Shown piece after piece: positions 1 to 64,000 of a DNA stretch of 64,000 bases. A model generated the notes under the pieces. The model was not told the origin of the DNA and did no database searches. It saw only the letters and a program-made list of their open reading frames with translations. The stretch is from a virus: IMG/VR virus record IMGVR_UViG_3300029220_000234, positions 1 through 64,000 of that record; one strand, written 5' to 3'. The stretch's first letter is position 1. Every line of letters begins with the position of its first letter. The position numbers were made by a program, and so were the translations under genes.

Positions 1-273
1 TTAGCAGGGGTCTCCGGCTGCAGCATTTTCCTTTGCTTCCACGAACCACCTGTCCTCCTCAAAGAACAGATATGTTTTGGCTCTTCCTATCTGGCAGGTA
101 TAGCGAACTCCTACTCCGCCAGTTTTCGAGTATTTCCGGGGCAACACTTCCGAGATGCAGGTGATATCGAATCTCTGGCCCGTGTCCCAGATGACTGTCT
201 GAGGCGTTAATATGCCTTCAGGAGAGAAATCGGCAATGACCTCGACATATTTCTTAATTCTTGGTTCTGACAT
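1..273 (-). CDS. Small protein downstream of the Y-family polymerase, YolD-like by position
   Basis: 90-aa ORF overlapping the polymerase 3' end by 20 nt, in the usual umuC/yolD-type arrangement. Its stop codon lies at the window edge. Confidence 0.4.
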   Translation of the reverse strand: MSEPRIKKYVEVIADFSPEGILTPQTVIWDTGQRFDITCISEVLPRKYSKTGGVGVRYTCQIGRAKTYLFFEEDRWFVEAKENAAAGDPC

Positions 274-1555
274 AGATTAGATGCTCCCCTGTGCTTCCCT
301 GCAAATACCCGTGTGGGTGTATGGTGTGGTCTCCCTTGGCGTCACAATGAGAGAGAAACCGGTCTTTGTACATGACGGCTCGTTGTACGGAATAGTATCC
401 GAACCGGTTCCGTATCCCGTCAATCGCGGATTCAAGCCGCTCGGTCTCTTCCTGCTTTTCGGCGCTGTACTCAAAAGATATCTGGTTTGGTTCCGTATCT
501 GGCCGCAGGTCAATGGCACGCACGCCAACTGAGCGTAGGTGCTCACTCCACCGGTAGTTCTTCTTATACAGCTGGTAAGCTGCCTCCGCAATATCCTTTT
601 CCTGCATCGTTGGCTGGCCGAGCTTGCACTGTCTCTCAAAAGAGAAAAGGCTGGAATCCCGGAGACTCACCTCTACGCCTCGGCATCGGAAATGGTTCTC
701 TCTGAGCCGCGCAGCGACACTTTCCGCGAGCAGATAAATAACAATCCAGACATCCCGGTTAGTCTTCAAGTCCCGTGGCGTTGTCCAGCTGTTTCCGATG
801 CTCTTGATAGGTGCCTGAGCTTCCCTTCCCTCGTATTTCGCCACTGCTCCCGTGTCAAGGCCATTGGCGAATCCCCAAAGCATCGGGCCGATTTTCCCGA
901 GTTTTTCTTTCAGAAAGTTTGGATTGGCGGTTGCCAAATCCCCGATTGTATGAATGCAATAGTTTGACAGCTTTTTTCCCGTTCTGGACCCAACATACAA
1001 AAGGTCCGTTGCTGGCAGCGGGAATACGATATCTTTCCAGTTTGACCTTGATATGATGGTGGTGGCATTCGGTTTCTTATAGTCGGACCCCAGCTTTGCA
1101 AAGACTTTATTCCAGCTCACGCCGATAGAACAGGTGATGCCGAGCTCATCCTTCACGGCGTCGGAGATTTGTTTAGCTATTTCTTCCCCTGTTCCAAAGA
1201 GAGACCGGCTTGCGGTACAGTCGAGCCACGCCTCATCCAAGCCAAACGGTTCAACCATGTCGGAATATCTGAGGAATATCTCTCTGGTGTATCCGCTGTA
1301 TCGTGTATATAAATCATAATGAGCCGGGACAAAGATGATATCTCGGCAATGCTGCTGAGCCTCCCACAAAGCCATCCCTGTTTTGACCCCCATCCGCTTG
1401 GCCGGATACGAGGCAGTCAACACGATGCCATTTCGCCTTTCCGGGTCACCACATACCGCAATCGGCTTACCCTGTAATTCGGGATGGTAAGCCATTTCGC
1501 AACTGGCATAGAAAGAGTTCATGTCAGAGTGAAGTATCACTCGTTCGCTCACCAT
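254..1555 (-). CDS. Y-family (UmuC/DinB/ImpB-type) translesion DNA polymerase
   Basis: N-terminus ...HSDMNSFYASCE...GKPIAVCGD...RRNGIVLTASYPAKRMGVKTGM is the classic Y-family palm motif set. 433 aa. Confidence 0.85.
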   Translation of the reverse strand: MVSERVILHSDMNSFYASCEMAYHPELQGKPIAVCGDPERRNGIVLTASYPAKRMGVKTGMALWEAQQHCRDIIFVPAHYDLYTRYSGYTREIFLRYSDMVEPFGLDEAWLDCTASRSLFGTGEEIAKQISDAVKDELGITCSIGVSWNKVFAKLGSDYKKPNATTIISRSNWKDIVFPLPATDLLYVGSRTGKKLSNYCIHTIGDLATANPNFLKEKLGKIGPMLWGFANGLDTGAVAKYEGREAQAPIKSIGNSWTTPRDLKTNRDVWIVIYLLAESVAARLRENHFRCRGVEVSLRDSSLFSFERQCKLGQPTMQEKDIAEAAYQLYKKNYRWSEHLRSVGVRAIDLRPDTEPNQISFEYSAEKQEETERLESAIDGIRNRFGYYSVQRAVMYKDRFLSHCDAKGDHTIHPHGYLQGSTGEHLIYVRTKN

Positions 1556-1799
1556 GATTAGCCTCCCTTGTTTGCCACAACACCTGTTAGTTGTTATTTG
1601 CTCTTTGTTGGTTGTTATCGGTTGTTATAAGTATAGCAAATACAACCGTAAGTTGCAATATGTGCGTGTAAAATAGAATTTGGAAGTCCCATCAAATACA
1701 CTACAACTGGTAGTCATCGCCAGCGGTTGTATGGAACGGTTACTATTTTGTAATTCATGCATGAAATTGACGTATGGCAAGTAGTTGGCAAAAGAAAAA

Positions 1800-1835
1800 G
1801 CCGCCCACCCGGTTATGGGTGAACGGCAGGAAACG
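1800..1835 (-). terminator. Intrinsic terminator of the minus-strand Zn-ribbon operon
   Basis: Minus strand reads GCCGTTCACCC-ATAACC-GGGTGGGCGGC followed by TTTTTCTTTT. Confidence 0.4.
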
Positions 1836-1883
1836 CTATCTATGTAAAAAGACGACTGAGTTCGTCAGAGGTCTTGTAATCTA

Positions 1884-3443
1884 TCAGGCAGCTTTCTTTG
1901 CTGCGTTGTCGGTAGCTTTTGCAGAAATTCTTTTGCGATGAATATCGTACCACTTTTCGAATTCTTTAAAATCGACTAATTTTTGAATTTCAGGAGTGGC
2001 CTTGTAATTATAGATTTCCTCAAATAAAGAAATAAGCTTATAGCCAAGGTCCTCCATGATTTTTGATTCATACTCGTTACCGTGTTTGTAGTTTTTCGGC
2101 AATACAATGTCATATTTTTTGTCAAAAGCTTTTAAGCCCGGTTCCAGTATACGAATAAAAGTATATCCGGCATTATGGATTTTGATGAATTTATAGCAAT
2201 CAACTCTTTTTTTGTCTTTATGCCAATATACACCATTGTACTCCATGCAAACCTTGCGAGTGTTATCGACAAAATCTACACCATATTTGTTGTTATAGCC
2301 AAAAATGTGACGAACTTCATCGAATGCATTTGGAACTCCGTTTTCCCTTGCAAAACCCATTGCAATACGAACAGCATACTGCTCTGGCTTGGAAATAAAA
2401 TTTGTCGTTTGATTACAATTACCACACATATAACTAATGCCTTGTGCAGTCAGATAATTAGCTGAAATCACCCATTTGTTACCACATTCAGGGCAATTAA
2501 GAAATAATGTTTTGTTGCTGGAATAAGAAACTTCACTTGCCTGATACGGACTATCTGGACGAATACAGTTAAGAATATCCTCTCGATTATTTTTCTTTAA
2601 GTAAGTTTCCAAATCCATATGATTAGCGAGAATTTTCGTATCGCGGCAATAAGGACATGGGTAAACTACATTTGTGACTTTGCAAATTTTAGCCTCAAAC
2701 TCTTTTTTGCAATCAGGACAAGTAAAACTTGCAACCGCATTGCTTCCCATAGTGTACTTTGTTGCAAAGTCAGCGTTTTTTTTGCTTAACATAGCAGCTA
2801 CTTGGGGGCAGGTCGTAGCTAAATCATTGTAGCCAACAACAACTTTAGTCCCATTACAGATAGGGCAGCCAGTAGTATTGCCTTTCGATTTTTTGATGCT
2901 TTTCACAAAGGATGTGACAGTCGTCTCAAATTCGTGCTTACATTTTGGGCAATTGAAAATTGCAGTCTTAGTGCTTTGGGCGAAAACTTCTGCTGGGTAG
3001 CATTTATTCTTTTCGCTCCACATTGCTACAGCCTGCGGGCATTGCGAAGCCAAATCATTAACTCCAACAATAGGTTTCGGATTGCGACGCGCTTTTTTTA
3101 CTTTGCGGCAATAAGGACATGGGCAAACTGCTATTGTGACACTGCAAATTTTAGCCTCAAACTCTTTCTTGCAGTCAGGGCAGACAAAAGTAAGTTTCCT
3201 GTTGCTTCCAGCAGTAACTTCAAAAGCAAAGTGCTTATCTTTCTCACTCAGCATTGCGGCAACTTCAGGAGCGACCGTAGCCAAATCGTTTTCTCCAACA
3301 ATCAGTTTTTGGCGAGTCTTTCTAGTTTTAGTAGCTTTCTTTTCCTCTTCCTCATACGGCATCTTAATGCCAAGAGTCGGAACAGATGCGCAAGCAGCGC
3401 AATTGCAGGTGTTGACATGCATAACCTTCACAAAAGTATTCAT
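1884..3443 (-). CDS. Multi-repeat Zn-ribbon (DUF4379-like NDLAT..P..AA.W..KN ... CP.C) protein with a C-terminal nuclease-like domain
   Basis: At least five tandem repeats of GxNDLAT.xPxxAAMWSxKN...FxCPxCxxEFE. The start is taken at MNTFVKV because a GAGGAGAAAAGAGG RBS sits 6 nt upstream. The C-terminal tail (...GYNNKYGVDFVD...MEYNGVYWHKD...) resembles a PD-(D/E)xK or Vsr-like fold. Confidence 0.6.
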   Translation of the reverse strand: MNTFVKVMHVNTCNCAACASVPTLGIKMPYEEEEKKATKTRKTRQKLIVGENDLATVAPEVAAMLSEKDKHFAFEVTAGSNRKLTFVCPDCKKEFEAKICSVTIAVCPCPYCRKVKKARRNPKPIVGVNDLASQCPQAVAMWSEKNKCYPAEVFAQSTKTAIFNCPKCKHEFETTVTSFVKSIKKSKGNTTGCPICNGTKVVVGYNDLATTCPQVAAMLSKKNADFATKYTMGSNAVASFTCPDCKKEFEAKICKVTNVVYPCPYCRDTKILANHMDLETYLKKNNREDILNCIRPDSPYQASEVSYSSNKTLFLNCPECGNKWVISANYLTAQGISYMCGNCNQTTNFISKPEQYAVRIAMGFARENGVPNAFDEVRHIFGYNNKYGVDFVDNTRKVCMEYNGVYWHKDKKRVDCYKFIKIHNAGYTFIRILEPGLKAFDKKYDIVLPKNYKHGNEYESKIMEDLGYKLISLFEEIYNYKATPEIQKLVDFKEFEKWYDIHRKRISAKATDNAAKKAA

Positions 3444-3484
3444 AATTATCCTCTTTTCTCCTCGTAACATTCGAGGCTTGCAAT

Positions 3485-3527
3485 AAAAAAACAGCCATCA
3501 TCCCCCATTGCAGGAAGATGATAGCTG
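3485..3527 (-). terminator. Intrinsic terminator or attenuator between the two Zn-ribbon genes
   Basis: Minus strand: CAGCTATCATC..loop..GATGATGGCTG followed by TTTTTTT, immediately 5' of the conserved leader and RBS of the downstream gene. Confidence 0.45.
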
Positions 3528-3568
3528 CTACATTTATAAGCCAACTTCGTATTAGATGGCTTTTTTTA

Positions 3569-4729
3569 TTATTCTTCAGTAGCTTTCTGACCGTGGTGAA
3601 GAGCACCACGGACAAATTGGTTCCAGCGAGCATGGTACAAAACGAACCCGTCTTCAAACTCCACCGTGATGTTGTTGACACCATGATAAGCGGTGCAGGT
3701 GGCTTTGCTGCCATTCTTCATCGTCATCGTAGTGCCGACAGATTTCGGAGAACCGTGCTCGTCCTTGCGAGCTGCGTTGATGGCACGCCCCTGCAGTCTG
3801 CAATTGGGGCAGCAAGTAACACCGGACGCAATAGCCCGCGTCATGTTGTGGATGCTTGTCACAAACTCTTGTTTGCAATCGGGGCACACAAAAATGGCGC
3901 GTCTGGACGAACGGGCAGGAATTTCGCTGGGGGCGTAATCGTTCTTGCCGCTCCACATAGCAGCAGCTTTTGGATACATGGTCGCCAAATCGTTGACGCC
4001 GGAAATAGCCTTGCGACCTGCACAAACAGGGCAACCGGTATTGTCATGCAACAAAGAATTGACGACGTTGCAAACGGGAGCCTTAAACTCCTGTTTGCAG
4101 TCGGGGCAGACAAACCATGCCATTTTGTTGTTGCCTGCAGATATCTTACCGGGAGAGCAAGCGTTTTTGTCGCTCCACATGTTGGCTGCCGCAGGGCACT
4201 TTGTAGCCAAGTCATTGATTCCAGAAACCACTTTCAAACCACGACAAACGGGACAACCGGTGCGATAACGCATCAAAGAGTTGACAACATTGCAAATGGA
4301 AGACTCAAACTCTTGTCCGCAATCAGGGCATACAAAGACGGCCTTTTTGTGGCTGCCTGCAGGTGCTTCGCTGGGAGAGCAAGCGTTCTTGTTGCTCCAC
4401 ATGGCGGCTGCTTTCGGGTATTTGGTAGCCAAATCGTTGATGCCGGAAACAATCTTTTTACCTGCACAAACAGGGCAACCAGTGTTACCGTTCATTACCG
4501 AACGAACAACACTAAAGATTTTGCTTTCAAATTCCTGCCCACAGTCTGGGCAAACAAATGTGAACTTTCTTCTGCTTCCCGCAGCCACTTTACTGGGAGA
4601 GAAGGTGTTCTTGTCACTCCACATGGCAGCGACCTTAGGGCATTTGGTAGCCACGTCATTGATGCCGGGGATAACTTTCTTGGAATTGGTAGTGTTGGTG
4701 TTGATGTTGGTGTTCATAGCGGTTTTCAT
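3569..4729 (-). CDS. Multi-repeat Zn-ribbon (DUF4379-like) protein, paralog of 1884..3443
   Basis: Six repeats of GINDLATK.P..AAMWS.KN...F.CPDC.QEF. The start at MKTAMNT follows the RBS GAGGAGAAAGAGAG. The 5' leader (CAAGCCTCGAA...TACGAGGAGAAA) is conserved with the paralog. Confidence 0.6.
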   Translation of the reverse strand: MKTAMNTNINTNTTNSKKVIPGINDVATKCPKVAAMWSDKNTFSPSKVAAGSRRKFTFVCPDCGQEFESKIFSVVRSVMNGNTGCPVCAGKKIVSGINDLATKYPKAAAMWSNKNACSPSEAPAGSHKKAVFVCPDCGQEFESSICNVVNSLMRYRTGCPVCRGLKVVSGINDLATKCPAAANMWSDKNACSPGKISAGNNKMAWFVCPDCKQEFKAPVCNVVNSLLHDNTGCPVCAGRKAISGVNDLATMYPKAAAMWSGKNDYAPSEIPARSSRRAIFVCPDCKQEFVTSIHNMTRAIASGVTCCPNCRLQGRAINAARKDEHGSPKSVGTTMTMKNGSKATCTAYHGVNNITVEFEDGFVLYHARWNQFVRGALHHGQKATEE

Positions 4730-4862
4730 AGCAAACTCTCTTTCTCCTCGTATTTTCGAGGCTTGTAAAATAAAAATAGCAGCTATCATTTTTACGATAA
4801 CTGCTTCATATATGAGCATACGGCGTGCAGCCGAATGTCATGCTGGAATTGGATAGAGTGGC

Positions 4863-5213
4863 TTACTGCTCATCGAGCAGGATTCCACCGTGCTTGGCGA
4901 TGATGGCATCGACAACAGTGAGCGGCACATAGCCGTACACTCCGTCATCACCATATTCATCGAGCAATGGCTCGGACGGAGACGGGAACCCGACTTCTAC
5001 GCTCACGTAGCTCCCCTCGTCGTCCTTCTGGCAGTAGTGGTCTTCGGATGCCTGGATAGACATCTTAAAGCCATCTGCGCAGATTGCTTCGGGGCGGTTC
5101 TCGCGCATCGCCATCATAGCGGCAAATATGTTGACGCTATTTTTGGCAATTTTCTCCTTCTTCAGGAGGTCGGTAACGCGGATGAATTCGGCGGTGTTCA
5201 TAATGGTGTTCAT
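4863..5213 (-). CDS. Hypothetical protein, paralog of 45147..45473
   Basis: The motif ...AICADGFKMSIQAS..HYC......VPL.VVDAIIAKHGGI is shared with 45147..45473. The start is placed at MNTIMNT after a GAGGAAAGCT RBS. The N-terminal extension in the ORF track is translated promoter module. Coordinates are uncertain by 1 nt. Confidence 0.5.
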   Translation of the reverse strand: MNTIMNTAEFIRVTDLLKKEKIAKNSVNIFAAMMAMRENRPEAICADGFKMSIQASEDHYCQKDDEGSYVSVEVGFPSPSEPLLDEYGDDGVYGYVPLTVVDAIIAKHGGILLDEQ

Positions 5214-5249
5214 AGCTTTCCTCGACTTTCTCCGCATTACGCGGTCTTG

Positions 5250-5370
5250 CAACAAAAAAGACAGGTCACCCGATTGGTGCCTGTCTGAATTTGTCAGATT
5301 ATGAATGGTTGATGTCGGTTTATTATCTGTCGTACAACACTTATTGTAGGTTGTTCGCAAGTTTCGTCAA
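5250..5370 (-). promoter_or_regulatory. Promoter-leader-terminator module H, on the minus strand
   Basis: Reverse complement reads TTGACGAAAC-TTGCGAACAAC-CTACAATAA, then GTACGACAGATAATAAACC, then the hairpin GACAGGCACCAATCGGGTGACCTGTC plus TTTTTTG, then the RBS. It has the same architecture as modules A-G. Confidence 0.55.
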
Positions 5371-5382
5371 ACATTTTTTCAA

Positions 5383-5415
5383 AAGAAAAAAAGCCGCCCA
5401 TCCGAAGGCAGACGG
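5383..5415 (-). terminator. Minus-strand intrinsic terminator insulating the divergent region
   Basis: Reverse complement reads GCCGTCTGCCTTCGGATGGGCGGC followed by TTTTTTTC. Confidence 0.4.
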
Positions 5416-5442
5416 CTTATAGTTACTAAATTGTAATGGTTG

Positions 5443-5480
5443 TTTGCTTGTCGGGATATGCGAGCCAGATACAATAGGAG
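5443..5480 (+). promoter_or_regulatory. Phage-type promoter (TTGCTT ... ATGCGAG ... ATACAATA)
   Basis: Matches the window-wide consensus TTGnnn-TGTGCGAA-TAcAATA. Lies upstream of the lipoprotein gene. Confidence 0.5.
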
Positions 5481-5547
5481 TTGTACAACAAATACTACAT
5501 TGAAGTATTTGTGCAAAAACTATCCAAACGAAGGAGAACGAAAGAAC

Positions 5548-5892
5548 ATGAGAAACAAAAACCTGACCGCTGCCGCTGCCATGGCAACCGCCACAGCCCT
5601 GATGCTTGCCGGATGTGCTACTCAGAAGCCTGCCGCTTCCTCGTCCGAAGCAGCTTCTACCGCCCCGGCTGAAAGTTCTGTGGTTGAGGAGACTACGCCG
5701 GAGGAAGCGCCTTCCGAGGTTACTGATGTAGACGAAGCTGCTGCGGAGGACCTGCTGTTGAGCACCGAAACGATGCACTACAGCGCTGATGATGAAGATG
5801 GCGTTGTTACCGTCCATAAGTACGATGAGAACGGCAATGAGGTTTTCATGCGTGAAATCGACAAAGCAAGTGATGTCAACAACCCCGCCTAA
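5548..5892 (+). CDS. Small secreted lipoprotein
   Basis: The RBS AAGGAGAA precedes MRNKNLTAAAAMATATALMLAGC (signal peptide with LAGC lipobox). Acidic S/T/E-rich mature part. The N-terminus in the ORF track is over-extended. Confidence 0.6.
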   Translation: MRNKNLTAAAAMATATALMLAGCATQKPAASSSEAASTAPAESSVVEETTPEEAPSEVTDVDEAAAEDLLLSTETMHYSADDEDGVVTVHKYDENGNEVFMREIDKASDVNNPA

Positions 5893-6192
5893 ACCGGTTC
5901 GCCGGTTATAGACGGGGCTTGCGGGGCAACCTGTAAGCCCAGTTGATTAGCCTAAGCCCATTGCTCCGGCAGTGGGGAAAACTACGTTGTGTACTAATAA
6001 TATAGGCACCTTATCCATGCTCCACAAGTGGTGAGCTCTGCAGGCGTTTCGTTAAACATCTCCGAGGGGAGGAGAAGTGCGAGCGTCATGTCGAAAGGCT
6101 AAAACAGTGCATAACATTGGCGAAGTGGACCACAGGACGCAAGTCCTGACTTATAGTTTTATTACTATTTTACGAATGGAGAAACAAAAATT

Positions 6193-7836
6193 ATGGTATA
6201 TGTGATTGCGATTGTGGCAGCCCTGATTATTCTCTTTGGATTTCTCTGCTACAAGAAAGCTCCGCCCACGGAGGCTATCGTTGTGACCGGCTTTGGTCTG
6301 TCTAAGCCTAAAGTAGTTTGCGGAAAAGGTACATTTGTTCTGCCCGTTCTTCAGCGGGCTGACCGGCTAAATATGCGCCTTCTGAAAATTGACGTCAAAA
6401 CTCCTGAAACAGGTGTTAAGACGAAGAACGGCGTAAGTCTCTGGATTGACTCTGTTGTCACGATTCAAGTCTACAGCGAAAACTCTACCGTTCTGGATGA
6501 AGAAGTGAAGGCATCCGGTCTGAAAGACGCCAAGGCGTACATCATGTCCCGCCAACAGGCAGCCATCTCGAACTTTCTGGGCATGAACGAGCAGGGCATC
6601 AATGAGAAAGTTAATGACGTTCTGCAGGGCAATTTGCGTGAGATTGTCTCTGACATGACCGTCGACCAAATTCTGACGAACCGCAAGCAGATGGCTGTGA
6701 GCGTTATCGAGAATGCTCGCCCCGACCTTGCTAAGATGGGACTTGAGGTCGTGACTTTTAACGTCCAGGATATCAGGGATGCGGTGGATGTTCAGGGCCA
6801 CAACCACGGCGTCATTGAGGCTATCGGCATTGAACAGGAAGAGCTTGTGAAAAAACAGGCTGAAATTGCCCGTGCTCAGGCTGCCCGTGATGTAGCCTGC
6901 GCGAAGGCCGATGCTGAGATGGCTGCAAATGCCAAGGAAGTTGAAGCGCAGACTGCGATTGCAAAACGCAACAATGAATTGCAGCTCGCCAAGGCAAAGC
7001 TGAAAGCTGAAGCTGATAAAGCTGCGGCTGACGCAGATGCTGCCGGTCAGATTCAGATGAATCTCCGCGCCAAAGAAATCAAAGAAGCGGAAGCGGATGC
7101 TGAAATCGCCAAGCAGAAGAAAATGGTAGACCTTGCCGCACAGGAAGCCGAGGTCCAGCAACGCAAACTGGATGCGGAAGTCCGCAAACAGGCAGATGCT
7201 GACCTGTACCGCCGCCAGAAAGAGGCAGAAGCCAAGAAATATGAGGCGGAACGTGCAGCTGAGGCACAGAAGTTCTCCAAGCAGCAGGAAGCAGAAGGCA
7301 TTGAACTTGTCGGTAAGGCAGAAGCTGAAGCGATTCGTCAGAAAGGCTTGGCTGAAGCGGAAGCCATGAAACAGAAAGCAGAGGCATATAAGCAGTATAA
7401 CGATGCGGCTGTGGCTGAAATGCTCATCAAGGTTCTTCCTGACATTGCCAAAAGCGTGGCTCAGCCTTTGTCCAGCATTGATAAGGTTTCTATCATTGGC
7501 GGTGACGCCTCCGGCGTATCCGGCGTTTCCGGGAACGTTCCTATCCTGATGGCTCAAACCATGCAGACGGTGAAAGAAGCGACCGGAATCGACATGGGCG
7601 AAATTGTCCGTGCCAACAGCATCCAGGCAAAGACCGACCGCAACATCAACATCATGAATCAAGGCGAACAGCCTGTGAATAGTGAAAAGGAAGGAGGTGT
7701 CAATGCTATGGAACGCGTAGAAGGCGGCTATCTAATTCATGAGAAGAGTCTCAACGGTGAGGAAGTCACTCATTTTCGACCGGATGTGACCGAAGAAGAG
7801 AAGGCTATCATGAAAGACAAAAAGGCCAAAGATTAA
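6193..7836 (+). CDS. Flotillin-like SPFH/band-7 domain protein
   Basis: An N-terminal TM helix, then an SPFH domain, then a long Ala/Glu/Lys-rich coiled coil (EAEA/AKAEA repeats) typical of FloT/YuaG-type flotillins. 547 aa. Confidence 0.85.
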   Translation: MVYVIAIVAALIILFGFLCYKKAPPTEAIVVTGFGLSKPKVVCGKGTFVLPVLQRADRLNMRLLKIDVKTPETGVKTKNGVSLWIDSVVTIQVYSENSTVLDEEVKASGLKDAKAYIMSRQQAAISNFLGMNEQGINEKVNDVLQGNLREIVSDMTVDQILTNRKQMAVSVIENARPDLAKMGLEVVTFNVQDIRDAVDVQGHNHGVIEAIGIEQEELVKKQAEIARAQAARDVACAKADAEMAANAKEVEAQTAIAKRNNELQLAKAKLKAEADKAAADADAAGQIQMNLRAKEIKEAEADAEIAKQKKMVDLAAQEAEVQQRKLDAEVRKQADADLYRRQKEAEAKKYEAERAAEAQKFSKQQEAEGIELVGKAEAEAIRQKGLAEAEAMKQKAEAYKQYNDAAVAEMLIKVLPDIAKSVAQPLSSIDKVSIIGGDASGVSGVSGNVPILMAQTMQTVKEATGIDMGEIVRANSIQAKTDRNINIMNQGEQPVNSEKEGGVNAMERVEGGYLIHEKSLNGEEVTHFRPDVTEEEKAIMKDKKAKD

Positions 7837-8056
7837 AGACAACGAATAAAAAGAGGGTGACTCGAAAGAGCCATCCTTTTTTCTGTTGTGACGCAAACGA
7901 AAAGTTCATGGTAGCCATCCAATTAGGGTGACTGTCTTTTTTGCATGTTAAGGCTTTGTTGCTGAATCGTGCGAATCGAAGATAATTAGAAGCAAAAGAT
8001 ACTTCGTATCAAGCCCTCTTGATAGCAAATAGAGTAAAACCGGAGAGGTGAAGTTA

Positions 8057-8860
8057 ATGCTCGGCGTGAGTTTGATTATCATAGCAGCGGCTATAGTCTA
8101 CATGGTCGAAACCTATATCAGCACCTATTACACTATCGAATACATGCACGGAACATCGCTGTTCCTTATCCTCCTTGCGAAATATGGCACGCCAGTCCTG
8201 TTCCTGCTGCTCTGCGCCTACATTGCATATCGCAATTTTCTCAAAAAGCAGAAAGCTGCGGCTTCTGCTGCATCTGAACGGCCTACAAGCAAAGAAGAGC
8301 TGTATACCAACAAAATTCAAACGGCAGTAAAGACAAAAAGCGTCTTCTCAGAGCAGGCTGACCAAATGCTGTATCAGGTACGGCGCTTCGGGCAAAAAAT
8401 GGCCGTTGCCTACAGCATGACCCAGGATAGCAAGACATCCGGGGAACAAGCCAAGTGCCTAACGTTATTGGAATCCGCAGAACGTATCTTCTATGACCGA
8501 CTGGATGACGCGATTCGCTCGGCTTCAATGTTTGATGAAACGGAATACAAGGCTTTCTGTCAAGGCTCTATCTCGTTTGGAAACAAAGAAGAAGCGCAGA
8601 AAAAGAAAGAAATCTACAATGGTATCGTAAGTACCGTGGATAAGGTAGTTCATGACAATGAGCGCTTAATCCTCCGATTGGATTCTTTAGCATACGCTCT
8701 GAACCAACGTTCTGCCCAGAATCCGTGGGATACAGAGGTTGTACTCGCAATGTCAAAGCTCGATGCTGTCATTAACAAGACGACGCAGGATATTGAACAG
8801 GATGAAGATATCAGTCGTGAGGCTATGAAACGATATAACAACTTGAAAGGAGAAATTTAA
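8057..8860 (+). CDS. Membrane protein of unknown function (2-3 N-terminal TM helices plus a cytoplasmic helical domain)
   Basis: Start at MLGVSLIIIAAAIVYMV after a GGAGAGG RBS. Hydrophobic N-terminus. Sits in the flotillin/vWA operon. Confidence 0.5.
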   Translation: MLGVSLIIIAAAIVYMVETYISTYYTIEYMHGTSLFLILLAKYGTPVLFLLLCAYIAYRNFLKKQKAAASAASERPTSKEELYTNKIQTAVKTKSVFSEQADQMLYQVRRFGQKMAVAYSMTQDSKTSGEQAKCLTLLESAERIFYDRLDDAIRSASMFDETEYKAFCQGSISFGNKEEAQKKKEIYNGIVSTVDKVVHDNERLILRLDSLAYALNQRSAQNPWDTEVVLAMSKLDAVINKTTQDIEQDEDISREAMKRYNNLKGEI

Positions 8861-8861
8861 C

Positions 8862-10556
8862 GTGACAAAAAAGAACATTTTCCCTGTGGTTGCAACCATT
8901 GCTGTGGTAGGCGTTGTTCTCGGAGTATTTTCGATGACGGTGATGAGGGACTCAAACGTCAGCATTAGTACAATGACGTCCGAGCAGGCATATGCCAACT
9001 TGAGCAGCAAGATGAAGCGCATCGGCGTGCAGGAGGTCAAGGTCAATCCTCAGCAGCTGGATGTCTCTGAATTCCTTGATGCAAAGGATGAACTGCCCGA
9101 CATTGAATCCTCCTACCCATTCGTGGTCGTAGGAAACGGAGATGTGAACATCGAAATCTTTTCCTCTGGCGAGAAAGCAGCAGAGTCCGGCTCAGATTCT
9201 TTCCTGACCGAAATGGCAAAGAAGTTCAACGCCCAGCACAACAAGACTTCCGGAGACAAGACTATGAGTGTCTCCCTGCGCTCCATTCCGTCCGGTACGG
9301 CGGCTGAGTACATCTCGACGGGAAAGTATCAGCCCGAGTGCTATACCCCCTCAAATACGCTCTTTGGCGAGCTGGTGAAGAACGAGGGCGTAGAATTGAC
9401 CGTTGAGGCTGACCGTCTGGTCGGCAATGTGGCGGGTATTCTCGTATCAAAGAAGACAGGGGATATGCTTCGCTCTGAATACGGTGAAGCGTCTGTTTCT
9501 TCCGTTCTGAACGCAACCATCGATGGCAAACTCATGATGGGATACTCGAACCCCTACACAAGTGCTACGGGTCTTAATTTTCTGCTTGAGGCTCTTGCGA
9601 GCAGCGGCAGCGATACGATTGTCGATACGGCTGCTGTTGAGAATTTCCAGAAATTTCAAGCGAACGTCCCTCTCGTATCCTTCACGACCCAGCAGATGGT
9701 CCAGTCGGCAGACAAGGGCATCGTGGACGGCGTTGTCATGGAGTATCAGTCTTATCAGAATGACCCGACCTTACAGCGCAACTACGAGTTCATCCCGTTC
9801 GGTGTACGGCACGATAATCCTCTGTATTCCATCGGGAATGTCTCTGCGGAGAAGAAGGAAGTTATTGCTGCCTTCGTTTCCTTCTGCGCTCAGAACCAGG
9901 CAGAGGCGACCAAGGACGGATTCAATGGTCTTGACGACTATGCTTATACAGGCAAGGCATACGATGGCAACACCATCGCACAGGCTCAGAGTGTCTGGAA
10001 AGAAGAGAAGGACTCAGGCATTCCTATTGTGGCAGAGTTCGTTGTCGATACTTCCGGCTCGATGCGCGGCGAACCCCTGAATGCCCTGAAAACCGCGATG
10101 ATAAACACCATCCAGTATATCAATGACGACAACTATATCGGCATCATTGGCTTTGATTCAGATGTCAGGGAATACCTGCCCATTAACCAGTTCTCTCTGA
10201 CCCAGAAAACTCTGTATAAGGGTGCCGTGAACTCCCTCGATGCGAACGGCAGCACCGCAATGTACAACGGTCTTTGCGTTGCTATGGACCGCATCTACCA
10301 GAAATCTCAGGAACTGGGTGGGAATTGCACGCCCATCATCTTTGTGCTCACGGACGGTGACAACAATACCGGATATGGCTTCTCCGATACGAAGAACATC
10401 ATTGCCGGTATGGATATCCCCATTTACACCATCAGCTACAACTACGCAGCGGATAGTCTTTCGGAGCTCGCTTCCATCAACGAAGCGGCAGCTATCGTCG
10501 GCAACAGCGAGGATATCACCTACAAGCTCCGCAACCTGTTTAACGCAGAGATGTAA
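8862..10556 (+). CDS. Membrane-anchored von Willebrand factor A (vWA) domain protein
   Basis: GTG start after a GAAAGGAGAAA RBS. N-terminal TM helix. C-terminal VVDTSGSMRGEPL...NGSTAMYNGL...FVLTDGDNN is a MIDAS-type vWA domain. Confidence 0.8.
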   Translation: MTKKNIFPVVATIAVVGVVLGVFSMTVMRDSNVSISTMTSEQAYANLSSKMKRIGVQEVKVNPQQLDVSEFLDAKDELPDIESSYPFVVVGNGDVNIEIFSSGEKAAESGSDSFLTEMAKKFNAQHNKTSGDKTMSVSLRSIPSGTAAEYISTGKYQPECYTPSNTLFGELVKNEGVELTVEADRLVGNVAGILVSKKTGDMLRSEYGEASVSSVLNATIDGKLMMGYSNPYTSATGLNFLLEALASSGSDTIVDTAAVENFQKFQANVPLVSFTTQQMVQSADKGIVDGVVMEYQSYQNDPTLQRNYEFIPFGVRHDNPLYSIGNVSAEKKEVIAAFVSFCAQNQAEATKDGFNGLDDYAYTGKAYDGNTIAQAQSVWKEEKDSGIPIVAEFVVDTSGSMRGEPLNALKTAMINTIQYINDDNYIGIIGFDSDVREYLPINQFSLTQKTLYKGAVNSLDANGSTAMYNGLCVAMDRIYQKSQELGGNCTPIIFVLTDGDNNTGYGFSDTKNIIAGMDIPIYTISYNYAADSLSELASINEAAAIVGNSEDITYKLRNLFNAEM

Positions 10557-10675
10557 CTCAAAAGCGCGGTTTTGTCCGCGCAGCTGCTCCAAAAGACAGC
10601 CTCCACGCGGCGAGCAGCGGGCAACGGGAGACAGTCCCGGCAAATTGTCTTTGAGACGGAAGGAAGAAGTGCCCT

Positions 10676-11065
10676 ATGCGAGTACAACAGGTTCCGAACT
10701 CACCCTATTTCATCCATTACGACGATGAGGGCTTTTGCTGTATATCCAAAAGCAGAGAAAGCCAAGAACCTATCCCGGAATCTGAGATGCAAGCGTTCCT
10801 TGATGCAGTAGCCAACGGGTTACTCTACATCGAGAAAGAGCGAAAGAGCAGATACCAGCGCATCGAAGAAGCCGAAAAAGCAGCTTTTGCCAAGGGTGAA
10901 GCGGAAGGTCGAGAAGATAAGCTGCTCGCCACAGTCAAGGAGCTGAAGGAAGAACAAGCGTCAAGAGCAGAGTATGAGCGCAAGCTGCAATATGAAGTAT
11001 ATGCTCATCATACTTCGCACACCACGAAAACCGAGTGGGTTCGCCTTGGTCGTGGAGGATGGTGA
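10676..11065 (+). CDS. Hypothetical protein
   Basis: RBS GGAAGGAAGAAG. Coiled-coil-like central region. Confidence 0.4.
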   Translation: MRVQQVPNSPYFIHYDDEGFCCISKSRESQEPIPESEMQAFLDAVANGLLYIEKERKSRYQRIEEAEKAAFAKGEAEGREDKLLATVKELKEEQASRAEYERKLQYEVYAHHTSHTTKTEWVRLGRGGW

Positions 11066-11070
11066 TTGAC

Positions 11071-11331
11071 ATGATGGGAAGCATTCCGATTCCGAATACA
11101 AGATTTTATCTGACCAGCATCGATGGCAAAAAGTGGTTCGTAACAGAATACTACAGAACCGCACCATTTAACCCCGACAAAGAGACCTATGACTTGTACA
11201 AGGCGTTTGCGGAAGCATTCAGAAAGAACGAAATGGAAGAGCAGGAGTTTCAAGAGGAGCTCAAAAAGGCCGTCAATAAAGCTTACGGAAACGGCTTATA
11301 CGCCGGACGGCATAGTGTTGATTTCGGCTGA
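11071..11331 (+). CDS. Hypothetical protein
   Basis: ORF with an internal start at MMGSIPIPN. Overlaps the end of the upstream gene in another frame. Confidence 0.3.
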   Translation: MMGSIPIPNTRFYLTSIDGKKWFVTEYYRTAPFNPDKETYDLYKAFAEAFRKNEMEEQEFQEELKKAVNKAYGNGLYAGRHSVDFG

Positions 11332-11377
11332 ACCGAACAAGAAAAGAAAAACGGCACAGGAAAGCGGCAGAACGAAT

Positions 11378-11623
11378 ATGAGCATAGCAAAAATCGAAAC
11401 TGCATCAGGCGTAACGCTGGTTCTCAACGGCAAAACAGTTTTCGCCTCAGATGATACCTCATACTGGATGCAGGGGTCTAAAATCATCGACGAAAACGGT
11501 TGGATTTGTGGTAACGCCGAGACTATCCGAGATGCCCTGTGCATAGTCTTGGCAAAGTACGGCGGGCTAAAGGGAAACAGCGCAAAACAAACAAAACCAG
11601 TAAAGGCGGTGAGAGCATGGTAG
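11378..11623 (+). CDS. Small protein, member 1 of a tandem triplicated family
   Basis: MSIAKIETASGVTLVLNGKTVFASDDTSYWMQG...NGWICGN...DALCIVLAKYGG. This motif is shared with the next two genes. Confidence 0.4.
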   Translation: MSIAKIETASGVTLVLNGKTVFASDDTSYWMQGSKIIDENGWICGNAETIRDALCIVLAKYGGLKGNSAKQTKPVKAVRAW

Positions 11624-11808
11624 TATATACGAAATCAGGCGTGACGGTGAATTGCTGCGGTAATCTCTTCATTGCATCGGACGGCAAAACCTACAACCTC
11701 TGCGGCAGGATGCTGACCTGCAGCGGCAAGGTCATTAGCTACAACTGTCAGTCGAAAGACGAAGCACTGGGTACGGTCGTGGGACTGTACGGCGGTCGAA
11801 GGTTCTAG
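11617..11808 (+). CDS. Small protein, member 2 of the tandem triplicated family
   Basis: MVVYTKSGVTVNCCGNLFIASDGKTYNLCG...DEALGTVVGLYGG. Confidence 0.4.
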   Translation: MVVYTKSGVTVNCCGNLFIASDGKTYNLCGRMLTCSGKVISYNCQSKDEALGTVVGLYGGRRF

Positions 11809-11818
11809 GAGGTACAAT

Positions 11819-12028
11819 ATGCAAACGGTCATGACAAACAGAGACGTAGAGCTACGTGTGGAAAGCAGCATCATTTACACAACCGATTCGAAGGCGTTCT
11901 GGCGCAGCGGCAACATGCTGGTCGGAAACGGCACGGTCGTCAGCTACCAGTGCCACTCGATGGATGAGGCGGTCGATATGGTCGCCGCCTTGTACAATGG
12001 CAGAAAAACAGAAGCAGCGCAAGCATAA
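11819..12028 (+). CDS. Small protein, member 3 of the tandem triplicated family
   Basis: Strong RBS AGGAGG. ...YTTDSKAFWRSGNMLVGNGTVVSYQCHSMDEAVDMVAALYNG. Confidence 0.45.
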   Translation: MQTVMTNRDVELRVESSIIYTTDSKAFWRSGNMLVGNGTVVSYQCHSMDEAVDMVAALYNGRKTEAAQA

Positions 12029-12145
12029 CCATCCTGCAAAAATATATGCCGTTCATCTTTTTGGGTGGACGGCTTTTTGTTTTGTGAATACAGCGATTCA
12101 GTGGCGAAGCGAGCCGATTTTTCCAGCAGTTTGATACTCTGTGGG

Positions 12146-12180
12146 CAGTTGCACAGCCGTGCAAATTGCATACAATGGGA
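12146..12180 (+). promoter_or_regulatory. Phage-type promoter (GTTGCAC ... CGTGCAAATT ... CATACAAT)
   Basis: Consensus match. Followed by a roughly 340-nt leader before the 12518 gene. Confidence 0.4.
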
Positions 12181-12517
12181 ATTGGAGAACAAAAAAGCGA
12201 TGCAAGGATGTATTTGCAATAAATATGGCGGCTGTTTTTGGTATTCACGAAACAACACGAAATTAAACGAAACGCGAAGAGGATACAAGAAAAGACGAAT
12301 GAAATCCAGCTGAGGCGGATAATACTTGCGCCGAGTGGTTTGAAGTCCGGACAATGGGACAGCTAAAGTGGTAAAATAAAACTAGGAATACCTAAAATCA
12401 GATTTAACCGAAAAAACAAAAACCATGAATGAATAATTGGTTGCTAAAAAGTAACCGCTCGCTTTTATACCCAAACCAACAAATGACCCAAATCTGTTTA
12501 GGAAGGATAGGCACAAA

Positions 12518-14683
12518 ATGGCAAGAAGGAAAACAAACGACTTGGAAAATCAGATGTCGCTCATGGACATGATGGCATCGAAAAGCCCCGAATATACCGA
12601 AGAAGGCCCGGAAGAACTCTTGGACCCCGGCGAGGACATGGAGGACAGTGAAGGGCAGACGGATAAGCCCTTCAAACTCGTGGCGAACAAGACCACGAAG
12701 GCAAAGGCGAGCATCTCCACGCAGGCGTTGAGTGTTGTGAAGGCGGTATATGCTGATACGGTAGAAACGAATTGGGAAGAGTTGTTTGACGGGTTCGACA
12801 GACTCTATGCTATCACTTTTTCGTCCGGTATCGAGTTCGTGAATAAGGTCATCAACAAGTTCTCGTATGCGGAAGTCGTGTTCGGATGCGAGAAAATCAT
12901 CGCCAACGACATTGCTGCCATCATGTCGGTGCAAATCGACAGCGTGCAGCGGCTCGCTAAGTCTAAGTCGGCAGGGAACCTTGCGAACCGCCTCGATGAC
13001 GGGTCCTTGCAGCTGTATGTATCGCGAGACACGAAATCGCACGAGAAAATCTTTATCTTGGAGAGCGCTGACCATAAGCGTGTCCGAGTCATCACCGGCA
13101 GTGCGAATATGTCGGCATCGGCGTTTTGCGGCATTCAGCGAGAGAATATCGTCTGCTTCGATGACGAGGCGGCATTTTCGCATTACAAGGTTCTGTTCGA
13201 GACCTTCAAGGAGACCTGCTCCGACAATGTCTCCTATAAGGCAGTCGTGAACACCATGAACCAGGAAGATTATCTGAAAGAGAACATCAAAGAAGTGCCC
13301 GTCTTTCAGTCTATTGAAAAGCAGAAGCTTGTCTTTCTGGAACAGGCACAGCCTGAGGATGAGGTCGAATACGAGATAGCTGCCGATGTCAAGAAAATGC
13401 AGGAACTCGTCAAGCCAATCATGCCTAAGATGCCGGTACAGGCGAATCGTATTGTAGTGGCAGCGGAACCGATGCGCGTTTTCGGGAAACGATATACCGA
13501 GGTGCGGCGTGTGGCAGCTGAGGCAGTTAAGCAGCTCCCAAAATTACATATCGACTATGATGCCGGGACCATGACCTTCAACGACGAAAATATCGACCTC
13601 AATCCGAATCTCAGCGAGGTGGCAAAGAACATCGAGAGCATCCAGAAGTTCTTCTCAGGCATGGACTACTTTTACGGCGATGTCGAACAGGCCAAGAAGG
13701 ACTACTTCAAGTACATGACCTGGTATCTGGCTACTCCGTTCATGGCGTATCTGCGGTATTTCGCATCGAGGAACAACTACGATACGAAGCTGTTCCCGAT
13801 GTACGGCGTTATATACGGCGACTCAAACGGCGGCAAGACGACCTTTATAAAATTTCTTGTCAAACTCATGTGCGGTGAGACCGTTAAGATGAACACGACG
13901 GAGGATTTCACAGCCACAAGAATCGACGGCCTCAAACGAGTTTGTGAGGGACTGCCGCTGAACATCGACGACCTCGCCAAGACCCAGTTTCAGAACCATT
14001 CAGAACGGGTAATCAAGAACGATGAATGGGGTATCTCGGACAGGCTCGTGAACTATCCTGCTGTATCTATCACATCGAATAAAATTACCTCGCTGACAAA
14101 AGACCTCTCGAAACGTGCTATCATCTGTCGAATTGGTGCTAAAATCGACAACGAGCGCGGTGCCAAGAACTCGAAGCGTGTGAATGAGAGTATGTCGGAG
14201 CTGACAACCGCGTTCTATGGCGAATATGTCCGCCGAATGCTTGTTTGCATCGATGAGATGACGACGGAAATGCGTGAAAATGCGAATGGCAAGGAATACT
14301 TCCCGGATATCTTCCACGCTTCGTCTAGTGTCATTGCAGATATCTTCGAGGCATGCGGAATCGATTTGCCGGACTATGTGCGTATCCTGTACTATAACGA
14401 CTATATGGGTGATGAGAGCATTGGTCGTGCTGCAATTGAGAAAATCGAACTGGCATGGCAGGCTGACCCGAGCAAGTTCCGGGTCGATAAGAAGCAGAAC
14501 AGGCTCATTTACTCCTATCCGCCGGATGGACCGTGGTACGAACTGAAATACATTGCAGATGAGCTGCCGAACTCCCTCGAAGCAGAGATTTCTGGCGGCA
14601 ACCAGCTTATCATGAACTACGAGCAGGCACAGGAATTGTTCGGCATCAAGTTTCGGCGCTGGCTGGGCATCTTTAACCTCTAA
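12518..14683 (+). CDS. PLD-like (HxK..D..GSxN-type) domain fused to an SF3/P4-D5-type P-loop NTPase
   Basis: N-terminus ...HEKIFILESADHKRVRVITGSANMSASAF resembles a phospholipase-D-family nuclease motif. The C-terminus has the Walker A GDSNGGKTTFIKFL typical of primase/SF3 helicase C-terminal domains. 721 aa. Confidence 0.55.
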   Translation: MARRKTNDLENQMSLMDMMASKSPEYTEEGPEELLDPGEDMEDSEGQTDKPFKLVANKTTKAKASISTQALSVVKAVYADTVETNWEELFDGFDRLYAITFSSGIEFVNKVINKFSYAEVVFGCEKIIANDIAAIMSVQIDSVQRLAKSKSAGNLANRLDDGSLQLYVSRDTKSHEKIFILESADHKRVRVITGSANMSASAFCGIQRENIVCFDDEAAFSHYKVLFETFKETCSDNVSYKAVVNTMNQEDYLKENIKEVPVFQSIEKQKLVFLEQAQPEDEVEYEIAADVKKMQELVKPIMPKMPVQANRIVVAAEPMRVFGKRYTEVRRVAAEAVKQLPKLHIDYDAGTMTFNDENIDLNPNLSEVAKNIESIQKFFSGMDYFYGDVEQAKKDYFKYMTWYLATPFMAYLRYFASRNNYDTKLFPMYGVIYGDSNGGKTTFIKFLVKLMCGETVKMNTTEDFTATRIDGLKRVCEGLPLNIDDLAKTQFQNHSERVIKNDEWGISDRLVNYPAVSITSNKITSLTKDLSKRAIICRIGAKIDNERGAKNSKRVNESMSELTTAFYGEYVRRMLVCIDEMTTEMRENANGKEYFPDIFHASSSVIADIFEACGIDLPDYVRILYYNDYMGDESIGRAAIEKIELAWQADPSKFRVDKKQNRLIYSYPPDGPWYELKYIADELPNSLEAEISGGNQLIMNYEQAQELFGIKFRRWLGIFNL

Positions 14684-14688
14684 TATGC

Positions 14689-14725
14689 ATGGCAGGTTCT
14701 TTTCGGAGCCTGCCTTCTTATTTCG
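14689..14725 (+). terminator. Intrinsic terminator
   Basis: GGCAGGTTCTTTTCGGAGCCTGCC followed by TTCTTATTTCG. Confidence 0.5.
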
Positions 14726-14732
14726 CAAAAAT

Positions 14733-14765
14733 AGTTGCCCATTTGTGCGAATTGCAGACAATCAG
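14733..14765 (+). promoter_or_regulatory. Phage-type promoter (TTGCCC ... TGTGCGAATTGC ... GACAAT)
   Basis: Exact copy of the recurring TGTGCGAATTGCAGACAAT core. Confidence 0.55.
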
Positions 14766-14845
14766 AAATAAAGCGTAAAGCAAAGGAGCTGAGTACCATC
14801 TCAAAATTTGCAAGCAAAAAGTTGATTGAGCGAAATTGCAATATC

Positions 14846-15313
14846 ATGAAAGACTACGGCAACGGCTATTCCATTGAGGAGCTTGCCGCAAAATACAGGT
14901 TGAGCGTCCGTACATGCTATCGAGCGTTAGACGACGCGAAACAGGAGGCCAGAATTCAGTTGGCGCAGGTAGAGGATGCTAGAAAGGCCGAAATTCTTGC
15001 GGCATACAAGAACAGTGTCCCTCTCAAGGAAATGATTGCGAAATTTAACGTGGCAGAAGGATATTGCAGCATGGTTGCCAACGATGCGGGCCTGACTGAA
15101 AACCGTAGAAATGAGCGCATCAAAATTCGGCAAAAACCCCGCAATGAGAATATCTTTCGAGAATACGAGAGTGGCGTGCCGGTGCAGAAACTATCCGAAA
15201 AATATCAGCTCTCGGTTCCTGGTATTTACAAGGTTATCCAGCGAGTGAGAAGGCAAAAGGAGGCGATGAGTCTTGCAATGGATTGTGAAGCAAACCAAAT
15301 CGAAAGGATATGA
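14846..15313 (+). CDS. DNA-binding protein with three tandem HTH repeats (NUMOD1 / sigma-region-4-like)
   Basis: Three copies of a roughly 50-aa unit (YSIEELAAKYRLSVRTCYRAL, VPLKEMIAKFNVAEGYCSMV, VPVQKLSEKYQLSVPGIYKVI). They resemble the HTH repeats in the C-terminal half of the GIY-YIG enzyme at 26171. The start is uncertain because the in-frame AAGGAG is far upstream. Confidence 0.5.
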   Translation: MKDYGNGYSIEELAAKYRLSVRTCYRALDDAKQEARIQLAQVEDARKAEILAAYKNSVPLKEMIAKFNVAEGYCSMVANDAGLTENRRNERIKIRQKPRNENIFREYESGVPVQKLSEKYQLSVPGIYKVIQRVRRQKEAMSLAMDCEANQIERI

Positions 15314-15911
15314 GTTCACCTTCGATATCGTGAAAGGCAAGGCCGTTATCGGGCAGGCACACTATATCCCGAAATTGCTACGGCAGGGTTATGGCATCCG
15401 GCTGAATGATTCCAAGTTCCTGCTGCAATACATGCCAGCTGCTGACGCAAGGGCGTACATGCGCGGCATCAACACAAAAGATATTCTGAGACACCCTTTT
15501 GCTATCCGTGAGAACAACTGCACGGTAGGCGAGATTTCCGTCATCCATACAAAAACCGGATTCCTCCAAGGATACAATTCTATCGCCATGCAGCTGTATG
15601 GCGAGGAATACCAGAGCTACAAAATTGGTTTTGGAAAAGAAGGAGTATGCTGCCCTGTATTTCTTGGCGGACAGCAAATCGCCCAAATCAATAAGAGCGC
15701 GGTGGTCAAGGATAATCTGGATGAATACCTGATTTACGCAGTGAATGAAAAGGCACTGATGCCGTCCGTCATGTTCGCCATTTATATTGATGGAATATAC
15801 TACGCAAACCGAGGCATGTATGTGGATGACGCAACGACTATCAACTGCGAATACAGCTTGAACGAGGAAGTCCTGTCCCACTACGACCCGAATTTTGTCA
15901 AAGGACTATGA
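15273..15911 (+). CDS. Hypothetical protein
   Basis: TTG start 7 nt after the AAAGGAGG RBS. 212 aa. Confidence 0.4.
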   Translation: MQWIVKQTKSKGYEFTFDIVKGKAVIGQAHYIPKLLRQGYGIRLNDSKFLLQYMPAADARAYMRGINTKDILRHPFAIRENNCTVGEISVIHTKTGFLQGYNSIAMQLYGEEYQSYKIGFGKEGVCCPVFLGGQQIAQINKSAVVKDNLDEYLIYAVNEKALMPSVMFAIYIDGIYYANRGMYVDDATTINCEYSLNEEVLSHYDPNFVKGL

Positions 15912-15942
15912 CTCCGATAACTGGTATTCACAGACAATATCA

Positions 15943-15975
15943 TGTTGCGAAACTGTGCGAATTGCAGACAATTAA
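15943..15975 (+). promoter_or_regulatory. Phage-type promoter (TTGCGA ... TGTGCGAATTGC ... GACAAT)
   Basis: Consensus match directly upstream of the 16012 gene. Confidence 0.55.
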
Positions 15976-16011
15976 AAGTGAATGAATTACAAAAGCTACA
16001 GAGGATAAACA

Positions 16012-16611
16012 ATGAGCTATGAACCCATTATCACACCGGGCAGGAATTTCTTTCTTGTCTCGACGGAGTACAAAGAGAGCAGCTCTGCCTGGTGCCGCAA
16101 GCAAATTAGAGCGACACTGAGGACCTGTCAGGGACGAGTCATCATCATTGATGCAACGGGCGAGTACGCGGACTTGGCGCTTGAACATGACAGATTGATT
16201 CGAGAGAAAATCCCGTCCATCATTTATCGGTATAAGCTGGTGGACGGGAAACCGTATATTGCTCATGTCATTGAAGTTGATACGGAAGCAAATGAAGCAC
16301 CGCACCTGATTGTATACGATATCAGCCGGACCATAATCACCAGCTGGAAGGTCGGCGTGGAGGCAATTGATAAAATCCTACAATCCTACGCCGTGATGCA
16401 GGACAGTGAAATCGCGTGGCTGTATGTTCCGCTGGACTTATATACCAATGTCAAGCCCGAAAGCGAATCCTGGAACATTTTGGAACGAACTATCAAGGGT
16501 AATGAAGGCAAGCTCATGACAGTACTGACGACTCGCAAATTCACCATTGGGATGGTCCAGCGCTGTTTGCATATGGCAAAAATCAAAAATAATTTGGAGG
16601 ATAACAAATGA
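16012..16611 (+). CDS. Hypothetical protein
   Basis: RBS GAGGATAAACA-ATG. 199 aa. The stop overlaps the next start (ATGA). Confidence 0.5.
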   Translation: MSYEPIITPGRNFFLVSTEYKESSSAWCRKQIRATLRTCQGRVIIIDATGEYADLALEHDRLIREKIPSIIYRYKLVDGKPYIAHVIEVDTEANEAPHLIVYDISRTIITSWKVGVEAIDKILQSYAVMQDSEIAWLYVPLDLYTNVKPESESWNILERTIKGNEGKLMTVLTTRKFTIGMVQRCLHMAKIKNNLEDNK

Positions 16612-17501
16612 CCAATGAACAGCTGAGAATCGCATTGACGGCGAATGCCGTTACCAAACAAACCCGAAACCATTTTGGATTCAGTGACCCGTGTGGAAAA
16701 ACGCTGGAAGAATACAACAAGTCCGCGATGCTGTGCTGCATGACAGCGGCGCAGAGAATGAACACGCCGGGTTTTGAGCGTGTTTTGGCTGCGCAGATTT
16801 TTCCCTGCTTTACCATTGGCTGCTGGAATCAGACGAAGACGGTCTATGATTTTGACTACGAGTTTCAGAAAATGCTGATGGATACGGATGACGTGGCAAT
16901 TCATCAGGATATCCTGCAGCGACTCCCGGTTCGTGATTTCTTTATCCCGGTGTATGACAGCTACGACTACAACGGTATGTTCGTGCATGTGGAATTCGAC
17001 GAAAAAGAGAAAACCACAGCTTTCGGTATCGTTCTTGTCGGCCCCACTAAGGGCAGCCACGATGATTTCACGTTCCTGACTCTGCCTGCCTGGGCCAAGG
17101 AAAATCAGAGTTTGACGGAAGCAACTCGGAGCACGAAAGAATACCTGGAAAAGGCAGCAGGGCAGCGGCAAGTAAATGGTATCAGCGTACCGGCTGTGAT
17201 GGAAGCAGTCCCTTCGGTCTTTGACGGCGGCACACCTTATGTCCGGCTGGCAATCCTGTGCGCCAACTATCTTGCCAGCAAGAACCCTGATGTCCGCTTG
17301 GAAACTTCCAAAAAGCGTGACCGCCCGGTATTCGTGTTCCAAGGGAAAGCACAACGCATCAACGTCAAGGCATATACCGTTGGTGAGAATGCGGCCAAAG
17401 AATACAAGAAGAACGGGGAAGGCAAAACTCCCCGCTGGCGGCATTACTGGTGCGGCAATGGCCGGGAACGCCGGGAATGCAAGTTTATCTATCAGAATTG
17501 A
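16608..17501 (+). CDS. Hypothetical protein
   Basis: Translationally coupled to the upstream gene. 297 aa. Confidence 0.5.
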   Translation: MTNEQLRIALTANAVTKQTRNHFGFSDPCGKTLEEYNKSAMLCCMTAAQRMNTPGFERVLAAQIFPCFTIGCWNQTKTVYDFDYEFQKMLMDTDDVAIHQDILQRLPVRDFFIPVYDSYDYNGMFVHVEFDEKEKTTAFGIVLVGPTKGSHDDFTFLTLPAWAKENQSLTEATRSTKEYLEKAAGQRQVNGISVPAVMEAVPSVFDGGTPYVRLAILCANYLASKNPDVRLETSKKRDRPVFVFQGKAQRINVKAYTVGENAAKEYKKNGEGKTPRWRHYWCGNGRERRECKFIYQN

Positions 17502-17620
17502 AGGCAGAGTACCCCATCTATAGCCGCAAGGCTTAGGTGGGGGTGAATGCCGCTTTTAAGAGTTGACTCTGGTTCATTATTACTTGCTGCAATGTGCGAT
17601 TTGACAATAATTATATGTAG

Positions 17621-18175
17621 GATGATATCATCAGCAAAATAGGGAATCGCATCATCGACTGGTGCTGCGATAACGATATTGATACTATTATCATTGGCCA
17701 CAATACCCGCTGGAAGCAAAACGCTAACATGGGCAAAAAGAACAATCAGACCTTTACGCAGCTTCCGCTGTATAAGCTGATTGAAAATATCACCTATCGC
17801 GCCGAATGGTGCGGCATCCGCGTTATCGAGCGTGAGGAATCTTACACTTCAAAAGCCTCCTTTTTGGACAATGATGCTATTCCTACATACGGTGAGGCCA
17901 AAGAACCTACATTCAGCGGCAGGCGCATCAAGCGCGGCTTGTATAAAGCAGCTGACGGCACCATCATCAACGCTGACTTGAACGGCAGCGCCAATATTCT
18001 GCGGAAAGAGTTTCCTGACGCTTTTGCGTCTCGCCAACCGGATTTTAGCAGTGTGGTAATTATTCGCCATCCCGATTTAGAGAGCATCAAACGCAATCGT
18101 GAAAAGCAGCTTGCCAAACCGAAAGGTATCAGGAAGTCAAAAATCAAGCGTTTGAAAGCAAAAGGCAAAATGTAA
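17621..18175 (+). pseudogene. Truncated TnpB-like (IS200/IS605 OrfB) remnant: RuvC-II to C-terminus only, with RuvC-II Glu replaced
   Basis: The in-frame ORF opens at 17621 after a stop codon and reads ...IIDWCCDNDIDTIIIGHNTRWKQ...QLPLYKLIENITYRAEWCGIRVIEREESYTSKASFLD...INADLNGSANILRK. It is colinear with the C-terminal half of the TnpB at 49649, but the expected E of RuvC-II is G. There is no RuvC-I and no CxxC Zn finger. Confidence 0.6.
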
Positions 18176-18312
18176 TCCCTCTGGGATAGAGCTTTGTGAA
18201 TAGCTTTAAGCCTTACCCTTTAGTTTCGTCTTCTCCGGAAGCCCCGTCTATAAGGACGGAGCGGAGCAGCGTACTTTAGGCGGGGTAATTCACTGATGGA
18301 ATGAGGTAACAT

Positions 18313-19020
18313 ATGGCTTCCCATACTTATCAGGACCCGATTGGGTTCTATGAATGGTTCGATGACCTTCCTTATGCTATCCAGGATAGTATTCTGAAAC
18401 ACCTGCCGCATATCGAAGGCGAGGAATGGTTCATCGTCATTATCTTTGCTGCTCTTATTCTAATGATTCTGGTTTCAGCGTATCTGGGCTTTGCAAGACA
18501 TAATGTCAAAAAAACGAGTGAACGACTCAACGCTTTGAAAGAACTGAACAACACGACTGAATTCATGCCGGTCGAGGCGCAGTACCGCTACTATCTACGT
18601 TCTGATACGAAGCTGGAATTCGAGGAGTTCTCGCTCCCGAAGTTCTTTCGCCGTGAAGTGAGGGAAAACTTCAAGCTGTACAATACCCTGCTTGGCAATG
18701 CTCGGGCAAACACGGTATTGTATGAAACATATGGCCGCGAGATTCAGGAACTCCCGGAATGGACGGAATCGGATGACGATTGCGGACGGCATATCCCGTT
18801 CTTTCTCTACCGCAACATTGAGAAGGAACTGTACGATGAAACGGTTCTGGATTGTCCCGTGACAACTCCTGAATTCGTCTGCACGAAAAGCTACCTGCCC
18901 AAAGACGCTAAGAATCCGATTGAGATGGAAGAGACCTATACGCTGGAGGAACTGGAAGAGTACATACGCCGCTTGAAGGTTGCAGCCGATGTCAAGAAGA
19001 ACAGCCAGAACACAGGCTGA
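18313..19020 (+). CDS. Hypothetical protein with one TM helix
   Basis: RBS GAGGTAACAT-ATG. Hydrophobic segment FIVIIFAALILMILVSAYLGF. Confidence 0.5.
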   Translation: MASHTYQDPIGFYEWFDDLPYAIQDSILKHLPHIEGEEWFIVIIFAALILMILVSAYLGFARHNVKKTSERLNALKELNNTTEFMPVEAQYRYYLRSDTKLEFEEFSLPKFFRREVRENFKLYNTLLGNARANTVLYETYGREIQELPEWTESDDDCGRHIPFFLYRNIEKELYDETVLDCPVTTPEFVCTKSYLPKDAKNPIEMEETYTLEELEEYIRRLKVAADVKKNSQNTG

Positions 19021-19156
19021 AAAAGGCGGTAAACAAATGCAAGAGGCGGGAGCCCGGGTTTGTTGGTTCCAGAACGTTTTTCCGCCTGAACTTTAACAGC
19101 ACTTTGATATTCTGCGGCCATTGACAAACTGCCAAAAATGTGCTTAGGGCCAGAAC

Positions 19157-19190
19157 TCTTGCAAAAACGTGCGATACGCATACAATAAAT
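19157..19190 (+). promoter_or_regulatory. Phage-type promoter (TTGCAA ... GTGCGATACGCA ... TACAATAA)
   Basis: Consensus match upstream of the 19226 gene. Confidence 0.5.
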
Positions 19191-19225
19191 AAAAATCCAA
19201 GATAGAACGAATAGGAGATATAAAC

Positions 19226-19834
19226 ATGAGTGAACAGAAAGAAAATGCTCAGCTCGAAGCTTATCGGACTCTCGTTGACGATTTCAAGCGCTTCGTCAGT
19301 TCTGAAATTCGGGCAGAGGAGAACAGCTACCGGATTGTGGACATGACTTCCGAAGATGCCGAAATCGATGACCCGAGCGTTCCGGTGACTCAGCTGGAAG
19401 ATGAAAAGGCGGAGAAGCTCGCCGGTATCTGCATGGACCTGTCCAACGCTACGCTGTGGCTCTACTACAACCGCGATAAGTTTGCGAACGTTGAGTTTAT
19501 GCCTCTGAAAGAGGAGACTTTGAAGGAATACCAGAAGCAGGCTCAGAATGCTCTGAATGAGCCGAAGAGCCCGCTGTTCCTGAAATCCTGGTATCAGCTC
19601 ATTGAAATGTTGAGTCAGGAATGTATCCCGCAGCGCTACGAGGACGACGGTCAGCGATATACAGACGTCTATGTGAACACCTATATGCTCATGTACCTGA
19701 CCATGACCCGACTCAAGAACGGCGGAACTTTTACACGCCTTGCAAACGGGCAGGGAAGCGATGCTGTGAAAATCACGACCATCGCAATGTACTACTTCTC
19801 CAGCCTTTTGACGGTTCTCTGCACCGAGTACTAA
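19226..19834 (+). CDS. Hypothetical protein
   Basis: RBS AGGAGATATAAAC-ATG. 202 aa. Confidence 0.5.
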   Translation: MSEQKENAQLEAYRTLVDDFKRFVSSEIRAEENSYRIVDMTSEDAEIDDPSVPVTQLEDEKAEKLAGICMDLSNATLWLYYNRDKFANVEFMPLKEETLKEYQKQAQNALNEPKSPLFLKSWYQLIEMLSQECIPQRYEDDGQRYTDVYVNTYMLMYLTMTRLKNGGTFTRLANGQGSDAVKITTIAMYYFSSLLTVLCTEY

Positions 19835-19889
19835 GCAGCATTTTCCCGCGTGAGTGATAGCGCTCATGCGGGAATTTTTTGTAATTTTC

Positions 19890-19990
19890 TATTGCTAATC
19901 TGTGCGAATTGCGTACAATAGCAAATATAAAGTAGAAGTATATCGAATCGCTGCCCCGCATGAATTGCTTGTGCGGGGCTTTTTGTTTGC
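19890..19990 (+). promoter_or_regulatory. Phage-type promoter followed by a terminator-like hairpin (leader attenuator)
   Basis: TTGCTA ... TGTGCGAATTGC ... GTACAATA, then about 30 nt, then GCCCCGCATGAATTGCTTGTGCGGGGC plus TTTTTG, then the RBS. Confidence 0.5.
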
Positions 19991-20003
19991 GGAAAGGAAA
20001 TGC

Positions 20004-20204
20004 ATGATGTACGGTTTATCAGAAGAGAGCTTAACGATTGTTGGTGTTATTTTGATTGTGGTTGGTGTCGCTATGATTGGTTGGGGATTTGAATGGAATC
20101 AGGACATTACCAATGATAAACGGGTCGGAACCGTTGTCAGAGACATTGGCGTTATGGTTTTGGCAACCGGCATCATATTTGTGATGCAGCGGGCAATGAA
20201 CTAA
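20004..20204 (+). CDS. Small membrane protein
   Basis: MMYGLSEESLTIVGVILIVVGVAMIGW... One or two TM helices. Confidence 0.4.
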   Translation: MMYGLSEESLTIVGVILIVVGVAMIGWGFEWNQDITNDKRVGTVVRDIGVMVLATGIIFVMQRAMN

Positions 20205-20217
20205 ATTGGGAAAATGT

Positions 20218-20252
20218 AAGGCAGGCTCATTTCGGGCCTGCTTGTTTTTTTA
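20218..20252 (+). terminator. Intrinsic terminator immediately upstream of the helicase RBS
   Basis: AGGCAGGCTCATTTCGGGCCTGCTT followed by GTTTTTTT. Confidence 0.5.
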
Positions 20253-20260
20253 GGTGAAAT

Positions 20261-22456
20261 ATGACAATGACAAAGAAGATTGACTCCCGGCCCTACCAAC
20301 AGGAAGCTGCTGCAGCGATTCACAGGGAGTGGGATGCCGGGAATAAGAAAACGCTGGTTGTGATGCCGACCGGAACCGGCAAAACTATTGTGTTTGCAAG
20401 CATCGTGAACGACCAGGTGGCAAAGGGCGAACACGTTTTGATTCTTGCGCACCGGGAAGAGCTTTTACAGCAGGCAAGCGACAAGCTCAAGATGGTGACG
20501 GGGCTAGAGACCGCGTTAGAGAAAGCACAAAGCTCGGCGCTCGATTCCGATAAGATGGTCGTGGTTGCCAGTGTACAGACTCTCTCTAAGCAGAATCGGT
20601 TAATGAAGTATCCGCGTGATTATTTCGGGACTATCATCATTGATGAAGCGCATCACACGGCAACCAAAACTTACAAGGGAATTCTCGAGCATTTCATCGA
20701 TGCCAAAGTGTTGGGCGTGACCGCAACACCCGACCGAAGCGACATGAAATCCCTATCTGATATCTTTGATAGTCTTGCATTTGAATATAAGCTTCCGGAT
20801 GCAATTCGGGAAGGTTATCTCTGCAAAATCAACACGAAGACGATTCCTGTCAAGGTGGATATCAGCAAAGTCCATATCAACGCCGGTGATTTCAGTGCTC
20901 AGGACCTCGGCAATGTTCTTGACCTGTATCTGGACACGATTGCGGATGCCATTGTACGAGAATGCCAGAACCGAAAGACCGTTATCTTTACGCCTCTGGT
21001 ACGAATCAGCAAAAGACTGTGCAATATCCTCAATAAGCGGAACTTCAAGACTGCAGAAGTCAATGGCGCGTCTGCGGACCGCGAGGACGTTCTGAAAGGA
21101 TTCGACAACGGCGAGTACAAGGCGCTCACGAACGCGATGCTTCTGACGGAAGGCTGGGATTGCCCGACCGTTGACTGCATCATTTGCCTGCGTCCTACCA
21201 GGAGCCGCAGCCTGTATGCGCAGATTGTGGGACGCGGAACACGTCTGTGTGAAGGGAAAAAGAATCTTCTCGTGCTGGATTTCCTGTGGCTGACAAAGAA
21301 ACATAGTCTTTGCCATCCTGCTGATATTTTCTGTGAAGACCAAGAAGTGGCACAAAAGACCACCGATATGCTGGCGGATGCGGCACTCACCGGTTCGAAT
21401 AGCCAGGAGAATTTCGGGAGTCCTGAATTGGGGCTGATTGAGGCAATCGAGGAAGCACAGACTGAGCTGGACGAGGAAAAGCGGAAAGCACTGTGTGAAC
21501 TCGAAAAGCAGGATACGATTCAGCGTAAACTCCAGGCACAGCGTCAAAAGCCGAGAGGGCTCGTTGACCCTCTGCAGTATATCTTCAGCATCGAAGCGCC
21601 GGAACTCAACGACTATCAGCCGATGTTTGAGAGTGAGAGGCAGGAGCCTTCCGATGACATCATCGATAGTATTTCGTGCTACGGCGTAAAAGGGGATGCC
21701 ATCAAATCTCAGGGCCTTGCCGCTGCAATTCTCAAACGACTCATTGCTCGCAGAGCCAGCGGAATGGCTACCCCGAAACAGATTCGGTGTCTTGAAAGTT
21801 TTGGGTTCGTCCATGTTGGGCGCTGGACAATGCAGTATGCAAGCAGTTTCCTGAACGTCATCAGTTCTCATGACTGGGAGCTTCCAAATGGGTTCGACGC
21901 ATCTACGCTGGACCCGGAAAAGAATACGGCGGACGACCTCGCCAAGCTGTATCCAGACTACAAGGAGGATGAGACGAAGAAAGCACCGCGTGGGGATGCT
22001 TTCATCTGCTGCTACTACGATGCAGGGTATAATTTAGCACGCAAGAAGGTCTGCAGCAGCGAGAAAGAAATGCTTAATATGTATTATTCGCTGTTCAACA
22101 ATTGTGAAGCAAAGTACTTCTATTATATGAAGGAAGCTGATGCCTGGATGGCAGAAAAGCAGAATCTAATTGCCAGAAAGACCGGAACACCGATTTCTGC
22201 CGCACAGCCGACTCAGGCAACACCCGCAGTACCTCCTCCCTTTGTCCCGACAGCTCCCGCCAAGAGCCACGAATATTACTGCTGCCTTGCCCGATGGGAT
22301 GGGTCCTACATTGGCTATGAAACTTACAAGAGTGAGCAGGCAGCACAGAATGCCCGAAAGCAGATTGCCCGGCGCGGTGAGACGGCTGTGTATGCCACAG
22401 TAGAGGAAGCTGAAGCGTGGGTTGACAAGCAGAAGGCCGCAAGAACTAGGAGGTAA
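20261..22456 (+). CDS. SF2 DEAD/DEAH-box helicase (type III restriction res-subunit-like core) with a roughly 300-aa C-terminal extension
   Basis: Walker A VVMPTGTGKT, DEAHH box, TATPDRSD, and motif VI QIVGRGTRL. Confidence 0.8.
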   Translation: MTMTKKIDSRPYQQEAAAAIHREWDAGNKKTLVVMPTGTGKTIVFASIVNDQVAKGEHVLILAHREELLQQASDKLKMVTGLETALEKAQSSALDSDKMVVVASVQTLSKQNRLMKYPRDYFGTIIIDEAHHTATKTYKGILEHFIDAKVLGVTATPDRSDMKSLSDIFDSLAFEYKLPDAIREGYLCKINTKTIPVKVDISKVHINAGDFSAQDLGNVLDLYLDTIADAIVRECQNRKTVIFTPLVRISKRLCNILNKRNFKTAEVNGASADREDVLKGFDNGEYKALTNAMLLTEGWDCPTVDCIICLRPTRSRSLYAQIVGRGTRLCEGKKNLLVLDFLWLTKKHSLCHPADIFCEDQEVAQKTTDMLADAALTGSNSQENFGSPELGLIEAIEEAQTELDEEKRKALCELEKQDTIQRKLQAQRQKPRGLVDPLQYIFSIEAPELNDYQPMFESERQEPSDDIIDSISCYGVKGDAIKSQGLAAAILKRLIARRASGMATPKQIRCLESFGFVHVGRWTMQYASSFLNVISSHDWELPNGFDASTLDPEKNTADDLAKLYPDYKEDETKKAPRGDAFICCYYDAGYNLARKKVCSSEKEMLNMYYSLFNNCEAKYFYYMKEADAWMAEKQNLIARKTGTPISAAQPTQATPAVPPPFVPTAPAKSHEYYCCLARWDGSYIGYETYKSEQAAQNARKQIARRGETAVYATVEEAEAWVDKQKAARTRR

Positions 22457-22460
22457 TCAT

Positions 22461-23015
22461 ATGCGTACAGACAAGACGGCAAGCCACATTTGCTACGAGC
22501 TTGACCACGATGTGCAGGAATATGCGAAACGGCTTTTAGCCAAAAAAATTCTGCACGCGGCACAGCAGGACAATGCCGTTCCGTTCCCTGATGAAACGGC
22601 AAAGAGAATTGCCGAGACGGCGGTGTTTCTGACCGAACGCCTCACGCTTTTGTATGAGGTCAGTTCTGGCTTTCGAGGCATTCGGTTCAGCGATTCCGGG
22701 AAACAACCCGCTGTTTATACTACCATGGTTCAGCGCAATGCTCCTTTGTACGATGAGCCGATGCTTGGGCGGGCCTACAACCTCGCCAGCTTCCTTGCCG
22801 CTGAAAATGCGGATATCAGAGAAGTGGTTTTGATGAAGCATGGGGTTTTGGCGGCAATTTATAATGCTGCTGCGCACATGAAAGAGCGGACTCCGGAGCC
22901 GGGGAAAATCACGGTTCAGAGCCAGCTGTTTGTGTCCACGGCGGTTGAGCTGTTCGATGGCCTTTCGGATGCGGCGACAGAAAAGAAGAACGACAGCGAT
23001 AAAAGCGCTGCCTGA
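22461..23015 (+). CDS. Hypothetical protein
   Basis: RBS AGGAGGTAATCAT-ATG. 184 aa. Confidence 0.45.
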   Translation: MRTDKTASHICYELDHDVQEYAKRLLAKKILHAAQQDNAVPFPDETAKRIAETAVFLTERLTLLYEVSSGFRGIRFSDSGKQPAVYTTMVQRNAPLYDEPMLGRAYNLASFLAAENADIREVVLMKHGVLAAIYNAAAHMKERTPEPGKITVQSQLFVSTAVELFDGLSDAATEKKNDSDKSAA

Positions 23016-23037
23016 GCTATAAATTAGGAGAATTTGT

Positions 23038-23490
23038 ATGATTCGATTCAGAAAAGATACCCCTCGCTACTGGTTTATGAGTAACTATTATCCTTGCGAA
23101 TTCGTGATGGATGGGATTCGTTACAAGAATGCCGAAGCAGCGTTTCAGAGCCACAAGGTTCCGCTGGAAGAGCGCAAACAATTTTCAGACATGCCTCCGG
23201 CAACGGCTAAGCATTTTGGCCGTCATGTGGCTTTTCCTGCCAACTGGGACGAAACCCGGGACGATGTAATGCGCCGCGTGGTGATGGCCAAATTCGAGCA
23301 GAATGAGGACCTCAAACAGCGCCTCCTCGAAACGGGTACGCAGCCTATTGAGGAAGACACGACCAGCTGGCATGACAACTATTGGGGCAACTGCCACTGC
23401 CCGAAATGCCGGAACATCCCGGGCCAGAATCGGCTCGGTATCATTCTGATGGAAACCAGGGACAAGCTGAAAAAGCAAGCGGCCAAATAA
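23038..23490 (+). CDS. NADAR (YbiA/DUF1768) family ADP-ribose-processing enzyme
   Basis: WFMSNYYPCEFVMDGIRYKNAEAAFQSHK... matches the NADAR N-terminal signature (F.SNFYP..F..DG..Y.S.E..FQ..K). Confidence 0.7.
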   Translation: MIRFRKDTPRYWFMSNYYPCEFVMDGIRYKNAEAAFQSHKVPLEERKQFSDMPPATAKHFGRHVAFPANWDETRDDVMRRVVMAKFEQNEDLKQRLLETGTQPIEEDTTSWHDNYWGNCHCPKCRNIPGQNRLGIILMETRDKLKKQAAK

Positions 23491-23594
23491 TGCTTGCAAT
23501 GGCTTGCGGGTTCCATGTAATTAAAGGTGTAATCAAAAAGAATTATCTTTTGCGAGGACTCCGTTGCTGACGGCGTTCTCGTTCTCTTTTTTTA

Positions 23595-23655
23595 CAAAGA
23601 CAAAAGGCTGCCGCCCATCATGGGCAGCAGCCTTCTTTTTTTGTTTGTATCAACC
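23595..23655. terminator. Bidirectional intrinsic terminator between convergent genes
   Basis: AAGGCTGCCGCCCATCATGGGCAGCAGCCTT flanked by A-runs on one side and T-runs on the other. Confidence 0.55.
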
Positions 23656-23693
23656 GATAGGGCAGCAAATCATCTTGCCGCATTCAGAACGAC

Positions 23694-25580
23694 TCACTGA
23701 ACAACCTCGCCAAGGTCGTTTGCATATTTCGGGTCACACATCATGAAGTAGTTGACGGGGCCGTACTCCAGACCGAGCTCCTGCGCGTATGCCTTGATGG
23801 CTTCCAGGACGTCCTCTTTCTTGAGGCCAAACTTGGAATGCAGACGGGCAAACTCTTTGTCAGAGACAGAAACGCAAGAGCAATTTTCTGCATCGGTTTC
23901 TTTGCTGCCCAGCATCCCGTCAAAGATGTCCTGTCCTGCACAGAGAATCGTCTCATTGTTCATCACATAGGCGATAACGGAAGCCTTACAGTCAAAGTCG
24001 CTGTCTTCCACAAGGAAATCCTCAGGGCGGCCGTGACGTTCAACAACGTTTTCATAGATGTCCCGGAGTTCGATAGGAGCAGAAGGAGCGGTCAGCGCTG
24101 CTTTATGAAGGCGCATGAATTCCACGAACTTTTCATCCGAGAGGGTATCGGTATAAAAGCCGATGCCGGAAACGCGAACCTTCACTTCGCTGGCAAAGTA
24201 ATCGTCAATTTTGGAGACGATTTTCTGCTGGACCCGCTTGTATGCTTCCTGAACATTGGAAGCCGTGTAAAATACCGGAAACTTCATGATGTCGATTTCC
24301 TCCGGCAGACTCGCGTCATAGGCCGCATCAATGCCGCCTCGCAGCGCCGGAACCGCGTCATGCAGCTCTTTCACAGAAGAAATGTATCCGGTAATGTACA
24401 GCTCATCGTTTTTGCTGTAATGCCCGATAAGTCCCACATAGAGGGTCTGCATCAGCATCCGCTTGAAGCTGAACCAGCAAAGTCGAATAGGAAGAATGAC
24501 GTTTGCGGCCGAACCTTCCGCGTGATAGTTGCTGGGTGCAGAGACCTTTTCCAGCAGAATCTGGCCGTTCTTGTCACCGTATTTTTCCTTGAAAAGAGCT
24601 TGAAGAATTTCAGTGGACGAAAGAGGAGTGGACATTGGAATCGTTTCATTCAGAAAAGAGAGGAATGCATCCACGTTGTCTTTCTGCCATGCGTCATCAG
24701 ACATGCTTGCACGCTGCATAGAGAGCTTGTCTTTCCCGTCGTCAGGCAAGGGCTCATACCCACAGGCGATACGAAGCTCGTTCTCCGTGACAGCATCCGT
24801 TGCGCTTGCAATTTTCTTGAGGGTGTTTTCGGTCGGCTGAGCTTTTGCGTTGCCATTCACGAGGCTGCTGATATACCCACGAGTCAGTCCTGCCTGAAAC
24901 GCAAACTTACCCTGTGTTCGGGTTCCGATGGCTTTTTTGACCAGCGATGCCAGCCTTTGAAAGTCGGGCTCTTTGGGAAAGGTGGCCTCCGTATCCTTAT
25001 TGCTGTTCTTTTCAAGTACCGACTTGTCCCAACCGGTGACAAGAGAATACCCAATATCCTTCAAGGATTGGTAGGCAACCCCGTTCTGGTCAAGAGCCGG
25101 GGAGAATGTACCGCTGTTATCTTCCAGCTGCTCTACTGCCTCACGCACCATCCTTGCTTCGTTCATCAGGATGACGTCCGGGGCTTCAAGCCGGGCAAGA
25201 CTCTTGTACCGACTATTGAGGCGCTCGACTCGTGCGGCCAATGCAGTGATGTTGGCAACTTGGCCCTTCGTTGCATGGGCAGAGATATCTGCACCAAGTT
25301 CAAAATGGTTCAGTGCAGGAATATCCACGCTTTTGCTCTTGGCGAATTCCACAATGGCTTCCGCGCCATAGAAACGCTTCTCATGGGCTGCGACAACTTT
25401 CGTTATCGTGTCGGCCGAGTTGTCCAGCTCAAGCACTTCACCTTTTCCGGCATCCTCGACATAACACCTGGCGTTGGTGAGAAAGCCTTTCAAAAAATCA
25501 GCATCCACATCCAGCTTCTTAGCGATGCCGGGCAGCTGCTTATAGAAAATCACGGGTGTGGCGAGGTTAACAGAAATCAT
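23694..25580 (-). CDS. Large protein with a central XRE-type HTH
   Basis: The only long minus-strand gene in the phage core. TQGKFAFQAGLTRGYISSLVNGN is a canonical HTH_3 motif. The gene is divergent from the GIY-YIG cluster promoter repeats. Confidence 0.6.
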   Translation of the reverse strand: MISVNLATPVIFYKQLPGIAKKLDVDADFLKGFLTNARCYVEDAGKGEVLELDNSADTITKVVAAHEKRFYGAEAIVEFAKSKSVDIPALNHFELGADISAHATKGQVANITALAARVERLNSRYKSLARLEAPDVILMNEARMVREAVEQLEDNSGTFSPALDQNGVAYQSLKDIGYSLVTGWDKSVLEKNSNKDTEATFPKEPDFQRLASLVKKAIGTRTQGKFAFQAGLTRGYISSLVNGNAKAQPTENTLKKIASATDAVTENELRIACGYEPLPDDGKDKLSMQRASMSDDAWQKDNVDAFLSFLNETIPMSTPLSSTEILQALFKEKYGDKNGQILLEKVSAPSNYHAEGSAANVILPIRLCWFSFKRMLMQTLYVGLIGHYSKNDELYITGYISSVKELHDAVPALRGGIDAAYDASLPEEIDIMKFPVFYTASNVQEAYKRVQQKIVSKIDDYFASEVKVRVSGIGFYTDTLSDEKFVEFMRLHKAALTAPSAPIELRDIYENVVERHGRPEDFLVEDSDFDCKASVIAYVMNNETILCAGQDIFDGMLGSKETDAENCSCVSVSDKEFARLHSKFGLKKEDVLEAIKAYAQELGLEYGPVNYFMMCDPKYANDLGEVVQ

Positions 25581-25794
25581 GGTGTACTCCTTTCAAATAT
25601 GTCATTAGGTGTACAATGCTGTCATCTTCTGTAATTATAATAGCACATCCCGCACCAAAAAGCAAGCAAGAATTTACAATAAATGACAAGAAAATACACG
25701 AGATGACATATTTGAGTGTGACGGCTGATTTTTGAGTCTTTCCTGTTCAGCAGCGGAACAAGCCTTGTGCGTCTTGTCTATGCCATGACTTTGC

Positions 25795-26165
25795 CACTGT
25801 TTTGCCACAGTTTTGCCTTGTGCATCCGTGCAAATTGAATATTATTGTAAATATAGGATGAATCAGTGTGAGCTGCAGAGATTAGGAATTCTGCGGCTCT
25901 TTCTTATGTGGCCCCTAAAAGTCGTGATAAATGCACGCGTGCGTTCTAAAAATGTGTGCGTGCGTTTTTTGTGTATTTTCACGCATTTATCGCTCGTTAT
26001 TTGTGTGGGGTAGTGTTTTGCCATAATTTTGCCTTGTGCATCCGTGCGAATTAAATATGATAAGAAATATAAGATAAATAAGTGTGAGCCGTAGAGATTG
26101 AGTTTCTGCGGCTCCTTTCTTTTGTGGTCCCCATGCGGATGAAAATGTCTGCGTGGGGTTTTTTT
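25795..26165 (+). repeat. Two tandem roughly 210-bp units, each with TTTGCC(A/T) direct repeats, a phage-type promoter and a hairpin
   Basis: Unit 1 spans about 25795-26010 and unit 2 about 26015-26165. They share TTTTGCCTTGTGCATCCGTGC(A/G)AATT...AATA...AGTGTGAGC.G.AGAGATT....TCTGCGGCTC. The second unit ends in CCCCATGCGG...CTGCGTGGGG followed by TTTTTTTT, directly before the GIY-YIG start. Confidence 0.6.
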
Positions 26166-26170
26166 TAATT

Positions 26171-27361
26171 ATGGAATACTTGTATAAGCAATATAACAAC
26201 GAACCCGGGAAAGCTCCGACAGGAGAAAAATATATATACGTTATTACTGAAATAGAAACAGGAAAAATGTATATAGGACAAACCAGTAATTTCCACGCTC
26301 GTATGCGTTCGCATAGAACCTGCAAGTGCAACCAACATAGCGCAATTGATAGAGCTATTCAAGAAAAAGGTGCGGACGCATTCCAATATGAGATTTTAGA
26401 GTTGTGTGCTGCTGATGACGCTGATAGCAGAGAACGATATTGGATAGAAAAATCCGATTCTTGCAATGAACAAAAAGGTTTCAATACGTTTAAGGGCGGC
26501 CAAAAGAGTTTTTCAGATGAAAACTACTCTATGCTTGTAGAAATGCTTCAGCAAGGAATGACATTAAAGACTGCGTGTGACGCTATAAATACCTCTATTG
26601 CTTCTGCAAGGAGAGAATTGAAGAGGCGAGACACAAATTTGTCGGAAATCCGCTGTTCGGCAGCCGAACATAAATATCTGCGCCGCAAAAGCACTCTCGG
26701 AAAAGAAATCAATATAGCTGACGTACTGAAAATGTATCAAAATGGCATGTCATCGAAAGAAATAGCAGAGCACTATGGTATGAACTCATCCGCTTTTTAT
26801 CGCCGGTTAAAAGAAAATGGGTTGAGCGCCAGAGCAATTGCTCAGCCAAATTACGGAACAGCATCTGCTCTTTTCGACAAAGATAAAGCTATTGCAATGT
26901 GTAAAGACGGATATTCTGCCAGCGAGATAGGCGATGCTATGGGATTGCCGTATTACACAATAGAGAGGCTTCTTCGAAAGTCTGGATATTCTATATCATT
27001 GATTGCAGATGAAGAAGCAGCAGATAAAAGAAAGAAGCGAAACAAAAAACGAAGCCAAAATGGAAACTTCAATTTTGAAATGGCCGTTGATTTTTTAAGA
27101 GAAGGTTACAAGATACAAGCGATAGCTGATTTGATGGGCATATCAGATGCTCACCTAAGAACAAAGCTCAAACAAAACGGCTTTGATTTAGAAAAAACGC
27201 TTCCAATTATAGTCTGTGACGAAACGGGCGAAACGTTTCTTACAATGATAGAAGCGGCAAAAGCGTACAACGTAAGCTATACATCACTACGGAAATGTTT
27301 TGAAAAAAAGCAGGGTTACTGTGGCGGCTACCATTGGCACAAAGAAAAGCAGAATTTTTGA
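26171..27361 (+). CDS. GIY-YIG homing endonuclease with C-terminal NUMOD / HTH repeats
   Basis: The catalytic module is KYIYVITEIETGKMYIGQTSNFHARMRSH...RERYWIEK. Four HTH repeats follow (...MSSKEIAEHYGMNSSAFYRRLKENG and similar), with a C-terminal IENR-like motif. No SD is visible. The start is taken at MEYLYKQ. Confidence 0.8.
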   Translation: MEYLYKQYNNEPGKAPTGEKYIYVITEIETGKMYIGQTSNFHARMRSHRTCKCNQHSAIDRAIQEKGADAFQYEILELCAADDADSRERYWIEKSDSCNEQKGFNTFKGGQKSFSDENYSMLVEMLQQGMTLKTACDAINTSIASARRELKRRDTNLSEIRCSAAEHKYLRRKSTLGKEINIADVLKMYQNGMSSKEIAEHYGMNSSAFYRRLKENGLSARAIAQPNYGTASALFDKDKAIAMCKDGYSASEIGDAMGLPYYTIERLLRKSGYSISLIADEEAADKRKKRNKKRSQNGNFNFEMAVDFLREGYKIQAIADLMGISDAHLRTKLKQNGFDLEKTLPIIVCDETGETFLTMIEAAKAYNVSYTSLRKCFEKKQGYCGGYHWHKEKQNF

Positions 27362-27408
27362 CTCCAATGCAAAATACAGCATCGGATTTTTTATTGGGAG
27401 ATATAGAC

Positions 27409-28395
27409 ATGGCAAAGAATGAGAATCTGCACAAGGCAAAGGACGCGAAGAACGACGAGTTTTATACCAGAATCGAGGATGTTGCAGAGGAACTACGGCA
27501 CTACAAAAAGCATTTCGCGGGCAAGGTCGTATTCTGCAACTGCGATGACCCGACATGGTCCGCTTTCTGGCGGTATTTCCACCTGAACTTTGCAGAACTT
27601 GGCTTAAAGAAGCTGATTTCCACGCACTACGACCGTACAGAACCCACCTATAAAATGGAGTACGAGGGCGGAGATGACAACAATGTAGAAGTCGGAGTCA
27701 AGACTCCGCTGGAAGGCAACGGTGATTTCCGGAACAAAGAATGCCTTGACCTGCTGGATGAGTGCGACACCGTAGTCACAAATCCTCCATTCAGCTTAGC
27801 TAGAGCCTATGTCCAGTATCTACGTGAGCACAATAAGCAATTCGTTATTATTGGGGACCTCAACTGGATTACATACAAAGAAATTTTCCCGATGCTGAAA
27901 GATAATGAAATCTGGCTGGGATATTCTTCTGTAAAAGAGTTCACGCAACCTGACGGGACAATCAAGAAGTTCGGGAATAAATTGTGGTATACCAACCTCG
28001 ACATCCAGAAACGTCACGAGAAGCTGATTCTCTGGCAGCGGTACTATGACGATGACGGGAATCCGCTGCCGGATGCAGAGGAGCGCTACCCCCACTATGA
28101 TAACTACGACGCTATCAACGTGGATAGGGTCGCCGATATTCCGATGGATTATCAAGGTGTAATGGGTGTGCCGATTACATTCTTGAATGGTTACAATCCG
28201 GAGCAGTTTGAAATTGTGGAGTTAAGTAGATATCTTAACCATGAAGGAATGTCTAAGAAATTCGTTGAAACGTATTACAAACAAGGCGGAAAAGGCCAAA
28301 TTAAAGAAGGTCATCCAGACCTTTGCTATTATGATGACAAAGGTAAAGCAATCGTTCCATACATGCGAGTCCTTATAAAGAAAACAATTGCTTGA
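27409..28395 (+). CDS. Putative DNA N6-adenine (or N4-cytosine) methyltransferase
   Basis: TNPPF catalytic motif IV. Start at MAKNENL after a GGGAG RBS. Adjacent to the homing endonuclease. Confidence 0.55.
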   Translation: MAKNENLHKAKDAKNDEFYTRIEDVAEELRHYKKHFAGKVVFCNCDDPTWSAFWRYFHLNFAELGLKKLISTHYDRTEPTYKMEYEGGDDNNVEVGVKTPLEGNGDFRNKECLDLLDECDTVVTNPPFSLARAYVQYLREHNKQFVIIGDLNWITYKEIFPMLKDNEIWLGYSSVKEFTQPDGTIKKFGNKLWYTNLDIQKRHEKLILWQRYYDDDGNPLPDAEERYPHYDNYDAINVDRVADIPMDYQGVMGVPITFLNGYNPEQFEIVELSRYLNHEGMSKKFVETYYKQGGKGQIKEGHPDLCYYDDKGKAIVPYMRVLIKKTIA

Positions 28396-28448
28396 AATTG
28401 AATGTAATGTGCTTATTCTTTTTGTAAATAATGAGAGGAGAAAAAGCA

Positions 28449-29231
28449 ATGAAACTGATTGAATATCCCACGATGAACGCGGATATGTATTCACGCGTTA
28501 CATCAAATTATTCGTACTCTCCTTTTGAGTGTGTTACAACACCGTGGAGAAGCTATCCAAGCACACCTATTAAAGTACCTCATCCCGATACATGTCCATG
28601 CTGCAATAAAGTAATGTCGGATGATTTGAGCCCGGTAATGGCAATTAACAACATCAACATCGGAGAAGAAAAATACGAAAAATGCAAAGTAGTATCAGTT
28701 TATAGATGTGCATCGTGTAATTCGCTATTTGCAATTTGGAGTGAACATAAAGCAATCGAGCAAGACGAAACAACATTGGAAAATTTATCATATACATGCA
28801 AAATACTTGCCATGTTTCCTTTTGAAAAAGTTACAGTATTTACTCAAAACATTACCAATTTGTCTGCGGAATTTGTATCTGTATTTAATCAAACTGAAAT
28901 CGCAGAAGCGCAAAATTTGAATGATATTTGTGGTATGGGGTACAGGAGAGCATTAGAGTTTTTGGTGGATGCTTACATACGGAAAAATAGACCCGCAGAA
29001 ACCATTGATGCGAGCCTCCCTCTCAGCAAAAAAATACGCGATTATATCGATAACGAGCAAATTAAAACATTAGCACAAAAATCGGCGTGGCTTGGAAATG
29101 ATGCTACGCACATTGTAAACAATCATCCAGATAGAAGTGTAAAAGATGTCAAAAAATTTATAAAAGCTATAACAGCAATAATTGATGCCGAATTTGCTTG
29201 TGAAGACGCAAGTACCATAGAAAGGAATTGA
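28449..29231 (+). CDS. Cys-rich N-terminal domain plus a DUF4145-like C-terminal domain
   Basis: Start after GAGAGGAGAAAAAGCA. C-terminus ...ICGMGYRRALEFLVDAYI...AWLGNDATH resembles DUF4145, a domain common in defence-associated proteins. Confidence 0.45.
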   Translation: MKLIEYPTMNADMYSRVTSNYSYSPFECVTTPWRSYPSTPIKVPHPDTCPCCNKVMSDDLSPVMAINNINIGEEKYEKCKVVSVYRCASCNSLFAIWSEHKAIEQDETTLENLSYTCKILAMFPFEKVTVFTQNITNLSAEFVSVFNQTEIAEAQNLNDICGMGYRRALEFLVDAYIRKNRPAETIDASLPLSKKIRDYIDNEQIKTLAQKSAWLGNDATHIVNNHPDRSVKDVKKFIKAITAIIDAEFACEDASTIERN

Positions 29232-29237
29232 ACAACA

Positions 29238-30374
29238 ATGAAAATCACAGAAACGAAAATCAAGGTATCTGACCTTGTCGAGAACTACAAGGACAATGGT
29301 GATGGCGGAGTCTTTGGCTACAACGACCGCCTTACGATTCGCCCGTCTTTCCAGCGCGAGTTCATTTATGGAGAAAAACAGCGTGCAGCCGTCATCGATT
29401 CCGTAATGAACGGATTCCCTCTGAACGTCATGTACTGGTCTAAGACCGGGACTGACACATACGAGGTTCTTGATGGGCAGCAGCGTACCGTCTCTATTGC
29501 TCAGTACATCAACAAGGATTTTCCTATCAAAATCAATGGCAACGATAAGTTCTTCCAAAACTTGACCAACGAGGAAAAGCAGACAATTCTGGACTATGAA
29601 CTGACGGTTTATGTCTGCGAAGGTACTGAGGCAGAGAAGCTGGAATGGTTTAAGCGCATCAACATCGCTGGTGAAGTTCTGACTCCGCAGGAACTGCTGA
29701 ATGCTACTTATACAGGACCGTGGCTGGCCGATGCCAAGAACTACTTCTCGAAACGCAACTGTGTTGCTGCGAAGATGGCTGACGGATACCTGAAAGGCAA
29801 CCCGATTCGGCAGGAGTTGCTGGAAAAGGCACTGGCGTGGATTGCTGACCGTGACGGTCTGGAATCCGGGCAGATGTACATGGCGGTTCACCAGCATGAC
29901 GAGGACGCCAATGACCTCTGGCTTTACTTCCAGTCTGTCATCAACTGGGCGAAGATGTTGTTCCCGACGAAGCGGAAGGGAATTACTGATACGCAAGCAT
30001 GGGGTTTGCTCTATAACCAGTATCATACTAAGCAGTACAACAGCAACGCTCTGGAAGCTGATATCAAGAAACTCGTGCTGGATGATGATGTAACCAAGAA
30101 GGCAGGCATCATCCCGTTCATCCTCTCTGACCGTACTTGGCGTGACGAAAAGCATTTGTCCCTGCGTGCGTTTACCGAGTCTCAGAAGCTCCGTGCCTAC
30201 GAGCGGCAGGGTCACAAGTGTCCGCTGTGCGTTGCGAACGGCATCAACACCGAGTATGCCTATGAGGATATGGAAGGTGACCACATCATTCCTTGGAGCA
30301 AGGGCGGACATACCACGGATGACAATTTGCAGATGCTGTGCAAGAAGTGCAATTCGGCGAAGGCGGATAAGTAA
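29238..30374 (+). CDS. DUF262 (ParB/GmrSD-N-like, DGQQR motif) fused to an HNH endonuclease
   Basis: N-terminal FQREFIY...VLDGQQRTVSI. C-terminal CPLC...GDHIIPWSKGGHTTDDNLQMLCKKCNSAK HNH motif. Confidence 0.75.
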   Translation: MKITETKIKVSDLVENYKDNGDGGVFGYNDRLTIRPSFQREFIYGEKQRAAVIDSVMNGFPLNVMYWSKTGTDTYEVLDGQQRTVSIAQYINKDFPIKINGNDKFFQNLTNEEKQTILDYELTVYVCEGTEAEKLEWFKRINIAGEVLTPQELLNATYTGPWLADAKNYFSKRNCVAAKMADGYLKGNPIRQELLEKALAWIADRDGLESGQMYMAVHQHDEDANDLWLYFQSVINWAKMLFPTKRKGITDTQAWGLLYNQYHTKQYNSNALEADIKKLVLDDDVTKKAGIIPFILSDRTWRDEKHLSLRAFTESQKLRAYERQGHKCPLCVANGINTEYAYEDMEGDHIIPWSKGGHTTDDNLQMLCKKCNSAKADK

Positions 30375-30393
30375 AGTTGATAGGGAGGATGTG

Positions 30394-30855
30394 ATGAAAT
30401 ATCGCTATTTTATGTGCGGCATGTTCACTGGCACAGATGGAAACAGATACGGCATCAGCATCCCGTCTCCGTTCGTGAGAGATTCAGAATCGGAAGCGAT
30501 GAAAGACGAGGTTTTTGGCTATCGGTTCCTGACCATCGATTCGGCAGAGCCTCTGCTGGTCGTCTTTGCAAACGAGCACTTTGAGCCCATGAACAACGAC
30601 AAAATGCAGGTAAGATGCTGGGTAGACAAGAACGTTGTCGGGATTTATACCTTTGAAGAATTCAAAAAAAATGGCGGGTATATTCGACAACTGAAGCCGA
30701 GCAGCAGGGGAAAGTATGTAACTGATGAATCTGACTTTGTTGATGTTGACAAGTCGTTTGCTGATATATTCCCAAACATGGAAAGGCGCAAACTGTGTTA
30801 TATTGACGATGAAGCATACAAGATTAGCGAGGTAGAAGACAATGCTCAATACTAA
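30394..30855 (+). CDS. Hypothetical protein
   Basis: RBS GGGAGGATGTG-ATG. 153 aa. Confidence 0.45.
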   Translation: MKYRYFMCGMFTGTDGNRYGISIPSPFVRDSESEAMKDEVFGYRFLTIDSAEPLLVVFANEHFEPMNNDKMQVRCWVDKNVVGIYTFEEFKKNGGYIRQLKPSSRGKYVTDESDFVDVDKSFADIFPNMERRKLCYIDDEAYKISEVEDNAQY

Positions 30856-31309
30856 GAAAACCACACGCAAGAGCAATCACGGAAGTGAATCAACTTACTC
30901 CGGCTCTGTGACTGCCGTCACATCCAAGACTATTGTGGTCTTCATCCCGGCACTCGATGTCGAGGTGGATGTCCAGCGTAACCCCGACACATCCGCCCAG
31001 AACGGTTCTGTCCCCGAAGTGGGAGATATTGCTACTGTGCAGGTTACTCTCCGAGATGGTGACACTATTACCATTGCCGCCACCTTCGTACCGCAGCAAG
31101 ACATTGGTAAGGATACTTCAACCGATAACGACGATTTACTTTTACCGGATGACGATTGGAATGGCAACACAGCTCACACACAGCGACAATATAGCCACCA
31201 CGCAAACCGGCTCAATCCAAATAATAGTGCGTATACAGCTGCAATGAACAATCATGCAAACCAGTGCAATCCTAACAGCCCCAACTATCGTGGGAATCGA
31301 GGCAAATGA
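30842..31309 (+). CDS. Hypothetical protein with a C-terminal N.HANQ.NPN..NY repeat
   Basis: RBS GAGGTAGAAGACA-ATG. C-terminal Asn/His/Pro-rich tandem motif. Confidence 0.4.
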   Translation: MLNTKKTTRKSNHGSESTYSGSVTAVTSKTIVVFIPALDVEVDVQRNPDTSAQNGSVPEVGDIATVQVTLRDGDTITIAATFVPQQDIGKDTSTDNDDLLLPDDDWNGNTAHTQRQYSHHANRLNPNNSAYTAAMNNHANQCNPNSPNYRGNRGK

Positions 31310-31376
31310 GACCAAAGATTCCGCTAAATAAAAATAGACGACAATAATCAAATAAGATAAAATTGGAGGAAGCCCT

Positions 31377-31733
31377 ATGGTAGTTAAAGGAGAATCTTGT
31401 TTTGTTTCTATGAAATTGAGTATGAAATCCACTGATACTACGAGCGAAGGAATCATTATGCCGGATTTTCTTTGCTCTAGTGCAGACTTTTCACTTCCCT
31501 ACAATCCAGAGATTATCGACAAGTTTGTCTATGACGATAAACTAATTTCTCACATGATTCACGAATTGTATAGTCTCGTGAAGTGTCTTCGTCCTGATAA
31601 ATTGGACGGCAAAGAAAAATGTCTGGTGCTGGATATTGACGTTGATGATGAATTCTATGATTTCTATGATGTATACGTAACTATGAACAAAGACACTTGT
31701 ACCTACAGGGTCGAAGAAGATGATGACTGCTAA
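31377..31733 (+). CDS. Hypothetical acidic protein
   Basis: RBS GGAGGAAGCCCT-ATG. Confidence 0.4.
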   Translation: MVVKGESCFVSMKLSMKSTDTTSEGIIMPDFLCSSADFSLPYNPEIIDKFVYDDKLISHMIHELYSLVKCLRPDKLDGKEKCLVLDIDVDDEFYDFYDVYVTMNKDTCTYRVEEDDDC

Positions 31734-31921
31734 TGTGCTGCGCTCTCTCATCATACGATACAACGTTCTGAATGGCGCTTGTGGCGCTGCTTGAGATTAA
31801 GCTGACAGGTACCGGAGCTTATCTCTAAACCCTTGAAAAAAGAAGTGGAACGCAACAATATAGAAAATTATTAGAATTTTTTGAGAAATCCGACCTAGCC
31901 GGATTCCACGCTACTGGAGCA

Positions 31922-31955
31922 ATTGACCAGTCTTGCGAGCTGCGTAGAATTAAAA
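31922..31955 (+). promoter_or_regulatory. Phage-type promoter (TTGACC ... CTTGCGAGCTGCG ... TAGAATTA)
   Basis: Consensus-like. Upstream of the 31997 gene. Confidence 0.45.
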
Positions 31956-31996
31956 GTGCAAGAAGAAACCCAAAACACACAAAGGAGAATGCCAAC

Positions 31997-32317
31997 ATGT
32001 ACACTTGCACTTTGAAATTCGAAGCAACCGCGTTCCGCGAGGATGACGACAACGAGCTCGAAAGCATCTCTGCTTCCATCAGCGTCCCTGTAAAGGGCGA
32101 AGATGAAGATGTTGGAGAAGCACTTGGCAATGAAAAGCTGATTGTTCACGCCGTTGGAGCTCTGTATGACATCGTCAGCTACCTGCGCCCCAACTGGCTG
32201 GATAACGAAGATACCAGCCTGACTATCAAGGCATTCCTGGACGAAGCCGAGTGCCAGACGCTCAAGGGTCTTGTCGCAATGAAAGAGGGCGGCTATACCT
32301 TCATCCTTGAGGGCTAA
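31997..32317 (+). CDS. Small acidic hypothetical protein (GC3-rich)
   Basis: RBS AAAGGAGAATGCCAAC-ATG. Followed by a terminator. Confidence 0.45.
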   Translation: MYTCTLKFEATAFREDDDNELESISASISVPVKGEDEDVGEALGNEKLIVHAVGALYDIVSYLRPNWLDNEDTSLTIKAFLDEAECQTLKGLVAMKEGGYTFILEG

Positions 32318-32336
32318 GTATCTCAAACAAAAGTAA

Positions 32337-32378
32337 ACCCTGCTCGCAGTAAAATGCGGGCGGGGTCTTTTTTTGTTT
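32337..32378 (+). terminator. Intrinsic terminator
   Basis: CCCTGCTCGCAGTAAAATGCGGGCGGGG followed by TCTTTTTTTG. Confidence 0.5.
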
Positions 32379-32647
32379 GACAAGGTGTGCGAGATGGCTA
32401 TGATGATTATTGTATCAAAGATACCACTTACCTTCATTTTTAACATTCCGCTTTTGCAAGGACAGCCTCATTCCGAGGTTGTCCTTTTTCTTTTGCGTAA
32501 CTCTCCACGGAAACACTTGTCCCCGTGTTTAACATAAATCCGCAAGCTGCTCTAAATTTTGGAACAGCTTAATCAATTCAAATCGTACGAAAGTACGAAA
32601 ACGCTACGCAAACATTCTGCGTAGACTGTAAAAAAGGAGTAATAATT

Positions 32648-32947
32648 ATGAAGTTCGAAAATCTTTACATCCGTGCCACCCGTCATGGCAGCCAGGAACC
32701 CACCGAAATCAACCTTGCGGACGCCCTGAAGCTTCTCGGCATCCTTGACGCAGCCAACATAGCTCACTTTGACCTTGTGGTCAAGGACGAGAACGGCTGC
32801 GAAATCGCCGCCCAGGTCGATGGCGAAGGCGTCCTTTCGGACGGAATCAACATCGAAGGCGTAAACGAAGCTGGTGAACCTACCGGTTTTGCCCACGTCG
32901 CTCTCCCCAGTGAGGATTGCCCTCACATTGTCACCGAAATCCTGTGA
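32648..32947 (+). CDS. Small hypothetical protein (GC-rich). Its frame stays open for 66 more codons beyond the TGA, to 33146
   Basis: RBS AAAAGGAGTAATAATT-ATG. Composition and codon bias differ from neighbouring genes. See the finding on the in-frame TGA. Confidence 0.45.
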   Translation: MKFENLYIRATRHGSQEPTEINLADALKLLGILDAANIAHFDLVVKDENGCEIAAQVDGEGVLSDGINIEGVNEAGEPTGFAHVALPSEDCPHIVTEIL

Positions 32948-33454
32948 GGCGACGGTGACACCGAAGACCTTGACCATCCGGTTCTCGTGCGCGTCCCTGA
33001 CTGCGTGCGTGCCGAAGGGGACAAGAGTCTCCGCAAGGTGTACTTCGACAAGGAAGTTGCGAGTGCAACTGGCTTCAACACGGAGGAAGACCAGTCCAAG
33101 CTCAACGCATCCACCGTGGATGAGTACACCCGCAGCATGAAGAAGTGATTCTTCATGTTTCCCTAAGCATTGCCTTTAAGCTTTGTTTCTAGCTGCAGTA
33201 TGAATCAAGGCTGAATTGGCCCGGCTTGAAAGTCGTTCACCTTTTGGTGAGCGGCTTTTTCTTTTTGCCTGTTTGCGTAGCTGCGCTTTTTTCGTCGCCG
33301 AAACCGTAGGTGGCGGGATGCGTAGCTGCCGACATGGCTTGACCTGATGTGCGAGACTCGTACAATCAGATTTGTACGACAGATATCAAACACAAAATAG
33401 GACAAAATAGGATTTACATTGAGCTGTTCAGTGGCCTTATGGCTGTTGGATAGC

Positions 33455-33488
33455 TTTTTCTTTTGTGCGAGTTGCGTACAATAAAAAC
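33455..33488 (+). promoter_or_regulatory. Phage-type promoter (TTTGTGCGAGTTGCG ... TACAATAA) now feeding into the IscB element
   Basis: Consensus match. The GGAGG at 33492-33496 was probably the original RBS of the lipoprotein gene at 35124. Confidence 0.5.
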
Positions 33489-33504
33489 AAACGGAGGAAA
33501 TTAC

Positions 33505-33810
33505 CGTCAATAACCCACGACTAAAGTCGCGGGCTTGCTCCGGCAAGTCCGCACTTTAGAAGTGTCCGCAAGGATATGTTGACTACCCTTTGCGCATTAA
33601 GTTGCGCCCCGTTATAAGCGAATAGACAGTTACCGTACGGTGTAAATCCTAGCCGTGCGCTCTAAGGCAACACATCACGTAAAGCTGAGGCAAAGCCGAC
33701 AGGTGTGGCTGCATCAAGCCGTTTATAACCTTGGGGAAGGATTTTAACCCTCTTCGGAGGAGCGAGCAGCTTCTTTTTAGCTGCTAATTTACAGAAAGGA
33801 GCATGGCATC
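33505..33810 (+). ncRNA. Putative IscB omega-RNA scaffold
   Basis: 306-nt non-coding, GC-rich, hairpin-dense region between the left end and the iscB RBS (CTTGC-TCCG-GCAAG, CTCTTCGGAG, AGCAGCTTCTTTTTAGCTGCT). This is the position where IscB omega-RNAs are encoded. Confidence 0.5.
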
Positions 33811-35073
33811 ATGCAATATGTGTATGTACTCAACAGGCACGGCGAGCCTATGATGCCGTGCTCACCCGGAAAGGCTCGTTTGCTATTAAAACAGCAAAAA
33901 GCATGCGTTGTAAAGCGCACACCGTTTACAATCAAGCTCCTGTGCGGAAGCGTGGGATACAAACAACCTATCACTTTGGGCGTTGACGCAGGCAGCAAGC
34001 ATGTTGGTTTGTCTGCATCTACCGAGAAGCGCGAACTCTACCGTGAGGAATTTACTCCTCGCAGCGATGTAGCAGAATTGCTTTCTACGCGCAAACAAAA
34101 CCGCCGTTCGAGACGCAACCGTAAGACCCGTTACCGCGCACCGAGATTTGATAATCGCGTCCATAGCAAGCATAAAGGTTGGCTGGCACCTTCGGTTGAG
34201 GTAAAAATTCAAGAGCATATTACCGTCATCAAGCATATCTGCAAAATTTTGCCTATCTCTCTTGTAAGAGTAGAAACAGCAGAGTTTGACACGCAGCGCT
34301 TGAAGGCAATGCTTGCTGGAAAGCCTCTTCCTGTAGGAACAGACTATCAGCTTGGCGAGATGTACGACGAATACAATGTCCGTCAGTATGTCTTGAAGCG
34401 TGACCATTACACTTGTCAATGCTGTGGTGCTCATAATACTGCCGAAAAAGTAGTCAAGCTGCATGTACATCATCTCGAAAGCCGTAAGACTGGCGGCAAC
34501 GCTCCAAGCAACCTTGTTACTTTGTGTACCACATGCCACAAGAACCTTCACAAAGGAAGAGTGACCCTTGACGGCAAGGAACGCGGCAAGCCTCTTCGTG
34601 ATGCTGCTTTCATGGGAATCATGCGCAAAACCTTAATGACACGTTTGAAAGAAGAGCTGCCTATCCCTGTTCAGAGGACTTATGGCTATATCACTAAAAT
34701 GCGCCGTGAGCAAAATGACATCAAGAAGAGTCATACAAACGATGCTCGCTGTATTAGCAAGCATCCACTGGCTGAGCCTTGCAGCGTTTGCTACCGTACA
34801 AAGGCTATCAGACACCATAATCGGCAAACCCATAAAGCAAATTTCTCTAAAGGTGGCTACCGGAAAAGAAGTCAAACACCTTATATCGTTGAAGGCTACC
34901 GCTTGTGGGACAAGGTTCTCTACAAAGGGCAAGAATGCTTTGTATCCGGCCGCCGCTCTTCGGGAAGTTTTGCACTTAAAAAGCTGGATGGTACGAGCAT
35001 CTCTAAAGGCGTGACATTCAAAAAGCTGCGACTTTTAGAGCCCGCAGCAAATTATTTAATTGAAAGGATGTGA
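33811..35073 (+). CDS. iscB: IscB (OMEGA RNA-guided nuclease; RuvC-HNH-RuvC with PLMP N-terminus)
   Basis: PLMP-type N-terminus HGEPMMPCSPGKARLLLKQQKA. RuvC-I ITLGVDAGSKHVGLS. Zn finger DHYTCQCCG. HNH HHLESRKTGGNAPSNLVTLCTTCHKNLH. Arg-rich bridge helix. 420 aa. Confidence 0.85.
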   Translation: MQYVYVLNRHGEPMMPCSPGKARLLLKQQKACVVKRTPFTIKLLCGSVGYKQPITLGVDAGSKHVGLSASTEKRELYREEFTPRSDVAELLSTRKQNRRSRRNRKTRYRAPRFDNRVHSKHKGWLAPSVEVKIQEHITVIKHICKILPISLVRVETAEFDTQRLKAMLAGKPLPVGTDYQLGEMYDEYNVRQYVLKRDHYTCQCCGAHNTAEKVVKLHVHHLESRKTGGNAPSNLVTLCTTCHKNLHKGRVTLDGKERGKPLRDAAFMGIMRKTLMTRLKEELPIPVQRTYGYITKMRREQNDIKKSHTNDARCISKHPLAEPCSVCYRTKAIRHHNRQTHKANFSKGGYRKRSQTPYIVEGYRLWDKVLYKGQECFVSGRRSSGSFALKKLDGTSISKGVTFKKLRLLEPAANYLIERM

Positions 35074-35123
35074 ACGGGCAATTCCTCCCACGACTGAAGT
35101 CGCGGGTCTCCTTGCCCTAATTT

Positions 35124-35531
35124 ATGAAAAGATTTATTGGAACTGCTTTGGCATTATGCTGCCTGGCTTTGCCTTTGGCTGGCTGCAAAGAAGCTGTCGG
35201 CACTGTGACAAGCACCACGATGTCTGAACTCGAAGACATTCCGAGTCAGATATTGGCTACACCGGAAAGCGCTGATACGGAACCGGAATACAATTACATC
35301 CATTTTCGCTACGATAACATCTGGACCGTGTCTGCCCTTGTGAGCTACGAAATTGTGGACAACGGCCAGAACATTAAATTTGAAATCAACGATAGCCGTT
35401 ACCGTGACAAGGTCTTTTATACCAGCATGTCTAATGTGGAACTCGTATACCGAGACAATAACGTTGATTATGGCACAGACTATGCTATTTATCCAGGGAA
35501 TGCTTCGAAATTTGGAAAGGGGAGTAAGTGA
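35124..35531 (+). CDS. Lipoprotein separated from its RBS by the IscB insertion
   Basis: MKRFIGTALALCCLALPLAGC signal peptide plus lipobox. No SD in the 50 nt upstream, which is IS right-end sequence. Confidence 0.55.
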   Translation: MKRFIGTALALCCLALPLAGCKEAVGTVTSTTMSELEDIPSQILATPESADTEPEYNYIHFRYDNIWTVSALVSYEIVDNGQNIKFEINDSRYRDKVFYTSMSNVELVYRDNNVDYGTDYAIYPGNASKFGKGSK

Positions 35532-35532
35532 G

Positions 35533-36009
35533 ATGAGCGTGAAATTCATTGACGGCGATATCCTTTCCAAACGTTCTGAAGACGAACTGACCTACATTTG
35601 CCAGCAGGTGAATTGCCGTGGCGTGATGGGTGCCGGACTCGCTCTGCAAATCCGCTGCAAGTGGCCGGTCGTGTATCGGCGGTATCTGGGACTCTGCTAT
35701 GGCAGCGACGGAAACAAGCTCGGAATGTATCAGGAGGTCCTGGTAGAACCGAATCTGTACATCGTAAACCTGTTTGGCCAGGATGGCTATGGTCGGAGCG
35801 AAAGACAGACGAATTATGCTGCGCTGGCGACTGCACTGTTCTCATTTTTCCGAGACTGTGCTCAAAAGAATCAGAGCGCAATCATCCGGCTGCCATATGG
35901 TTTAGGCTGCGGCCTTGCTGGAGGTGACTGGGACATGGTTCTCGCCATCATCAGCGATGCGGCTAAAGCCTCGGACTTGAATGTCGAAATCTGGAAGCTT
36001 CAAAAGTGA
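35533..36009 (+). CDS. Macro-domain (ADP-ribose binding / hydrolase) protein
   Basis: YICQQVNCRGVMGAGLALQI matches the macro signature (VNAAN..L..GGGV..AI). RBS AAAGGGGAGTAAGTGAG-ATG. Confidence 0.75.
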   Translation: MSVKFIDGDILSKRSEDELTYICQQVNCRGVMGAGLALQIRCKWPVVYRRYLGLCYGSDGNKLGMYQEVLVEPNLYIVNLFGQDGYGRSERQTNYAALATALFSFFRDCAQKNQSAIIRLPYGLGCGLAGGDWDMVLAIISDAAKASDLNVEIWKLQK

Positions 36010-36018
36010 TAGCAAAAA

Positions 36019-36055
36019 AGGCCCTTACCGAAATTTGGTAGGGGTCTTTCCTTTT
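36019..36055 (+). terminator. Intrinsic terminator
   Basis: GGCCCTTACCGAAATTTGGTAGGGGTC followed by TTTCCTTTTTG. Confidence 0.5.
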
Positions 36056-36167
36056 TGTAGGGAGCATAAATATGGATAAATTGCAAACAAATAGTACCTT
36101 CTGTTGCGGGAAAAGCACGATGGTGGGATAATATTATTAGAAAGGCAGCGACAAAACCAGCAGTAAA

Positions 36168-37190
36168 GTGAGTGAAAAACCTATGACGAATACAGAAATG
36201 AAAGCAACCATCCAACGTGAGGAATACAACTTCCTGCGCACCAACAAACACTTGGGTAGCAACATTTTGTTTTTGACGCTTGGCGGCAGCCATGCTTACG
36301 GAACCAACGTTGAAGGCTCTGACATCGATATCCGTGGCGTGGCCGGTTCGCCTGAAATTTTGGGATTCAATCATTTTGAGCAGGCAATCGATAACCAAAC
36401 GGATACCGTCATCTACGCGGTCAACAAATTCGTCAGTTTGCTTGTGCAGGGCAACCCCAACATTATCGAACTTCTTGGCAATGACCCGGAGTTGTACGTT
36501 AATATGACACCGGAAGGCCAAATGCTGCTCGACAACAAAGAGCTATTTTTGACTCGCCGCATTGCCTATAGCTACGGCGGATTTGCGAACGACCAGCTCA
36601 GACGCCTGCAGATGGGCCTTCTTCGGAATGGGACCTCGCCAGAAGCATTTAAGAACAAATTTGAGAAGAGGAGCTTGGAACGGTCGATTGCCGGTTGGGG
36701 TAAGGATGACATTTTTGAAATCTCCATCAGCGAAGATGCGGATGAAGAAGGCAAACATCCGCTCCTGATTTCCGGCAATTTGAACGATTATCCGGTCACC
36801 TCTCTCAAGTCCCTGCTAAAGAGTCTGACTACGACCATCGACCAGTATGAGCAGCCGCAGCATCCGAAAGCACAAAAAGATGCTGCCCACATCAACAAAC
36901 ACGCGATGCACATTGTGCGGCTGTACTACACCGCGTTCGATATCCTGGAAAAGGGCGAAATCATCACTCGCCGGGACAAAGAGCGAGAAGAGCTGTTGGC
37001 GATTCGCAACGGCAAGTACCTGCGTGAAGACGGGTCGTATGCACCGGAATTCTTCGAGTTTGTTGATGCGCTTGAAAAGAGATTTCAGGATGATGCAAGG
37101 AAGACTGCACTTCCTGCGAAACCTGACTTTGGAAAAATTGAGGAGCTTCTGGTGGAAATCAACAAGGAATATTTGCGGCGTATCGTGTAA
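36168..37190 (+). CDS. Pol-beta-fold nucleotidyltransferase
   Basis: LTLGGSHAYGTNVEGSDIDIRGV is the canonical GS...D.D NTase motif. The start is uncertain (GTG at 36168 or ATG at 36183). Confidence 0.6.
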   Translation: MSEKPMTNTEMKATIQREEYNFLRTNKHLGSNILFLTLGGSHAYGTNVEGSDIDIRGVAGSPEILGFNHFEQAIDNQTDTVIYAVNKFVSLLVQGNPNIIELLGNDPELYVNMTPEGQMLLDNKELFLTRRIAYSYGGFANDQLRRLQMGLLRNGTSPEAFKNKFEKRSLERSIAGWGKDDIFEISISEDADEEGKHPLLISGNLNDYPVTSLKSLLKSLTTTIDQYEQPQHPKAQKDAAHINKHAMHIVRLYYTAFDILEKGEIITRRDKEREELLAIRNGKYLREDGSYAPEFFEFVDALEKRFQDDARKTALPAKPDFGKIEELLVEINKEYLRRIV

Positions 37191-37304
37191 AGCGGAACAC
37201 CAACGACAACAACCATCAAGGTTGTACAAGATTATGCGCTCATCCGCAAAATGCGGGTGGGCGTTCTTTTTTTGCAAAAAAACAAAAATAAAACATAGCA
37301 AAAA

Positions 37305-37398
37305 ACCTTGCACATCTGTGCGAATCGGATATAATAACCCTAATAAGATAAGAATTGTGCCCTGGCGGTTTCTGGATTGGATGCTGCCGGGGCTTTTT
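37305..37398 (+). promoter_or_regulatory. Phage-type promoter plus leader terminator hairpin ahead of the helicase gene
   Basis: CCTTGCACATCTGTGCGAATCGGATATAAT, then about 25 nt, then GCCCTGGCGG...CTGCCGGGGC plus TTTTTGTTTTT, then the RBS CAAGGAG. Confidence 0.55.
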
Positions 37399-37413
37399 GT
37401 TTTTCAAGGAGAT

Positions 37414-40140
37414 ATGGCTATGACACTGAACGACTTGTCAAGCGAACAGCAGAAGTTCGTACATTTGGCACTGTCGGGCAAGAACGTATTGTGTGACGCC
37501 TGCATTGGCAGCGGAAAAACATCTACCATCAATGTGCTCTGTGATGCGTACCCGCCAGAACGGCGTATTTTGTACTTGACCTATAACCGACTGCTCAAAC
37601 TGGATGCCAAAGACAAAATCAAGAATGGCAATGTCCTGGTTCAGAACTATCACGGATTTGCAAGCCTGCTGCTGAACAAGAAAGGAATCCGGAATTGTGG
37701 GCAGGGCGAGCAGCTTGCCATGGTACTAGAAAAGAAGATTCCGATTCCACCGATTGATACTCTTATCATTGACGAATATCAGGATATCAATGACGAGATT
37801 GCGGAACTGCTCAAATATATCCGCTCTCAGAACCCGGGCCTTCAAATCGTTGCTGTGGGCGATATGAAGCAAAAAATCTACGATGATACGGCACTGGATG
37901 TCTGGGAGTTCATGCAGGATTTCCTCGGCCGCCATGAACAGGTTGTTTTCACAAAATGTTTCCGTATTTCCCATGACTTGGCGGAACGGCTCGGCAATAT
38001 CTGGGGCAAGACCATCAACGGCGTAAATGGTTCCTGCATTGTGGAGCAGATGTCGGTCGATGAGGTGACGGAGTTCCTGAACAAGCAAAACCCGAAAGAT
38101 GTTTTGTGCCTGGGCGCTCGAATCGGGGCTATGACGAAGGTTCTCAATGACCTGGAAAATCGCCCCGGAAACCTTTACGACAAGCATCATGTCTATGCAA
38201 GTATCGCGGACAATGACGGAGACAAGGCGGTAGCACCTTCCTCAGATGTCGGCATCTTCACGACTTTTGACGGCAGCAAAGGTATGGAGCGACCTATCTG
38301 TGTCGTGTTCGATTTCACGGAAGAATACTGGTCGTCCCGCACAAACAAGCCGATGTCGCGATACGAGATTCTTCGAAATCTGTTTTGTGTTGCAGCAAGC
38401 CGAGGAAAACAGCGGATTATCTTCGTAAACTATGACCATCCGTTAAGCGATAAATCCCTGATGACTCCAACTGGGATGAATTGCGTGTTCCGGCATCCGT
38501 TTTCGTTCTCCGAGATGTTCGACCACAAATTCATCGAAGATGTGGATGCCTGCTATAAGCTGCTGGAAGTCACACCGATTGAGCACAACGACAATACGAC
38601 CATCGATGTGCAGGCAGCGGATGCCATGATTGACTTGTCTCCCTGCATCAGCATCTATATGCAGGCAGGGTTCTTCAACTCCTACGACATTGATGACGCA
38701 CTTGCATATTATATGGACCTGCATGATGATATGCAGTATTTGAAAATCAAGAAGGGGGCAACGGTCGAGGATAAGGTTCTGCTGCTCACGGCGCTTGAAA
38801 CGAATCAGTGCCGGTATGTAAAACAGGTCAAGCCTCCTTTTGTGAACGCAAAAGCCAAAATGTCGCTCAGTATGCGGCTTGGCACCGTGTTCACTCCCGA
38901 TGAGTATGTTCAGGCACGCGGAGATATCGACATCCATACTAATGACCATAAAGTAATTTATACTTCGGGCCTTGCGGATGTCGTAAAGAACAACACCGTC
39001 TACTGCATCAAGTTCATCAGCAGTCTGGCACACAAGCATTTTCTGCAGTGTGCGTGTTCTATGATTGCGCTGGGTCTTCCATATGGCGTTGTCTGGAACG
39101 TCAAAAGCAACCTGATGTACAGCGTAAAAATCAAGGATAAGGACGCTCTGATTGACGCAATCCTCAAGTGCATCACGAAACGAGCTTACAACGGCGCGGA
39201 TTATTACACCTGCCGAAAAGGCTTTGTACAGGATACGGCATCGATTATCGACCGCTGGACTGACGACGGATATGCGGAAGAACCCATCGCCATCACTTCC
39301 GGCGACGGTATCGCCATCATCAAGCAGGGAACTCGCTATTTTGTGATGGACGGGGCACGCCGAAACACTCTGAACGATAATTTAGGGCTTGGTTTTGCCG
39401 ATGTAAAAGATGCCTGTCTTGCATATGCAAAAAGCTGTGAACTACAGAAAGCCGTGGACCGTGATTCTCCTTATTCCGAAGTTGAGTTTTGGCTCGACCA
39501 GAACAAGGCATTTGAGGAATACATGACGCAGGCGAGCCATGAAATCGAACAGCACGAAGAAGGACCGTATGCCAAATACAAGTCTTTCGCTGCGCCTGTC
39601 GTCCGAAAGATGCTGGCGGAAAAGGGACTGACCATCACGTTCCCGGAAAAAGCCCTCATCAAGGTTTGGAAGATGCGCCGCGCCGAAGATGCCATGTATC
39701 AGAAAATCGAGGAAGCAAAGAAGCAGAACAATTCTAATGTACCGCTTGATGAAGCGTTCTTTGATTCTGAACTGGTGGATTCCGTCGAGGGAAATACCGA
39801 AAGCGCTAAGGCAAAAACCAAACCCAAAAAGGAATCGGCACTGCCGTTTTCCAAGTACGGTGCAGATGAAAAGAAGAGTTACCGTGTCGTGAAGAGTCCT
39901 GAACTTTCAAAGCCCAATCAGCCGCGCTATGTTGTGGTCGAGACGGCTACCGATAAGGTCCTGGACAACGCAAACGGATACGGATACCTCTCCTATCAGG
40001 CTGCCTGGAAAGGGTATTCGTACAAGAGCAAGCATCATCTGGATGGGGCAAAGAAGCCTATGAGCAAGAGCGCAAAAGAACGGGCTAAGAAAAAGGCAGC
40101 TTTCTTCTCGACCGATTCGGAACAGCTCAGTTTCGGCTGA
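37414..40140 (+). CDS. UvrD/PcrA-like SF1 DNA helicase with a roughly 350-aa C-terminal extension
   Basis: Walker A CIGSGKTST, DEYQD box, and TFDGSKGMERPICVV (motif V/VI-like). The ORF track extends further upstream in frame. The start is taken at the RBS-supported MAMTLND. Confidence 0.8.
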   Translation: MAMTLNDLSSEQQKFVHLALSGKNVLCDACIGSGKTSTINVLCDAYPPERRILYLTYNRLLKLDAKDKIKNGNVLVQNYHGFASLLLNKKGIRNCGQGEQLAMVLEKKIPIPPIDTLIIDEYQDINDEIAELLKYIRSQNPGLQIVAVGDMKQKIYDDTALDVWEFMQDFLGRHEQVVFTKCFRISHDLAERLGNIWGKTINGVNGSCIVEQMSVDEVTEFLNKQNPKDVLCLGARIGAMTKVLNDLENRPGNLYDKHHVYASIADNDGDKAVAPSSDVGIFTTFDGSKGMERPICVVFDFTEEYWSSRTNKPMSRYEILRNLFCVAASRGKQRIIFVNYDHPLSDKSLMTPTGMNCVFRHPFSFSEMFDHKFIEDVDACYKLLEVTPIEHNDNTTIDVQAADAMIDLSPCISIYMQAGFFNSYDIDDALAYYMDLHDDMQYLKIKKGATVEDKVLLLTALETNQCRYVKQVKPPFVNAKAKMSLSMRLGTVFTPDEYVQARGDIDIHTNDHKVIYTSGLADVVKNNTVYCIKFISSLAHKHFLQCACSMIALGLPYGVVWNVKSNLMYSVKIKDKDALIDAILKCITKRAYNGADYYTCRKGFVQDTASIIDRWTDDGYAEEPIAITSGDGIAIIKQGTRYFVMDGARRNTLNDNLGLGFADVKDACLAYAKSCELQKAVDRDSPYSEVEFWLDQNKAFEEYMTQASHEIEQHEEGPYAKYKSFAAPVVRKMLAEKGLTITFPEKALIKVWKMRRAEDAMYQKIEEAKKQNNSNVPLDEAFFDSELVDSVEGNTESAKAKTKPKKESALPFSKYGADEKKSYRVVKSPELSKPNQPRYVVVETATDKVLDNANGYGYLSYQAAWKGYSYKSKHHLDGAKKPMSKSAKERAKKKAAFFSTDSEQLSFG

Positions 40141-40294
40141 TTATTACTGCCGATGAGAGGAGGTGTATCAAGCGCAGCTTCAGGACGTTGCACGTTGTTT
40201 TCCAACACAAATAAAATCACAAATCGGAAAATCCTTCTGAATATCACATAACAAATATCAGACATATGCCCACATAGGCAGAAAGGAATTACAG

Positions 40295-41161
40295 ATGGGA
40301 CGCTATAATTTTAATCAGAGGACTCGGGACGGCTACGAAATCTCGCCCGAACAGGCGGCAAGATGGCTTGAAAGAAACGACAATAATCGAAACGTCAACG
40401 TCGCTAAAGTCAAAAAGATGGCAAAGGACATGAGAGAAGGGCATTGGGATACAACGCATCAGGGTATTGCCATCGCCTCCGATGGTACGCTGGTCGATGG
40501 ACAGCACCGGCTGCTTGCTATCGTTGAATCCGGTGTGACCGTGCGTATGAACGTGACCTTTAATGCCGCCAAGTCTCAGCACATCGATTCCGGAAACATC
40601 CGCTCCATGGCAAATCGCGTGCAGATGTCTGAGTACGATATGAGCTGGACAAACAATACGATTCTCTCCGCAGCAAATCTCATTGGCCGCGTATTCACGG
40701 GTTCCAACCTCAGTCACGAGGAAGCCTTGAGTGAATGGCTGATGAAATACCGCACGCAAATCGAATCTGCCACCAAATGCATCAAGAAGGCTACGCTGCC
40801 GGGACTCAATTCTGCAGGCACAACAGCCGCTATCATTGTAGCCGCCATGAACGATGTCCCCGCCATCTACATTGAGAAATTCATGGACGTGTTCTATTCT
40901 GGATTCACCAACAACGAAGCCGAGCATTATGCTATCACGCTGCGGGACGAACTGCTGCGCGAAAACCGTGTCAAGCGCGGCACACAGTATGCAAGGTTTG
41001 CCTTTTTCCGTACTGCCAATCGCCTGAACCAGTATTACAAGACTGCCACCGGGCAGCGGGTTGCCAAGCGTGTCAACAATGGGGATTTTCCGTACAACGT
41101 CTATGACGCAAACGGCGGAATCGTAAAGCCCGAAACCAAGAAAACCAAGAAGGCTGTGTAA
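40295..41161 (+). CDS. ParB-like nuclease domain protein
   Basis: LVDGQHRLLAI is the ParB/Srx-fold motif. RBS AGAAAGGAATTACAG-ATG. Confidence 0.7.
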   Translation: MGRYNFNQRTRDGYEISPEQAARWLERNDNNRNVNVAKVKKMAKDMREGHWDTTHQGIAIASDGTLVDGQHRLLAIVESGVTVRMNVTFNAAKSQHIDSGNIRSMANRVQMSEYDMSWTNNTILSAANLIGRVFTGSNLSHEEALSEWLMKYRTQIESATKCIKKATLPGLNSAGTTAAIIVAAMNDVPAIYIEKFMDVFYSGFTNNEAEHYAITLRDELLRENRVKRGTQYARFAFFRTANRLNQYYKTATGQRVAKRVNNGDFPYNVYDANGGIVKPETKKTKKAV

Positions 41162-41271
41162 TTTCAAAATGGCTTGAATCTTTGAGGTTGTATATATGTT
41201 GCAAAGTTCAGATACAACCCCAAAAATTCCGATAAATCGCATAAAAGATTGTTGCAAGGAGGACAAAAACC

Positions 41272-41547
41272 ATGAATAAGTTTGAAGCAAGGAGCACGCT
41301 GGGGAGCGAGGCTGTCCCGGTTTTCGACGATGACGGTGAGCTCACAGAATGGCTGCACCGGGACAACTATACTGTCGAGGAATTGGAACTGATGAACTTT
41401 GTCGGCAATGAAAAGCCCGTCATCAAAAAGGACGGTGTGAAAATCATCCGGGATGGCACGGTCATTCGGAGAACCAACACTGAAACAAGAAAAACTGAAT
41501 TTCTGTTCATTCCGCGCATTGTCGTCGATGAGCAGAAAACCGTGTGA
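41272..41547 (+). CDS. Hypothetical protein
   Basis: RBS CAAGGAGGACAAAAACC-ATG. Confidence 0.4.
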   Translation: MNKFEARSTLGSEAVPVFDDDGELTEWLHRDNYTVEELELMNFVGNEKPVIKKDGVKIIRDGTVIRRTNTETRKTEFLFIPRIVVDEQKTV

Positions 41548-41837
41548 GGTGCAGCGTGGTAAAAATTTACGGGTCGAGTGATGACCTTGTCTGCCTGGAT
41601 AATTCCAACTATGGGGTCGATGAAATTGGTTGCTTCGATGTCAAGGGAGTTCGGCTATTTCTGGACGACGACACCATTTTGGTAGTGCGCTATACGAACG
41701 GTATCTGGCGCATCGAAATCGAGCGAAAAGGCACGGCACCGTATCAACGCACGGTTTGTCCTGGCGATGATGAGGACGATTATAGCGATGTGTTTTGTAC
41801 GGAGTCCGATATCATCGCACATGAAATCATTCGATAA
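41544..41837 (+). CDS. Hypothetical protein
   Basis: GTG start overlapping the upstream stop (GTGA). Confidence 0.35.
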   Translation: MRCSVVKIYGSSDDLVCLDNSNYGVDEIGCFDVKGVRLFLDDDTILVVRYTNGIWRIEIERKGTAPYQRTVCPGDDEDDYSDVFCTESDIIAHEIIR

Positions 41838-41851
41838 GGATTGGAGTAGCC

Positions 41852-42517
41852 ATGGCAAAAACTCTTCTGACTCAAAAAATAGAATCAGCGCTAAAGGTTT
41901 GGCATCCTGCCAACTATGGTGGATACCGGGTTGATTCGTTCCGTCAAGGCTTCGACGCTCTGGAAGTACCTGTCGAGTGTGGCTCGATAAAATCCGGCCT
42001 TGTTGACTTCGTTCGGGTTCAAGAGTGCTTCACATCAGAAACAAAATGTGGGACCTGCAAGCTGTCGATGTACAAAGACGAAGACAAAGACTTAGTTATG
42101 CCGTCCATCCAACAATGGACGCAGGAAGTGTCATGCCCTAAAGACATCTCCAGCTGGAATTTTCGAAACGAACCCTGCACGGAACGGTTCTGCAGGCTGT
42201 ACAAAACGAAACATACATACACCATCGACACTGTCATCACCTGTGTGGAAATCAAAGTTTCGGTAGGGGATTTTCATTCTGACCACGGCCACAACTTTGT
42301 AGGGCACTGCAACTACTACGCAATGCCGTTAGCGTTGTATAAGAAAGTGAAAGACGAGATTCCTGACGGCATAGGCGTTTTGATTCATTATGACGGCGAA
42401 AACGCCTGCGGAATTCGCAAGAAAGTGGAGTGCAAGCCTCATCAGCTTTCAGAAGAAAGCCAAAAATGGCTCATCATGTCGGTTGCGAAACGGCTTGCAA
42501 AAGCAAGTGGAAGTTGA
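41852..42517 (+). CDS. Hypothetical Cys-rich protein, possibly a PD-(D/E)xK-like nuclease
   Basis: RBS AAGGATTGGAGTAGCC-ATG. The segment YTIDTVITCVEIKVS resembles a D..E.K motif. Weak. Confidence 0.4.
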   Translation: MAKTLLTQKIESALKVWHPANYGGYRVDSFRQGFDALEVPVECGSIKSGLVDFVRVQECFTSETKCGTCKLSMYKDEDKDLVMPSIQQWTQEVSCPKDISSWNFRNEPCTERFCRLYKTKHTYTIDTVITCVEIKVSVGDFHSDHGHNFVGHCNYYAMPLALYKKVKDEIPDGIGVLIHYDGENACGIRKKVECKPHQLSEESQKWLIMSVAKRLAKASGS

Positions 42518-42547
42518 GCATTTCTTAATTTGAAAAAGGAGAAAGTA

Positions 42548-42664
42548 ATGAGAAAGTTTCTAAAGTTAATTGTTATCGCATTTTTGGCAGGATTCGCTAT
42601 TTTCTGGTATGCAGAAACCCGAAAGCGCCGAACACTGATTCCGCTTGAATTCCGAGGCGAATGA
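42548..42664 (+). CDS. 38-aa single-TM peptide
   Basis: RBS AAAAAGGAGAAAGTA-ATG. MRKFLKLIVIAFLAGFAIFWY... Confidence 0.3.
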   Translation: MRKFLKLIVIAFLAGFAIFWYAETRKRRTLIPLEFRGE

Positions 42665-42665
42665 A

Positions 42666-42878
42666 ATGCGGCAAAACATTAAAATTCTACTGGAAACCAT
42701 CTGGTATCTGGTTCTGCCGGTGTTTATTTTTGTACTTAACATTAGATACTGGCATGGATATCTTGCGAATCCTGGCTGGTCCTTGACCCATCCGTCATAT
42801 GTTGTTCTTGGATTTGTCTTGAGCGCTGCGTTGTGCTTTGAGATTGTATATATCGACATCAAGTTTGGGGAAAAATAG
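42666..42878 (+). CDS. Small two-TM membrane protein (holin-like)
   Basis: MRQNIKILLETIWYLVLPVFIFVL...VVLGFVLSAALCFEIVYI. Confidence 0.4.
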   Translation: MRQNIKILLETIWYLVLPVFIFVLNIRYWHGYLANPGWSLTHPSYVVLGFVLSAALCFEIVYIDIKFGEK

Positions 42879-42964
42879 CGCTTGCTATATTATTCGATTT
42901 CGGTAAAATATAAAATGTAAACAGATACTAAGAACCAGTAGGATTCACAATCTGTATGTTTAGC

Positions 42965-43003
42965 GGACTTATCCCATCGTGGGGTAGGTCCGCTTTTTTT
43001 GTT
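42965..43003 (+). terminator. Intrinsic terminator directly before the MBL lipoprotein RBS
   Basis: GCGGACTTATCCCATCGTGGGGTAGGTCCGC followed by TTTTTTTG. Confidence 0.5.
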
Positions 43004-43019
43004 GAAAGGAGAAGAATTC

Positions 43020-44180
43020 ATGAAAATCAAAAACAAGCTTTTACGGAGTACAGCGGCAATCATCGCTGCACTCTTTGCACTCAGCTTCACCGGCTGCGGT
43101 CAGAGTCCGATAACCTCGGAAAGTCCATCCAGCACCGGGGTCGTCTCAGAAAGCACTGCAAGCAGTGAACAGACGGCTGGCGGTTCGGTGGACGGCAGCT
43201 TTACTATTCACTTTTTAGACGTAGGACAGGCGGATTCAGCTCTTATCACCTGCGACGGCCACTCAATGCTGATTGATGGCGGCAATGTAGATGATTCTAA
43301 CCTCTTATATTCTGTCATGCAGCGTGAAACCGATGGGCACCTGGATTATGTCGTTGGGACTCACGCGCACGAAGACCACATCGGCGGCTTGTCTGGTGCT
43401 TTTGAAGCCGTTACTGCGGACATGACTCTATGCCCTGTGACAGAATACGACAGCAAAGCATTTCGGAACTTTGCAAGCTACGCGGAACAAAAAGGCGGAG
43501 GCATCACGATACCGGATGTGGGTGAAACCTACACTCTGGGGGAAGCGAAATTCACGATAGTTGGTGTTAATTCTGTTCCCGATGATACGAACAATGCATC
43601 GATTGTTCTGCGCATCGTTTATGGGAATACTTCGTTCCTCTTTACTGGTGATGCTGAACAGGAAGCCGAAAATGTGATACTTGCATCGGGACAAGACATT
43701 CAGTCAACGGTTCTGAAAGTAGGTCATCACGGTTCAAGCACATCTACCTCAGAGGCTTTTCTGGACGCAGTGAATCCGACCTATGCTGTGATTTCCTGTG
43801 GAGCAGGGAACAGCTATGGCCATCCGCATCAGGAAACACTCGACAAGCTGCAAAACAAAGGTGTTGAGGTTTATCGTACAGACCTGCTGGGCGATATCTA
43901 TTGTACATCGGATGGCAAAGAGGTAAGTTTCACTACCGGAGAATATCATGATGAGAATCGGATTGAAGCCGGTTCTGCTGCAGAGTCCAATGATGAACAA
44001 AACAGCAGACCTCTTGTAATAGACAAAACATACGTTCTGAACACAAGTACCATGAAGTTTCACAGGCCCGATTGTTCTGCAGTCGAATCGATGAGCCAGA
44101 AGAATAGAATCGACTATATGGGTTCACGTGACGAGCTCATCCAGGAAGGGTATTCGGCGTGCGGGATTTGCAAACCATAA
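43020..44180 (+). CDS. Secreted metallo-beta-lactamase-fold (ComEC/Rec2-C-terminal-like) lipoprotein with a C-terminal Zn-finger motif
   Basis: MKIKNKLL...ALSFTGC lipobox. IHFLDVGQADSALI...GTHAHEDHIGG...TGDAE...VGHHGS motifs. C-terminal MKFHRPDC...CGIC. Confidence 0.75.
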   Translation: MKIKNKLLRSTAAIIAALFALSFTGCGQSPITSESPSSTGVVSESTASSEQTAGGSVDGSFTIHFLDVGQADSALITCDGHSMLIDGGNVDDSNLLYSVMQRETDGHLDYVVGTHAHEDHIGGLSGAFEAVTADMTLCPVTEYDSKAFRNFASYAEQKGGGITIPDVGETYTLGEAKFTIVGVNSVPDDTNNASIVLRIVYGNTSFLFTGDAEQEAENVILASGQDIQSTVLKVGHHGSSTSTSEAFLDAVNPTYAVISCGAGNSYGHPHQETLDKLQNKGVEVYRTDLLGDIYCTSDGKEVSFTTGEYHDENRIEAGSAAESNDEQNSRPLVIDKTYVLNTSTMKFHRPDCSAVESMSQKNRIDYMGSRDELIQEGYSACGICKP

Positions 44181-44194
44181 AAATTGCACCTGAT

Positions 44195-44340
44195 TTACTC
44201 GACAAGCTGTGCGAACTGACTACAATAAAAAATGTACGATAGATAACAAACATCGAAAAAGGCATTCTGCCTTTCGTACAATTCACAATTCTGCAGACAT
44301 AAGGCAGACTCACCGTCTTGGTGGGCCTGCCTTTTTTGTT
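44195..44340 (+). promoter_or_regulatory. Promoter-leader-terminator module A
   Basis: GTGCGAA(44209), TACAATAA(44221), GTACGATAGATA(44234), TCGTACAATTCACAATTCTGC(44274), hairpin AGGCAGACTCACCGTCTTGGTGGGCCTGCCT plus TTTTTTG, then the RBS. Confidence 0.6.
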
Positions 44341-44370
44341 TGCGCAACTATAAAAAAGGAGTATAACGCA

Positions 44371-45111
44371 ATGTTCAAAATTCACAATGACAAAGTCTAT
44401 TTCGTCGCCGAGACCCCCGATATCAACAAAGTTATCGAAATCTTCCTACCCAAGGATGGCCATGGCACCATTATGAATTCACACGAAATTCGTGTGGACC
44501 TGTGCCGTGCCGTCATTCACATGGAGAAGAAGGGTATCCGTGTCTTGAAGGTCCGCAACATTGAGGATACCAACAAGGCAAACATCGACGTCTGGCACAT
44601 GCCGGAATATCAGGAGGCTGCAGAGTCTCCCACGAGCGATGTGGTCGATGCCTGCATCGAGTCCAACTTTGATTCCGGCGCAACGTTCAACCTGCCCTGC
44701 AAAGCAAACCGCAAGACTCGCGAAGTCTTCGACATTGAGTGCGGCGCTTGCCCTAATGACGATGACACGTTCAGCTATGCAGAGGTTAAAGTTAATGGAT
44801 GGCACTATCCGGTCAACAACATCACCGACATTATGGAGGAAAACGATGTTGACAGTGCGTTGGATGAGCTCTACCGCATCCAGCAGAAAGGCGAGTATTG
44901 GGAAGCATACGAGGGCAAATCGCTCACGGATGCCATCCACGAATTCCGCTGGGCTATCCTGAAGGATGCCATTCAGAAGCGCGGACATGAGGCTGTTGCT
45001 GATTTTGTCGGAACCGACATTTCCAGTGACGCTTATGACCGCGTGATGGACGAAACCGAAACCCAGATGCCGAACGAAGAATTCGAGCGCTTCTGGGAAA
45101 AGTACATCTAA
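44371..45111 (+). CDS. Hypothetical protein
   Basis: RBS AAAAAGGAGTATAACGCA-ATG. The ORF-track N-terminus is translated module A. Confidence 0.5.
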   Translation: MFKIHNDKVYFVAETPDINKVIEIFLPKDGHGTIMNSHEIRVDLCRAVIHMEKKGIRVLKVRNIEDTNKANIDVWHMPEYQEAAESPTSDVVDACIESNFDSGATFNLPCKANRKTREVFDIECGACPNDDDTFSYAEVKVNGWHYPVNNITDIMEENDVDSALDELYRIQQKGEYWEAYEGKSLTDAIHEFRWAILKDAIQKRGHEAVADFVGTDISSDAYDRVMDETETQMPNEEFERFWEKYI

Positions 45112-45146
45112 GAAACATCTCACACACAGAAAGGGAGCATATTACT

Positions 45147-45473
45147 ATGGCTATTTTCAACACCAACGATTTCCTTCGCAAAACCTTCAGCAAGACCATT
45201 TTTGGTACTGCTGCACTTCGTCCGGAAGCGGTTTGTGCAGACGGCTTCACCCTGTCTATTCAGGCAAGCAGCATGCACTACTGTATACCGAGTGAGGACC
45301 TGTCGGACGGCGATTACTCTAAGGTCGAACTCAGCTACTTGTCTGAGGAGGTCGAAGAGTTTCTGCCGTTTGCTGAAGACGACGAGGCTCCGCTGGCTAC
45401 GGTCTACGGGTATGTGCCTGTAGAAATCGTGGATGCGGTTCTTGCCAAGCACGGCGGCATCGTCAACGTTTAA
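45147..45473 (+). CDS. Hypothetical protein, paralog of 4863..5213
   Basis: Shared motif AVCADGFTLSIQASSMHYC ... VPVEIVDAVLAKHGGI. Confidence 0.5.
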   Translation: MAIFNTNDFLRKTFSKTIFGTAALRPEAVCADGFTLSIQASSMHYCIPSEDLSDGDYSKVELSYLSEEVEEFLPFAEDDEAPLATVYGYVPVEIVDAVLAKHGGIVNV

Positions 45474-45488
45474 GAAGGAGGGATACCA

Positions 45489-45830
45489 ATGTTAAAGACT
45501 TTTACTGTCGTTGCCAATGAAGTTATTGGCTTATCCGCAACGGAATGCACGCTGATGCAGTTCAACTACAATCCGGAACAGATTCATGACCCCGAAACCG
45601 TTCTGCGCAGTGCCGTTAAGGACTATCTCCTGACGGATGAAGGCAAGCGTCAGTTGGAACTCAACTGTGGCTGCTGGAACTGGGGCGATGTCGATGACAT
45701 TCCCGACTCGTTCTTTTTGAACTATGGCCTAGCTAAAGTTGCTCCGCTTGATGTGGATATTGTCGTTGACCGCAACGAAAGCTTTACGGATGGCTGCGAC
45801 GAGGACGAGGAGGAGTTATGCAATGAGTAA
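45489..45830 (+). CDS. Hypothetical acidic protein
   Basis: RBS AAGGAGGGATACCA-ATG. Confidence 0.45.
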   Translation: MLKTFTVVANEVIGLSATECTLMQFNYNPEQIHDPETVLRSAVKDYLLTDEGKRQLELNCGCWNWGDVDDIPDSFFLNYGLAKVAPLDVDIVVDRNESFTDGCDEDEEELCNE

Positions 45831-45987
45831 GTTGTACATTAACGGCGAAGTTGTGCAAAACGCTATTGGCTGGCGCTTGACCGCAGTTCCCGAACTGGGT
45901 TGGGCTATTTTGCTGAGTGATGGCACGCAGAGCTTTATCCCGAAAACAGAAATCAAATTCATGTACGTTGAAAAGGGAGATGAATAA
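45823..45987 (+). CDS. Small hypothetical protein
   Basis: ATG overlapping the upstream stop. 54 aa. Confidence 0.35.
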   Translation: MSKLYINGEVVQNAIGWRLTAVPELGWAILLSDGTQSFIPKTEIKFMYVEKGDE

Positions 45988-45988
45988 C

Positions 45989-46729
45989 ATGCGCATTTGT
46001 AGTGTAAGCAATGTGGTCATAGAAATCACGCGCCGGTGCAATATGTGTTGTGCGCACTGCCTGCGCGGAGATGCCGAAAATGTCGATATTCAGGAAAGAT
46101 ACATAGATGCTTTTCTTGACAGCTTTGAGAAAGGCGCTTGTATCAGCTATATCGTTTTCAGCGGTGGAGAGATTTCTCTGAATATCCCGGCAATTCGGTA
46201 TATTCTGAAAGCCGTTAAAGAGCGAAACATCTCGGTTGGCAGCTTCTATATGGTCACCAATGGCAAGGCTGTCGATAAGATGGCGGACCTTGCTTTGGCG
46301 AGTCTTGAATGGTGGAACTACTGTTGCGACAAAGACGACGACATGTGCGGTCTTTGTATCAGCAGCGACAACTTCCACGAGAAAATCCCGCATGAAAGCG
46401 AAGGCTTCTTTAGTGGCTTGAAATACAGCCACGACGATAAGGTGACGGACTTTCGCTTTCATCCCCTTATCAACGAAGGCCGCGCCGAAACCATCAATTC
46501 GAGTCTCTACAGAAAATGCGAACCATGCGTGGAGAAGCTCGAATACGAAATCAATGGAGATGACGGTATCGATTTCTGGTGCAGCGAGATGTACCTGAAC
46601 GCTGTTGGTGATGTTGTCTCCGGCTGTAACTGGTCTTATGAGTCTCAGAAAAAGTACCGTATCGGGAACGTGATGGACAAAAACTGGCTGGATAATATCT
46701 CCGACAGCGAATGGTGCATTGCGAACTAA
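45989..46729 (+). CDS. Radical SAM domain protein
   Basis: CNMCCAHC is a CxxxCxxC [4Fe-4S] motif near the N-terminus. VFSGGEISL is a GGE SAM-binding motif. The Cys-rich C-terminus is SPASM-like. RBS AAAAGGGAGATGAATAAC-ATG. Confidence 0.65.
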   Translation: MRICSVSNVVIEITRRCNMCCAHCLRGDAENVDIQERYIDAFLDSFEKGACISYIVFSGGEISLNIPAIRYILKAVKERNISVGSFYMVTNGKAVDKMADLALASLEWWNYCCDKDDDMCGLCISSDNFHEKIPHESEGFFSGLKYSHDDKVTDFRFHPLINEGRAETINSSLYRKCEPCVEKLEYEINGDDGIDFWCSEMYLNAVGDVVSGCNWSYESQKKYRIGNVMDKNWLDNISDSEWCIAN

Positions 46730-46747
46730 AAAATATCATCAACAAAT

Positions 46748-46790
46748 AGCCACCGCCTCCTTAACGGGAACGGTGGCCTTTTTTCAAAAA
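46748..46790 (+). terminator. Intrinsic terminator directly before the next RBS
   Basis: GCCACCGCCTCCTTAACGGGAACGGTGGC followed by CTTTTTTC. Confidence 0.5.
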
Positions 46791-46802
46791 GGAGACCAAA
46801 AA

Positions 46803-48236
46803 ATGGCTGAAATTAAGAACATGCTTGCACAAATCGGTGCAATGCTGACCAATAAAAAAGATAAACCATTTTCTTACGAAGAACTTGCAGCAATGCTCAA
46901 AACCGACCCGGATGCTCTCAAGACCTTTGATGAAGTTTATAAGACTCAGGTCCTGGAAAGCCGAGAACTGCATGAGAACATGCTCCAGTGGAATTCGGCT
47001 ACTATCAAAGCAATTCTCGACAAAAAGGTCTATTTTCCGCCAGAACTCAATTCACTGATTGACCGCATCGTTGATGAACTGATTCCTGAAACGCGTCTGT
47101 ATATCTACAATGCGAAACACGGCGGTTATTACGTGAAATACTCTGCCAACCGCGATTTTGTGACGGATGTGACGAACAAAGAGCTCAATCGCTACCCGGA
47201 GGAACTTCGTCCGCAGCTTACCGGAAAGTTGATGATGGTTGATGTTTCGGAGCCGTCGTACAAGTCACTGCTCCAGAATTACGCAGAATACAAGAACGCC
47301 AAAAACGACCGCATGAAAATGCTCTACTACAACCTCTTCCGTCAGGGTCTTGATATCCTTGACCTTGACGACTTCACTTATCAGATGTTGGAGATGAATC
47401 CCATTTCTATGGGTTTCTGGCTCCCGCCTCTGGTAGGAGGGTTGTACGGTAACAAGTTCTTCAAAGTGCCGGATACGAAGATTCTTCACGTTCCCATCAC
47501 GATGCTGCAGCTTACCCGTCTTGGCTTTGAGACTCTAAATCCCGTGACGAAAGAAATCGTGAACCGCTATTGCCAGAAGGTCTTCCATCTCGACAGACAC
47601 GAAGATTATTTCATTAAGACGGGCACGTACTCCTCCAAATACGAATTCCGAAACGCTCATATCCACGAGCCTAAGGAAGTCGATGAGATGGGCGAGTATT
47701 TCCTGCTCCTAAATCATCTGACTTGCTCTATGGCAGCTCCCACGAATAACCGCAGTTTCTACGGCGCAAACACCACCAATGAGTGGGTTGTCCGAGAGTA
47801 TATCAAGGATAAGGAAAACAATCCCACCATCTACAATGGCCTGCCGCTTCATACCGAATATCGCGTGTTTGTGGATTTTGACACGAAGGAAATTCTTGGT
47901 GTGAGTCCCTATTGGCGCAGTGACGTTATGAAGAATAAGTTCAAGGAAGTCGCCAGCCCACAGGAACGCCATGATTACGTTGTCTACCAGATACACGAAG
48001 ATGTTCTGAACCAACGTTACCATGAGAGCGTTCAGACCGTTCTGAATGAGATGGAAAAGGTCATTCCTCGAATTAAGCTGACAGGGCAGTGGAGTATTGA
48101 TGTAATGCGCAATGGTGATGACTACTATATCATCGACATGGCCCTTGCTGAACATTCCGCTCTGAACGACTGCGTACCGAAAAATCTGCTTCGCGCTTAT
48201 CCTCAGCAGTGGCTGCCGGGGGAATCGAACGGCTGA
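46803..48236 (+). CDS. Hypothetical protein, possibly ATP-grasp-like
   Basis: RBS AAAAGGAGACCAAAAA-ATG. EYRVFVDFDTKEILGV resembles the ATP-grasp E.R motif. Weak. Confidence 0.4.
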   Translation: MAEIKNMLAQIGAMLTNKKDKPFSYEELAAMLKTDPDALKTFDEVYKTQVLESRELHENMLQWNSATIKAILDKKVYFPPELNSLIDRIVDELIPETRLYIYNAKHGGYYVKYSANRDFVTDVTNKELNRYPEELRPQLTGKLMMVDVSEPSYKSLLQNYAEYKNAKNDRMKMLYYNLFRQGLDILDLDDFTYQMLEMNPISMGFWLPPLVGGLYGNKFFKVPDTKILHVPITMLQLTRLGFETLNPVTKEIVNRYCQKVFHLDRHEDYFIKTGTYSSKYEFRNAHIHEPKEVDEMGEYFLLLNHLTCSMAAPTNNRSFYGANTTNEWVVREYIKDKENNPTIYNGLPLHTEYRVFVDFDTKEILGVSPYWRSDVMKNKFKEVASPQERHDYVVYQIHEDVLNQRYHESVQTVLNEMEKVIPRIKLTGQWSIDVMRNGDDYYIIDMALAEHSALNDCVPKNLLRAYPQQWLPGESNG

Positions 48237-48272
48237 TTACAAACAACTAATAACATTTTGGGAGGTAAAATT

Positions 48273-49352
48273 ATGGCCACTATTAACGACGTAAAATATC
48301 TGACAGAAGAAGGAATTTATGAATTTCTTCACAACCCGAACGAAAATTATCTTGAGGGGTTCGCGGTAGATAAGGAACCCGCTTTCTATTGCCCTAGCAA
48401 CTGCGAAGATGGAACGTATCTAAGGCTCTTCAAGGCCCCGGTTAACAGTAGGATGACAGAGTTGCTTATGCAGGATTTTAGATGGAGCGCACGAGAAGGC
48501 TGTTACAACACGCCGCTCCCTGAAGACTGCACAATCAGCTTTAAGCGTGCCGGATTTATTGCCGATTCATCCAAGTTCTGGATTCTGTCGGATTATCTTC
48601 TTAAAGTTTGCCCTAAATTGAAACCTGAATTAACAGATTTCCGTCAGCAGTTTGAACGGGCATTCTGCAAGAAAATTCTCGACGATTTCAGTATGAGCCG
48701 TGACCTAATCAATAGCAAAGAAGCAGAAGGACGTGCAGAGCAGTATGCCATCTATGCTATGCTCAAGAAGAAGCCGGTTTATCATGAATATGTAATTGAC
48801 GATGCAATGAGTATTGTTCGCAGTTTTGGCTTTAGAAGCATGGCAAACTATATCCTTGACGCGAATGATTATCTTGAAAGTGCATTAGCCAACCTCAAAG
48901 ATAGAGTAATAAGAAGCTTTGTTTTTCAAGGAGTATGGTACAGCAGACGAGCATGTGATTTTCCTAAAAAAGTTGAAGCTGCAAGACTGGCTGATAAAAT
49001 TGCACATACGTTCATTGCTGCCGACAATGACTCTCAACGTATTGCAAAAAGTGTATGTGCATATTGCTCACGGGAACTTAATGATAGAAAAAACGTGACC
49101 ATCACGATTGGAACCAGCGATGATAACGGTATTCCCGTTAAAGTTTCTTGCGATACCCTGCTTCATTATGAGCCAACCTCCAAAGAGATTTTTATCAATG
49201 TCAAATCCGCAAGCAAGAACGAACGCGAAAAAATCAATCAATACGTAAAAGATAACGGCGCTTTTGTAAGCGAAGACCTTGTTCCAATGAACCTTTTACA
49301 GTCTGTTATCTCCTACGGTTGGGAACATTGGAATCGAGATTTTCCTGAATAA
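48273..49352 (+). CDS. Hypothetical protein
   Basis: RBS GGGAGGTAAAATT-ATG. 359 aa. Confidence 0.5.
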   Translation: MATINDVKYLTEEGIYEFLHNPNENYLEGFAVDKEPAFYCPSNCEDGTYLRLFKAPVNSRMTELLMQDFRWSAREGCYNTPLPEDCTISFKRAGFIADSSKFWILSDYLLKVCPKLKPELTDFRQQFERAFCKKILDDFSMSRDLINSKEAEGRAEQYAIYAMLKKKPVYHEYVIDDAMSIVRSFGFRSMANYILDANDYLESALANLKDRVIRSFVFQGVWYSRRACDFPKKVEAARLADKIAHTFIAADNDSQRIAKSVCAYCSRELNDRKNVTITIGTSDDNGIPVKVSCDTLLHYEPTSKEIFINVKSASKNEREKINQYVKDNGAFVSEDLVPMNLLQSVISYGWEHWNRDFPE

Positions 49353-49422
49353 TAATCCTAGATATTTGTATCACTCATACAAAGCTGGAAAACTCCTGGA
49401 TTGACTTTCCCAAAAAATAACA

Positions 49423-49467
49423 GTTAAGACCACTGCCCCGAAAAGGGTAGTGGTCTTATTTTTTTGC
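49423..49467 (+). terminator. Intrinsic terminator
   Basis: AAGACCACTGCCCCGAAAAGGGTAGTGGTCTT followed by ATTTTTTTG. Confidence 0.55.
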
Positions 49468-49499
49468 ACAATACTTACCATAAATTACCAGAAAGAAAA

Positions 49500-49533
49500 A
49501 CGTTGTGCATCTGTGCGAATTGCATATAATACA
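49500..49533 (+). promoter_or_regulatory. Phage-type promoter driving tnpB (GTTGTGCATCTGTGCGAATTGCATATAAT)
   Basis: Near-identical to the helicase promoter at 37305. Confidence 0.55.
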
Positions 49534-49648
49534 AAATATAGAACGAAAGGCATCAAAAAATATCGTTGGTCGGGCAAAATCGGACCAAAAGGCTAGGGCA
49601 GCTCGGAAATACAGAAGGAGTCAAATCTAATGGAAAGGAGGCTTCACG

Positions 49649-50980
49649 GTGAAAATAACTTCAAGCTATGCCGTAGAAATAAAAAAGCAGCGGATGTTCG
49701 ATGATACTATAAAATTGTATCGTGAAGCCGTTTCTTTCTTGATTGATTGCTTTAATAAAGAATGGCTGGCAATTCAATCAGTTGATAAGGCGAAAGCCAA
49801 ATTCAACTTTGCTGAAAAGCTGGTACATACAACAAAATACAATGTAGCAAAGTATGATTTTGATGCCAAATTCTATAAGTTTCCCAGCTACTTGCGCAGA
49901 GCTGCTATTCAAGCGGCATTGGGCTCGGTAAGCAGTTACCGCAGCAACTACAAGAACTGGGAAGCTAACGGTAAGGTTGGCAATGAGCCGAAGCTACAAT
50001 GCGATAGGTTTTGTTTCCCGACTTTCTATAAAACCGTTATGTTTACTGAAAGCAATGAACCTAACCAGTGCTACTTAAAGCTGTATAGCAAAAATGACTG
50101 GGTTTGGGTTCCTGTTGCAATGCGTGCTACCGATGTGAAGTACATCACGAAATACTGGTCGCATTGCCAAAAGAGTGCTCCCACTCTCGAAAAGAAGTAC
50201 GGAAAGTATTTCCTACGCTTCGCTTTCGAAGAAGAGGTGAAGCTCTCTGATACTGAAATTCAGGATAGGCGTATCTGCGCTGTTGACCTTGGCCTCAATA
50301 CCGACGCTGTGTGCAGCATCATGACTGCCGATGGAACTGTCATTGCAAGAAAGTTTATCAATTTTGCAAGTGAAAAAGACCATCTGTATCATGTGCTAAA
50401 CCGTATTAAGCGTAAACAAAGGGAACGCGGTCCCAAGAGCACTGCCGCTATGTGGCGATACGCCAAAGCCTTGAATGATGATATAGCGAAAAAGGTGGCT
50501 GCCGCCATTACCGAGTTTGCAGTGCTTTACTCTGTCGATGTAATTGTTTTTGAACATTTATCATTTACAGGCAAAAAGCACGGCGGCAGTAAAGCACAAA
50601 AGTTGTCGATGTGGAAGCGTAATTCTATACAGGATTATATAGAACATAAGGCGCATCGCTGCGGCATCCGTATTTCGCGTATCTGCGCTTGGGGGACAAG
50701 CAAACTTGCCTTTGATGGCAGCGGTTCTCTCAAGCGTGATGAAACCAACCACGCCATTGCAGCTTTTGCAAGTGGCAAACGATACAACTGTGACCTTAGT
50801 GCGAGCTACAACATTGGCGCTCGCTACTTTGTCAGAGAGTTGCTAAAACCCTTGCCAGTGATGGTGAGGTCTCAGCTTTCGGCTAAAGTTCCGGAAGCTG
50901 AGCGTAGAATCCAAGTTACACTTGCCACGCTTAAAGTCTTGTACCCTGAGTATCAAAAACTTACGGCACAAGCAGCGTAA
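49649..50980 (+). CDS. tnpB: TnpB-like RNA-guided nuclease (IS200/IS605 OrfB family) lacking the C-terminal Zn finger
   Basis: GTG start after GGAAAGGAGG. RuvC-I RICAVDLGLNTDAVCS. RuvC-II VDVIVFEHLSF. WGTSKL. RuvC-III-like NCDLSASYNIGARYF (D..S..NI). There is no CxxC...CxxC. Confidence 0.8.
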   Translation: MKITSSYAVEIKKQRMFDDTIKLYREAVSFLIDCFNKEWLAIQSVDKAKAKFNFAEKLVHTTKYNVAKYDFDAKFYKFPSYLRRAAIQAALGSVSSYRSNYKNWEANGKVGNEPKLQCDRFCFPTFYKTVMFTESNEPNQCYLKLYSKNDWVWVPVAMRATDVKYITKYWSHCQKSAPTLEKKYGKYFLRFAFEEEVKLSDTEIQDRRICAVDLGLNTDAVCSIMTADGTVIARKFINFASEKDHLYHVLNRIKRKQRERGPKSTAAMWRYAKALNDDIAKKVAAAITEFAVLYSVDVIVFEHLSFTGKKHGGSKAQKLSMWKRNSIQDYIEHKAHRCGIRISRICAWGTSKLAFDGSGSLKRDETNHAIAAFASGKRYNCDLSASYNIGARYFVRELLKPLPVMVRSQLSAKVPEAERRIQVTLATLKVLYPEYQKLTAQAA

Positions 50981-51140
50981 GATGTACAGATGCTAACTGA
51001 GTCATTAGTTTTCTTGCGGTAGAGGTATCCATCCAGATACCTTGGCTGAGAGATTACCGTATCTTATGTTAGAACGCCGCTTCCCCTAAAAGGGGCGGGA
51101 AGCCCGCGACTTTAGTCGTGGGAGGATTCACAAGGTCTGA
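50900..51140 (+). ncRNA. Candidate TnpB omega/reRNA region (3' end of tnpB through the downstream hairpins)
   Basis: After the stop codon come CCGCTTCCCCTAAAAGGGGCGGGAAGC and then CCCGCGACTTTAGTCGTGGG. The latter is the reverse complement of the IscB-element terminal hairpin. The region ends just before module B. Position-based inference only. Confidence 0.3.
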
Positions 51141-51147
51141 CAAATAG

Positions 51148-51282
51148 GCTTGCTCAAACGTGCGATTTCACTAAAATTGTAATTGTACGATAGATAACAG
51201 CCTTTTGGCCTAAATGCGTACAATTCATATTCTGCAAAGAATCAGCAGACTCACCATCTCGGTGGGCCTGCTTTTTGTTTTG
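51148..51282 (+). promoter_or_regulatory. Promoter-leader-terminator module B
   Basis: CTTGCT...GTGCGAT...GTACGATAGATA(51185)...GCGTACAATTCATATTCTGC...hairpin AGCAGACTCACCATCTCGGTGGGCCTGCT plus TTTTTG. It is followed by a 6-codon mini-ORF (MKIIPN) before the real gene. Confidence 0.6.
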
Positions 51283-51359
51283 CAAGCAATAAAAGGAGTA
51301 ATGAAAATTATACCGAACTGAACAAAATCTAAAATCACACAACAAAAGGAGAAGTAATT

Positions 51360-52202
51360 ATGTATTGCATTCAGTATGACGAAATCTGCAAAATGCACGG
51401 CTTTGAGATTGAACATGATGCTCATGGTGACGGAGTAACCCTCAAATACCCAGCAGGTCATACCCCGAAAAAATCCTTTCGTCTTTCTCAGAATCATCTT
51501 TCTGAGGAAGTATCGGCTATGGCTGAAAAGTACCGCAGTGACAGCTTTGCCATGTTTATATTTAGAGCTGCTGCGGCGGCGGGAAACACCATCAGTCTTT
51601 CCGAGACTATGGAGGAAAACAAAAAAGTTTCCGCAGCTCTCTCTGATTTAGCGGACGACCTGAAACAAGCAGAGCTGGAAGCCAAGACTTGGGTTTGCAC
51701 CGACCCTGATACATGCCAGTGGCGGCGTCAGGTTGGCGGAACTCGATACGAGCTGTACGACATTTTCGAAGCTCCGAATGGCACTTATTTTGCTGTTCAC
51801 GGTGAAGTTGACCCGACCGAGCTTGACCCAGATGACTACGACCAACTGCTTGAGGCTTATTCCGGCTTGCTGGACTCTGCCAACTGTGAGAGCGAACGCT
51901 GGGCACTCATTGCGGAAGCACAGTTTGAGACCGAAGAACTTTCTATGGAGCGTGAACGCTTTTCGACTTTCGAAGGAGCTGAAAGAGCGATTCGGAAAAA
52001 GGTTGGTGCAGACGTTTCAGATAAGAATGCTGTGACCGAAACTCGTCTCGATGCGATTCGCAAGCTCGATAAGCTGCGTCTTGCCATCTTTTTGAACGAT
52101 GTTCGCAGAGGCGTGAAAGACTTTCCTTCCGATAACATGAGCTGGTGTGACTGGCTTAGCAAACCGGATGACGGACATTTGCTGGATGTGAAGCCTGTTT
52201 AA
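51360..52202 (+). CDS. Hypothetical acidic protein
   Basis: RBS AAAGGAGAAGTAATT-ATG. 280 aa. Confidence 0.5.
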   Translation: MYCIQYDEICKMHGFEIEHDAHGDGVTLKYPAGHTPKKSFRLSQNHLSEEVSAMAEKYRSDSFAMFIFRAAAAAGNTISLSETMEENKKVSAALSDLADDLKQAELEAKTWVCTDPDTCQWRRQVGGTRYELYDIFEAPNGTYFAVHGEVDPTELDPDDYDQLLEAYSGLLDSANCESERWALIAEAQFETEELSMERERFSTFEGAERAIRKKVGADVSDKNAVTETRLDAIRKLDKLRLAIFLNDVRRGVKDFPSDNMSWCDWLSKPDDGHLLDVKPV

Positions 52203-52214
52203 TTGTGTAATTTG

Positions 52215-52250
52215 CTGTTTGTCGCAAAATATGGTATAATAGAAATGAGG
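52215..52250 (+). promoter_or_regulatory. Extended -10 promoter (TATGGTATAAT)
   Basis: TGnTATAAT immediately upstream of the zeta-like kinase RBS GAGGTGATACC-ATG. A different promoter class from the phage consensus. Confidence 0.45.
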
Positions 52251-52257
52251 TGATACC

Positions 52258-52815
52258 ATGAAAATTTATACTCTGATTGGCGGCGTAAACGGCGCAGGTA
52301 AATCCAGCTTAACAGGTTCGTTGCGCTCTGAGCGTAACGATTTTGGCATCGTGGTAGACCCCGACAAGCTGACTGCTCAGTGTGGTGGTGACGAATACGA
52401 AGGCGGCAAACTTGCTGTCGAACGCATCGAGCATGCTCTGAAAGACGGCGTGAATTTTACGCAGGAGACAACTCTTTCCGGTGGATACCCAAAACGCCTT
52501 TGCAAGCGTGCAAAAGAAGCTGGGTATTATATTCGTCTGTACTATGTCGGTCTTGATACCGCCGAAGAAAGCATTCGGCGAATCCGGAACCGTGTAGAGC
52601 GTGGGGGACACGATATTCCCGCTAAGGATGTTAACGCCCGCTTTTCTCACCGTTTTGAGGATGTCCTCAAAATTTTGCCGTACTGCGATGAAGCTAAGTT
52701 TTTCGATAATGACAATGGATTTGTGCTTGTTGCGGAATATCGCAACGGGCAGCTTCTTCCTATTGGAACATATCGACCAACTTGGCTCAGTCAACTTCTG
52801 AATCAAGCCCAATAA
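52258..52815 (+). CDS. Zeta-toxin / AAA_33-like P-loop kinase
   Basis: Walker A GGVNGAGKSSL, and VVDPD, in the same order as zeta/UNAG-kinase family proteins. 185 aa. Confidence 0.6.
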   Translation: MKIYTLIGGVNGAGKSSLTGSLRSERNDFGIVVDPDKLTAQCGGDEYEGGKLAVERIEHALKDGVNFTQETTLSGGYPKRLCKRAKEAGYYIRLYYVGLDTAEESIRRIRNRVERGGHDIPAKDVNARFSHRFEDVLKILPYCDEAKFFDNDNGFVLVAEYRNGQLLPIGTYRPTWLSQLLNQAQ

Positions 52816-52849
52816 CATTTTTGCCGTTCACCTTCGGATGAGCGGCATT

Positions 52850-52992
52850 TTTTGTTTGCTATACTGTGCGAACGGTATAAAATAGTAGTTGTACGATAGA
52901 TACCATCTACTTAGGCGCATCCAGCGTTCGTACGATTCACAATTCTGCTTTAAGGCGGATTTCCCGGTTTTTGGGAGGCCCGCCTTTTTGCA
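52850..52992 (+). promoter_or_regulatory. Promoter-leader-terminator module C
   Basis: GTGCGAACGG, TATAAAAT, GTACGATAGATACCAT(52890), TTCGTACGATTCACAATTCTGC, hairpin AAGGCGGATTTCCCGGTTTTTGGGAGGCCCGCC plus TTTTTG. Confidence 0.6.
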
Positions 52993-53014
52993 TTCACAGA
53001 AAGGAAGATTGAAA

Positions 53015-53578
53015 ATGACCGTTTACGATTACCGAGAAATCACCCTAAAAGATGACTTGTGCCTCGAAATAAGCCGTGACACGGACATCGAAAACTCACG
53101 CGAAAATGACTGCAATGCAGCCACTTTCTATTGTCTTAAAAGCCCTCGCCACAAGATAGGCGATATCATCGACAGTTCCTACTACCTTAGCGAAACAAAG
53201 CGGACGCTTACGAAAACAGGCGAATATGTCATTTTGCCCATTTATATCTATGAGCATAGTGGCATTGCGCTCCGCACGGTTCCGTTCCATGATGTTTGGG
53301 ATTCTGCCTGTATTGGCTTTGCGGTCGCAAACATCAAGGATTTCATGAAGCAGGGAGTTGCTGACGCACCCGTATCCCGCTTTGAAGCAATGCGCCGCGC
53401 CGAGGACTGCATCCGCAACGAACTCGAAGCATTCAGCGACTATCTGCAGGGAAATTGCTGGCAATACTGCATCACGGATGAGGACGGCAATGTCGTTGAT
53501 TCCTGCAGCGGCTTTATCGGCGATGACCTTGAAAAGAACGGTATGCTGAACTACATCTGCGATTACATCGAAAAGTAA
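53015..53578 (+). CDS. Hypothetical protein
   Basis: RBS GAAAGGAAGATTGAAA-ATG. Confidence 0.5.
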   Translation: MTVYDYREITLKDDLCLEISRDTDIENSRENDCNAATFYCLKSPRHKIGDIIDSSYYLSETKRTLTKTGEYVILPIYIYEHSGIALRTVPFHDVWDSACIGFAVANIKDFMKQGVADAPVSRFEAMRRAEDCIRNELEAFSDYLQGNCWQYCITDEDGNVVDSCSGFIGDDLEKNGMLNYICDYIEK

Positions 53579-53593
53579 GAAGGAGAAAGCACT

Positions 53594-53902
53594 ATGGAAA
53601 TCACGTTAAAAGGCAATAATGGCGAAAAGGTTGTCATCCCCATCGAAGACCTGATTCAGAAATACTGGTCTGACGAAAACAGCAAGCCCAACCGCATTGA
53701 GATGTCTGCTACGGTCGAGGATGAGACCATCCTTGCCACCATGACAATTTGCGATGAGAAGAAGGAGAACTACCTGAGTGTTGACCTTGAGAGTCGAAAT
53801 GAAAAGTTCGACACCGAAGCGCTCTGGTGTTCTCTTGAAGCTCCGAATACGCTGAATCCGTTCGTGACCGGATACTTGTATTCCGGTAGGAGGTTTATAT
53901 GA
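53594..53902 (+). CDS. Hypothetical protein
   Basis: RBS GAAGGAGAAAGCACT-ATG. Confidence 0.45.
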   Translation: MEITLKGNNGEKVVIPIEDLIQKYWSDENSKPNRIEMSATVEDETILATMTICDEKKENYLSVDLESRNEKFDTEALWCSLEAPNTLNPFVTGYLYSGRRFI

Positions 53903-54627
53903 AAACTATTACAAAGGAAATCTTCGATTCCTATATCGCAAATGACTCGGATACCGTTCTGGAAGGTGTTGTCACCAACACTTTCGGAACCACTACTTTT
54001 TGGCGCTTTGTGCGCGTTCCTTTGGCTGAGGGAGAACATTATGTCGAAGCTCTCTACGCGCAGAGCTCCTTCTCTTTCCCTCTGGCTATGGGCGTGAACC
54101 ATTTCAGCATTAAGAATGGTCTCGAGTTCATGGCGTTCATCGTTGACCACAAAGAGACCTACTGCAAGTCTGTTGAGTTTGCTCTGCTCTTTGACGATTA
54201 TAGGCAGGCTAATTCTAACTGGGTCACGGCTGAAATGAGAGAAAAGTTTCTCGCATACATCGAGAAGAACTACACTCCCTCCGCCGAGGTGATGAAGGAC
54301 AAGAGGTTTCAGTCCTTGACATACGACAACGCCATCAAGCAGTATGTTTATGACCGGAACAACGATACCACTTCGCTCGATGTGATGTTGAAACTTCTGG
54401 AGAAATTCGATGATTCTGTTGTCGTTGACTACCTTGCAAACCCCACCGGATGGGAAGAGCGGTTTGCCAAGGTTCTGGAACAGTCTGGAATTTGGGATTC
54501 GTTCGCCAAGGAGTTTGCCGAACCTTTTGTGGCATATCTGGTTCAGGCCCGGCAACATCTGGATGCGTTCAGCGCGGACCCTTCTTGCTGGGAAAGCGTC
54601 TGCAAGAATCTGATGGCTGCTGTCTAA
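53899..54627 (+). CDS. Hypothetical protein
   Basis: Coupled ATGA overlap. RBS AGGAGG. Confidence 0.5.
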   Translation: MKTITKEIFDSYIANDSDTVLEGVVTNTFGTTTFWRFVRVPLAEGEHYVEALYAQSSFSFPLAMGVNHFSIKNGLEFMAFIVDHKETYCKSVEFALLFDDYRQANSNWVTAEMREKFLAYIEKNYTPSAEVMKDKRFQSLTYDNAIKQYVYDRNNDTTSLDVMLKLLEKFDDSVVVDYLANPTGWEERFAKVLEQSGIWDSFAKEFAEPFVAYLVQARQHLDAFSADPSCWESVCKNLMAAV

Positions 54628-54652
54628 GACCGCAAAAATGGAGGAAAACAAG

Positions 54653-55225
54653 ATGAAAGTAAAAAGAATGATTGAGTCTGACGTTGATACTTTTAAGGTC
54701 GGAGACGTCATCGAGGTCAAACTTGCAGATGGTGTAAATGTACAGGCTATGGCAGTGCAGCAAGAAGAGGACGGCATGGTTTTCTGTCTAGTTGATTGCC
54801 TGCCTAGCGAGCACCCGATGAACAGCACCCGTACCAATGAAGGAGGTTACGAAGAGAGTGACCTGCGTAAGAAGCTGAATGGTGAGATTCTGAATCTCTT
54901 CCCGGTTGGACTCACGGATATGATGGCTCCGTTTGATAACGGTGACCTGCTCCGTCTGCCGACCGAGAAAGAGATTTTCGGAAAGAACTACTACGGTGAG
55001 TACGAAAGCCCGTATGTGAAGCAGTGGAAGCCTATGAAGAAGCGCAGGAACCGTATGGCATTCGATGGCACTAAGGATGAGAACTTGCAGTGGTACTGGC
55101 TGATGAACAAGGTCAGAGAATCCGCTACTTACTTCTCCCTTGTCGGCAACTACGGTTATGCGTACAACAACTACGCTTCTTACTCTTTTGGCGTTCGCCC
55201 CGCTTTCAAACTCAAGAACCATTAA
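54653..55225 (+). CDS. Hypothetical protein
   Basis: RBS AAAATGGAGGAAAACAAG-ATG. Confidence 0.5.
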   Translation: MKVKRMIESDVDTFKVGDVIEVKLADGVNVQAMAVQQEEDGMVFCLVDCLPSEHPMNSTRTNEGGYEESDLRKKLNGEILNLFPVGLTDMMAPFDNGDLLRLPTEKEIFGKNYYGEYESPYVKQWKPMKKRRNRMAFDGTKDENLQWYWLMNKVRESATYFSLVGNYGYAYNNYASYSFGVRPAFKLKNH

Positions 55226-55244
55226 CGCTTTTTGCACAAACTTT

Positions 55245-55382
55245 TCTTGACCTTTTGTACGAACGGCATAGAATAGTATTCGTACGATAGATACTATCCA
55301 CAGGGACGCTATTTGCGTTCGTACAATTTACAATTCTGCTTTAAGGCGGGCTTCCTGATTCTGGGAGGTCCGCTTTTTTGCG
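55245..55382 (+). promoter_or_regulatory. Promoter-leader-terminator module D
   Basis: TTGACC...TGTACGAACGG...CGTACGATAGATACTAT(55280)...TTCGTACAATTTACAATTCTGC...hairpin AAGGCGGGCTTCCTGATTCTGGGAGGTCCGC plus TTTTTTG. Confidence 0.6.
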
Positions 55383-55406
55383 TTCAAAAAAGGAGTGTAT
55401 TTGAAA

Positions 55407-56132
55407 ATGGCGAACAATGTAACCCGTACAACTTGTCGTTCTTGCAGCAACCCATACTATGTTCGAGCACGAATCATCGCAAAAAGTGCCGGTAGTCCCG
55501 CGTATCGATTTGACATCAATGAAAGTGTAAGTCTTCCGATGTACCAACATGGCTTTGTCAGGGACATAATTGACGGCGGCAAAATATATGTCGTGCAGAT
55601 GTTCGAATCGACCGAATACCGCTGCTATGCGTGGCCTGACATGAGACCGGAATACGGATACAAAGATATCGGTTCCATCTACGGAAAGCCGAACCCGCAC
55701 AAGCCACTTCCGGTCAGTAACTACAATCACACCGTTCGATTTTTGCTGGGTTTCCTGTACTTCTATAATGTTGATTTGACACCCGCTTATCAGAGCCACT
55801 ATGCCTGGAACGAAGCACGGAAAGTCGCATATCTTGCTGATATTTTCGCGGGAAAAAATGCCGGAGAAGTCGTATTTCAGGAAGTTCCGTCATCTGACCC
55901 GAAACCAAAATATCAACTCATCAAAGGAGAACAAGAAGCCATCACACTTCGAGAGTTTTACGAAAATCGACTCTTGTACAAAAAAGCATGCTACAACGAC
56001 ATTCGTGCGGAGGATGTTTCCCAGTTTAACTACACCTTGCTGCGAATGATTGTCTACAACCAAAAGCACAAACCTTCCACTACATACGAAGACATATCAC
56101 TTATCGGCGGGATACTCTTAGGAAGGTACTAA
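55407..56132 (+). CDS. Hypothetical protein
   Basis: RBS AAAAAGGAGTGTATTTGAAA-ATG. Confidence 0.5.
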   Translation: MANNVTRTTCRSCSNPYYVRARIIAKSAGSPAYRFDINESVSLPMYQHGFVRDIIDGGKIYVVQMFESTEYRCYAWPDMRPEYGYKDIGSIYGKPNPHKPLPVSNYNHTVRFLLGFLYFYNVDLTPAYQSHYAWNEARKVAYLADIFAGKNAGEVVFQEVPSSDPKPKYQLIKGEQEAITLREFYENRLLYKKACYNDIRAEDVSQFNYTLLRMIVYNQKHKPSTTYEDISLIGGILLGRY

Positions 56133-56164
56133 AACCAAAAAACAATAACGAAGGAGTAATTTTT

Positions 56165-56674
56165 ATGAACATGGTAACTGAAACAAAGCGCCTCGATTAC
56201 TGCGACAAATTGGTCGATTTTTACAAAAGCATCGATTGGGGCTGGCTCTTTGATTTCGTCCGTAAAAAATACGGCGTTGGAATGGTGCAGCACCCTGAAG
56301 CCAAGATGAGCAAGGATGGACGTATCGAAGTTTCTTGGCCTGAAAATCTCAAAGACAAATGCGGTCTGCTCGGAAAGGCATATCGTGAAGTACGCCTGCG
56401 GACCTTCTCGTCGCTCAATTTCCATGACGTGACCTACGACAAGGACATTCTGGACGAGTATAAGAAGCGGCCGGATTTCTACAAGCTCGACCTGTCTTAT
56501 GCCGACTTGAATGGAACCTACTCGGATGCGTACTTGCAGATTGATATTTCATTCTACTACAAGACGTACAGCGGCGGATACAATTACACCGACCTGTTCT
56601 TTGCGGAGTACCACAATGATACTGGCTGGTTCATCCGCACTGCAGAAGGTGAAAAATTCCAGCAGGAGAAGTAA
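56165..56674 (+). CDS. Hypothetical protein, paralog pair member 1
   Basis: IDWGWLFDFVRKKYGVGM motif shared with the next gene. Confidence 0.5.
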   Translation: MNMVTETKRLDYCDKLVDFYKSIDWGWLFDFVRKKYGVGMVQHPEAKMSKDGRIEVSWPENLKDKCGLLGKAYREVRLRTFSSLNFHDVTYDKDILDEYKKRPDFYKLDLSYADLNGTYSDAYLQIDISFYYKTYSGGYNYTDLFFAEYHNDTGWFIRTAEGEKFQQEK

Positions 56675-56675
56675 T

Positions 56676-57158
56676 ATGGCTAAGAAGAAAGTGCAAGTTC
56701 CGCTTGATGAGCAGGAGTCCCGCCAGGTCTATGACAAGGTCGATTGGAACTGGTTGTTCTATTTTGTTATGAACTCCTTTGGCATTGGCATTCCCGATAG
56801 CTTCCCCAAGCCTTACATCGGAAACAAGAGGGATTCCATCACTGGAATTGAGCATCCTGATGTAGCTCTCGTCTGGAAAGACGAGCTGAAGGAACACTGT
56901 GGTCCGCTTGCCGTTGCCTTGCAGAGCGTAAAGCTCATGGCTACATCAACCAAGTTCTACAAGGAAGTAGACACGGCGAGCAACGTCTTGGACTGTCAGA
57001 TGGAGCTTACCCTGTCATTCCAGTTAGCAAGCGCCACGGACGGATACAGTTATCCTCGCCTGTTGACAGCCACCTATTCTGAAAGAAGAGGTTGGCTTGT
57101 TAAAACCGCCAACGCGCTCACATTCAAGCAGAGCAAAGGACACATTGCAGTTACCTAA
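56676..57158 (+). CDS. Hypothetical protein, paralog pair member 2
   Basis: VDWNWLFYFVMNSFGIGI. Tandem paralog of 56165..56674. Confidence 0.5.
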   Translation: MAKKKVQVPLDEQESRQVYDKVDWNWLFYFVMNSFGIGIPDSFPKPYIGNKRDSITGIEHPDVALVWKDELKEHCGPLAVALQSVKLMATSTKFYKEVDTASNVLDCQMELTLSFQLASATDGYSYPRLLTATYSERRGWLVKTANALTFKQSKGHIAVT

Positions 57159-57169
57159 AGCATCACACT

Positions 57170-57213
57170 TCAGCAGCCGCTCGCCAATATGGTGGGCGGC
57201 TTTTTTTTGTTGC
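57170..57213 (+). terminator. Intrinsic terminator
   Basis: CAGCCGCTCGCCAATATGGTGGGCGGCTT followed by TTTTTTGTTG. Confidence 0.55.
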
Positions 57214-57577
57214 TGAATAGTGCGAAACGATTAGGATGAAAGATATAGCCGATATGAATGTGAAATCTCGAAGTGAGGTGACCAGCGTGGATGAATTTCA
57301 GTATATTGTGCTGCCGAATGGCAAAAAGAGATACTACCGTGAGCCTGATATGTCTCGGACGGACAGAAAAACCGCAAATATAATTTACAACCCCTGCGCC
57401 GGGAAAGCCCACTCCGTGAGGGGTGGGAGTGCGTCAAAATGCATTCGAAAATCGTGAACCCTATAACGCAAAAATGCGAGAACTGAAGAAGCGAGTCAAA
57501 AAGCAGAATGCAGAATTGCAGGCATTGGCTGAAAAGGGCGTGAAAATTTGACAACAAGGCATTTTATTTTTTCGCCC

Positions 57578-57722
57578 ACTTGTCAGCATGTGCGAATCAG
57601 AGATAATGGTATATGTACGATAGATACCATCTACAAAAAGGCGTTATTTGCGCTCGTACAAAATTCATAATTGCGCTTCATGGCGGACTTCCTGAGAAAT
57701 CGGGAGGCCCGCCTTTTTGCGT
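57578..57722 (+). promoter_or_regulatory. Promoter-leader-terminator module E
   Basis: TTGTCAGCATGTGCGAATCAGAGATAAT, GTACGATAGATACCAT(57616), CTCGTACAAAATTCATAATTGCGC, hairpin GGCGGACTTCCTGAGAAATCGGGAGGCCCGCC plus TTTTTG. Confidence 0.6.
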
Positions 57723-57739
57723 AGAAAGGAAGTATTTAT

Positions 57740-58450
57740 ATGGCAACTCGAACAATTTTATTCCGTGGCCAAACGCGACGCAAGGGTGAACGAACCTCAA
57801 TATCTGGTATCCCACTGCCAGGCATCTGGGTCACGGGCGGCGTCTTTCCTCAGAACAAGGGGTATGATTACGCGATAATCTACCAGCAAAACCCCAAGGT
57901 CGAGAAATACGTTGTACACACGGACACTATTGGCCAGTATACCGGAATCAACGATTCTCTTGGCACCTTCGTCTTTGAAGATGACTTCATCACATTCTGG
58001 CTGAAAGGTGATTCGACTCGAACTCGCTGTAAAGGTGTGGTCGAATATCCGGAATCATCAGCCTGCTTCATGGTTCGCCTTTGCGAATCCAAAGACATCG
58101 TCATGCTCAAGGATTGCTGCTGCATTCACGTGATTGGCAATGTCTTTGACGGCGAATTCGACAAGAATGAAAGCGAGATGAAACGTCTTTACGCGGAATG
58201 CTTGAACCTTGCAAAGCACATTGACACTATCATGCTCCGCTATAGCCCTGATATCGACGCTCTCGAAGCCGAAAGCCTTTCCGATATGGCTGTGCGCTTG
58301 CTCGATGGAACTTCTCGCCATGACGTTGTTAAGGGCTTGGAGGATTTTCACGACAAGTGGAGTCACTACAACGAACAGGCAGCGGCAGAATCTCAAGTGA
58401 TTCTTGACAAGATTTCTGAGCTGTTCAACAAGGGTGGTGATTGCCAATGA
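57740..58450 (+). CDS. YopX-family phage protein
   Basis: ILFRGQTRRKGE...GIWVTGGVF......YVVHTDTIGQYTGINDSLGTFVFEDDFI fits the YopX N-terminal pattern. Confidence 0.55.
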   Translation: MATRTILFRGQTRRKGERTSISGIPLPGIWVTGGVFPQNKGYDYAIIYQQNPKVEKYVVHTDTIGQYTGINDSLGTFVFEDDFITFWLKGDSTRTRCKGVVEYPESSACFMVRLCESKDIVMLKDCCCIHVIGNVFDGEFDKNESEMKRLYAECLNLAKHIDTIMLRYSPDIDALEAESLSDMAVRLLDGTSRHDVVKGLEDFHDKWSHYNEQAAAESQVILDKISELFNKGGDCQ

Positions 58451-58722
58451 CGACTGAAACCGAATACCAAAACGCTGTGAAATACCTCACCAGGCTCCTG
58501 AACGGCGGCTTGATGGGGGAACGTGGCAGCAAACCTCTGCGTATAGCCATTGAGGCTTGTGAGCTGCAAATTCCAAAGCAGCCCATCTCGAAGAACTGGT
58601 CTCCGAACCTCTGCCCACATTGCGATGCGGACCTGGGCGGCGACTGCAATGATGGCTACTATCAGAACCCGCATTATGAGCGCTGTCCTGTCTGTGGTCA
58701 GAAACTCGATTATAGCGAGTAA
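58447..58722 (+). CDS. Small Cys-rich (CxxC...CxxC) protein
   Basis: ATGA-coupled start. CPHCDADLGGDC...CPVCGQKL Zn-ribbon. Confidence 0.4.
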   Translation: MTTETEYQNAVKYLTRLLNGGLMGERGSKPLRIAIEACELQIPKQPISKNWSPNLCPHCDADLGGDCNDGYYQNPHYERCPVCGQKLDYSE

Positions 58723-58738
58723 AGGAGCGTGAAGAACT

Positions 58739-59332
58739 ATGATGTTGTCTGAGTTCGAGAAGCTCACCGGCTTAAAGGTTACGACAGCAGAATACGCAAA
58801 AATTGAGGCTGAATATATGGAAAGCCCCGATGACAAAGCAAAGTTCTGCAAGATGTGGCTCAAAAAAGGAGGGCTTCAAAAGCTCCATAACGCAAGGCTT
58901 GAGGAAATTGAACATCTGAAAAAGACCATCAAGGACCTTGAGCACAAACTTGATGAAGAGCAAGACTGGCAGATTTCTCATAAGTACGGCACGCACTACC
59001 AAAAAACATCTTATGACCATCTTACCAAACGCTGCTCTAATGAGCATCAGTTTGAGTCCGAGGCGAAAGCTGCAGAGTTCATCAGTTCTCAGTATGGTTT
59101 CGACAAAGATAGGATTGTCTTTATCCACGATGTCGAAGTCTATGAGACGAATCGGCACGGAATAACGCGTCTGAAAGAACGGCTTACTCGTTTTCCTTAC
59201 TATGTCGGTTGCAGAGCAAACTATGCACGTTTCGATGTGCGTTGCTGCGGCGGGAGTATGCAATGGGAACTTGTAGACGGAGAACTTAAAGACTATTCCA
59301 CGCCTCCATTTTTACCCGATGGGGAGCAATAG
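58739..59332 (+). CDS. Hypothetical protein
   Basis: RBS AAAGGAGCGTGAAGAACT-ATG. Confidence 0.5.
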   Translation: MMLSEFEKLTGLKVTTAEYAKIEAEYMESPDDKAKFCKMWLKKGGLQKLHNARLEEIEHLKKTIKDLEHKLDEEQDWQISHKYGTHYQKTSYDHLTKRCSNEHQFESEAKAAEFISSQYGFDKDRIVFIHDVEVYETNRHGITRLKERLTRFPYYVGCRANYARFDVRCCGGSMQWELVDGELKDYSTPPFLPDGEQ

Positions 59333-59433
59333 TTCCCCAAGAATCATCACACCGCACAGGCCCCAATGATGCCTGTGCATGATTTTTTGTATTTCATAAA
59401 ACCATCAATGTTTCAAAAGGAGTGTGTAAGCAC

Positions 59434-59838
59434 ATGATTACTTTACCTACTAACCATCCCTATTTCTTCACTTGCCCGTCTTGTGGCTGCAAACTCATTT
59501 CCGTTTCTACCGGCAACCGAGCCAAACCCCATTGCCCAAAGTGCAACTACTCAGCCGATGATGCTTTTGTGGTCAAAGACCGCGTTACGAGCGAGGCCAT
59601 GAATGTCATCGCTGACAACACAGAACTGGCTGAAAACTTTGCCGAAACCGTGAAGCGTGAAATCGCGAACGATGACGATTCATATGCACACATCGGTTTC
59701 CACTTGGCAAACGACATTCGGAATCAGAGTCCCGCGTCCGAAGTGCTCCTAACCCTCTGTGGCTGGACCATCGAGACGCTGCTTGACAAGACGCCGCCCA
59801 TCGCAATCGATGAAGGCGACAACAACAATGAAAAATAA
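59434..59838 (+). CDS. Small Zn-ribbon protein. Its 3' 100 nt are duplicated at 61555..61655
   Basis: RBS AAAGGAGTGTGTAAGCAC-ATG. CPSCGC...CPKCNY. Confidence 0.5.
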   Translation: MITLPTNHPYFFTCPSCGCKLISVSTGNRAKPHCPKCNYSADDAFVVKDRVTSEAMNVIADNTELAENFAETVKREIANDDDSYAHIGFHLANDIRNQSPASEVLLTLCGWTIETLLDKTPPIAIDEGDNNNEK

Positions 59839-59853
59839 GAGGTATACAAAAAA

Positions 59854-60264
59854 ATGTTTGAATTAAATCTTTCCAACGCTCTGGCGTTGATTGACCAGCC
59901 CGTGTGGGTCGTCACTGAAGTGCGCAGCCGCAACAAGAACGGTCGCATCTACGCAAAGTCACGTGCGAAAAGCACGGTTTATCCCGGAAACATTCAGACC
60001 GTCAGCGTTTGGCGCGGCTATACTCGCGCCGGAGACAGCGTCGGTGCGCCAAAGTGTACTGTTGAAGTCTGCATCCATACCGGCGATGACCTTGCTGACA
60101 ATGTCATCCTACCCGCTGAGCTGCTGAATGTTACGGTGTTTGACAAGAAAGAGGATGCCGAAAAAGAGCTGGCGTACCTCAACGCCAACATGAACACTAT
60201 GACATTCTCTGAACAGCGTCAGCGTGAAAACAAAAAAAACGCAACTGTATTCGGAATCGCTTGA
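59854..60264 (+). CDS. Hypothetical protein
   Basis: RBS AAGAGGTATACAAAAAA-ATG. Confidence 0.45.
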   Translation: MFELNLSNALALIDQPVWVVTEVRSRNKNGRIYAKSRAKSTVYPGNIQTVSVWRGYTRAGDSVGAPKCTVEVCIHTGDDLADNVILPAELLNVTVFDKKEDAEKELAYLNANMNTMTFSEQRQRENKKNATVFGIA

Positions 60265-60282
60265 GGCACCCTAGATTTTTCT

Positions 60283-60420
60283 GCTTGCCACTTTATGCGA
60301 GTCGGATATAATTAGAACTGTACGATAGATACCATTCTACAAAAGCACATCTTGTGCTCGTACGGTTCACAATTCTGCTTTAAGGTGGACTTCTCATTAC
60401 GAGAGGTCCGCCTTTTTGTT
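60283..60420 (+). promoter_or_regulatory. Promoter-leader-terminator module F
   Basis: CTTGCCACTTTATGCGAGTCGGATATAAT, GTACGATAGATACCAT(60320), CTCGTACGGTTCACAATTCTGC, hairpin AAGGTGGACTTCTCATTACGAGAGGTCCGCC plus TTTTTG. Confidence 0.6.
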
Positions 60421-60447
60421 TAACTATGAAAAAAGGAGTGTTTTATC

Positions 60448-61521
60448 ATGACCGAAAACGAAAAAGCAAGAGAGCTCATAGCTACCTCTGAAACGACCGT
60501 GAAGGTTGACCCCCAGAACGGCTGGTATCTCAAGCGGTTTGCCGCCCTGCAGTTTGAGGGCTCCGTGGACAATTTCAGCACAAATATGCCAATTCATGTC
60601 CTTGAACAGCAGCTTCCGAAAGATGATACCATGAAGTTGGATGACGCTGTCGCTGAAGGTCAAGATATCGATTACAGCAAGTTTTATGACGAAGATGGCT
60701 GCAGCTATTCGTCGGTCAGCGAGCTTGTAGAAGTACAGCTCGGCCTTGACGATGACGATTCAATTCGGGAATATAACGAGGAAAACCCTGACTTGCCGTA
60801 CATCCCGTATGAAAAGCTGCAGGAAATGGATACGAAGGATATTCCGGAATTGTTGTTGTCTGTCACTGATGAGGCCGACTATGTGGATGCATACAAGGAA
60901 GTAACCGATATCGCATCTTGGAATGTGGAAGTCACTCCCATGAGCAACAACTATGAAGCCATGGGATTCGCGTTCACGCATCAGGGACTCAAAGAGTACG
61001 AAAAGTCCATCGATAACCATATTTTCCATTCCTGCCGTACATATGCCTATGCAGGGGAGCAGCACAACCGCCGCGAGGGCGATTTTTATCCCATCATGGA
61101 ATTCCTGCACAGCGCCGGTGAACAGCTTCTGGTTGACGACCTTAAGCGGTTCGATGTCAAGGTGATGGAACTCGCTACTGCGGAAGAGGTGGAAAATCTT
61201 TATCGAACCGTTCCCAATGAGCCGCATCAGGCTGCTTATATCAAGGTCATGGATAGAAAAACGAATACGGTATATAGCCGCATCTATGTTTTCTGTGCAG
61301 GCCAAGAAGAGAAGTGCCTCAACGGCGATACTTATCTGAGCAATAAGCAGCATTATGTCTTGGTCAAAAAGGGTGACGATACCTATAAGGTTCCTTATCC
61401 GTTTGACTGTGATAAGACAGTTGAAGCCCTGAATAAGAAGTCCGAAAAGGAAGAGACACTGACCGCAGCACAGCGGCTGTTCTTCTGGGCAGAATACAAG
61501 AAAACTATCAAGTTGGATTGA
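60448..61521 (+). CDS. Hypothetical protein, paralog of 61866..62945
   Basis: Colinear similarity throughout (..LKRFAALQFEGSVDNFSTNMPIHVL.. versus ..LKQYAALQFPGSVDNFGTKTPIHLL..). Confidence 0.55.
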   Translation: MTENEKARELIATSETTVKVDPQNGWYLKRFAALQFEGSVDNFSTNMPIHVLEQQLPKDDTMKLDDAVAEGQDIDYSKFYDEDGCSYSSVSELVEVQLGLDDDDSIREYNEENPDLPYIPYEKLQEMDTKDIPELLLSVTDEADYVDAYKEVTDIASWNVEVTPMSNNYEAMGFAFTHQGLKEYEKSIDNHIFHSCRTYAYAGEQHNRREGDFYPIMEFLHSAGEQLLVDDLKRFDVKVMELATAEEVENLYRTVPNEPHQAAYIKVMDRKTNTVYSRIYVFCAGQEEKCLNGDTYLSNKQHYVLVKKGDDTYKVPYPFDCDKTVEALNKKSEKEETLTAAQRLFFWAEYKKTIKLD

Positions 61522-61554
61522 GGCAAATAAGCCAAGAAATTGCAACCCATGTGG

Positions 61555-61655
61555 TTGCGTCAGAGTCCCGCGTCCGAAGTGCTCCTAACCCTCTGCGGCT
61601 GGAACATTGACACGCTACTCGACAAAACGCCTCCCATCGCTATCGAGGACTGACG
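61555..61655 (+). repeat. Roughly 100-bp duplicate of the 3' end of gene 59434..59838 (gene fragment)
   Basis: CAGAGTCCCGCGTCCGAAGTGCTCCTAACCCTCTG(C/T)GGCTGGA...ACGC(T/C)(A/G)CT(C/T)GACAA(A/G)ACGCC(T/G)CCCATCGC matches 59716-59825 at about 90% identity. Confidence 0.6.
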
Positions 61656-61698
61656 CCATTGGTACTGTCCAGAACGTCAAAACTTTGGCACAAATACG

Positions 61699-61840
61699 CC
61701 TTGCCGATACGTGCGAATCAGAGATAATAATATTTGTACGATAGATATCATTTGTCTTTGACAAGGTCTCTTGTGCATGTACTATTCACAATTTCGTTGA
61801 AGAGCGGACTTCTTGTTATTCAGGAAGCCCGCTTTTTATA
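61699..61840 (+). promoter_or_regulatory. Promoter-leader-terminator module G
   Basis: CTTGCCGATACGTGCGAATCAGAGATAATAA, GTACGATAGATATCAT(61736), GCATGTACTATTCACAATTTCG, hairpin AGAGCGGACTTCTTGTTATTCAGGAAGCCCGCT plus TTTTTA. Confidence 0.55.
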
Positions 61841-61865
61841 TTAAATTTTAAGGAGTGTATTATCT

Positions 61866-62945
61866 ATGTCTAACAAAACAAACCAATCCGTTCTGGTCAA
61901 TGACACCAGCAGCTACTACCTCAAGCAGTATGCAGCCCTGCAGTTCCCGGGCTCCGTTGACAATTTCGGGACCAAGACACCCATTCATCTTTTGCAGCAG
62001 CAAGAAGAATCTGAGCGCAGCGTATCCTTACGTGAAGCTTGCGATTCGGACTATGACCTCGATGGTGCGCAGTTCTTGTTCGAGGGCGCGACTTATGACT
62101 CGGTGACAGATTTGGTCAAGGACAATCTGTGCCTTGACGACGAAGAATCGATTCAGAAATACAATGAGCATCCTCGGTTTGACCCGTTTATTCCGTACGA
62201 TGAACTGGTTGACAAAAAGAATGCCGACAGGGAAGACATCCGCGATATTCGTGATTCGCACCGTCTCGACACGATGGCCGACTATGTCGATATGTACTCC
62301 ACGGCAAGCGGGTATGATACAGCAGATGACATCACGGTTCTGCTTCCTTCTTCCTCGTATGAAACTGTGGGTATGGCGTTCACACATCAGGCTCTCAAGC
62401 AGTATGAGAAGTCGATTGACAATCATCTGTTCCGTAAGCACCGTTGCTATGCGGCGTGCGGAGAAGGCTATGGCCGTGAAGCTGGCGACTACTATCCCAT
62501 CATGAATTTTATTCGTGATGCAGGGGAACAGCTGCTGGTTCAGGACCTTGAGAATTTCGATGTCAAGGTCATGGAACTCGCTTCCGACGATGAAGTCGCT
62601 GACTTTTATTGCGAACATCCTCACGAGTTGTTTCGAGCTGCTTATATCAAAGTCTCTGAAAAAGACACCATTGGCAAATGCTATTCTCGTCTGTACGTCT
62701 TTTGCTCCGGTCACGAGGAAACCTTCTCTGACGGAAGCAGTTTCCCGGTTTGCGACAGCCATTATGTCAAGGCCGTCAAGGAAGGGAAGGAATACAAAGT
62801 TCCTTATCCTTTTGACTGCAACCGTTTCGCCGATGAACTGAACAAAAAGTCCAATGAAAAGGAACGCTTGACACCCGCTCAGCGTCTCTTCTTCTGGACC
62901 GAATACAAACGTACAAATGATTTAAGGAGAAAAAGAAATGATTAG
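61866..62945 (+). CDS. Hypothetical protein, paralog of 60448..61521
   Basis: See 60448..61521. Confidence 0.55.
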   Translation: MSNKTNQSVLVNDTSSYYLKQYAALQFPGSVDNFGTKTPIHLLQQQEESERSVSLREACDSDYDLDGAQFLFEGATYDSVTDLVKDNLCLDDEESIQKYNEHPRFDPFIPYDELVDKKNADREDIRDIRDSHRLDTMADYVDMYSTASGYDTADDITVLLPSSSYETVGMAFTHQALKQYEKSIDNHLFRKHRCYAACGEGYGREAGDYYPIMNFIRDAGEQLLVQDLENFDVKVMELASDDEVADFYCEHPHELFRAAYIKVSEKDTIGKCYSRLYVFCSGHEETFSDGSSFPVCDSHYVKAVKEGKEYKVPYPFDCNRFADELNKKSNEKERLTPAQRLFFWTEYKRTNDLRRKRND

Positions 62946-63114
62946 ATTCTATATTTCCAATCCGGATGATTTTGACGAAGCCTGTGAGGCTCTTGACTCC
63001 TGCGGTGTTGAATTTGAATTGGACGGAGGCGACCGCATTATAGTTGAAGATGAACTTCGCCAGGATGCGCTCAGTGTCTTCGACGAATATGACATTGATG
63101 CTGAGGAGGTCTGA
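62938..63114 (+). CDS. Small acidic protein, family member 1 of 3
   Basis: ATGA-coupled. MIRFYISNPDDFDEACEALDSCGVEFELDGGDRIIVEDE... is shared with 63330..63497. Confidence 0.35.
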   Translation: MIRFYISNPDDFDEACEALDSCGVEFELDGGDRIIVEDELRQDALSVFDEYDIDAEEV

Positions 63115-63117
63115 ACT

Positions 63118-63330
63118 ATGCTGCGTCCCAACAAAATCAGTCCCCAAAAACCATGCCCATTCTGCGGTGCCTTTCTCGAAAATCAAGCACCCAGCGTCCT
63201 CTGGTGCCACCCGCAAAACGGTTGTTTGCTGAGTCTCCGTGCTATCGCCGGAGACGACCAAATTGCTCAGTGGGATACGCGATACGGTGAGACGGCTGGC
63301 AAAAGCAATGTAAATTGTGAGGAACGATAA
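63118..63330 (+). CDS. Small Cys-containing protein
   Basis: RBS GAGGAGGTCTGAACT-ATG. CPFCGAFLEN... Confidence 0.4.
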   Translation: MLRPNKISPQKPCPFCGAFLENQAPSVLWCHPQNGCLLSLRAIAGDDQIAQWDTRYGETAGKSNVNCEER

Positions 63331-63497
63331 TGGCCAGATTTTTCGTTTATAGCACGAAGGAAGCTGCTGTGGCTTTGAAAGAAGCGCATATCCCTTACCG
63401 GGTACACGGCGAATGCTGTATATCGGTGAACAATGATGATTACAGCACCGCTGTTGAGGCTTTCTTTCGCAACGATGTAAGTTTTCAACCGGAATAA
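63330..63497 (+). CDS. Small acidic protein, family member 2 of 3
   Basis: TAATG-coupled. MARFFVYSTKEAAVALKEAHIPYRVHGECCISVNNDDYSTAVEAFFRNDVSF. Confidence 0.35.
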   Translation: MARFFVYSTKEAAVALKEAHIPYRVHGECCISVNNDDYSTAVEAFFRNDVSFQPE

Positions 63498-63701
63498 AGG
63501 AGGTATTTCTCATTACAAGATTCTTGGCGTTTGGCCTTGCTGCCGCATGCGCCGCACTTGCTCAGGAAGCGATTCCGTATTCACTTGACTGCCATCGACT
63601 GATTCTGGTTGATGAAAGCCATTACTTTGAAACCATTGATATTTTCGATGATTACGACATCGATTTCGATGTTATCGGAAATTTTTGAAAGGAGAACTGT
63701 T

Positions 63702-63977
63702 ATGTTTACAAAAGAACTCTATAAAATCACATGTACCCGCAACGGTGAAACCAGCGATATCGGCACTTATTTGCTGAAGCCTGGTCCCGAGGCTCCAATG
63801 GACTGCTACCGCAACTTTTTGAACAAAACGGATGTGGCCGTTTCCATCAAAAGCGTACCGGACGGATTTATCATCACTGATAATTCTGAACCTGACACCA
63901 GCTACCACCTGATGTTTATCCCGATGGACGACGATTTCTGGGCCCGCTGCGCGGCTGAGAAAGAAACGAAACAATAA
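63702..63977 (+). CDS. Hypothetical protein
   Basis: RBS GAAAGGAGAACTGTT-ATG. Confidence 0.45.
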   Translation: MFTKELYKITCTRNGETSDIGTYLLKPGPEAPMDCYRNFLNKTDVAVSIKSVPDGFIITDNSEPDTSYHLMFIPMDDDFWARCAAEKETKQ

Positions 63978-64000
63978 TATTTGCCCCTTCATCCCTTTTG

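What the first reader, a model, noticed from the sequence alone, without database searches (positions are those of the whole stretch)
49500..51140. Zn-finger-less TnpB wired to a phage promoter, with a downstream hairpin that is the exact reverse complement of the IscB-element end hairpin
The 443-aa protein keeps all three RuvC motifs (DLGLN, FEHL, CDLSASYNIGAR) but has no CxxC...CxxC finger. It is transcribed from a promoter nearly identical to the helicase promoter (TTG(T/C)(G/A)CATCTGTGCGAAT...ATATAAT). No matching left-end hairpin is visible upstream. About 120 nt past the stop codon sits CCCGCGACTTTAGTCGTGGG, the reverse complement of the IscB left-end hairpin CCCACGACTAAAGTCGCGGG. This suggests both loci derive from the same IS200/605 lineage, recognised by one TnpA supplied in trans. 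Alternatively the TnpB locus is a decayed or domesticated element whose reRNA ends at that hairpin, with the guide being the next roughly 16-20 nt (GGATTCACAAGGTCTGAC...).
Basis: partly seen in the sequence, partly recalled or inferred. Interest (0 to 1): 0.7.

Follow-up and report, generated by a model that had tools for sequence, protein, structure and literature searches.

The report
Immobilised TnpB guide-RNA module in phage
This is a transposon-derived RNA-guided nuclease gene (TnpB) with its guide RNA, stranded in a gut phage after losing its left end and transposase; it is an ordinary kind of element in an instructive setting, because related phages still carry the exact uninterrupted site its guide would recognise.

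Summary
ORF 49649-50980 encodes a 443-aa TnpB-fold protein. Its RuvC residues D213, E302 and D382 are invariant, and it has no Cys finger. That absence is family-wide (PF27142, hundreds of 50%-identity clusters, mostly in Clostridia, usually next to a Y1 TnpA).

The hairpin at 51103-51122 is the subterminal right-end (RE) hairpin of this IS200/IS605 family. The element ends 9 nt later, at 51131 (...AGGATTCAC|). This boundary rests on four filled/empty site comparisons, all 3' of TTGAA.

A covarying, roughly 225-nt omegaRNA scaffold (50907-51131) is closed by a helix between GAATCC (50907-50912) and GGATTC (51123-51128). The guide therefore starts at 51132 (AAGGTCTGAC...), not at GGATTCAC.

The reverse-complement match to the IscB element is expected.

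In this window the TTGAA site and the left-end (LE) hairpin are missing, consistent with a roughly 58-nt deletion. That places tnpB 65 nt downstream of a native phage promoter. The unit can no longer transpose, and the window has no tnpA.

Five related contigs carry the intact target TTGAA|AAGGTCTGAC.... This fits RNA-guided homing or exclusion between phages, which is inferred and not shown.

Verdict: new member of a known kind.

The parts
49425..49458 (+). Intrinsic terminator of the upstream 364-aa phage gene (context, phage backbone)
   Evidence: 14-bp stem followed by a T-run. It lies in the stretch that is 100% identical to L001 and is shared with the element-free relatives L217-L223.
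49503..49535 (+). Native phage promoter (TTGTGCATCTGTGCGAATTGCATATAAT), a member of an 11-copy promoter family in this phage
   Evidence: families D3 and D5; 86% identical over 36 nt to the helicase promoter at 37301-37336. The same promoter and 5'UTR precede a 175-aa HTH gene in the element-free phages L217-L223.
49536..49601 (+). Phage 5'UTR. The phage backbone ends at about 49601 (...GGCTAGGGCAG)
   Evidence: Homology to L217-L223 stops at 49599-49601.
49602..49648 (+). Element-derived leader (CTCGGAAATACAGAAGGAGTCAAATCTAATGGAAAGGAGG...): interior of the element left arm plus the tnpB ribosome-binding site. The TTGAA target, the 17-nt spacer and the LE hairpin that should precede it are missing
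   Evidence: Aligns to L227 downstream of its LE hairpin. Homology to the tnpA-bearing relatives L071 and L117 starts at 49624-49633.
49649..50980 (+). tnpB-like gene, 443 aa. RuvC D213/E302/D382 are intact and there is no zinc finger
   Evidence: AlphaFold model with pLDDT 84.7 matches Cas12f and TnpB structures (Foldseek E 5e-15, TM about 0.6). dN/dS is 0.07-0.10 against relatives.
50907..51131 (+). Predicted omegaRNA (reRNA) scaffold. It overlaps the last 74 nt of the ORF and the whole right end
   Evidence: 42-sequence alignment A3. Six helices and 29 pairs, 94.9% paired against 27-49% when partners are slid. Covariation score 0.359 against 0.095 or less; 0 of 500 shuffles reach it.
50907..50912 (+). 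5' arm (GAATCC) of the long-range helix that closes the scaffold; it pairs with 51123-51128 (GGATTC)
   Evidence: Three covarying versions occur in the family: GAACCT/AGGTTC, GAATCC/GGATTC and GGATCT/AGATCC. The helix also appears in the MFE fold of the window sequence alone.
51081..51095 (+). Penultimate hairpin of the scaffold (TTCCCC TAAAA GGGG..)
   Evidence: Helix 5. All 4 pairs show compensatory changes across the family.
51103..51122 (+). Subterminal right-end hairpin CCCGCGAC TTTA GTCGTGGG, with a conserved G.T pair at stem position 4. It is both the TnpA recognition hairpin (as DNA) and the last stem of the omegaRNA
   Evidence: Pairs 2 and 5 covary; pair 4 is G.U in 40 of 42 sequences. 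Found in the RE of 68 of 103 family loci.
51123..51131 (+). Right-end tail AGGATTCAC (transposon-encoded motif); the element ends after C51131
   Evidence: Homology to L001-L008 stops at 51131. The RE of the L009 element, which sits at the window's empty site 20093|20094, ends at the same base. L019 and L224-L227 hold the uninterrupted site.
51132..51151 (+). Predicted guide segment AAGGTCTGACAAATAGGCTT (flank DNA transcribed as the 3' end of the omegaRNA)
   Evidence: First bases outside the element. Unique in the window. In L019, L224, L226 and L227 the identical sequence is preceded by TTGAA; in L225 by TTAAA.
33506..35123 (-). Complete non-autonomous IscB element of the same end-hairpin lineage; the transposon top strand is the window minus strand. 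Parts: RE 33506-33533 (GTCAATAA plus hairpin), HEARO omegaRNA 33506-33748 (+), iscB 33811-35073 (+), LE hairpin 35087-35106 plus a 17-nt spacer, and TAM TTCAT (reverse complement of ATGAA at 35124)
   Evidence: HEARO 79 bits, E 2e-16, model start at 33506. Twelve IscB copies show (T)TCAT|17 nt|hairpin ... hairpin+TTATTGAC|.

Best explanation
The locus is the right-hand two thirds of a non-autonomous IS200/IS605-family element: tnpB, omegaRNA and right end.

How it got here (inferred from comparisons). An element like the one still intact in contig L227 inserted 3' of a TTGAA in the 5'UTR of a phage operon. A deletion of about 58 nt then removed the TTGAA and the left-end hairpin. Later, recombination inside tnpB joined it to a right end that sits at a second TTGAA site. 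The result cannot be moved by a TnpA transposase, and it is transcribed from a native phage promoter.

How it most likely works (inferred, not shown). The mRNA runs through the ORF into the right end. TnpB binds the structured 3' part (scaffold 50907-51131) as its omegaRNA. The next 16-20 nt or so (AAGGTCTGACAAATAGG...) serve as the guide. The complex cuts DNA that carries 5'-TTGAA followed by that sequence. The phage's own copy is protected because TTCAC, not TTGAA, precedes the guide match. The cleavable allele exists in related phages. In mixed infections the nuclease would break the competitor genome, which is then either lost or repaired from the TnpB-bearing genome. That is transposase-independent homing with co-conversion of flanking markers.

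The missing zinc finger is a trait of the whole protein family, not decay. The hairpin shared with the IscB element is the common TnpA recognition hairpin of one IS lineage, read from opposite strands.
For: Shown by tool results:
1. Protein. TnpB/Cas12f fold. NCBIfam guided_TnpB E 5e-20. D213/E302/D382 invariant. dN/dS 0.07-0.10.
2. Family. A Y1 TnpA lies directly upstream in at least 52 loci. Two 100% identical 2061-bp copies occur in one Enterocloster genome. There are 531 loci in species genomes.
3. Ends. TTGAA|17 nt|LE hairpin in 23 of 37 distinct junctions, plus about 7 more that are off by one base. RE hairpin plus AGG(A)TTCAC, then unique flank.
4. Four scarless filled/empty pairs, all 3' of TTGAA:
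   - window 20093|20094 against L009;
   - L217-L223 against L001;
   - L019/L224-L226 against L227;
   - L019/L224-L227 against window 51132.
5. omegaRNA. Strong covariation, including the closing helix that ties the RE tail to the ORF 3' end.
6. Left side. The phage backbone runs to about 49601, and L227 shows the intact LE that is missing here. The window has no tnpA (best E 0.9) and no LE hairpin.
7. The window and L001 are 100% identical from 46649 to about 49749, 79-95% identical through the rest of tnpB, and unrelated after 51131.

From the literature:
- IscB omegaRNA is bounded by the RE, TnpB and IscB elements share ends, and one TnpA acts in trans (10.1101/2023.03.14.532601).
- TnpB makes its omegaRNA from its own mRNA (PMC10278001 abstract).
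- Homing into co-infecting phages has been proposed (PMC13565253).
Against: - There are no RNA or cleavage data for this locus or for any member of this zinc-finger-less family.
- TTGAA as the nuclease TAM is inferred from insertion sites only.
- The gene is a recombinant of two diverged copies, so the protein and RNA parts could be mismatched, although the ORF and all helices are intact.
- The low dN/dS may reflect selection while the copies were still mobile.
- Only 5 contigs with the target allele were found, and none is shown to share a host with this phage.
- The TNB region that replaces the finger is the least confident part of the model (pLDDT 59-78).
Confidence: 0.72

Rival explanations
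1. Inert relic. The unit is a dead-end fragment of an IS that happens to lie behind a promoter. The ORF is still intact only because the events are recent. It does nothing for itself or for the phage.
For: - The LE and TAM are missing and the window has no tnpA.
- The same window holds a clearly dead TnpB fragment at 17624-18175 with its RE and an orphan HEARO RNA, so decay of such elements is common here.
- The left 3.1 kb is 100% identical to L001, so the arrangement is young.
Against: - The 443-aa ORF is full length with all catalytic residues.
- All six RNA helices are kept in the window copy, including the closing helix.
- dN/dS is 0.07 between the two promoter-fused copies.
- The LE-less arrangement is found on many contigs: P0003 alone is on 24.
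- The matching target allele exists in relatives.
Confidence: 0.2
2. Domesticated regulator or other non-nuclease role (TldR-like). The protein-RNA complex binds DNA without cutting it and represses a promoter, for example the promoter that starts at 51149, next to the guide.
For: - Immobilised TnpBs recruited for regulation are known (PMC10705468; PMC10691335).
- The guide sequence abuts the -35 region of the next phage promoter.
- A few family members have lost the RuvC-III aspartate (P0128, P0206, P0254).
Against: - D213, E302 and D382 are intact here and invariant in close relatives.
- The phage's own copy of the guide match is preceded by TTCAC, not by the TTGAA site, so self-binding is not expected.
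- The guide is simply the flank of the insertion site, as in mobile copies.
Confidence: 0.05
3. The hairpin is an RNA-level signal unrelated to transposition. It could be a terminator for tnpB, or a 23-nt antisense pairing site between the tnpB 3'UTR and the 5' end of the IscB omegaRNA that couples the two systems.
For: There is 23 nt of perfect complementarity between 33514-33536 and 51100-51122, and 36 nt at 83% between 35083-35118 and 51091-51126 (I3 and I4). Both regions are expected to be transcribed.
Against: - No T-run follows the hairpin (one search lists no terminator there).
- The same hairpin with its conserved G.T pair sits at the element boundaries in hundreds of loci with or without the partner element. 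The complementarity therefore follows from shared transposon ends read from opposite strands.
Confidence: 0.03

Closest known systems
IS200/IS605 TnpB with omegaRNA/reRNA (ISDra2 TnpB, PDB 8h1j; ISFba1 TnpB, 8iaz)
   Same: - Same fold (Foldseek E 1e-10) and the RuvC D-E-D triad.
- Guide RNA that overlaps the ORF 3' end and the right end, with the guide being the flanking DNA.
- Insertion 3' of a 5-nt motif (TTGAA here, TTGAT in ISDra2 from my own knowledge).
- A Y1 TnpA partner elsewhere in the family.
   Different: - No C4 zinc finger in the TNB domain, throughout the family.
- Sequence similarity to canonical models is below their cut-offs (guided_TnpB 72 bits against 100; Pfam TNB 19.5 against 26.3).
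- This copy has lost its left end and transposase, and it is driven by a phage promoter.
ISGst families of Geobacillus stearothermophilus (Meers et al. 2023)
   Same: - TnpB-type, IscB-type and gene-less (PATE) elements share near-identical LE/RE hairpins and rely on one TnpA in trans.
- The IscB omegaRNA is built on the RE.
- The IscB TAM is TTCAT, and the IscB copies here also follow (T)TCAT.
   Different: Here the elements live in a population of gut phages, not in a bacterial chromosome. No TnpA is present in the window, and the TnpB copy is no longer mobilisable.
Cas12f (AsCas12f 8j12, OsCas12f 9nzq)
   Same: Best structural matches over the whole length (TM 0.58-0.66). NCBIfam Cas12f2 E 3e-12.
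   Different: There is no CRISPR array or tandem repeat nearby. The guide comes from a transposon end. The zinc finger is missing.
TldR / nuclease-dead immobilised TnpB regulators
   Same: Immobilised tnpB with a fixed guide next to a host (here phage) promoter.
   Different: The catalytic residues are intact. The guide is an unmodified insertion-site flank. There is no conserved partner gene.
Free-standing homing endonuclease genes of T-even phages (Seg and Mob; review PMC13565253)
   Same: A nuclease gene without its own transposase, lying between conserved phage genes. It is predicted to cut the allele of co-infecting relatives that lacks it.
   Different: Recognition would be by a guide RNA plus a 5-nt motif, not by protein-DNA contacts. 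This function is not demonstrated here.

Membership tests
TnpB (OMEGA RNA-guided nuclease of IS200/IS605) | RuvC-like nuclease fold with the split D-E-D triad | tested here: met
   D213, E302 and D382 are invariant. The AF2 model matches TnpB and Cas12f structures.
TnpB (OMEGA RNA-guided nuclease of IS200/IS605) | C4 zinc finger (CxxC...CxxC) between RuvC-II and RuvC-III | tested here: not met
   Absent here and in 77 of 78 scorable family representatives. The literature notes that the finger is lost in some large TnpB branches (PMC10691335), so it is typical but not strictly defining.
TnpB (OMEGA RNA-guided nuclease of IS200/IS605) | Curated sequence-model score above the cut-off | tested here: not met
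   NF040570 scores 72.1 bits against a cut-off of 100. PF07282 scores 19.5 against 26.3. Precomputed hits place the protein in PF27142 'Aq_aa04'. NCBI names a relative 'TnpB-related protein'.
TnpB (OMEGA RNA-guided nuclease of IS200/IS605) | Conserved structured RNA that overlaps the ORF 3' end and the RE, followed by a variable guide | tested here: met
   Covariation in A3. Sequences diverge completely after ...TTCAC.
TnpB (OMEGA RNA-guided nuclease of IS200/IS605) | RNA-guided, TAM-dependent DNA cleavage | not testable with these tools
   Needs biochemistry or an interference assay.
IS200/IS605 insertion sequence (mobile element) | Subterminal imperfect hairpins at both ends on one strand | tested here: not met
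   The RE hairpin is present (51103-51122). The LE hairpin is absent from the window copy. Both are present in family members (L182, L227).
IS200/IS605 insertion sequence (mobile element) | Scarless insertion 3' of a short target motif, without target duplication | tested here: met
   Four filled/empty pairs at TTGAA. Family logo.
IS200/IS605 insertion sequence (mobile element) | Y1 (HUH) TnpA transposase in the element or available in trans | tested here: not met
   None in the 64-kb window. Present next to tnpB in at least 52 related loci. Whether the host genome supplies one cannot be tested here.
TldR (nuclease-dead TnpB repressors) | Loss of RuvC catalytic residues | tested here: not met
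   The D-E-D triad is intact.
TnpB clade RIIIr-4 (zinc-finger-less, virus-enriched; Altae-Tran 2023) | RuvC-III aspartate replaced by histidine | tested here: not met
   The motif is N-C-D382-L-S, with the aspartate kept.
Type V CRISPR effector (Cas12f) | Adjacent CRISPR array that supplies the guides | tested here: not met
   No tandem repeats in 44000-56000.
IscB element (for the partner locus 33506-35123) | IscB protein plus an upstream HEARO omegaRNA bounded by the transposon RE | tested here: met
   NF040563 328 bits; RRXRR and HNH domains. HEARO 79 bits, E 2e-16 (gathering score 83), starting exactly at the predicted RE boundary 33506.

The most novel reading that the evidence does not exclude
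The left-end-less TnpB-omegaRNA unit has become a free-standing, RNA-guided homing endonuclease gene of the phage. Expressed from a phage promoter, it would cut the uninterrupted TTGAA|AAGGTCTGAC... allele carried by co-infecting relatives. That allele is present in five contigs, and one of them has a TTAAA variant that could be an escape. The unit would then spread, or exclude the rival, through recombinational repair without any transposase. This would also explain why recombination breakpoints between otherwise identical phages fall inside tnpB and exactly at its right end.
Probability: 0.35. Interest if true: 0.65.

Novelty: new member of a known kind. Interest (0 to 1): 0.35.

Why it matters
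It gives a fully resolved natural example of how an IS200/IS605 guide-RNA nuclease ends up fixed in a phage. Base-level boundaries, a target motif (TTGAA), four empty/filled site pairs, an intact sister copy and the target allele in relatives are all in hand.

That makes two things directly testable:
- whether a zinc-finger-less TnpB family (PF27142, not characterised as far as I could find) is an active, compact RNA-guided nuclease;
- whether such nucleases act as transposase-independent homing or exclusion devices between competing phages, which has so far mostly been proposed on theoretical grounds.

It also shows that the reverse-complement hairpin is the expected signature of TnpB- and IscB-type elements that share one transposon end. 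That is useful for annotating such loci.

Tried and rejected
- Megablast of 49400-51400 against GenBank phages gave no match. The phage is only distantly related to Faecalibacterium phages (helicase 52%).
- Rfam has no family for the tnpB 3' RNA.
- A search for an LE hairpin or a second RE hairpin upstream of tnpB found none. A search for tnpA in the window found none.
- I first read L003, where the element is joined to window 44344, as evidence of transposition of the unit 49338-51131. I rejected that: the junction keeps the last 15 nt of the upstream phage ORF, so L003 is a deletion variant.
- I first read the L009 element as a normal insertion. Its right end and target are normal, but it starts inside tnpA, so it is 5'-truncated. 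This remains unexplained.
- RIIIr-4 membership was rejected because the aspartate is kept. A TldR-like role was rejected for the same reason. A CRISPR association was rejected. The terminator reading of the hairpin was rejected.
- L019's left flank and the empty site of the IscB insertion gave nothing new in viral contigs.
- L001/L217 share no similarity with L019, so the genome that carried both insertion sites before the presumed recombination could not be reconstructed.
- No paper in the library links TnpB with TTGAA.
- dN/dS cannot be assigned to the period after immobilisation, because the compared 3' parts come from different copies.
Full report
**1. What is there**

ORF 49649-50980 (+, GTG start, 443 aa) is real. 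It is preceded by three features:
- a terminator at 49425-49458;
- a copy of the phage's own promoter motif at 49503-49535;
- a strong ribosome-binding site.

The promoter motif occurs 11 times in the window. There are 8 matches against 0.2 expected.

The hairpin CCCGCGACTTTAGTCGTGGG lies at 51103-51122, 122 nt after the stop codon. Its exact reverse complement is at 33514-33533. A one-mismatch copy is at 35087-35106. That is 3 matches against 0.00 expected.

**2. The protein**

Sequence models only graze it:
- Pfam Cas12f1-like TNB, E 1e-3, below cut-off;
- NCBIfam guided_TnpB, 72 bits against a cut-off of 100;
- Cas12f2, E 3e-12;
- PHROG 'transposase'.

The family is nevertheless large:
- more than 5,800 close hits, carrying the precomputed Pfam label PF27142 'Aq_aa04';
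- 531 loci in GTDB species genomes, mainly Lachnospiraceae and Oscillospiraceae and often multi-copy;
- 1,546, 916 and 309 representatives of 50%-identity clusters at E 1e-3, 1e-10 and 1e-30.

D213 (VDLGLN), E302 (VFEHL) and D382 (NCDLSASYNIGARYF) are invariant in 14- and 42-sequence alignments.

No member has the CxxC...CxxC finger. The segment reads AWGTSKLAFDGSG...GKRYN. 77 of 78 scorable full-length representatives, down to about 30% identity, have no CxxC there.

An AlphaFold model (pLDDT 84.7) matches Cas12f and TnpB structures over its whole length: AsCas12f E 5e-15 with TM about 0.6-0.66, ISFba1 and ISDra2 TnpB at E 1e-10.

Loss of the finger in 'some large TnpB branches' is already noted by Altae-Tran et al. 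2023 (PMC10691335). Their finger-less, virus-enriched clade RIIIr-4 has D-to-H in RuvC-III. That is not the case here, so this is another finger-less branch.

**3. It belongs to a true IS200/IS605 element**

- A 146-aa Y1 transposase (Pfam Y1_Tnp, 139 bits) lies directly upstream of the tnpB-like gene in at least 52 related loci.
- Two 100% identical 2,061-bp copies in Enterocloster aldenensis define the ends:

  TTGAA|AAACGGCACACCGCATT[CTCGTTACTTTAGTGATGAG]TTAGG ... tnpA ... tnpB ... [CACGTGACTTTAGTCATGTG]AGGTTCAC|
- Across the family, 37 distinct left junctions show TTGAA immediately outside the element in 23 cases, plus about 7 that are off by one base.
- The right end is always the hairpin C-N-Y-G-Y-GAC TTYA GTC-R-TG-K-G followed by AGG(A)TTCAC and then unrelated DNA.
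- Stem pairs 2 and 5 covary. Pair 4 is almost always G.T.

**4. Exact boundary in the window**

Three independent comparisons place the right boundary at 51131|51132.

- Relatives L001-L008 (gene 93-97% identical) lose all similarity to the window after 51131.
- In L009-L018, a related element sits precisely at the window's uninterrupted site 20093|20094 (GGGGATTTGAA|TGGAATC). Its last 32 nt equal window 51099-51131.
- Contigs L019 and L224-L227 carry the uninterrupted site ...GATGAGGTTGAA|AAGGTCTGACAAATAGGCTTGC....

Two further filled/empty pairs also lie at TTGAA:
- L217-L223 against L001: GTTTTGAA|CCTGCTC;
- L019/L224-L226 against L227: CTGATTGAA|GCGAGGTGAGCC.

**5. The guide RNA**

I aligned the last 90 nt of the ORF through the right end from 42 family loci (A3). 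RNAalifold predicts six helices with 29 pairs, 18 of them with compensatory changes.

| Measure | Observed | Control |
|---|---|---|
| Cells forming a standard pair | 94.9% | 27-49% with partners slid by 1-3 columns |
| Covariation score | 0.359 | 0.095 or less (slid) |
| Shuffles reaching the observed value (cells paired, covariation score) | 0 of 500 | |

The most telling helix is long-range. GAATCC at 50907-50912, inside the ORF, pairs with GGATTC at 51123-51128, in the tail after the hairpin. Relatives have GAACCT/AGGTTC or GGATCT/AGATCC instead. The minimum-free-energy fold of the window sequence alone also forms this helix.

The scaffold is therefore 50907-51131. The hairpin is its last stem. 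The 9-nt tail belongs to the scaffold, and the guide begins at 51132. Rfam has no model for this RNA.

**6. Why the IscB hairpin is the reverse complement**

The partner locus is a complete non-autonomous IscB element at 33506-35123. Its parts are:
- HEARO omegaRNA 33506-33748 (79 bits, E 2e-16, model start exactly 8 nt outside the hairpin);
- iscB 33811-35073 (NF040563, 328 bits);
- hairpins at both ends.

Twelve IscB copies from viral contigs share the architecture (T)TCAT|17 nt|hairpin ... hairpin+TTATTGAC|, read on the strand opposite to iscB.

Of 152 hairpin occurrences in viral contigs, the TnpB-like gene is always upstream on the hairpin's strand (7 cases). IscB is always on the other strand (85 cases). 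Some of the rest are gene-less deletion derivatives.

This matches Meers et al. (10.1101/2023.03.14.532601):
- TnpB-, IscB- and PATE-type elements share ends;
- one TnpA moves them in trans;
- the GstIscB TAM is TTCAT.

Both nucleases sit beside the same top-strand hairpin. The two element types here differ in target and end motifs: TTGAA/TTCAC for TnpB and TTCAT/TTGAC for IscB.

**7. How the window copy arose**

*Left junction.* Element-free relatives L217-L223 share the window's terminator, promoter and 5'UTR up to about 49601. They continue GCTCAGTTTTGAA|CCTGCTC into a 175-aa HTH gene.

L227 holds an intact tnpA-less copy that is 96% identical to window 49597-51131:

TTGAA|AAATAAGTCGCCGCATT[CTCGTGACTTTAGTCGTGAG]TTAGGCTGCTCGAAAACATAGAAGGAGTCAAATCTAATGGAAAGGAGG...

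The window reads ...GGCTAGGGCAG|CTCGGAAATACAGAAGGAGTCAAATCTAATGGAAAGGAGG....

The simplest history is an L227-like insertion at the TTGAA of that 5'UTR, as in L001. A deletion of about 58 nt between the short similar motifs TAGGGC and TAGGC then removed the TTGAA, the spacer and the LE hairpin. This is inference from the three-way alignment.

*Right side.* The window and L001 compare as follows:
- 100% identical from 46649 to about 49749;
- 79-95% identical through the rest of tnpB;
- unrelated after 51131.

A recombination breakpoint therefore lies inside tnpB. The window's right part comes from a copy inserted at a different TTGAA site, the one that is empty in L019 and L224-L227.

The window has no tnpA (best E 0.9) and no LE hairpin. 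This unit cannot be moved by TnpA. The IscB element, which has both ends, could be.

**8. Function**

Shown:
- an intact ORF;
- an intact catalytic triad;
- an intact, covarying guide-RNA scaffold;
- a native promoter;
- dN/dS of 0.07-0.10, with the caveat that the compared parts may have diverged while still mobile;
- presence of the exact TTGAA-plus-guide target in five related contigs, one with TTAAA;
- the guide 17-mer matches nowhere else in the window.

Inferred: the complex cuts that empty allele in co-infecting phages. The outcome would be exclusion or transposase-independent homing. This mode has been proposed in the literature (PMC13565253) but is not tested here.

Rivals are an inert young relic (about 0.2), a non-cutting regulator (about 0.05) and an RNA-level role for the hairpin (about 0.03).

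**9. Verdict**

This is a new member of a known kind: a TnpB-omegaRNA module of an IS200/IS605 lineage that also includes IscB elements. Two less common traits stand out. The zinc finger is absent across the whole family, and this copy is immobilised behind a phage promoter. Interest is moderate (0.35). It would be higher if phage-against-phage RNA-guided homing were demonstrated.

Noticed in passing
window 5875-6135 (+) and ORF 6193-7836: A HEARO (IscB omegaRNA) match above the Rfam gathering score (91 bits) is followed by a flotillin/SPFH-like gene, not by iscB. It is an orphan omegaRNA. Its 5' end differs from that of the IscB element at 33506.
   Followed up: partly
window 17624-18175 and 18235-18293: This is a 5'-truncated fragment of a second, distantly related TnpB (25% identity to the 443-aa protein). 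It also has no Cys finger, and RuvC-II Glu appears to be replaced. It sits behind a promoter-like motif at 17580. It is followed by a right end (...TTTAGGCGGGGTAATTCAC|) that is the reverse complement of the 5' end of the orphan HEARO at 5875-5924. So there is a second TnpB-type/IscB-type pair that shares an end. The whole block (about 17492-18287) is absent from relatives L009-L018.
   Followed up: partly
window 33490-33505 and 35124-35531: The IscB element sits exactly between a ribosome-binding site (AACGGAGGAAATTACC) and the ATG of a lipoprotein-like gene (MKRFIGTALALCCLALPLAGC...). The predicted IscB guide is therefore that RBS region, and the TAM is the start codon (ATGAA = reverse complement of TTCAT). 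All eight distinct IscB left junctions examined end in CAT, the reverse complement of ATG. This may mean they tend to insert next to start codons. No empty site was found.
   Followed up: partly
window 10583-10652 (+): HDV-like ribozyme of the Faecalibacterium prausnitzii type (Rfam RF02682, 60 bits against a gathering score of 44), lying across the end of ORF 8862-10556 and the start of the next ORF.
   Followed up: no
window 44198-44341, 51149-51282, 52855-53003, 55246-55393, 57579-57732, 60284-60393, 61700-61751: A repeated module of about 150 nt: a second promoter type (CTTG..GTGCGA..TAnAAT), then a conserved TGTACGATAGATAnCA box, a conserved leader (TTCGTACAATTCACAATTCTGC) and a terminator-like hairpin. 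It looks like a regulated leader cassette in front of the genes in the right half of the window.
   Followed up: no
window 16608-17501: The 297-aa ORF next to the TnpB fragment is the homologue of a protein that carries the precomputed Pfam label PF26125 'AcrVA2-like' in L009-L018. AcrVA2 is an anti-Cas12a protein (my own knowledge). The local Pfam copy gave no hit.
   Followed up: no
L009-L018, positions 2812-4486: A related element inserted precisely at TTGAA upstream of the phage helicase. It has a normal right end, but it begins in the middle of tnpA and has no left end. How a 5'-truncated copy came to have a clean left junction is unexplained.
   Followed up: partly
L225 (ERZ772870 NODE-929), site homologous to window 51132: The uninterrupted target allele has TTAAA instead of TTGAA in front of the guide match. 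This could be a variant that escapes cleavage.
   Followed up: no
L119, L123, L129, L032 (viral contigs): The same insertion site holds a full IscB element (hairpins 1578 nt apart) in one contig. In others it holds internally deleted, gene-less derivatives (354 nt and 103 nt). This is a series of PATE-like decay products.
   Followed up: no

Follow-up and report, generated by a model that had tools for sequence, protein, structure and literature searches.

Parental forms, product and recombination joint at a hypervariable accessory locus of a human-gut phage

Described systems of phage gene exchange

In the Hendrix/Hatfull model of phage mosaicism, novel joints arise by illegitimate recombination between phage genomes. 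Morons, as reportedly set out by Juhala et al. in 2000, are autonomous units, each with a promoter, a gene and a terminator, that have been inserted between the genes of a phage. Illegitimate recombination in phages has been contrasted with homeologous recombination (PMC2327257), and a survey has been published (PMC8136500). Promoter-early stem-loops (PeSLs) are presented as mobile regulatory cassettes of T4-type phages by Arbiol et al. (2010, PMC2839356) and Comeau et al. (2014, PMC4122927). A precedent among these is ORF192 of RB49 as compared with phi1, in which the shorter genome has a single chimeric motif. A further study reports integron gene cassettes in phages (PMC9892861).

The locus described here lies within a viral sequence of 64,000 nt (IMGVR_UViG_3300029220_000234), referred to as the window. 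Both mechanisms that act on it are already known; the locus is a clean new example and does not point to a new recombination system. Its interest is that illegitimate joining and repeated-module recombination operate together within a single accessory region. A megablast search with 59300-63100 against 50,697 deposited phage genomes returned no match; with the nearest isolates, the only protein in common is a helicase, at approximately 51% amino-acid identity (Faecalibacterium phage Lugh). The locus belongs to a widespread human-gut phage or prophage. A scan of representative bacterial genomes matched a single metagenome-assembled genome (MAG), that of a Clostridiales bacterium (L045), so the host can be assigned only loosely; with this reservation, the virus may be regarded as a gut Clostridia phage.

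Two parental forms and the joint between them

Relatives of the window carry the locus in two alternative arrangements. In form X, the order is gene A, gene B, module F, gene C1, a spacer and the small gene S. About 25 contigs have A, B, module F and a C1-type gene in this order, and in several of them the 42 nt after C1 match the window before gene S follows; specifically, 61523-61564 is 95-98% identical to the post-C1 sequence in L004, L006, L010-L013 and L028. In form Y, the order is A' (an allele of gene A), module G, C2, S, Z and D. This form was found in 11 IMG/VR contigs (L032-L037, L039, L041-L044), which are without B, module F and C1. The window contains elements of both forms, and this combined arrangement is referred to as XY.

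The transition between the two can be placed to within a few bases. The window is form X up to 61559 and form Y from 61565 onwards, and the intervening TCAGA (61560-61564) is the sole sequence common to both parental forms at the crossover. In a three-way alignment, X reads ...GGTTGCG-TCAGA-TTGAAAG, Y reads ...TTCGGAA-TCAGA-GTCCCGC and the window reads ...GGTTGCG-TCAGA-GTCCCGC; thus, the bases flanking TCAGA differ between X and Y. The joint is situated 38 nt past the stop codon of C1, 1140 nt downstream of module F and 140 nt upstream of module G. The exact 26-nt joint was recovered from three IMG/VR contigs (L001-L003), seven ENA metagenome contigs (L046-L052) and nine of the ten contigs L053-L062; in all, at least 20 contigs besides the window, assembled independently, share this joint. 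The fragment of gene A adjoining it is therefore not absent from relatives, which the sequence-only reading had named as the sign of an assembly artefact. Because all carriers share an identical joint, they trace back to one historical event, and its presence in so many independent contigs speaks against an assembly artefact and an in-situ duplication alike.

The occurrence of X, Y and XY contigs in one large metagenome project (IMG/VR 3300045988) might nevertheless raise the suspicion that co-occurring X and Y strains were assembled into a chimera. The carriers, however, come from different assemblers and different studies, and the XY contigs reach lengths of up to 293 kb, with flanks that vary among them. 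Moreover, the parents share only five bases at the joint, which is far under any assembler's k-mer, so an assembler could not have been misled. We thus attach a negligible probability to a chimera.

We conclude that the region very probably combines two alleles of a single hypervariable accessory locus, joined by a single unequal illegitimate crossover. On the X side, the breakpoint would lie in the spacer, 38 nt beyond the stop of C1; on the Y side, it would lie within A', at codon 101. For this to occur, X and Y genomes were probably present in one cell, via co-infection or infection of a lysogen, and the joining may have proceeded by microhomology-mediated end joining or template switching. 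An overlap of 5 bp is short enough to be found by chance at a blunt joint, and a role for microhomology is a possibility. In the product, C2 would have come to follow C1 in tandem, both genes retaining their pre-existing modules, and the gene A from X would have remained intact; because this copy was kept, the truncated A' would have been tolerated. The XY haplotype, which is widely distributed, would subsequently have spread, and two C alleles might conceivably confer a selective benefit. We infer when and in which direction the crossover took place, because the closest form-X C1 genes without C2 are only 92-94% identical to that of the window, as compared with 97-99% on the Y side.

The proposed crossover resembles the Hendrix/Hatfull scheme in several respects. 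Two related genomes would have been joined with essentially no homology; the joint is harmless, with one breakpoint in an intergenic spacer and the other in a gene of which an intact copy exists elsewhere; and homologous recombination appears to have later reshuffled the flanks, as the 58739 gene and the upstream alleles vary among XY relatives. Here, in contrast, samples of both parental arrangements and of the product allow a reconstruction of the event at single-base precision, and two alleles are stacked in tandem, with none replaced. The locus thus illustrates, in nature and at base resolution, how phage mosaics originate, as public metagenomes contain the parents, the product and a later derivative.

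The sequence-only reading had instead taken the footprint to be the work of the modules, and had described these as identical. In its explicit form, this explanation holds that a unit of A tail, module and C was duplicated or inserted when F and G, or some other modules, underwent unequal exchange. Recombination from module to module does operate in this phage family (L020 versus L023 and L045; at least five cassette indels, described below), but the joint lies outside the modules and at some distance from both, in former coding sequence where the parents share 5 bp. Modules F and G are themselves intact and non-chimeric, and just 70% identical to each other, and a truncated coding fragment is not expected from a module-to-module exchange. 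This origin of the footprint is therefore very unlikely.

Tandem C genes, the gene A fragment and a second joint

All genes and modules considered here are on the plus strand. Gene A (59434..59838) encodes 134 residues from ATG 59434, in a reading frame that is open from GTG 59422. Its product is a small protein with a CxxC...CxxC zinc ribbon at the N-terminus; a match to the RNHCP zinc ribbon is weak and under the Pfam cut-off. The protein is 95-96% identical to that of gene A in the form-X relatives L004 and L016, and on this comparison gene A of the window appears to be the resident form-X-type allele. Gene B (59854..60264, 136 aa) occurs in forms X and XY, is missing from form Y and from L016, and belongs to no known family according to Pfam and PHROG scans. 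Gene D (62938..63114, 58 aa) is conserved in every form, on the downstream side of the locus. The form-X spacer, normally located between C1 and S, survives as a remnant at 61522..61559, which holds a hairpin with a 6-bp stem (GCAACC...GGTTGC). A small hairpin at 61542-61558 adjoins the joint.

Genes C1 (60448..61521, 357 aa) and C2 (61866..62945, 359 aa in the window and 352 aa in relatives) are indeed colinear over their full length, as had been noted, at 49% amino-acid and 57% nucleotide identity, and each is downstream of its own promoter-leader-terminator module. C1 has no match in Pfam, PHROG or PDB, or by fold. The two had been called paralogs. An in-situ tandem duplication, within one genome, of the segment running from the 3' end of A through the module to C, with subsequent divergence of the copies, would account for the fact that A tail, module and C are colinear in both. 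However, the divergence between the copies is uneven (89% identity for the A tail, 70% for the modules, 57% at the nucleotide level for C1 and C2), which argues decisively against this origin. In addition, the stand-alone form Y, in which A' is full length, matches the second copy at 97-100% identity, and the second unit is without gene B. Such a duplication is accordingly highly improbable. C1 and C2 appear rather to be pre-existing, deeply diverged alleles of one hypervariable locus, the form-X and form-Y alleles of gene C, which were placed in tandem.

The duplicate of part of gene A between C1 and module G, referred to as the orphan, is real. Positions 61560-61649 and 59724-59813 are 89% identical over 90 nt without a gap (repeat family D12), and the protein encoded by the 59422/59434 gene matches 61558-61650 in a tblastn search within the window (E=4.6e-13). 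The orphan is a partial copy, as had been recognized, although not of the very end of gene A: codons ~101-130 are represented, and the final 25 nt of the gene are not, the limit of homology being ~59813/61649 and the orphan having a stop of its own at 61651-61653. Between its counterpart in gene A and module F stands gene B. The orphan (61560..61653) corresponds instead to the final 30 codons plus the stop of A', the form-Y allele of gene A. In 10 form-Y contigs, the 3' end of A' matches it over 93 nt at 100% identity, and across all 11 the identity is 99-100%. In form Y, A' is a full-length gene with the C-terminus ...PPIAIED. The spacer that leads from A' to module G (61654..61699) is likewise that of form Y, as positions 39-178 of the orphan query are 99-100% identical in all form-Y loci. 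Between orphan and resident gene A, there are 10 substitutions, which involve all four bases and amount to seven synonymous and three non-synonymous codon differences. Because these differences are mostly synonymous, they arose in separate lineages, in which both copies were then functional genes.

Might the orphan have been kept because it is functional, either as a 34-aa peptide with the C-terminal motif of protein A or as DNA needed by the promoter of module G? A reading frame of this length (61549-61653) places ATG 61549 in frame with the native stop; the orphan is nearly invariant in XY genomes (the 178-nt region has 0-3 substitutions among 10 contigs compared base by base), and equivalent DNA is always found before module G in form Y. 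Against this, no Shine-Dalgarno sequence precedes ATG 61549, and this codon derives from the X spacer and is missing in some X relatives (CCTATGTGG / CCCATATGG), so that its in-frame position ahead of the orphan would be due to chance. A recent origin explains the near-invariance equally well, and one of the few substitutions is non-synonymous. Furthermore, the other modules have unrelated upstream DNA, and work behind it. We therefore consider a retained function unlikely.

A second illegitimate joint is found in the tail of C2 (62907..62910), with an overlap of 3 nt or less. At ~62908, the window is missing 423 nt, which in all other relatives hold the small genes S (66 aa) and Z (a 62-aa zinc ribbon); L003 8462-8885 is an example of the absent segment. 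The exact C1 protein has index entries in 386 blocks of the assembly collection; in each of the 10 other XY contigs listed for it, C2 is followed by S and Z, and the joint of the window type is missing. The C-terminus of C2 is ...EYKKPIE in relatives and ...EYKRTNDLRRKRND in the window, that is, the final 11 residues are new and were created by the deletion, and gene D overlaps the new stop. The exact 359-residue C2 is present on 8 other contigs. A further illegitimate deletion, in the sub-lineage of the window, would thus have removed S and Z and fused the 11-residue tail onto C2.

The kind of event that gave rise to the XY joint appears to recur at this locus. L005-type relatives contain a reading frame in which residues 1-83 of S continue into the C-terminal half of a different C allele, and a second copy of S comes after it; the C part of this fusion is 89% identical to residues 208-352 of the L017 C protein. 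In annotation, caution is advisable: the tandem 'paralogs' are probably stacked alleles, 61549-61653 a gene remnant, and the C2 tail in the window an artefact of an evolutionary deletion.

Promoter-leader-terminator modules and cassette turnover

Module F (60284..60447, with the repeat itself at 60284-60421; families D2 and D5) begins with a sigma-70-like promoter, whose -35 element is at 60285 and whose -10 element ends at 60312. The leader (TGTACGATAGATACC...TCGTAC) and a terminator hairpin with a T-run (60382-60414) follow, and the ribosome-binding site of C1 is at the end of the module. Module G (61700..61865, repeat itself at 61700-61841) has the same components, i.e., promoter, leader, terminator hairpin and the ribosome-binding site of C2. 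The two are genuine members of a repeat family, as had been recognized, with approximately 8 full copies in the window, every 0.7-4 kb from 44 to 62 kb; related loci have 3-9 copies each. Promoter hexamers also occur at 57580-57607. The hairpin is located ~100 nt downstream of the promoter, past a conserved structured leader of ~60 nt, and its stem covaries at 9 pairs across module copies. Rfam searches at the gathering threshold and at E<=1 assigned the modules to no family. The genes behind the modules either have no match or match only PHROG families without known function.

Comparison of relatives shows that the cargo between conserved modules does differ, as the sequence-only reading had anticipated. 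Its proposal of cassette shuffling through the modules is borne out at other sites, where whole cargo-plus-module units have been gained or lost, and not at the 61560 joint. At least five cassette indels have overlaps of 136-229 nt spanning the whole module, and module-bounded indels distinguish L020 from L023 and L045, L005 from L006, L006 from L010 and L024, and L034 from L035. An automatic census of indels over-counts 'replacements', because diverged alleles fall under the 85% cut-off, and only the overlap classes were used. The shorter genome retains one chimeric module, with the crossover within a conserved core, TGTACGATAGATACCAT. In L020, for example, the 5' half of the single module is that of the left module, and the 3' half that of the right module, flanking the extra cargo in L023 and L045, with the switch point inside ATTGTACGATAGATACCAT. 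Every cassette crossover that could be mapped lies in this invariant core, an identical linear stretch of 17-19 nt. These comparisons support the view that the modules serve as portable homology, and that homologous recombination in the core adds or removes cargo-plus-module units.

The modules resemble PeSLs in being a repeated intergenic unit whose sigma-70-like promoter is strong and is combined with a terminator stem-loop, in clustering within a hyperplastic region of small ORFans, directly upstream of these, and in that close relatives differ by whole ORF-plus-motif units, with one chimeric motif left in the shorter genome, here at sites other than the 61560 joint. In contrast to the PeSL systems, this phage is unrelated to the T4-type phages and the modules have no sequence similarity to PeSLs. 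The stem-loop of a PeSL, moreover, is within or upstream of the promoter, whereas here the terminator follows the leader, between the promoter and its own gene. PeSL-type module-bounded turnover, until now reported from T4-type phages that infect Gram-negative hosts, would thereby be extended to a very common lineage of gut Clostridia phages. That the modules are previously undescribed, PeSL-like mobile regulatory cassettes of abundant human-gut Clostridia phages, with a core that does more than provide passive homology, is a doubtful proposition at present. The invariant core could be a candidate binding site for an antitermination or regulatory factor, or a candidate target of one of the nearby nucleases, which would actively stimulate cassette exchange. 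If so, and given the recurrent illegitimate stacking of C alleles, the locus would be a dedicated engine for accessory-gene diversity.

The cargo genes are comparable to morons in that they are independent transcription units, with their own promoter and terminator, that are present or absent between conserved neighbours. Classical morons differ in having no common repeated regulatory module that provides homology for recombination.

The locus had also been called integron-like and diversity-generating, labels that find no support. It does share with an integron an array of small, diverse and exchangeable genes with a recurring element between them. Integron cassettes, however, are promoterless behind a common Pc, while every cassette here has its own promoter; and the crossovers here are homologous, within the identical linear core, as opposed to site-specific exchange after attC folding. 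No integrase, and specifically no IntI tyrosine recombinase, was found among the ~39 ORFs of the window scanned with Pfam or PHROGs. An integron with promoterless attC cassettes was therefore rejected, as was a diversity-generating retroelement: there is no reverse transcriptase among the scanned ORFs, C1 and C2 differ along their whole length, and the substitutions in the orphan are without adenine bias.

Many nucleases are encoded in the vicinity of the modules, of the GIY-YIG, HNH, IscB-like and TnpB-like types.

Origin of the repeated gene end and the tandem gene pair

Positions 59724-59813, near the end of gene A (59434..59838), are repeated at 61560-61649 with 89% identity over 90 nt, ungapped, and a protein-level search with the gene A product also returns a second match in the window (E=4.6e-13). 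Two further genes, C1 (60448-61521, 357 aa) and C2 (61866-62945, 359 aa), are colinear throughout, with 49% amino-acid and 57% nucleotide identity, and each stands behind one module of a family of promoter-leader-terminator repeats: module F ahead of C1, module G ahead of C2. Sequence comparison thus bears out the repeat, the gene pair and the module ahead of each, as claimed in a sequence-only reading. The copy does not reach the very end of gene A, as that reading had it, for the final 25 nt are absent; and modules F and G, which it took to be identical, share 70% identity. The orphan copy differs from the resident A tail at 10 positions, 7 of them synonymous and 3 conservative, the mark of two functional alleles having diverged in separate lineages, rather than of a decaying pseudogene.

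The genes and modules of the window were mapped onto 44 related loci. The region has no near match among deposited phage genomes; it is abundant in IMG/VR and in human-gut metagenomes. The variable locus has conserved flanks, namely the YopX-like gene at 57740 on one side, and gene D (62938..63114) and the gene at 63118 on the other. Form X, seen in about 25 contigs, consists of gene A, gene B (59854..60264), module F and a C1-type gene. Past C1, several form-X contigs match window positions 61523-61564 over the first 42 nt and then enter a small gene, S. Form Y, seen in 11 contigs, consists of a full-length allele of gene A (A'), a 46-nt spacer, module G and C2, without gene B, module F or C1. 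A' ends there in ...PPIAIED*; over its final 93 nt it shares 99-100% identity with the orphan of the window. The composite form XY, with both sets, is that of the window, of three related loci (L001-L003) and of many metagenome contigs.

The joint between the two sets was placed by a three-way alignment of X, Y and the window. Form X reads ...GGTTGCG TCAGA TTGAAAGAAAAAGGAG, running into the ribosome-binding site of S; form Y reads ...ACATTCGGAA TCAGA GTCCCGCGTCC, at codon 101 of A'; and the window reads ...GGTTGCG TCAGA GTCCCGCGTCC. X and Y have only TCAGA (61560-61564) in common at this point. By this alignment, the window is X through 61559 and Y from 61565 on. We propose a single unequal crossover between an X genome and a Y genome, joined at TCAGA, which would account at once for the orphan, for the tandem 'paralogs' and for the separate module of each. 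Because the joint lies outside repeated sequence, 140 nt from module G, the footprint was not made by module-mediated homologous recombination, the origin suggested for it from sequence alone. Its mechanism was very probably one illegitimate crossover that stacked two alleles, then a small illegitimate deletion. The XY joint is a classic case of an illegitimate 'novel joint' in phage mosaicism (for background, see PMC2327257 and PMC8136500).

The tandem sets are not an in-situ duplication: nucleotide identity along the supposed duplicate is sharply uneven (89%, 70% and 57%), and stand-alone form Y matches the second unit at 97-100% identity. Nor is the joint an assembly artefact: five shared bases cannot produce a mis-assembly, and the same joint recurs across contigs. 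The exact 26-nt joint is present in L001-L003 and 7 ENA contigs; of 10 further assemblies with an identical C1 protein, 9 carry it as well. Base-by-base comparison of 10 contigs reveals 0-3 differing positions in the 178-nt orphan region. In the assembly collection, 386 blocks index the exact C1 protein. The XY crossover was single and probably fairly recent, and the haplotype is successful.

The deletion lies at the tail of C2. C2 has 352 aa, ending ...EYKKPIE*, in every other XY or Y relative, where S (66 aa), Z (62 aa, a zinc ribbon) and gene D follow it. At about 62907-62910 the window lacks the 423 nt that carry S and Z (compare L003 8462-8885), with an overlap of at most 3 nt. C2 is thereby joined to the tail of Z and acquires a new C-terminus, ...EYKRTNDLRRKRND*, with 11 new residues; the stop of the fused gene overlaps the start codon (ATG) of gene D. 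Eight other contigs encode exactly this 359-aa fused C2, which thus represents a real derived sub-lineage.

Diversity of the C locus

Events of this sort have happened repeatedly at the locus. Downstream of C1, L005 (7086-8072; also L006-L012, L014 and L028) has a fusion ORF made of S residues 1 to ~83 and, from another C allele, a C-terminal half that is 89% identical to residues 208-352 of the L017 C protein; a second copy of S follows. Here divergent versions of the locus were joined by a further, independent crossover, again unequal and illegitimate. L016 (5971-6001, against window 59853-60429) lacks exactly gene B and module F, with a 5-nt A-run overlap at the deletion and breakpoints in the A-runs ahead of the two ribosome-binding sites, so that gene C directly follows gene A without a promoter module. 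B adjoins C with no module between them in L030 and L031. L011-L015 and L028 have a C1-like allele whose first ~26 residues differ and whose upstream gene context is unrelated, and the allele is preceded by a different promoter, leader, terminator hairpin and ribosome-binding site (L028 5820-6000; also L011-L015). Thus, the same regulatory layout recurs with another sequence in another phage background. In L053 (2947-3817), an XY relative, the YopX-like gene is cut to 155 aa and directly adjoins B, and neither gene A nor the 58441 gene is present, i.e., this is a further deletion variant of the region. Compared with C1, C alleles show 100, 92, 88, 75, 67, 55 and 49% amino-acid identity. Gene C is thus a hotspot of allelic diversity.

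Among 1.8 billion proteins there are 131 gene C representatives at a level of 50% identity. Gene C has no Pfam, PHROG or PDB-sequence match, including with a 25-member profile, and its structural model, though confident (pLDDT 84.9), has no significant structural neighbour, which leaves any benefit of having two C alleles speculative. We infer only that its hypervariability and its place among accessory ORFans would fit a role in host interaction or counter-defence. Gene A encodes a small zinc-ribbon protein, by a weak match below the Pfam cut-off; no family was found for genes B and D.

The module family and cassette turnover

The modules are built of four elements. A sigma-70-like promoter is combined with a conserved leader (TGTACGATAGATACC ... 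TCGTAC ... AATTCACAATTCTGC), a hairpin that is GC-rich and has a T-run, and a ribosome-binding site. Copies lie at 44198, 51149, 52856, 55246, 57579, 60284 and 61700 (span 44198-61841), and partial ones at 5447, 32376 and 33338. Searches with a profile built from 7 window copies find about 8 full copies within 44-62 kb of the window, and 3-9 in every related locus. The terminator stem shows covariation at 9 pairs; the modules match no family in Rfam. In every module, an intrinsic terminator hairpin stands between the promoter and the following gene, after the ~60-nt conserved leader, which contains a GTACGA...TCGTAC stem. Given this position of the terminator, transcripts from a module's own promoter should end ahead of the gene unless antiterminated. 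The layout suggests a phage-wide attenuation/antitermination switch, or a family of ~110-nt small RNAs.

Related loci were also cut at their modules, the cargo segments clustered and pairwise alignments made. Whole cargo units are gained or lost between conserved neighbours. Pairwise alignment gives the diagnostic sign of such turnover: the single module of L020 (9236-9381) aligns fully with both modules that bound extra cargo in L023 (623 nt) and, with a different cargo, in L045 (325 nt); over its 5' half it is identical to the left one and over its 3' half to the right one, the switch falling inside ATTGTACGATAGATACCAT. At least 5 distinct events have such whole-module overlap (136-229 nt), and the left-to-right switch falls within the module where the flanking modules differ enough to tell. 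Many other indels, away from modules, have overlaps of 0-14 nt. Two processes, module recombination and non-module joining, thus shape the region. The interpretation first proposed is supported in part: module-mediated cassette exchange is real in this family at other sites, but not at the footprint for which it was invoked.

Module-bounded turnover matches the PeSL mechanism of T4-type phages, as described in PMC2839356 and PMC4122927, and is thus a known, PeSL-like kind of system: in both, a repeat made of a promoter and a stem-loop occurs in regions rich in ORFans, and the shorter genome has one chimeric motif. The lineage differs, the helicase being ~51% identical to that of Faecalibacterium phage Lugh, as does the architecture, in that the modules have a conserved structured leader and a terminator that separates the promoter from the gene it serves. 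Integron and diversity-generating-retroelement readings fail on their defining features: neither integrase nor reverse transcriptase was found among ~39 scanned ORFs, the cassettes have their own promoters, and the substitutions are not adenine-specific.

Other elements in the window

An Rfam HEARO RNA (5875-6135; 91 bits, above the gathering score) lies directly upstream of a 547-aa ORF (6193-7836), as would be expected for an IscB-type RNA-guided nuclease element carried by the phage. A further HNH protein is encoded at 33811-35073 and a TnpB-like transposase at 49649-50980. An HDV-like ribozyme of the F. prausnitzii type (10583-10652), scoring 60 bits where the gathering score is 44, lies 27 nt past the end of a 564-aa ORF (8862-10556). 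On the minus strand, two adjacent ORFs (1884-3470 and 3569-4819) contain repeats (2695-4681; periods 222 and 231 nt) that encode repeated treble-clef zinc-finger (DUF4379) domains. They lie next to a Y-family DNA polymerase gene (254-1555); host DNA, or a separate module, may thus make up the left end of the window. An 86-nt direct repeat (25798-25883 and 26014-26099, 85% identity) carries a second promoter type, TTGTGCATCCGTGCRAATT..TAT.AT, just upstream of a GIY-YIG homing-endonuclease-like gene (26153-27361), and about 11 promoters of this TGTGCGAA type are scattered across 8-51 kb.
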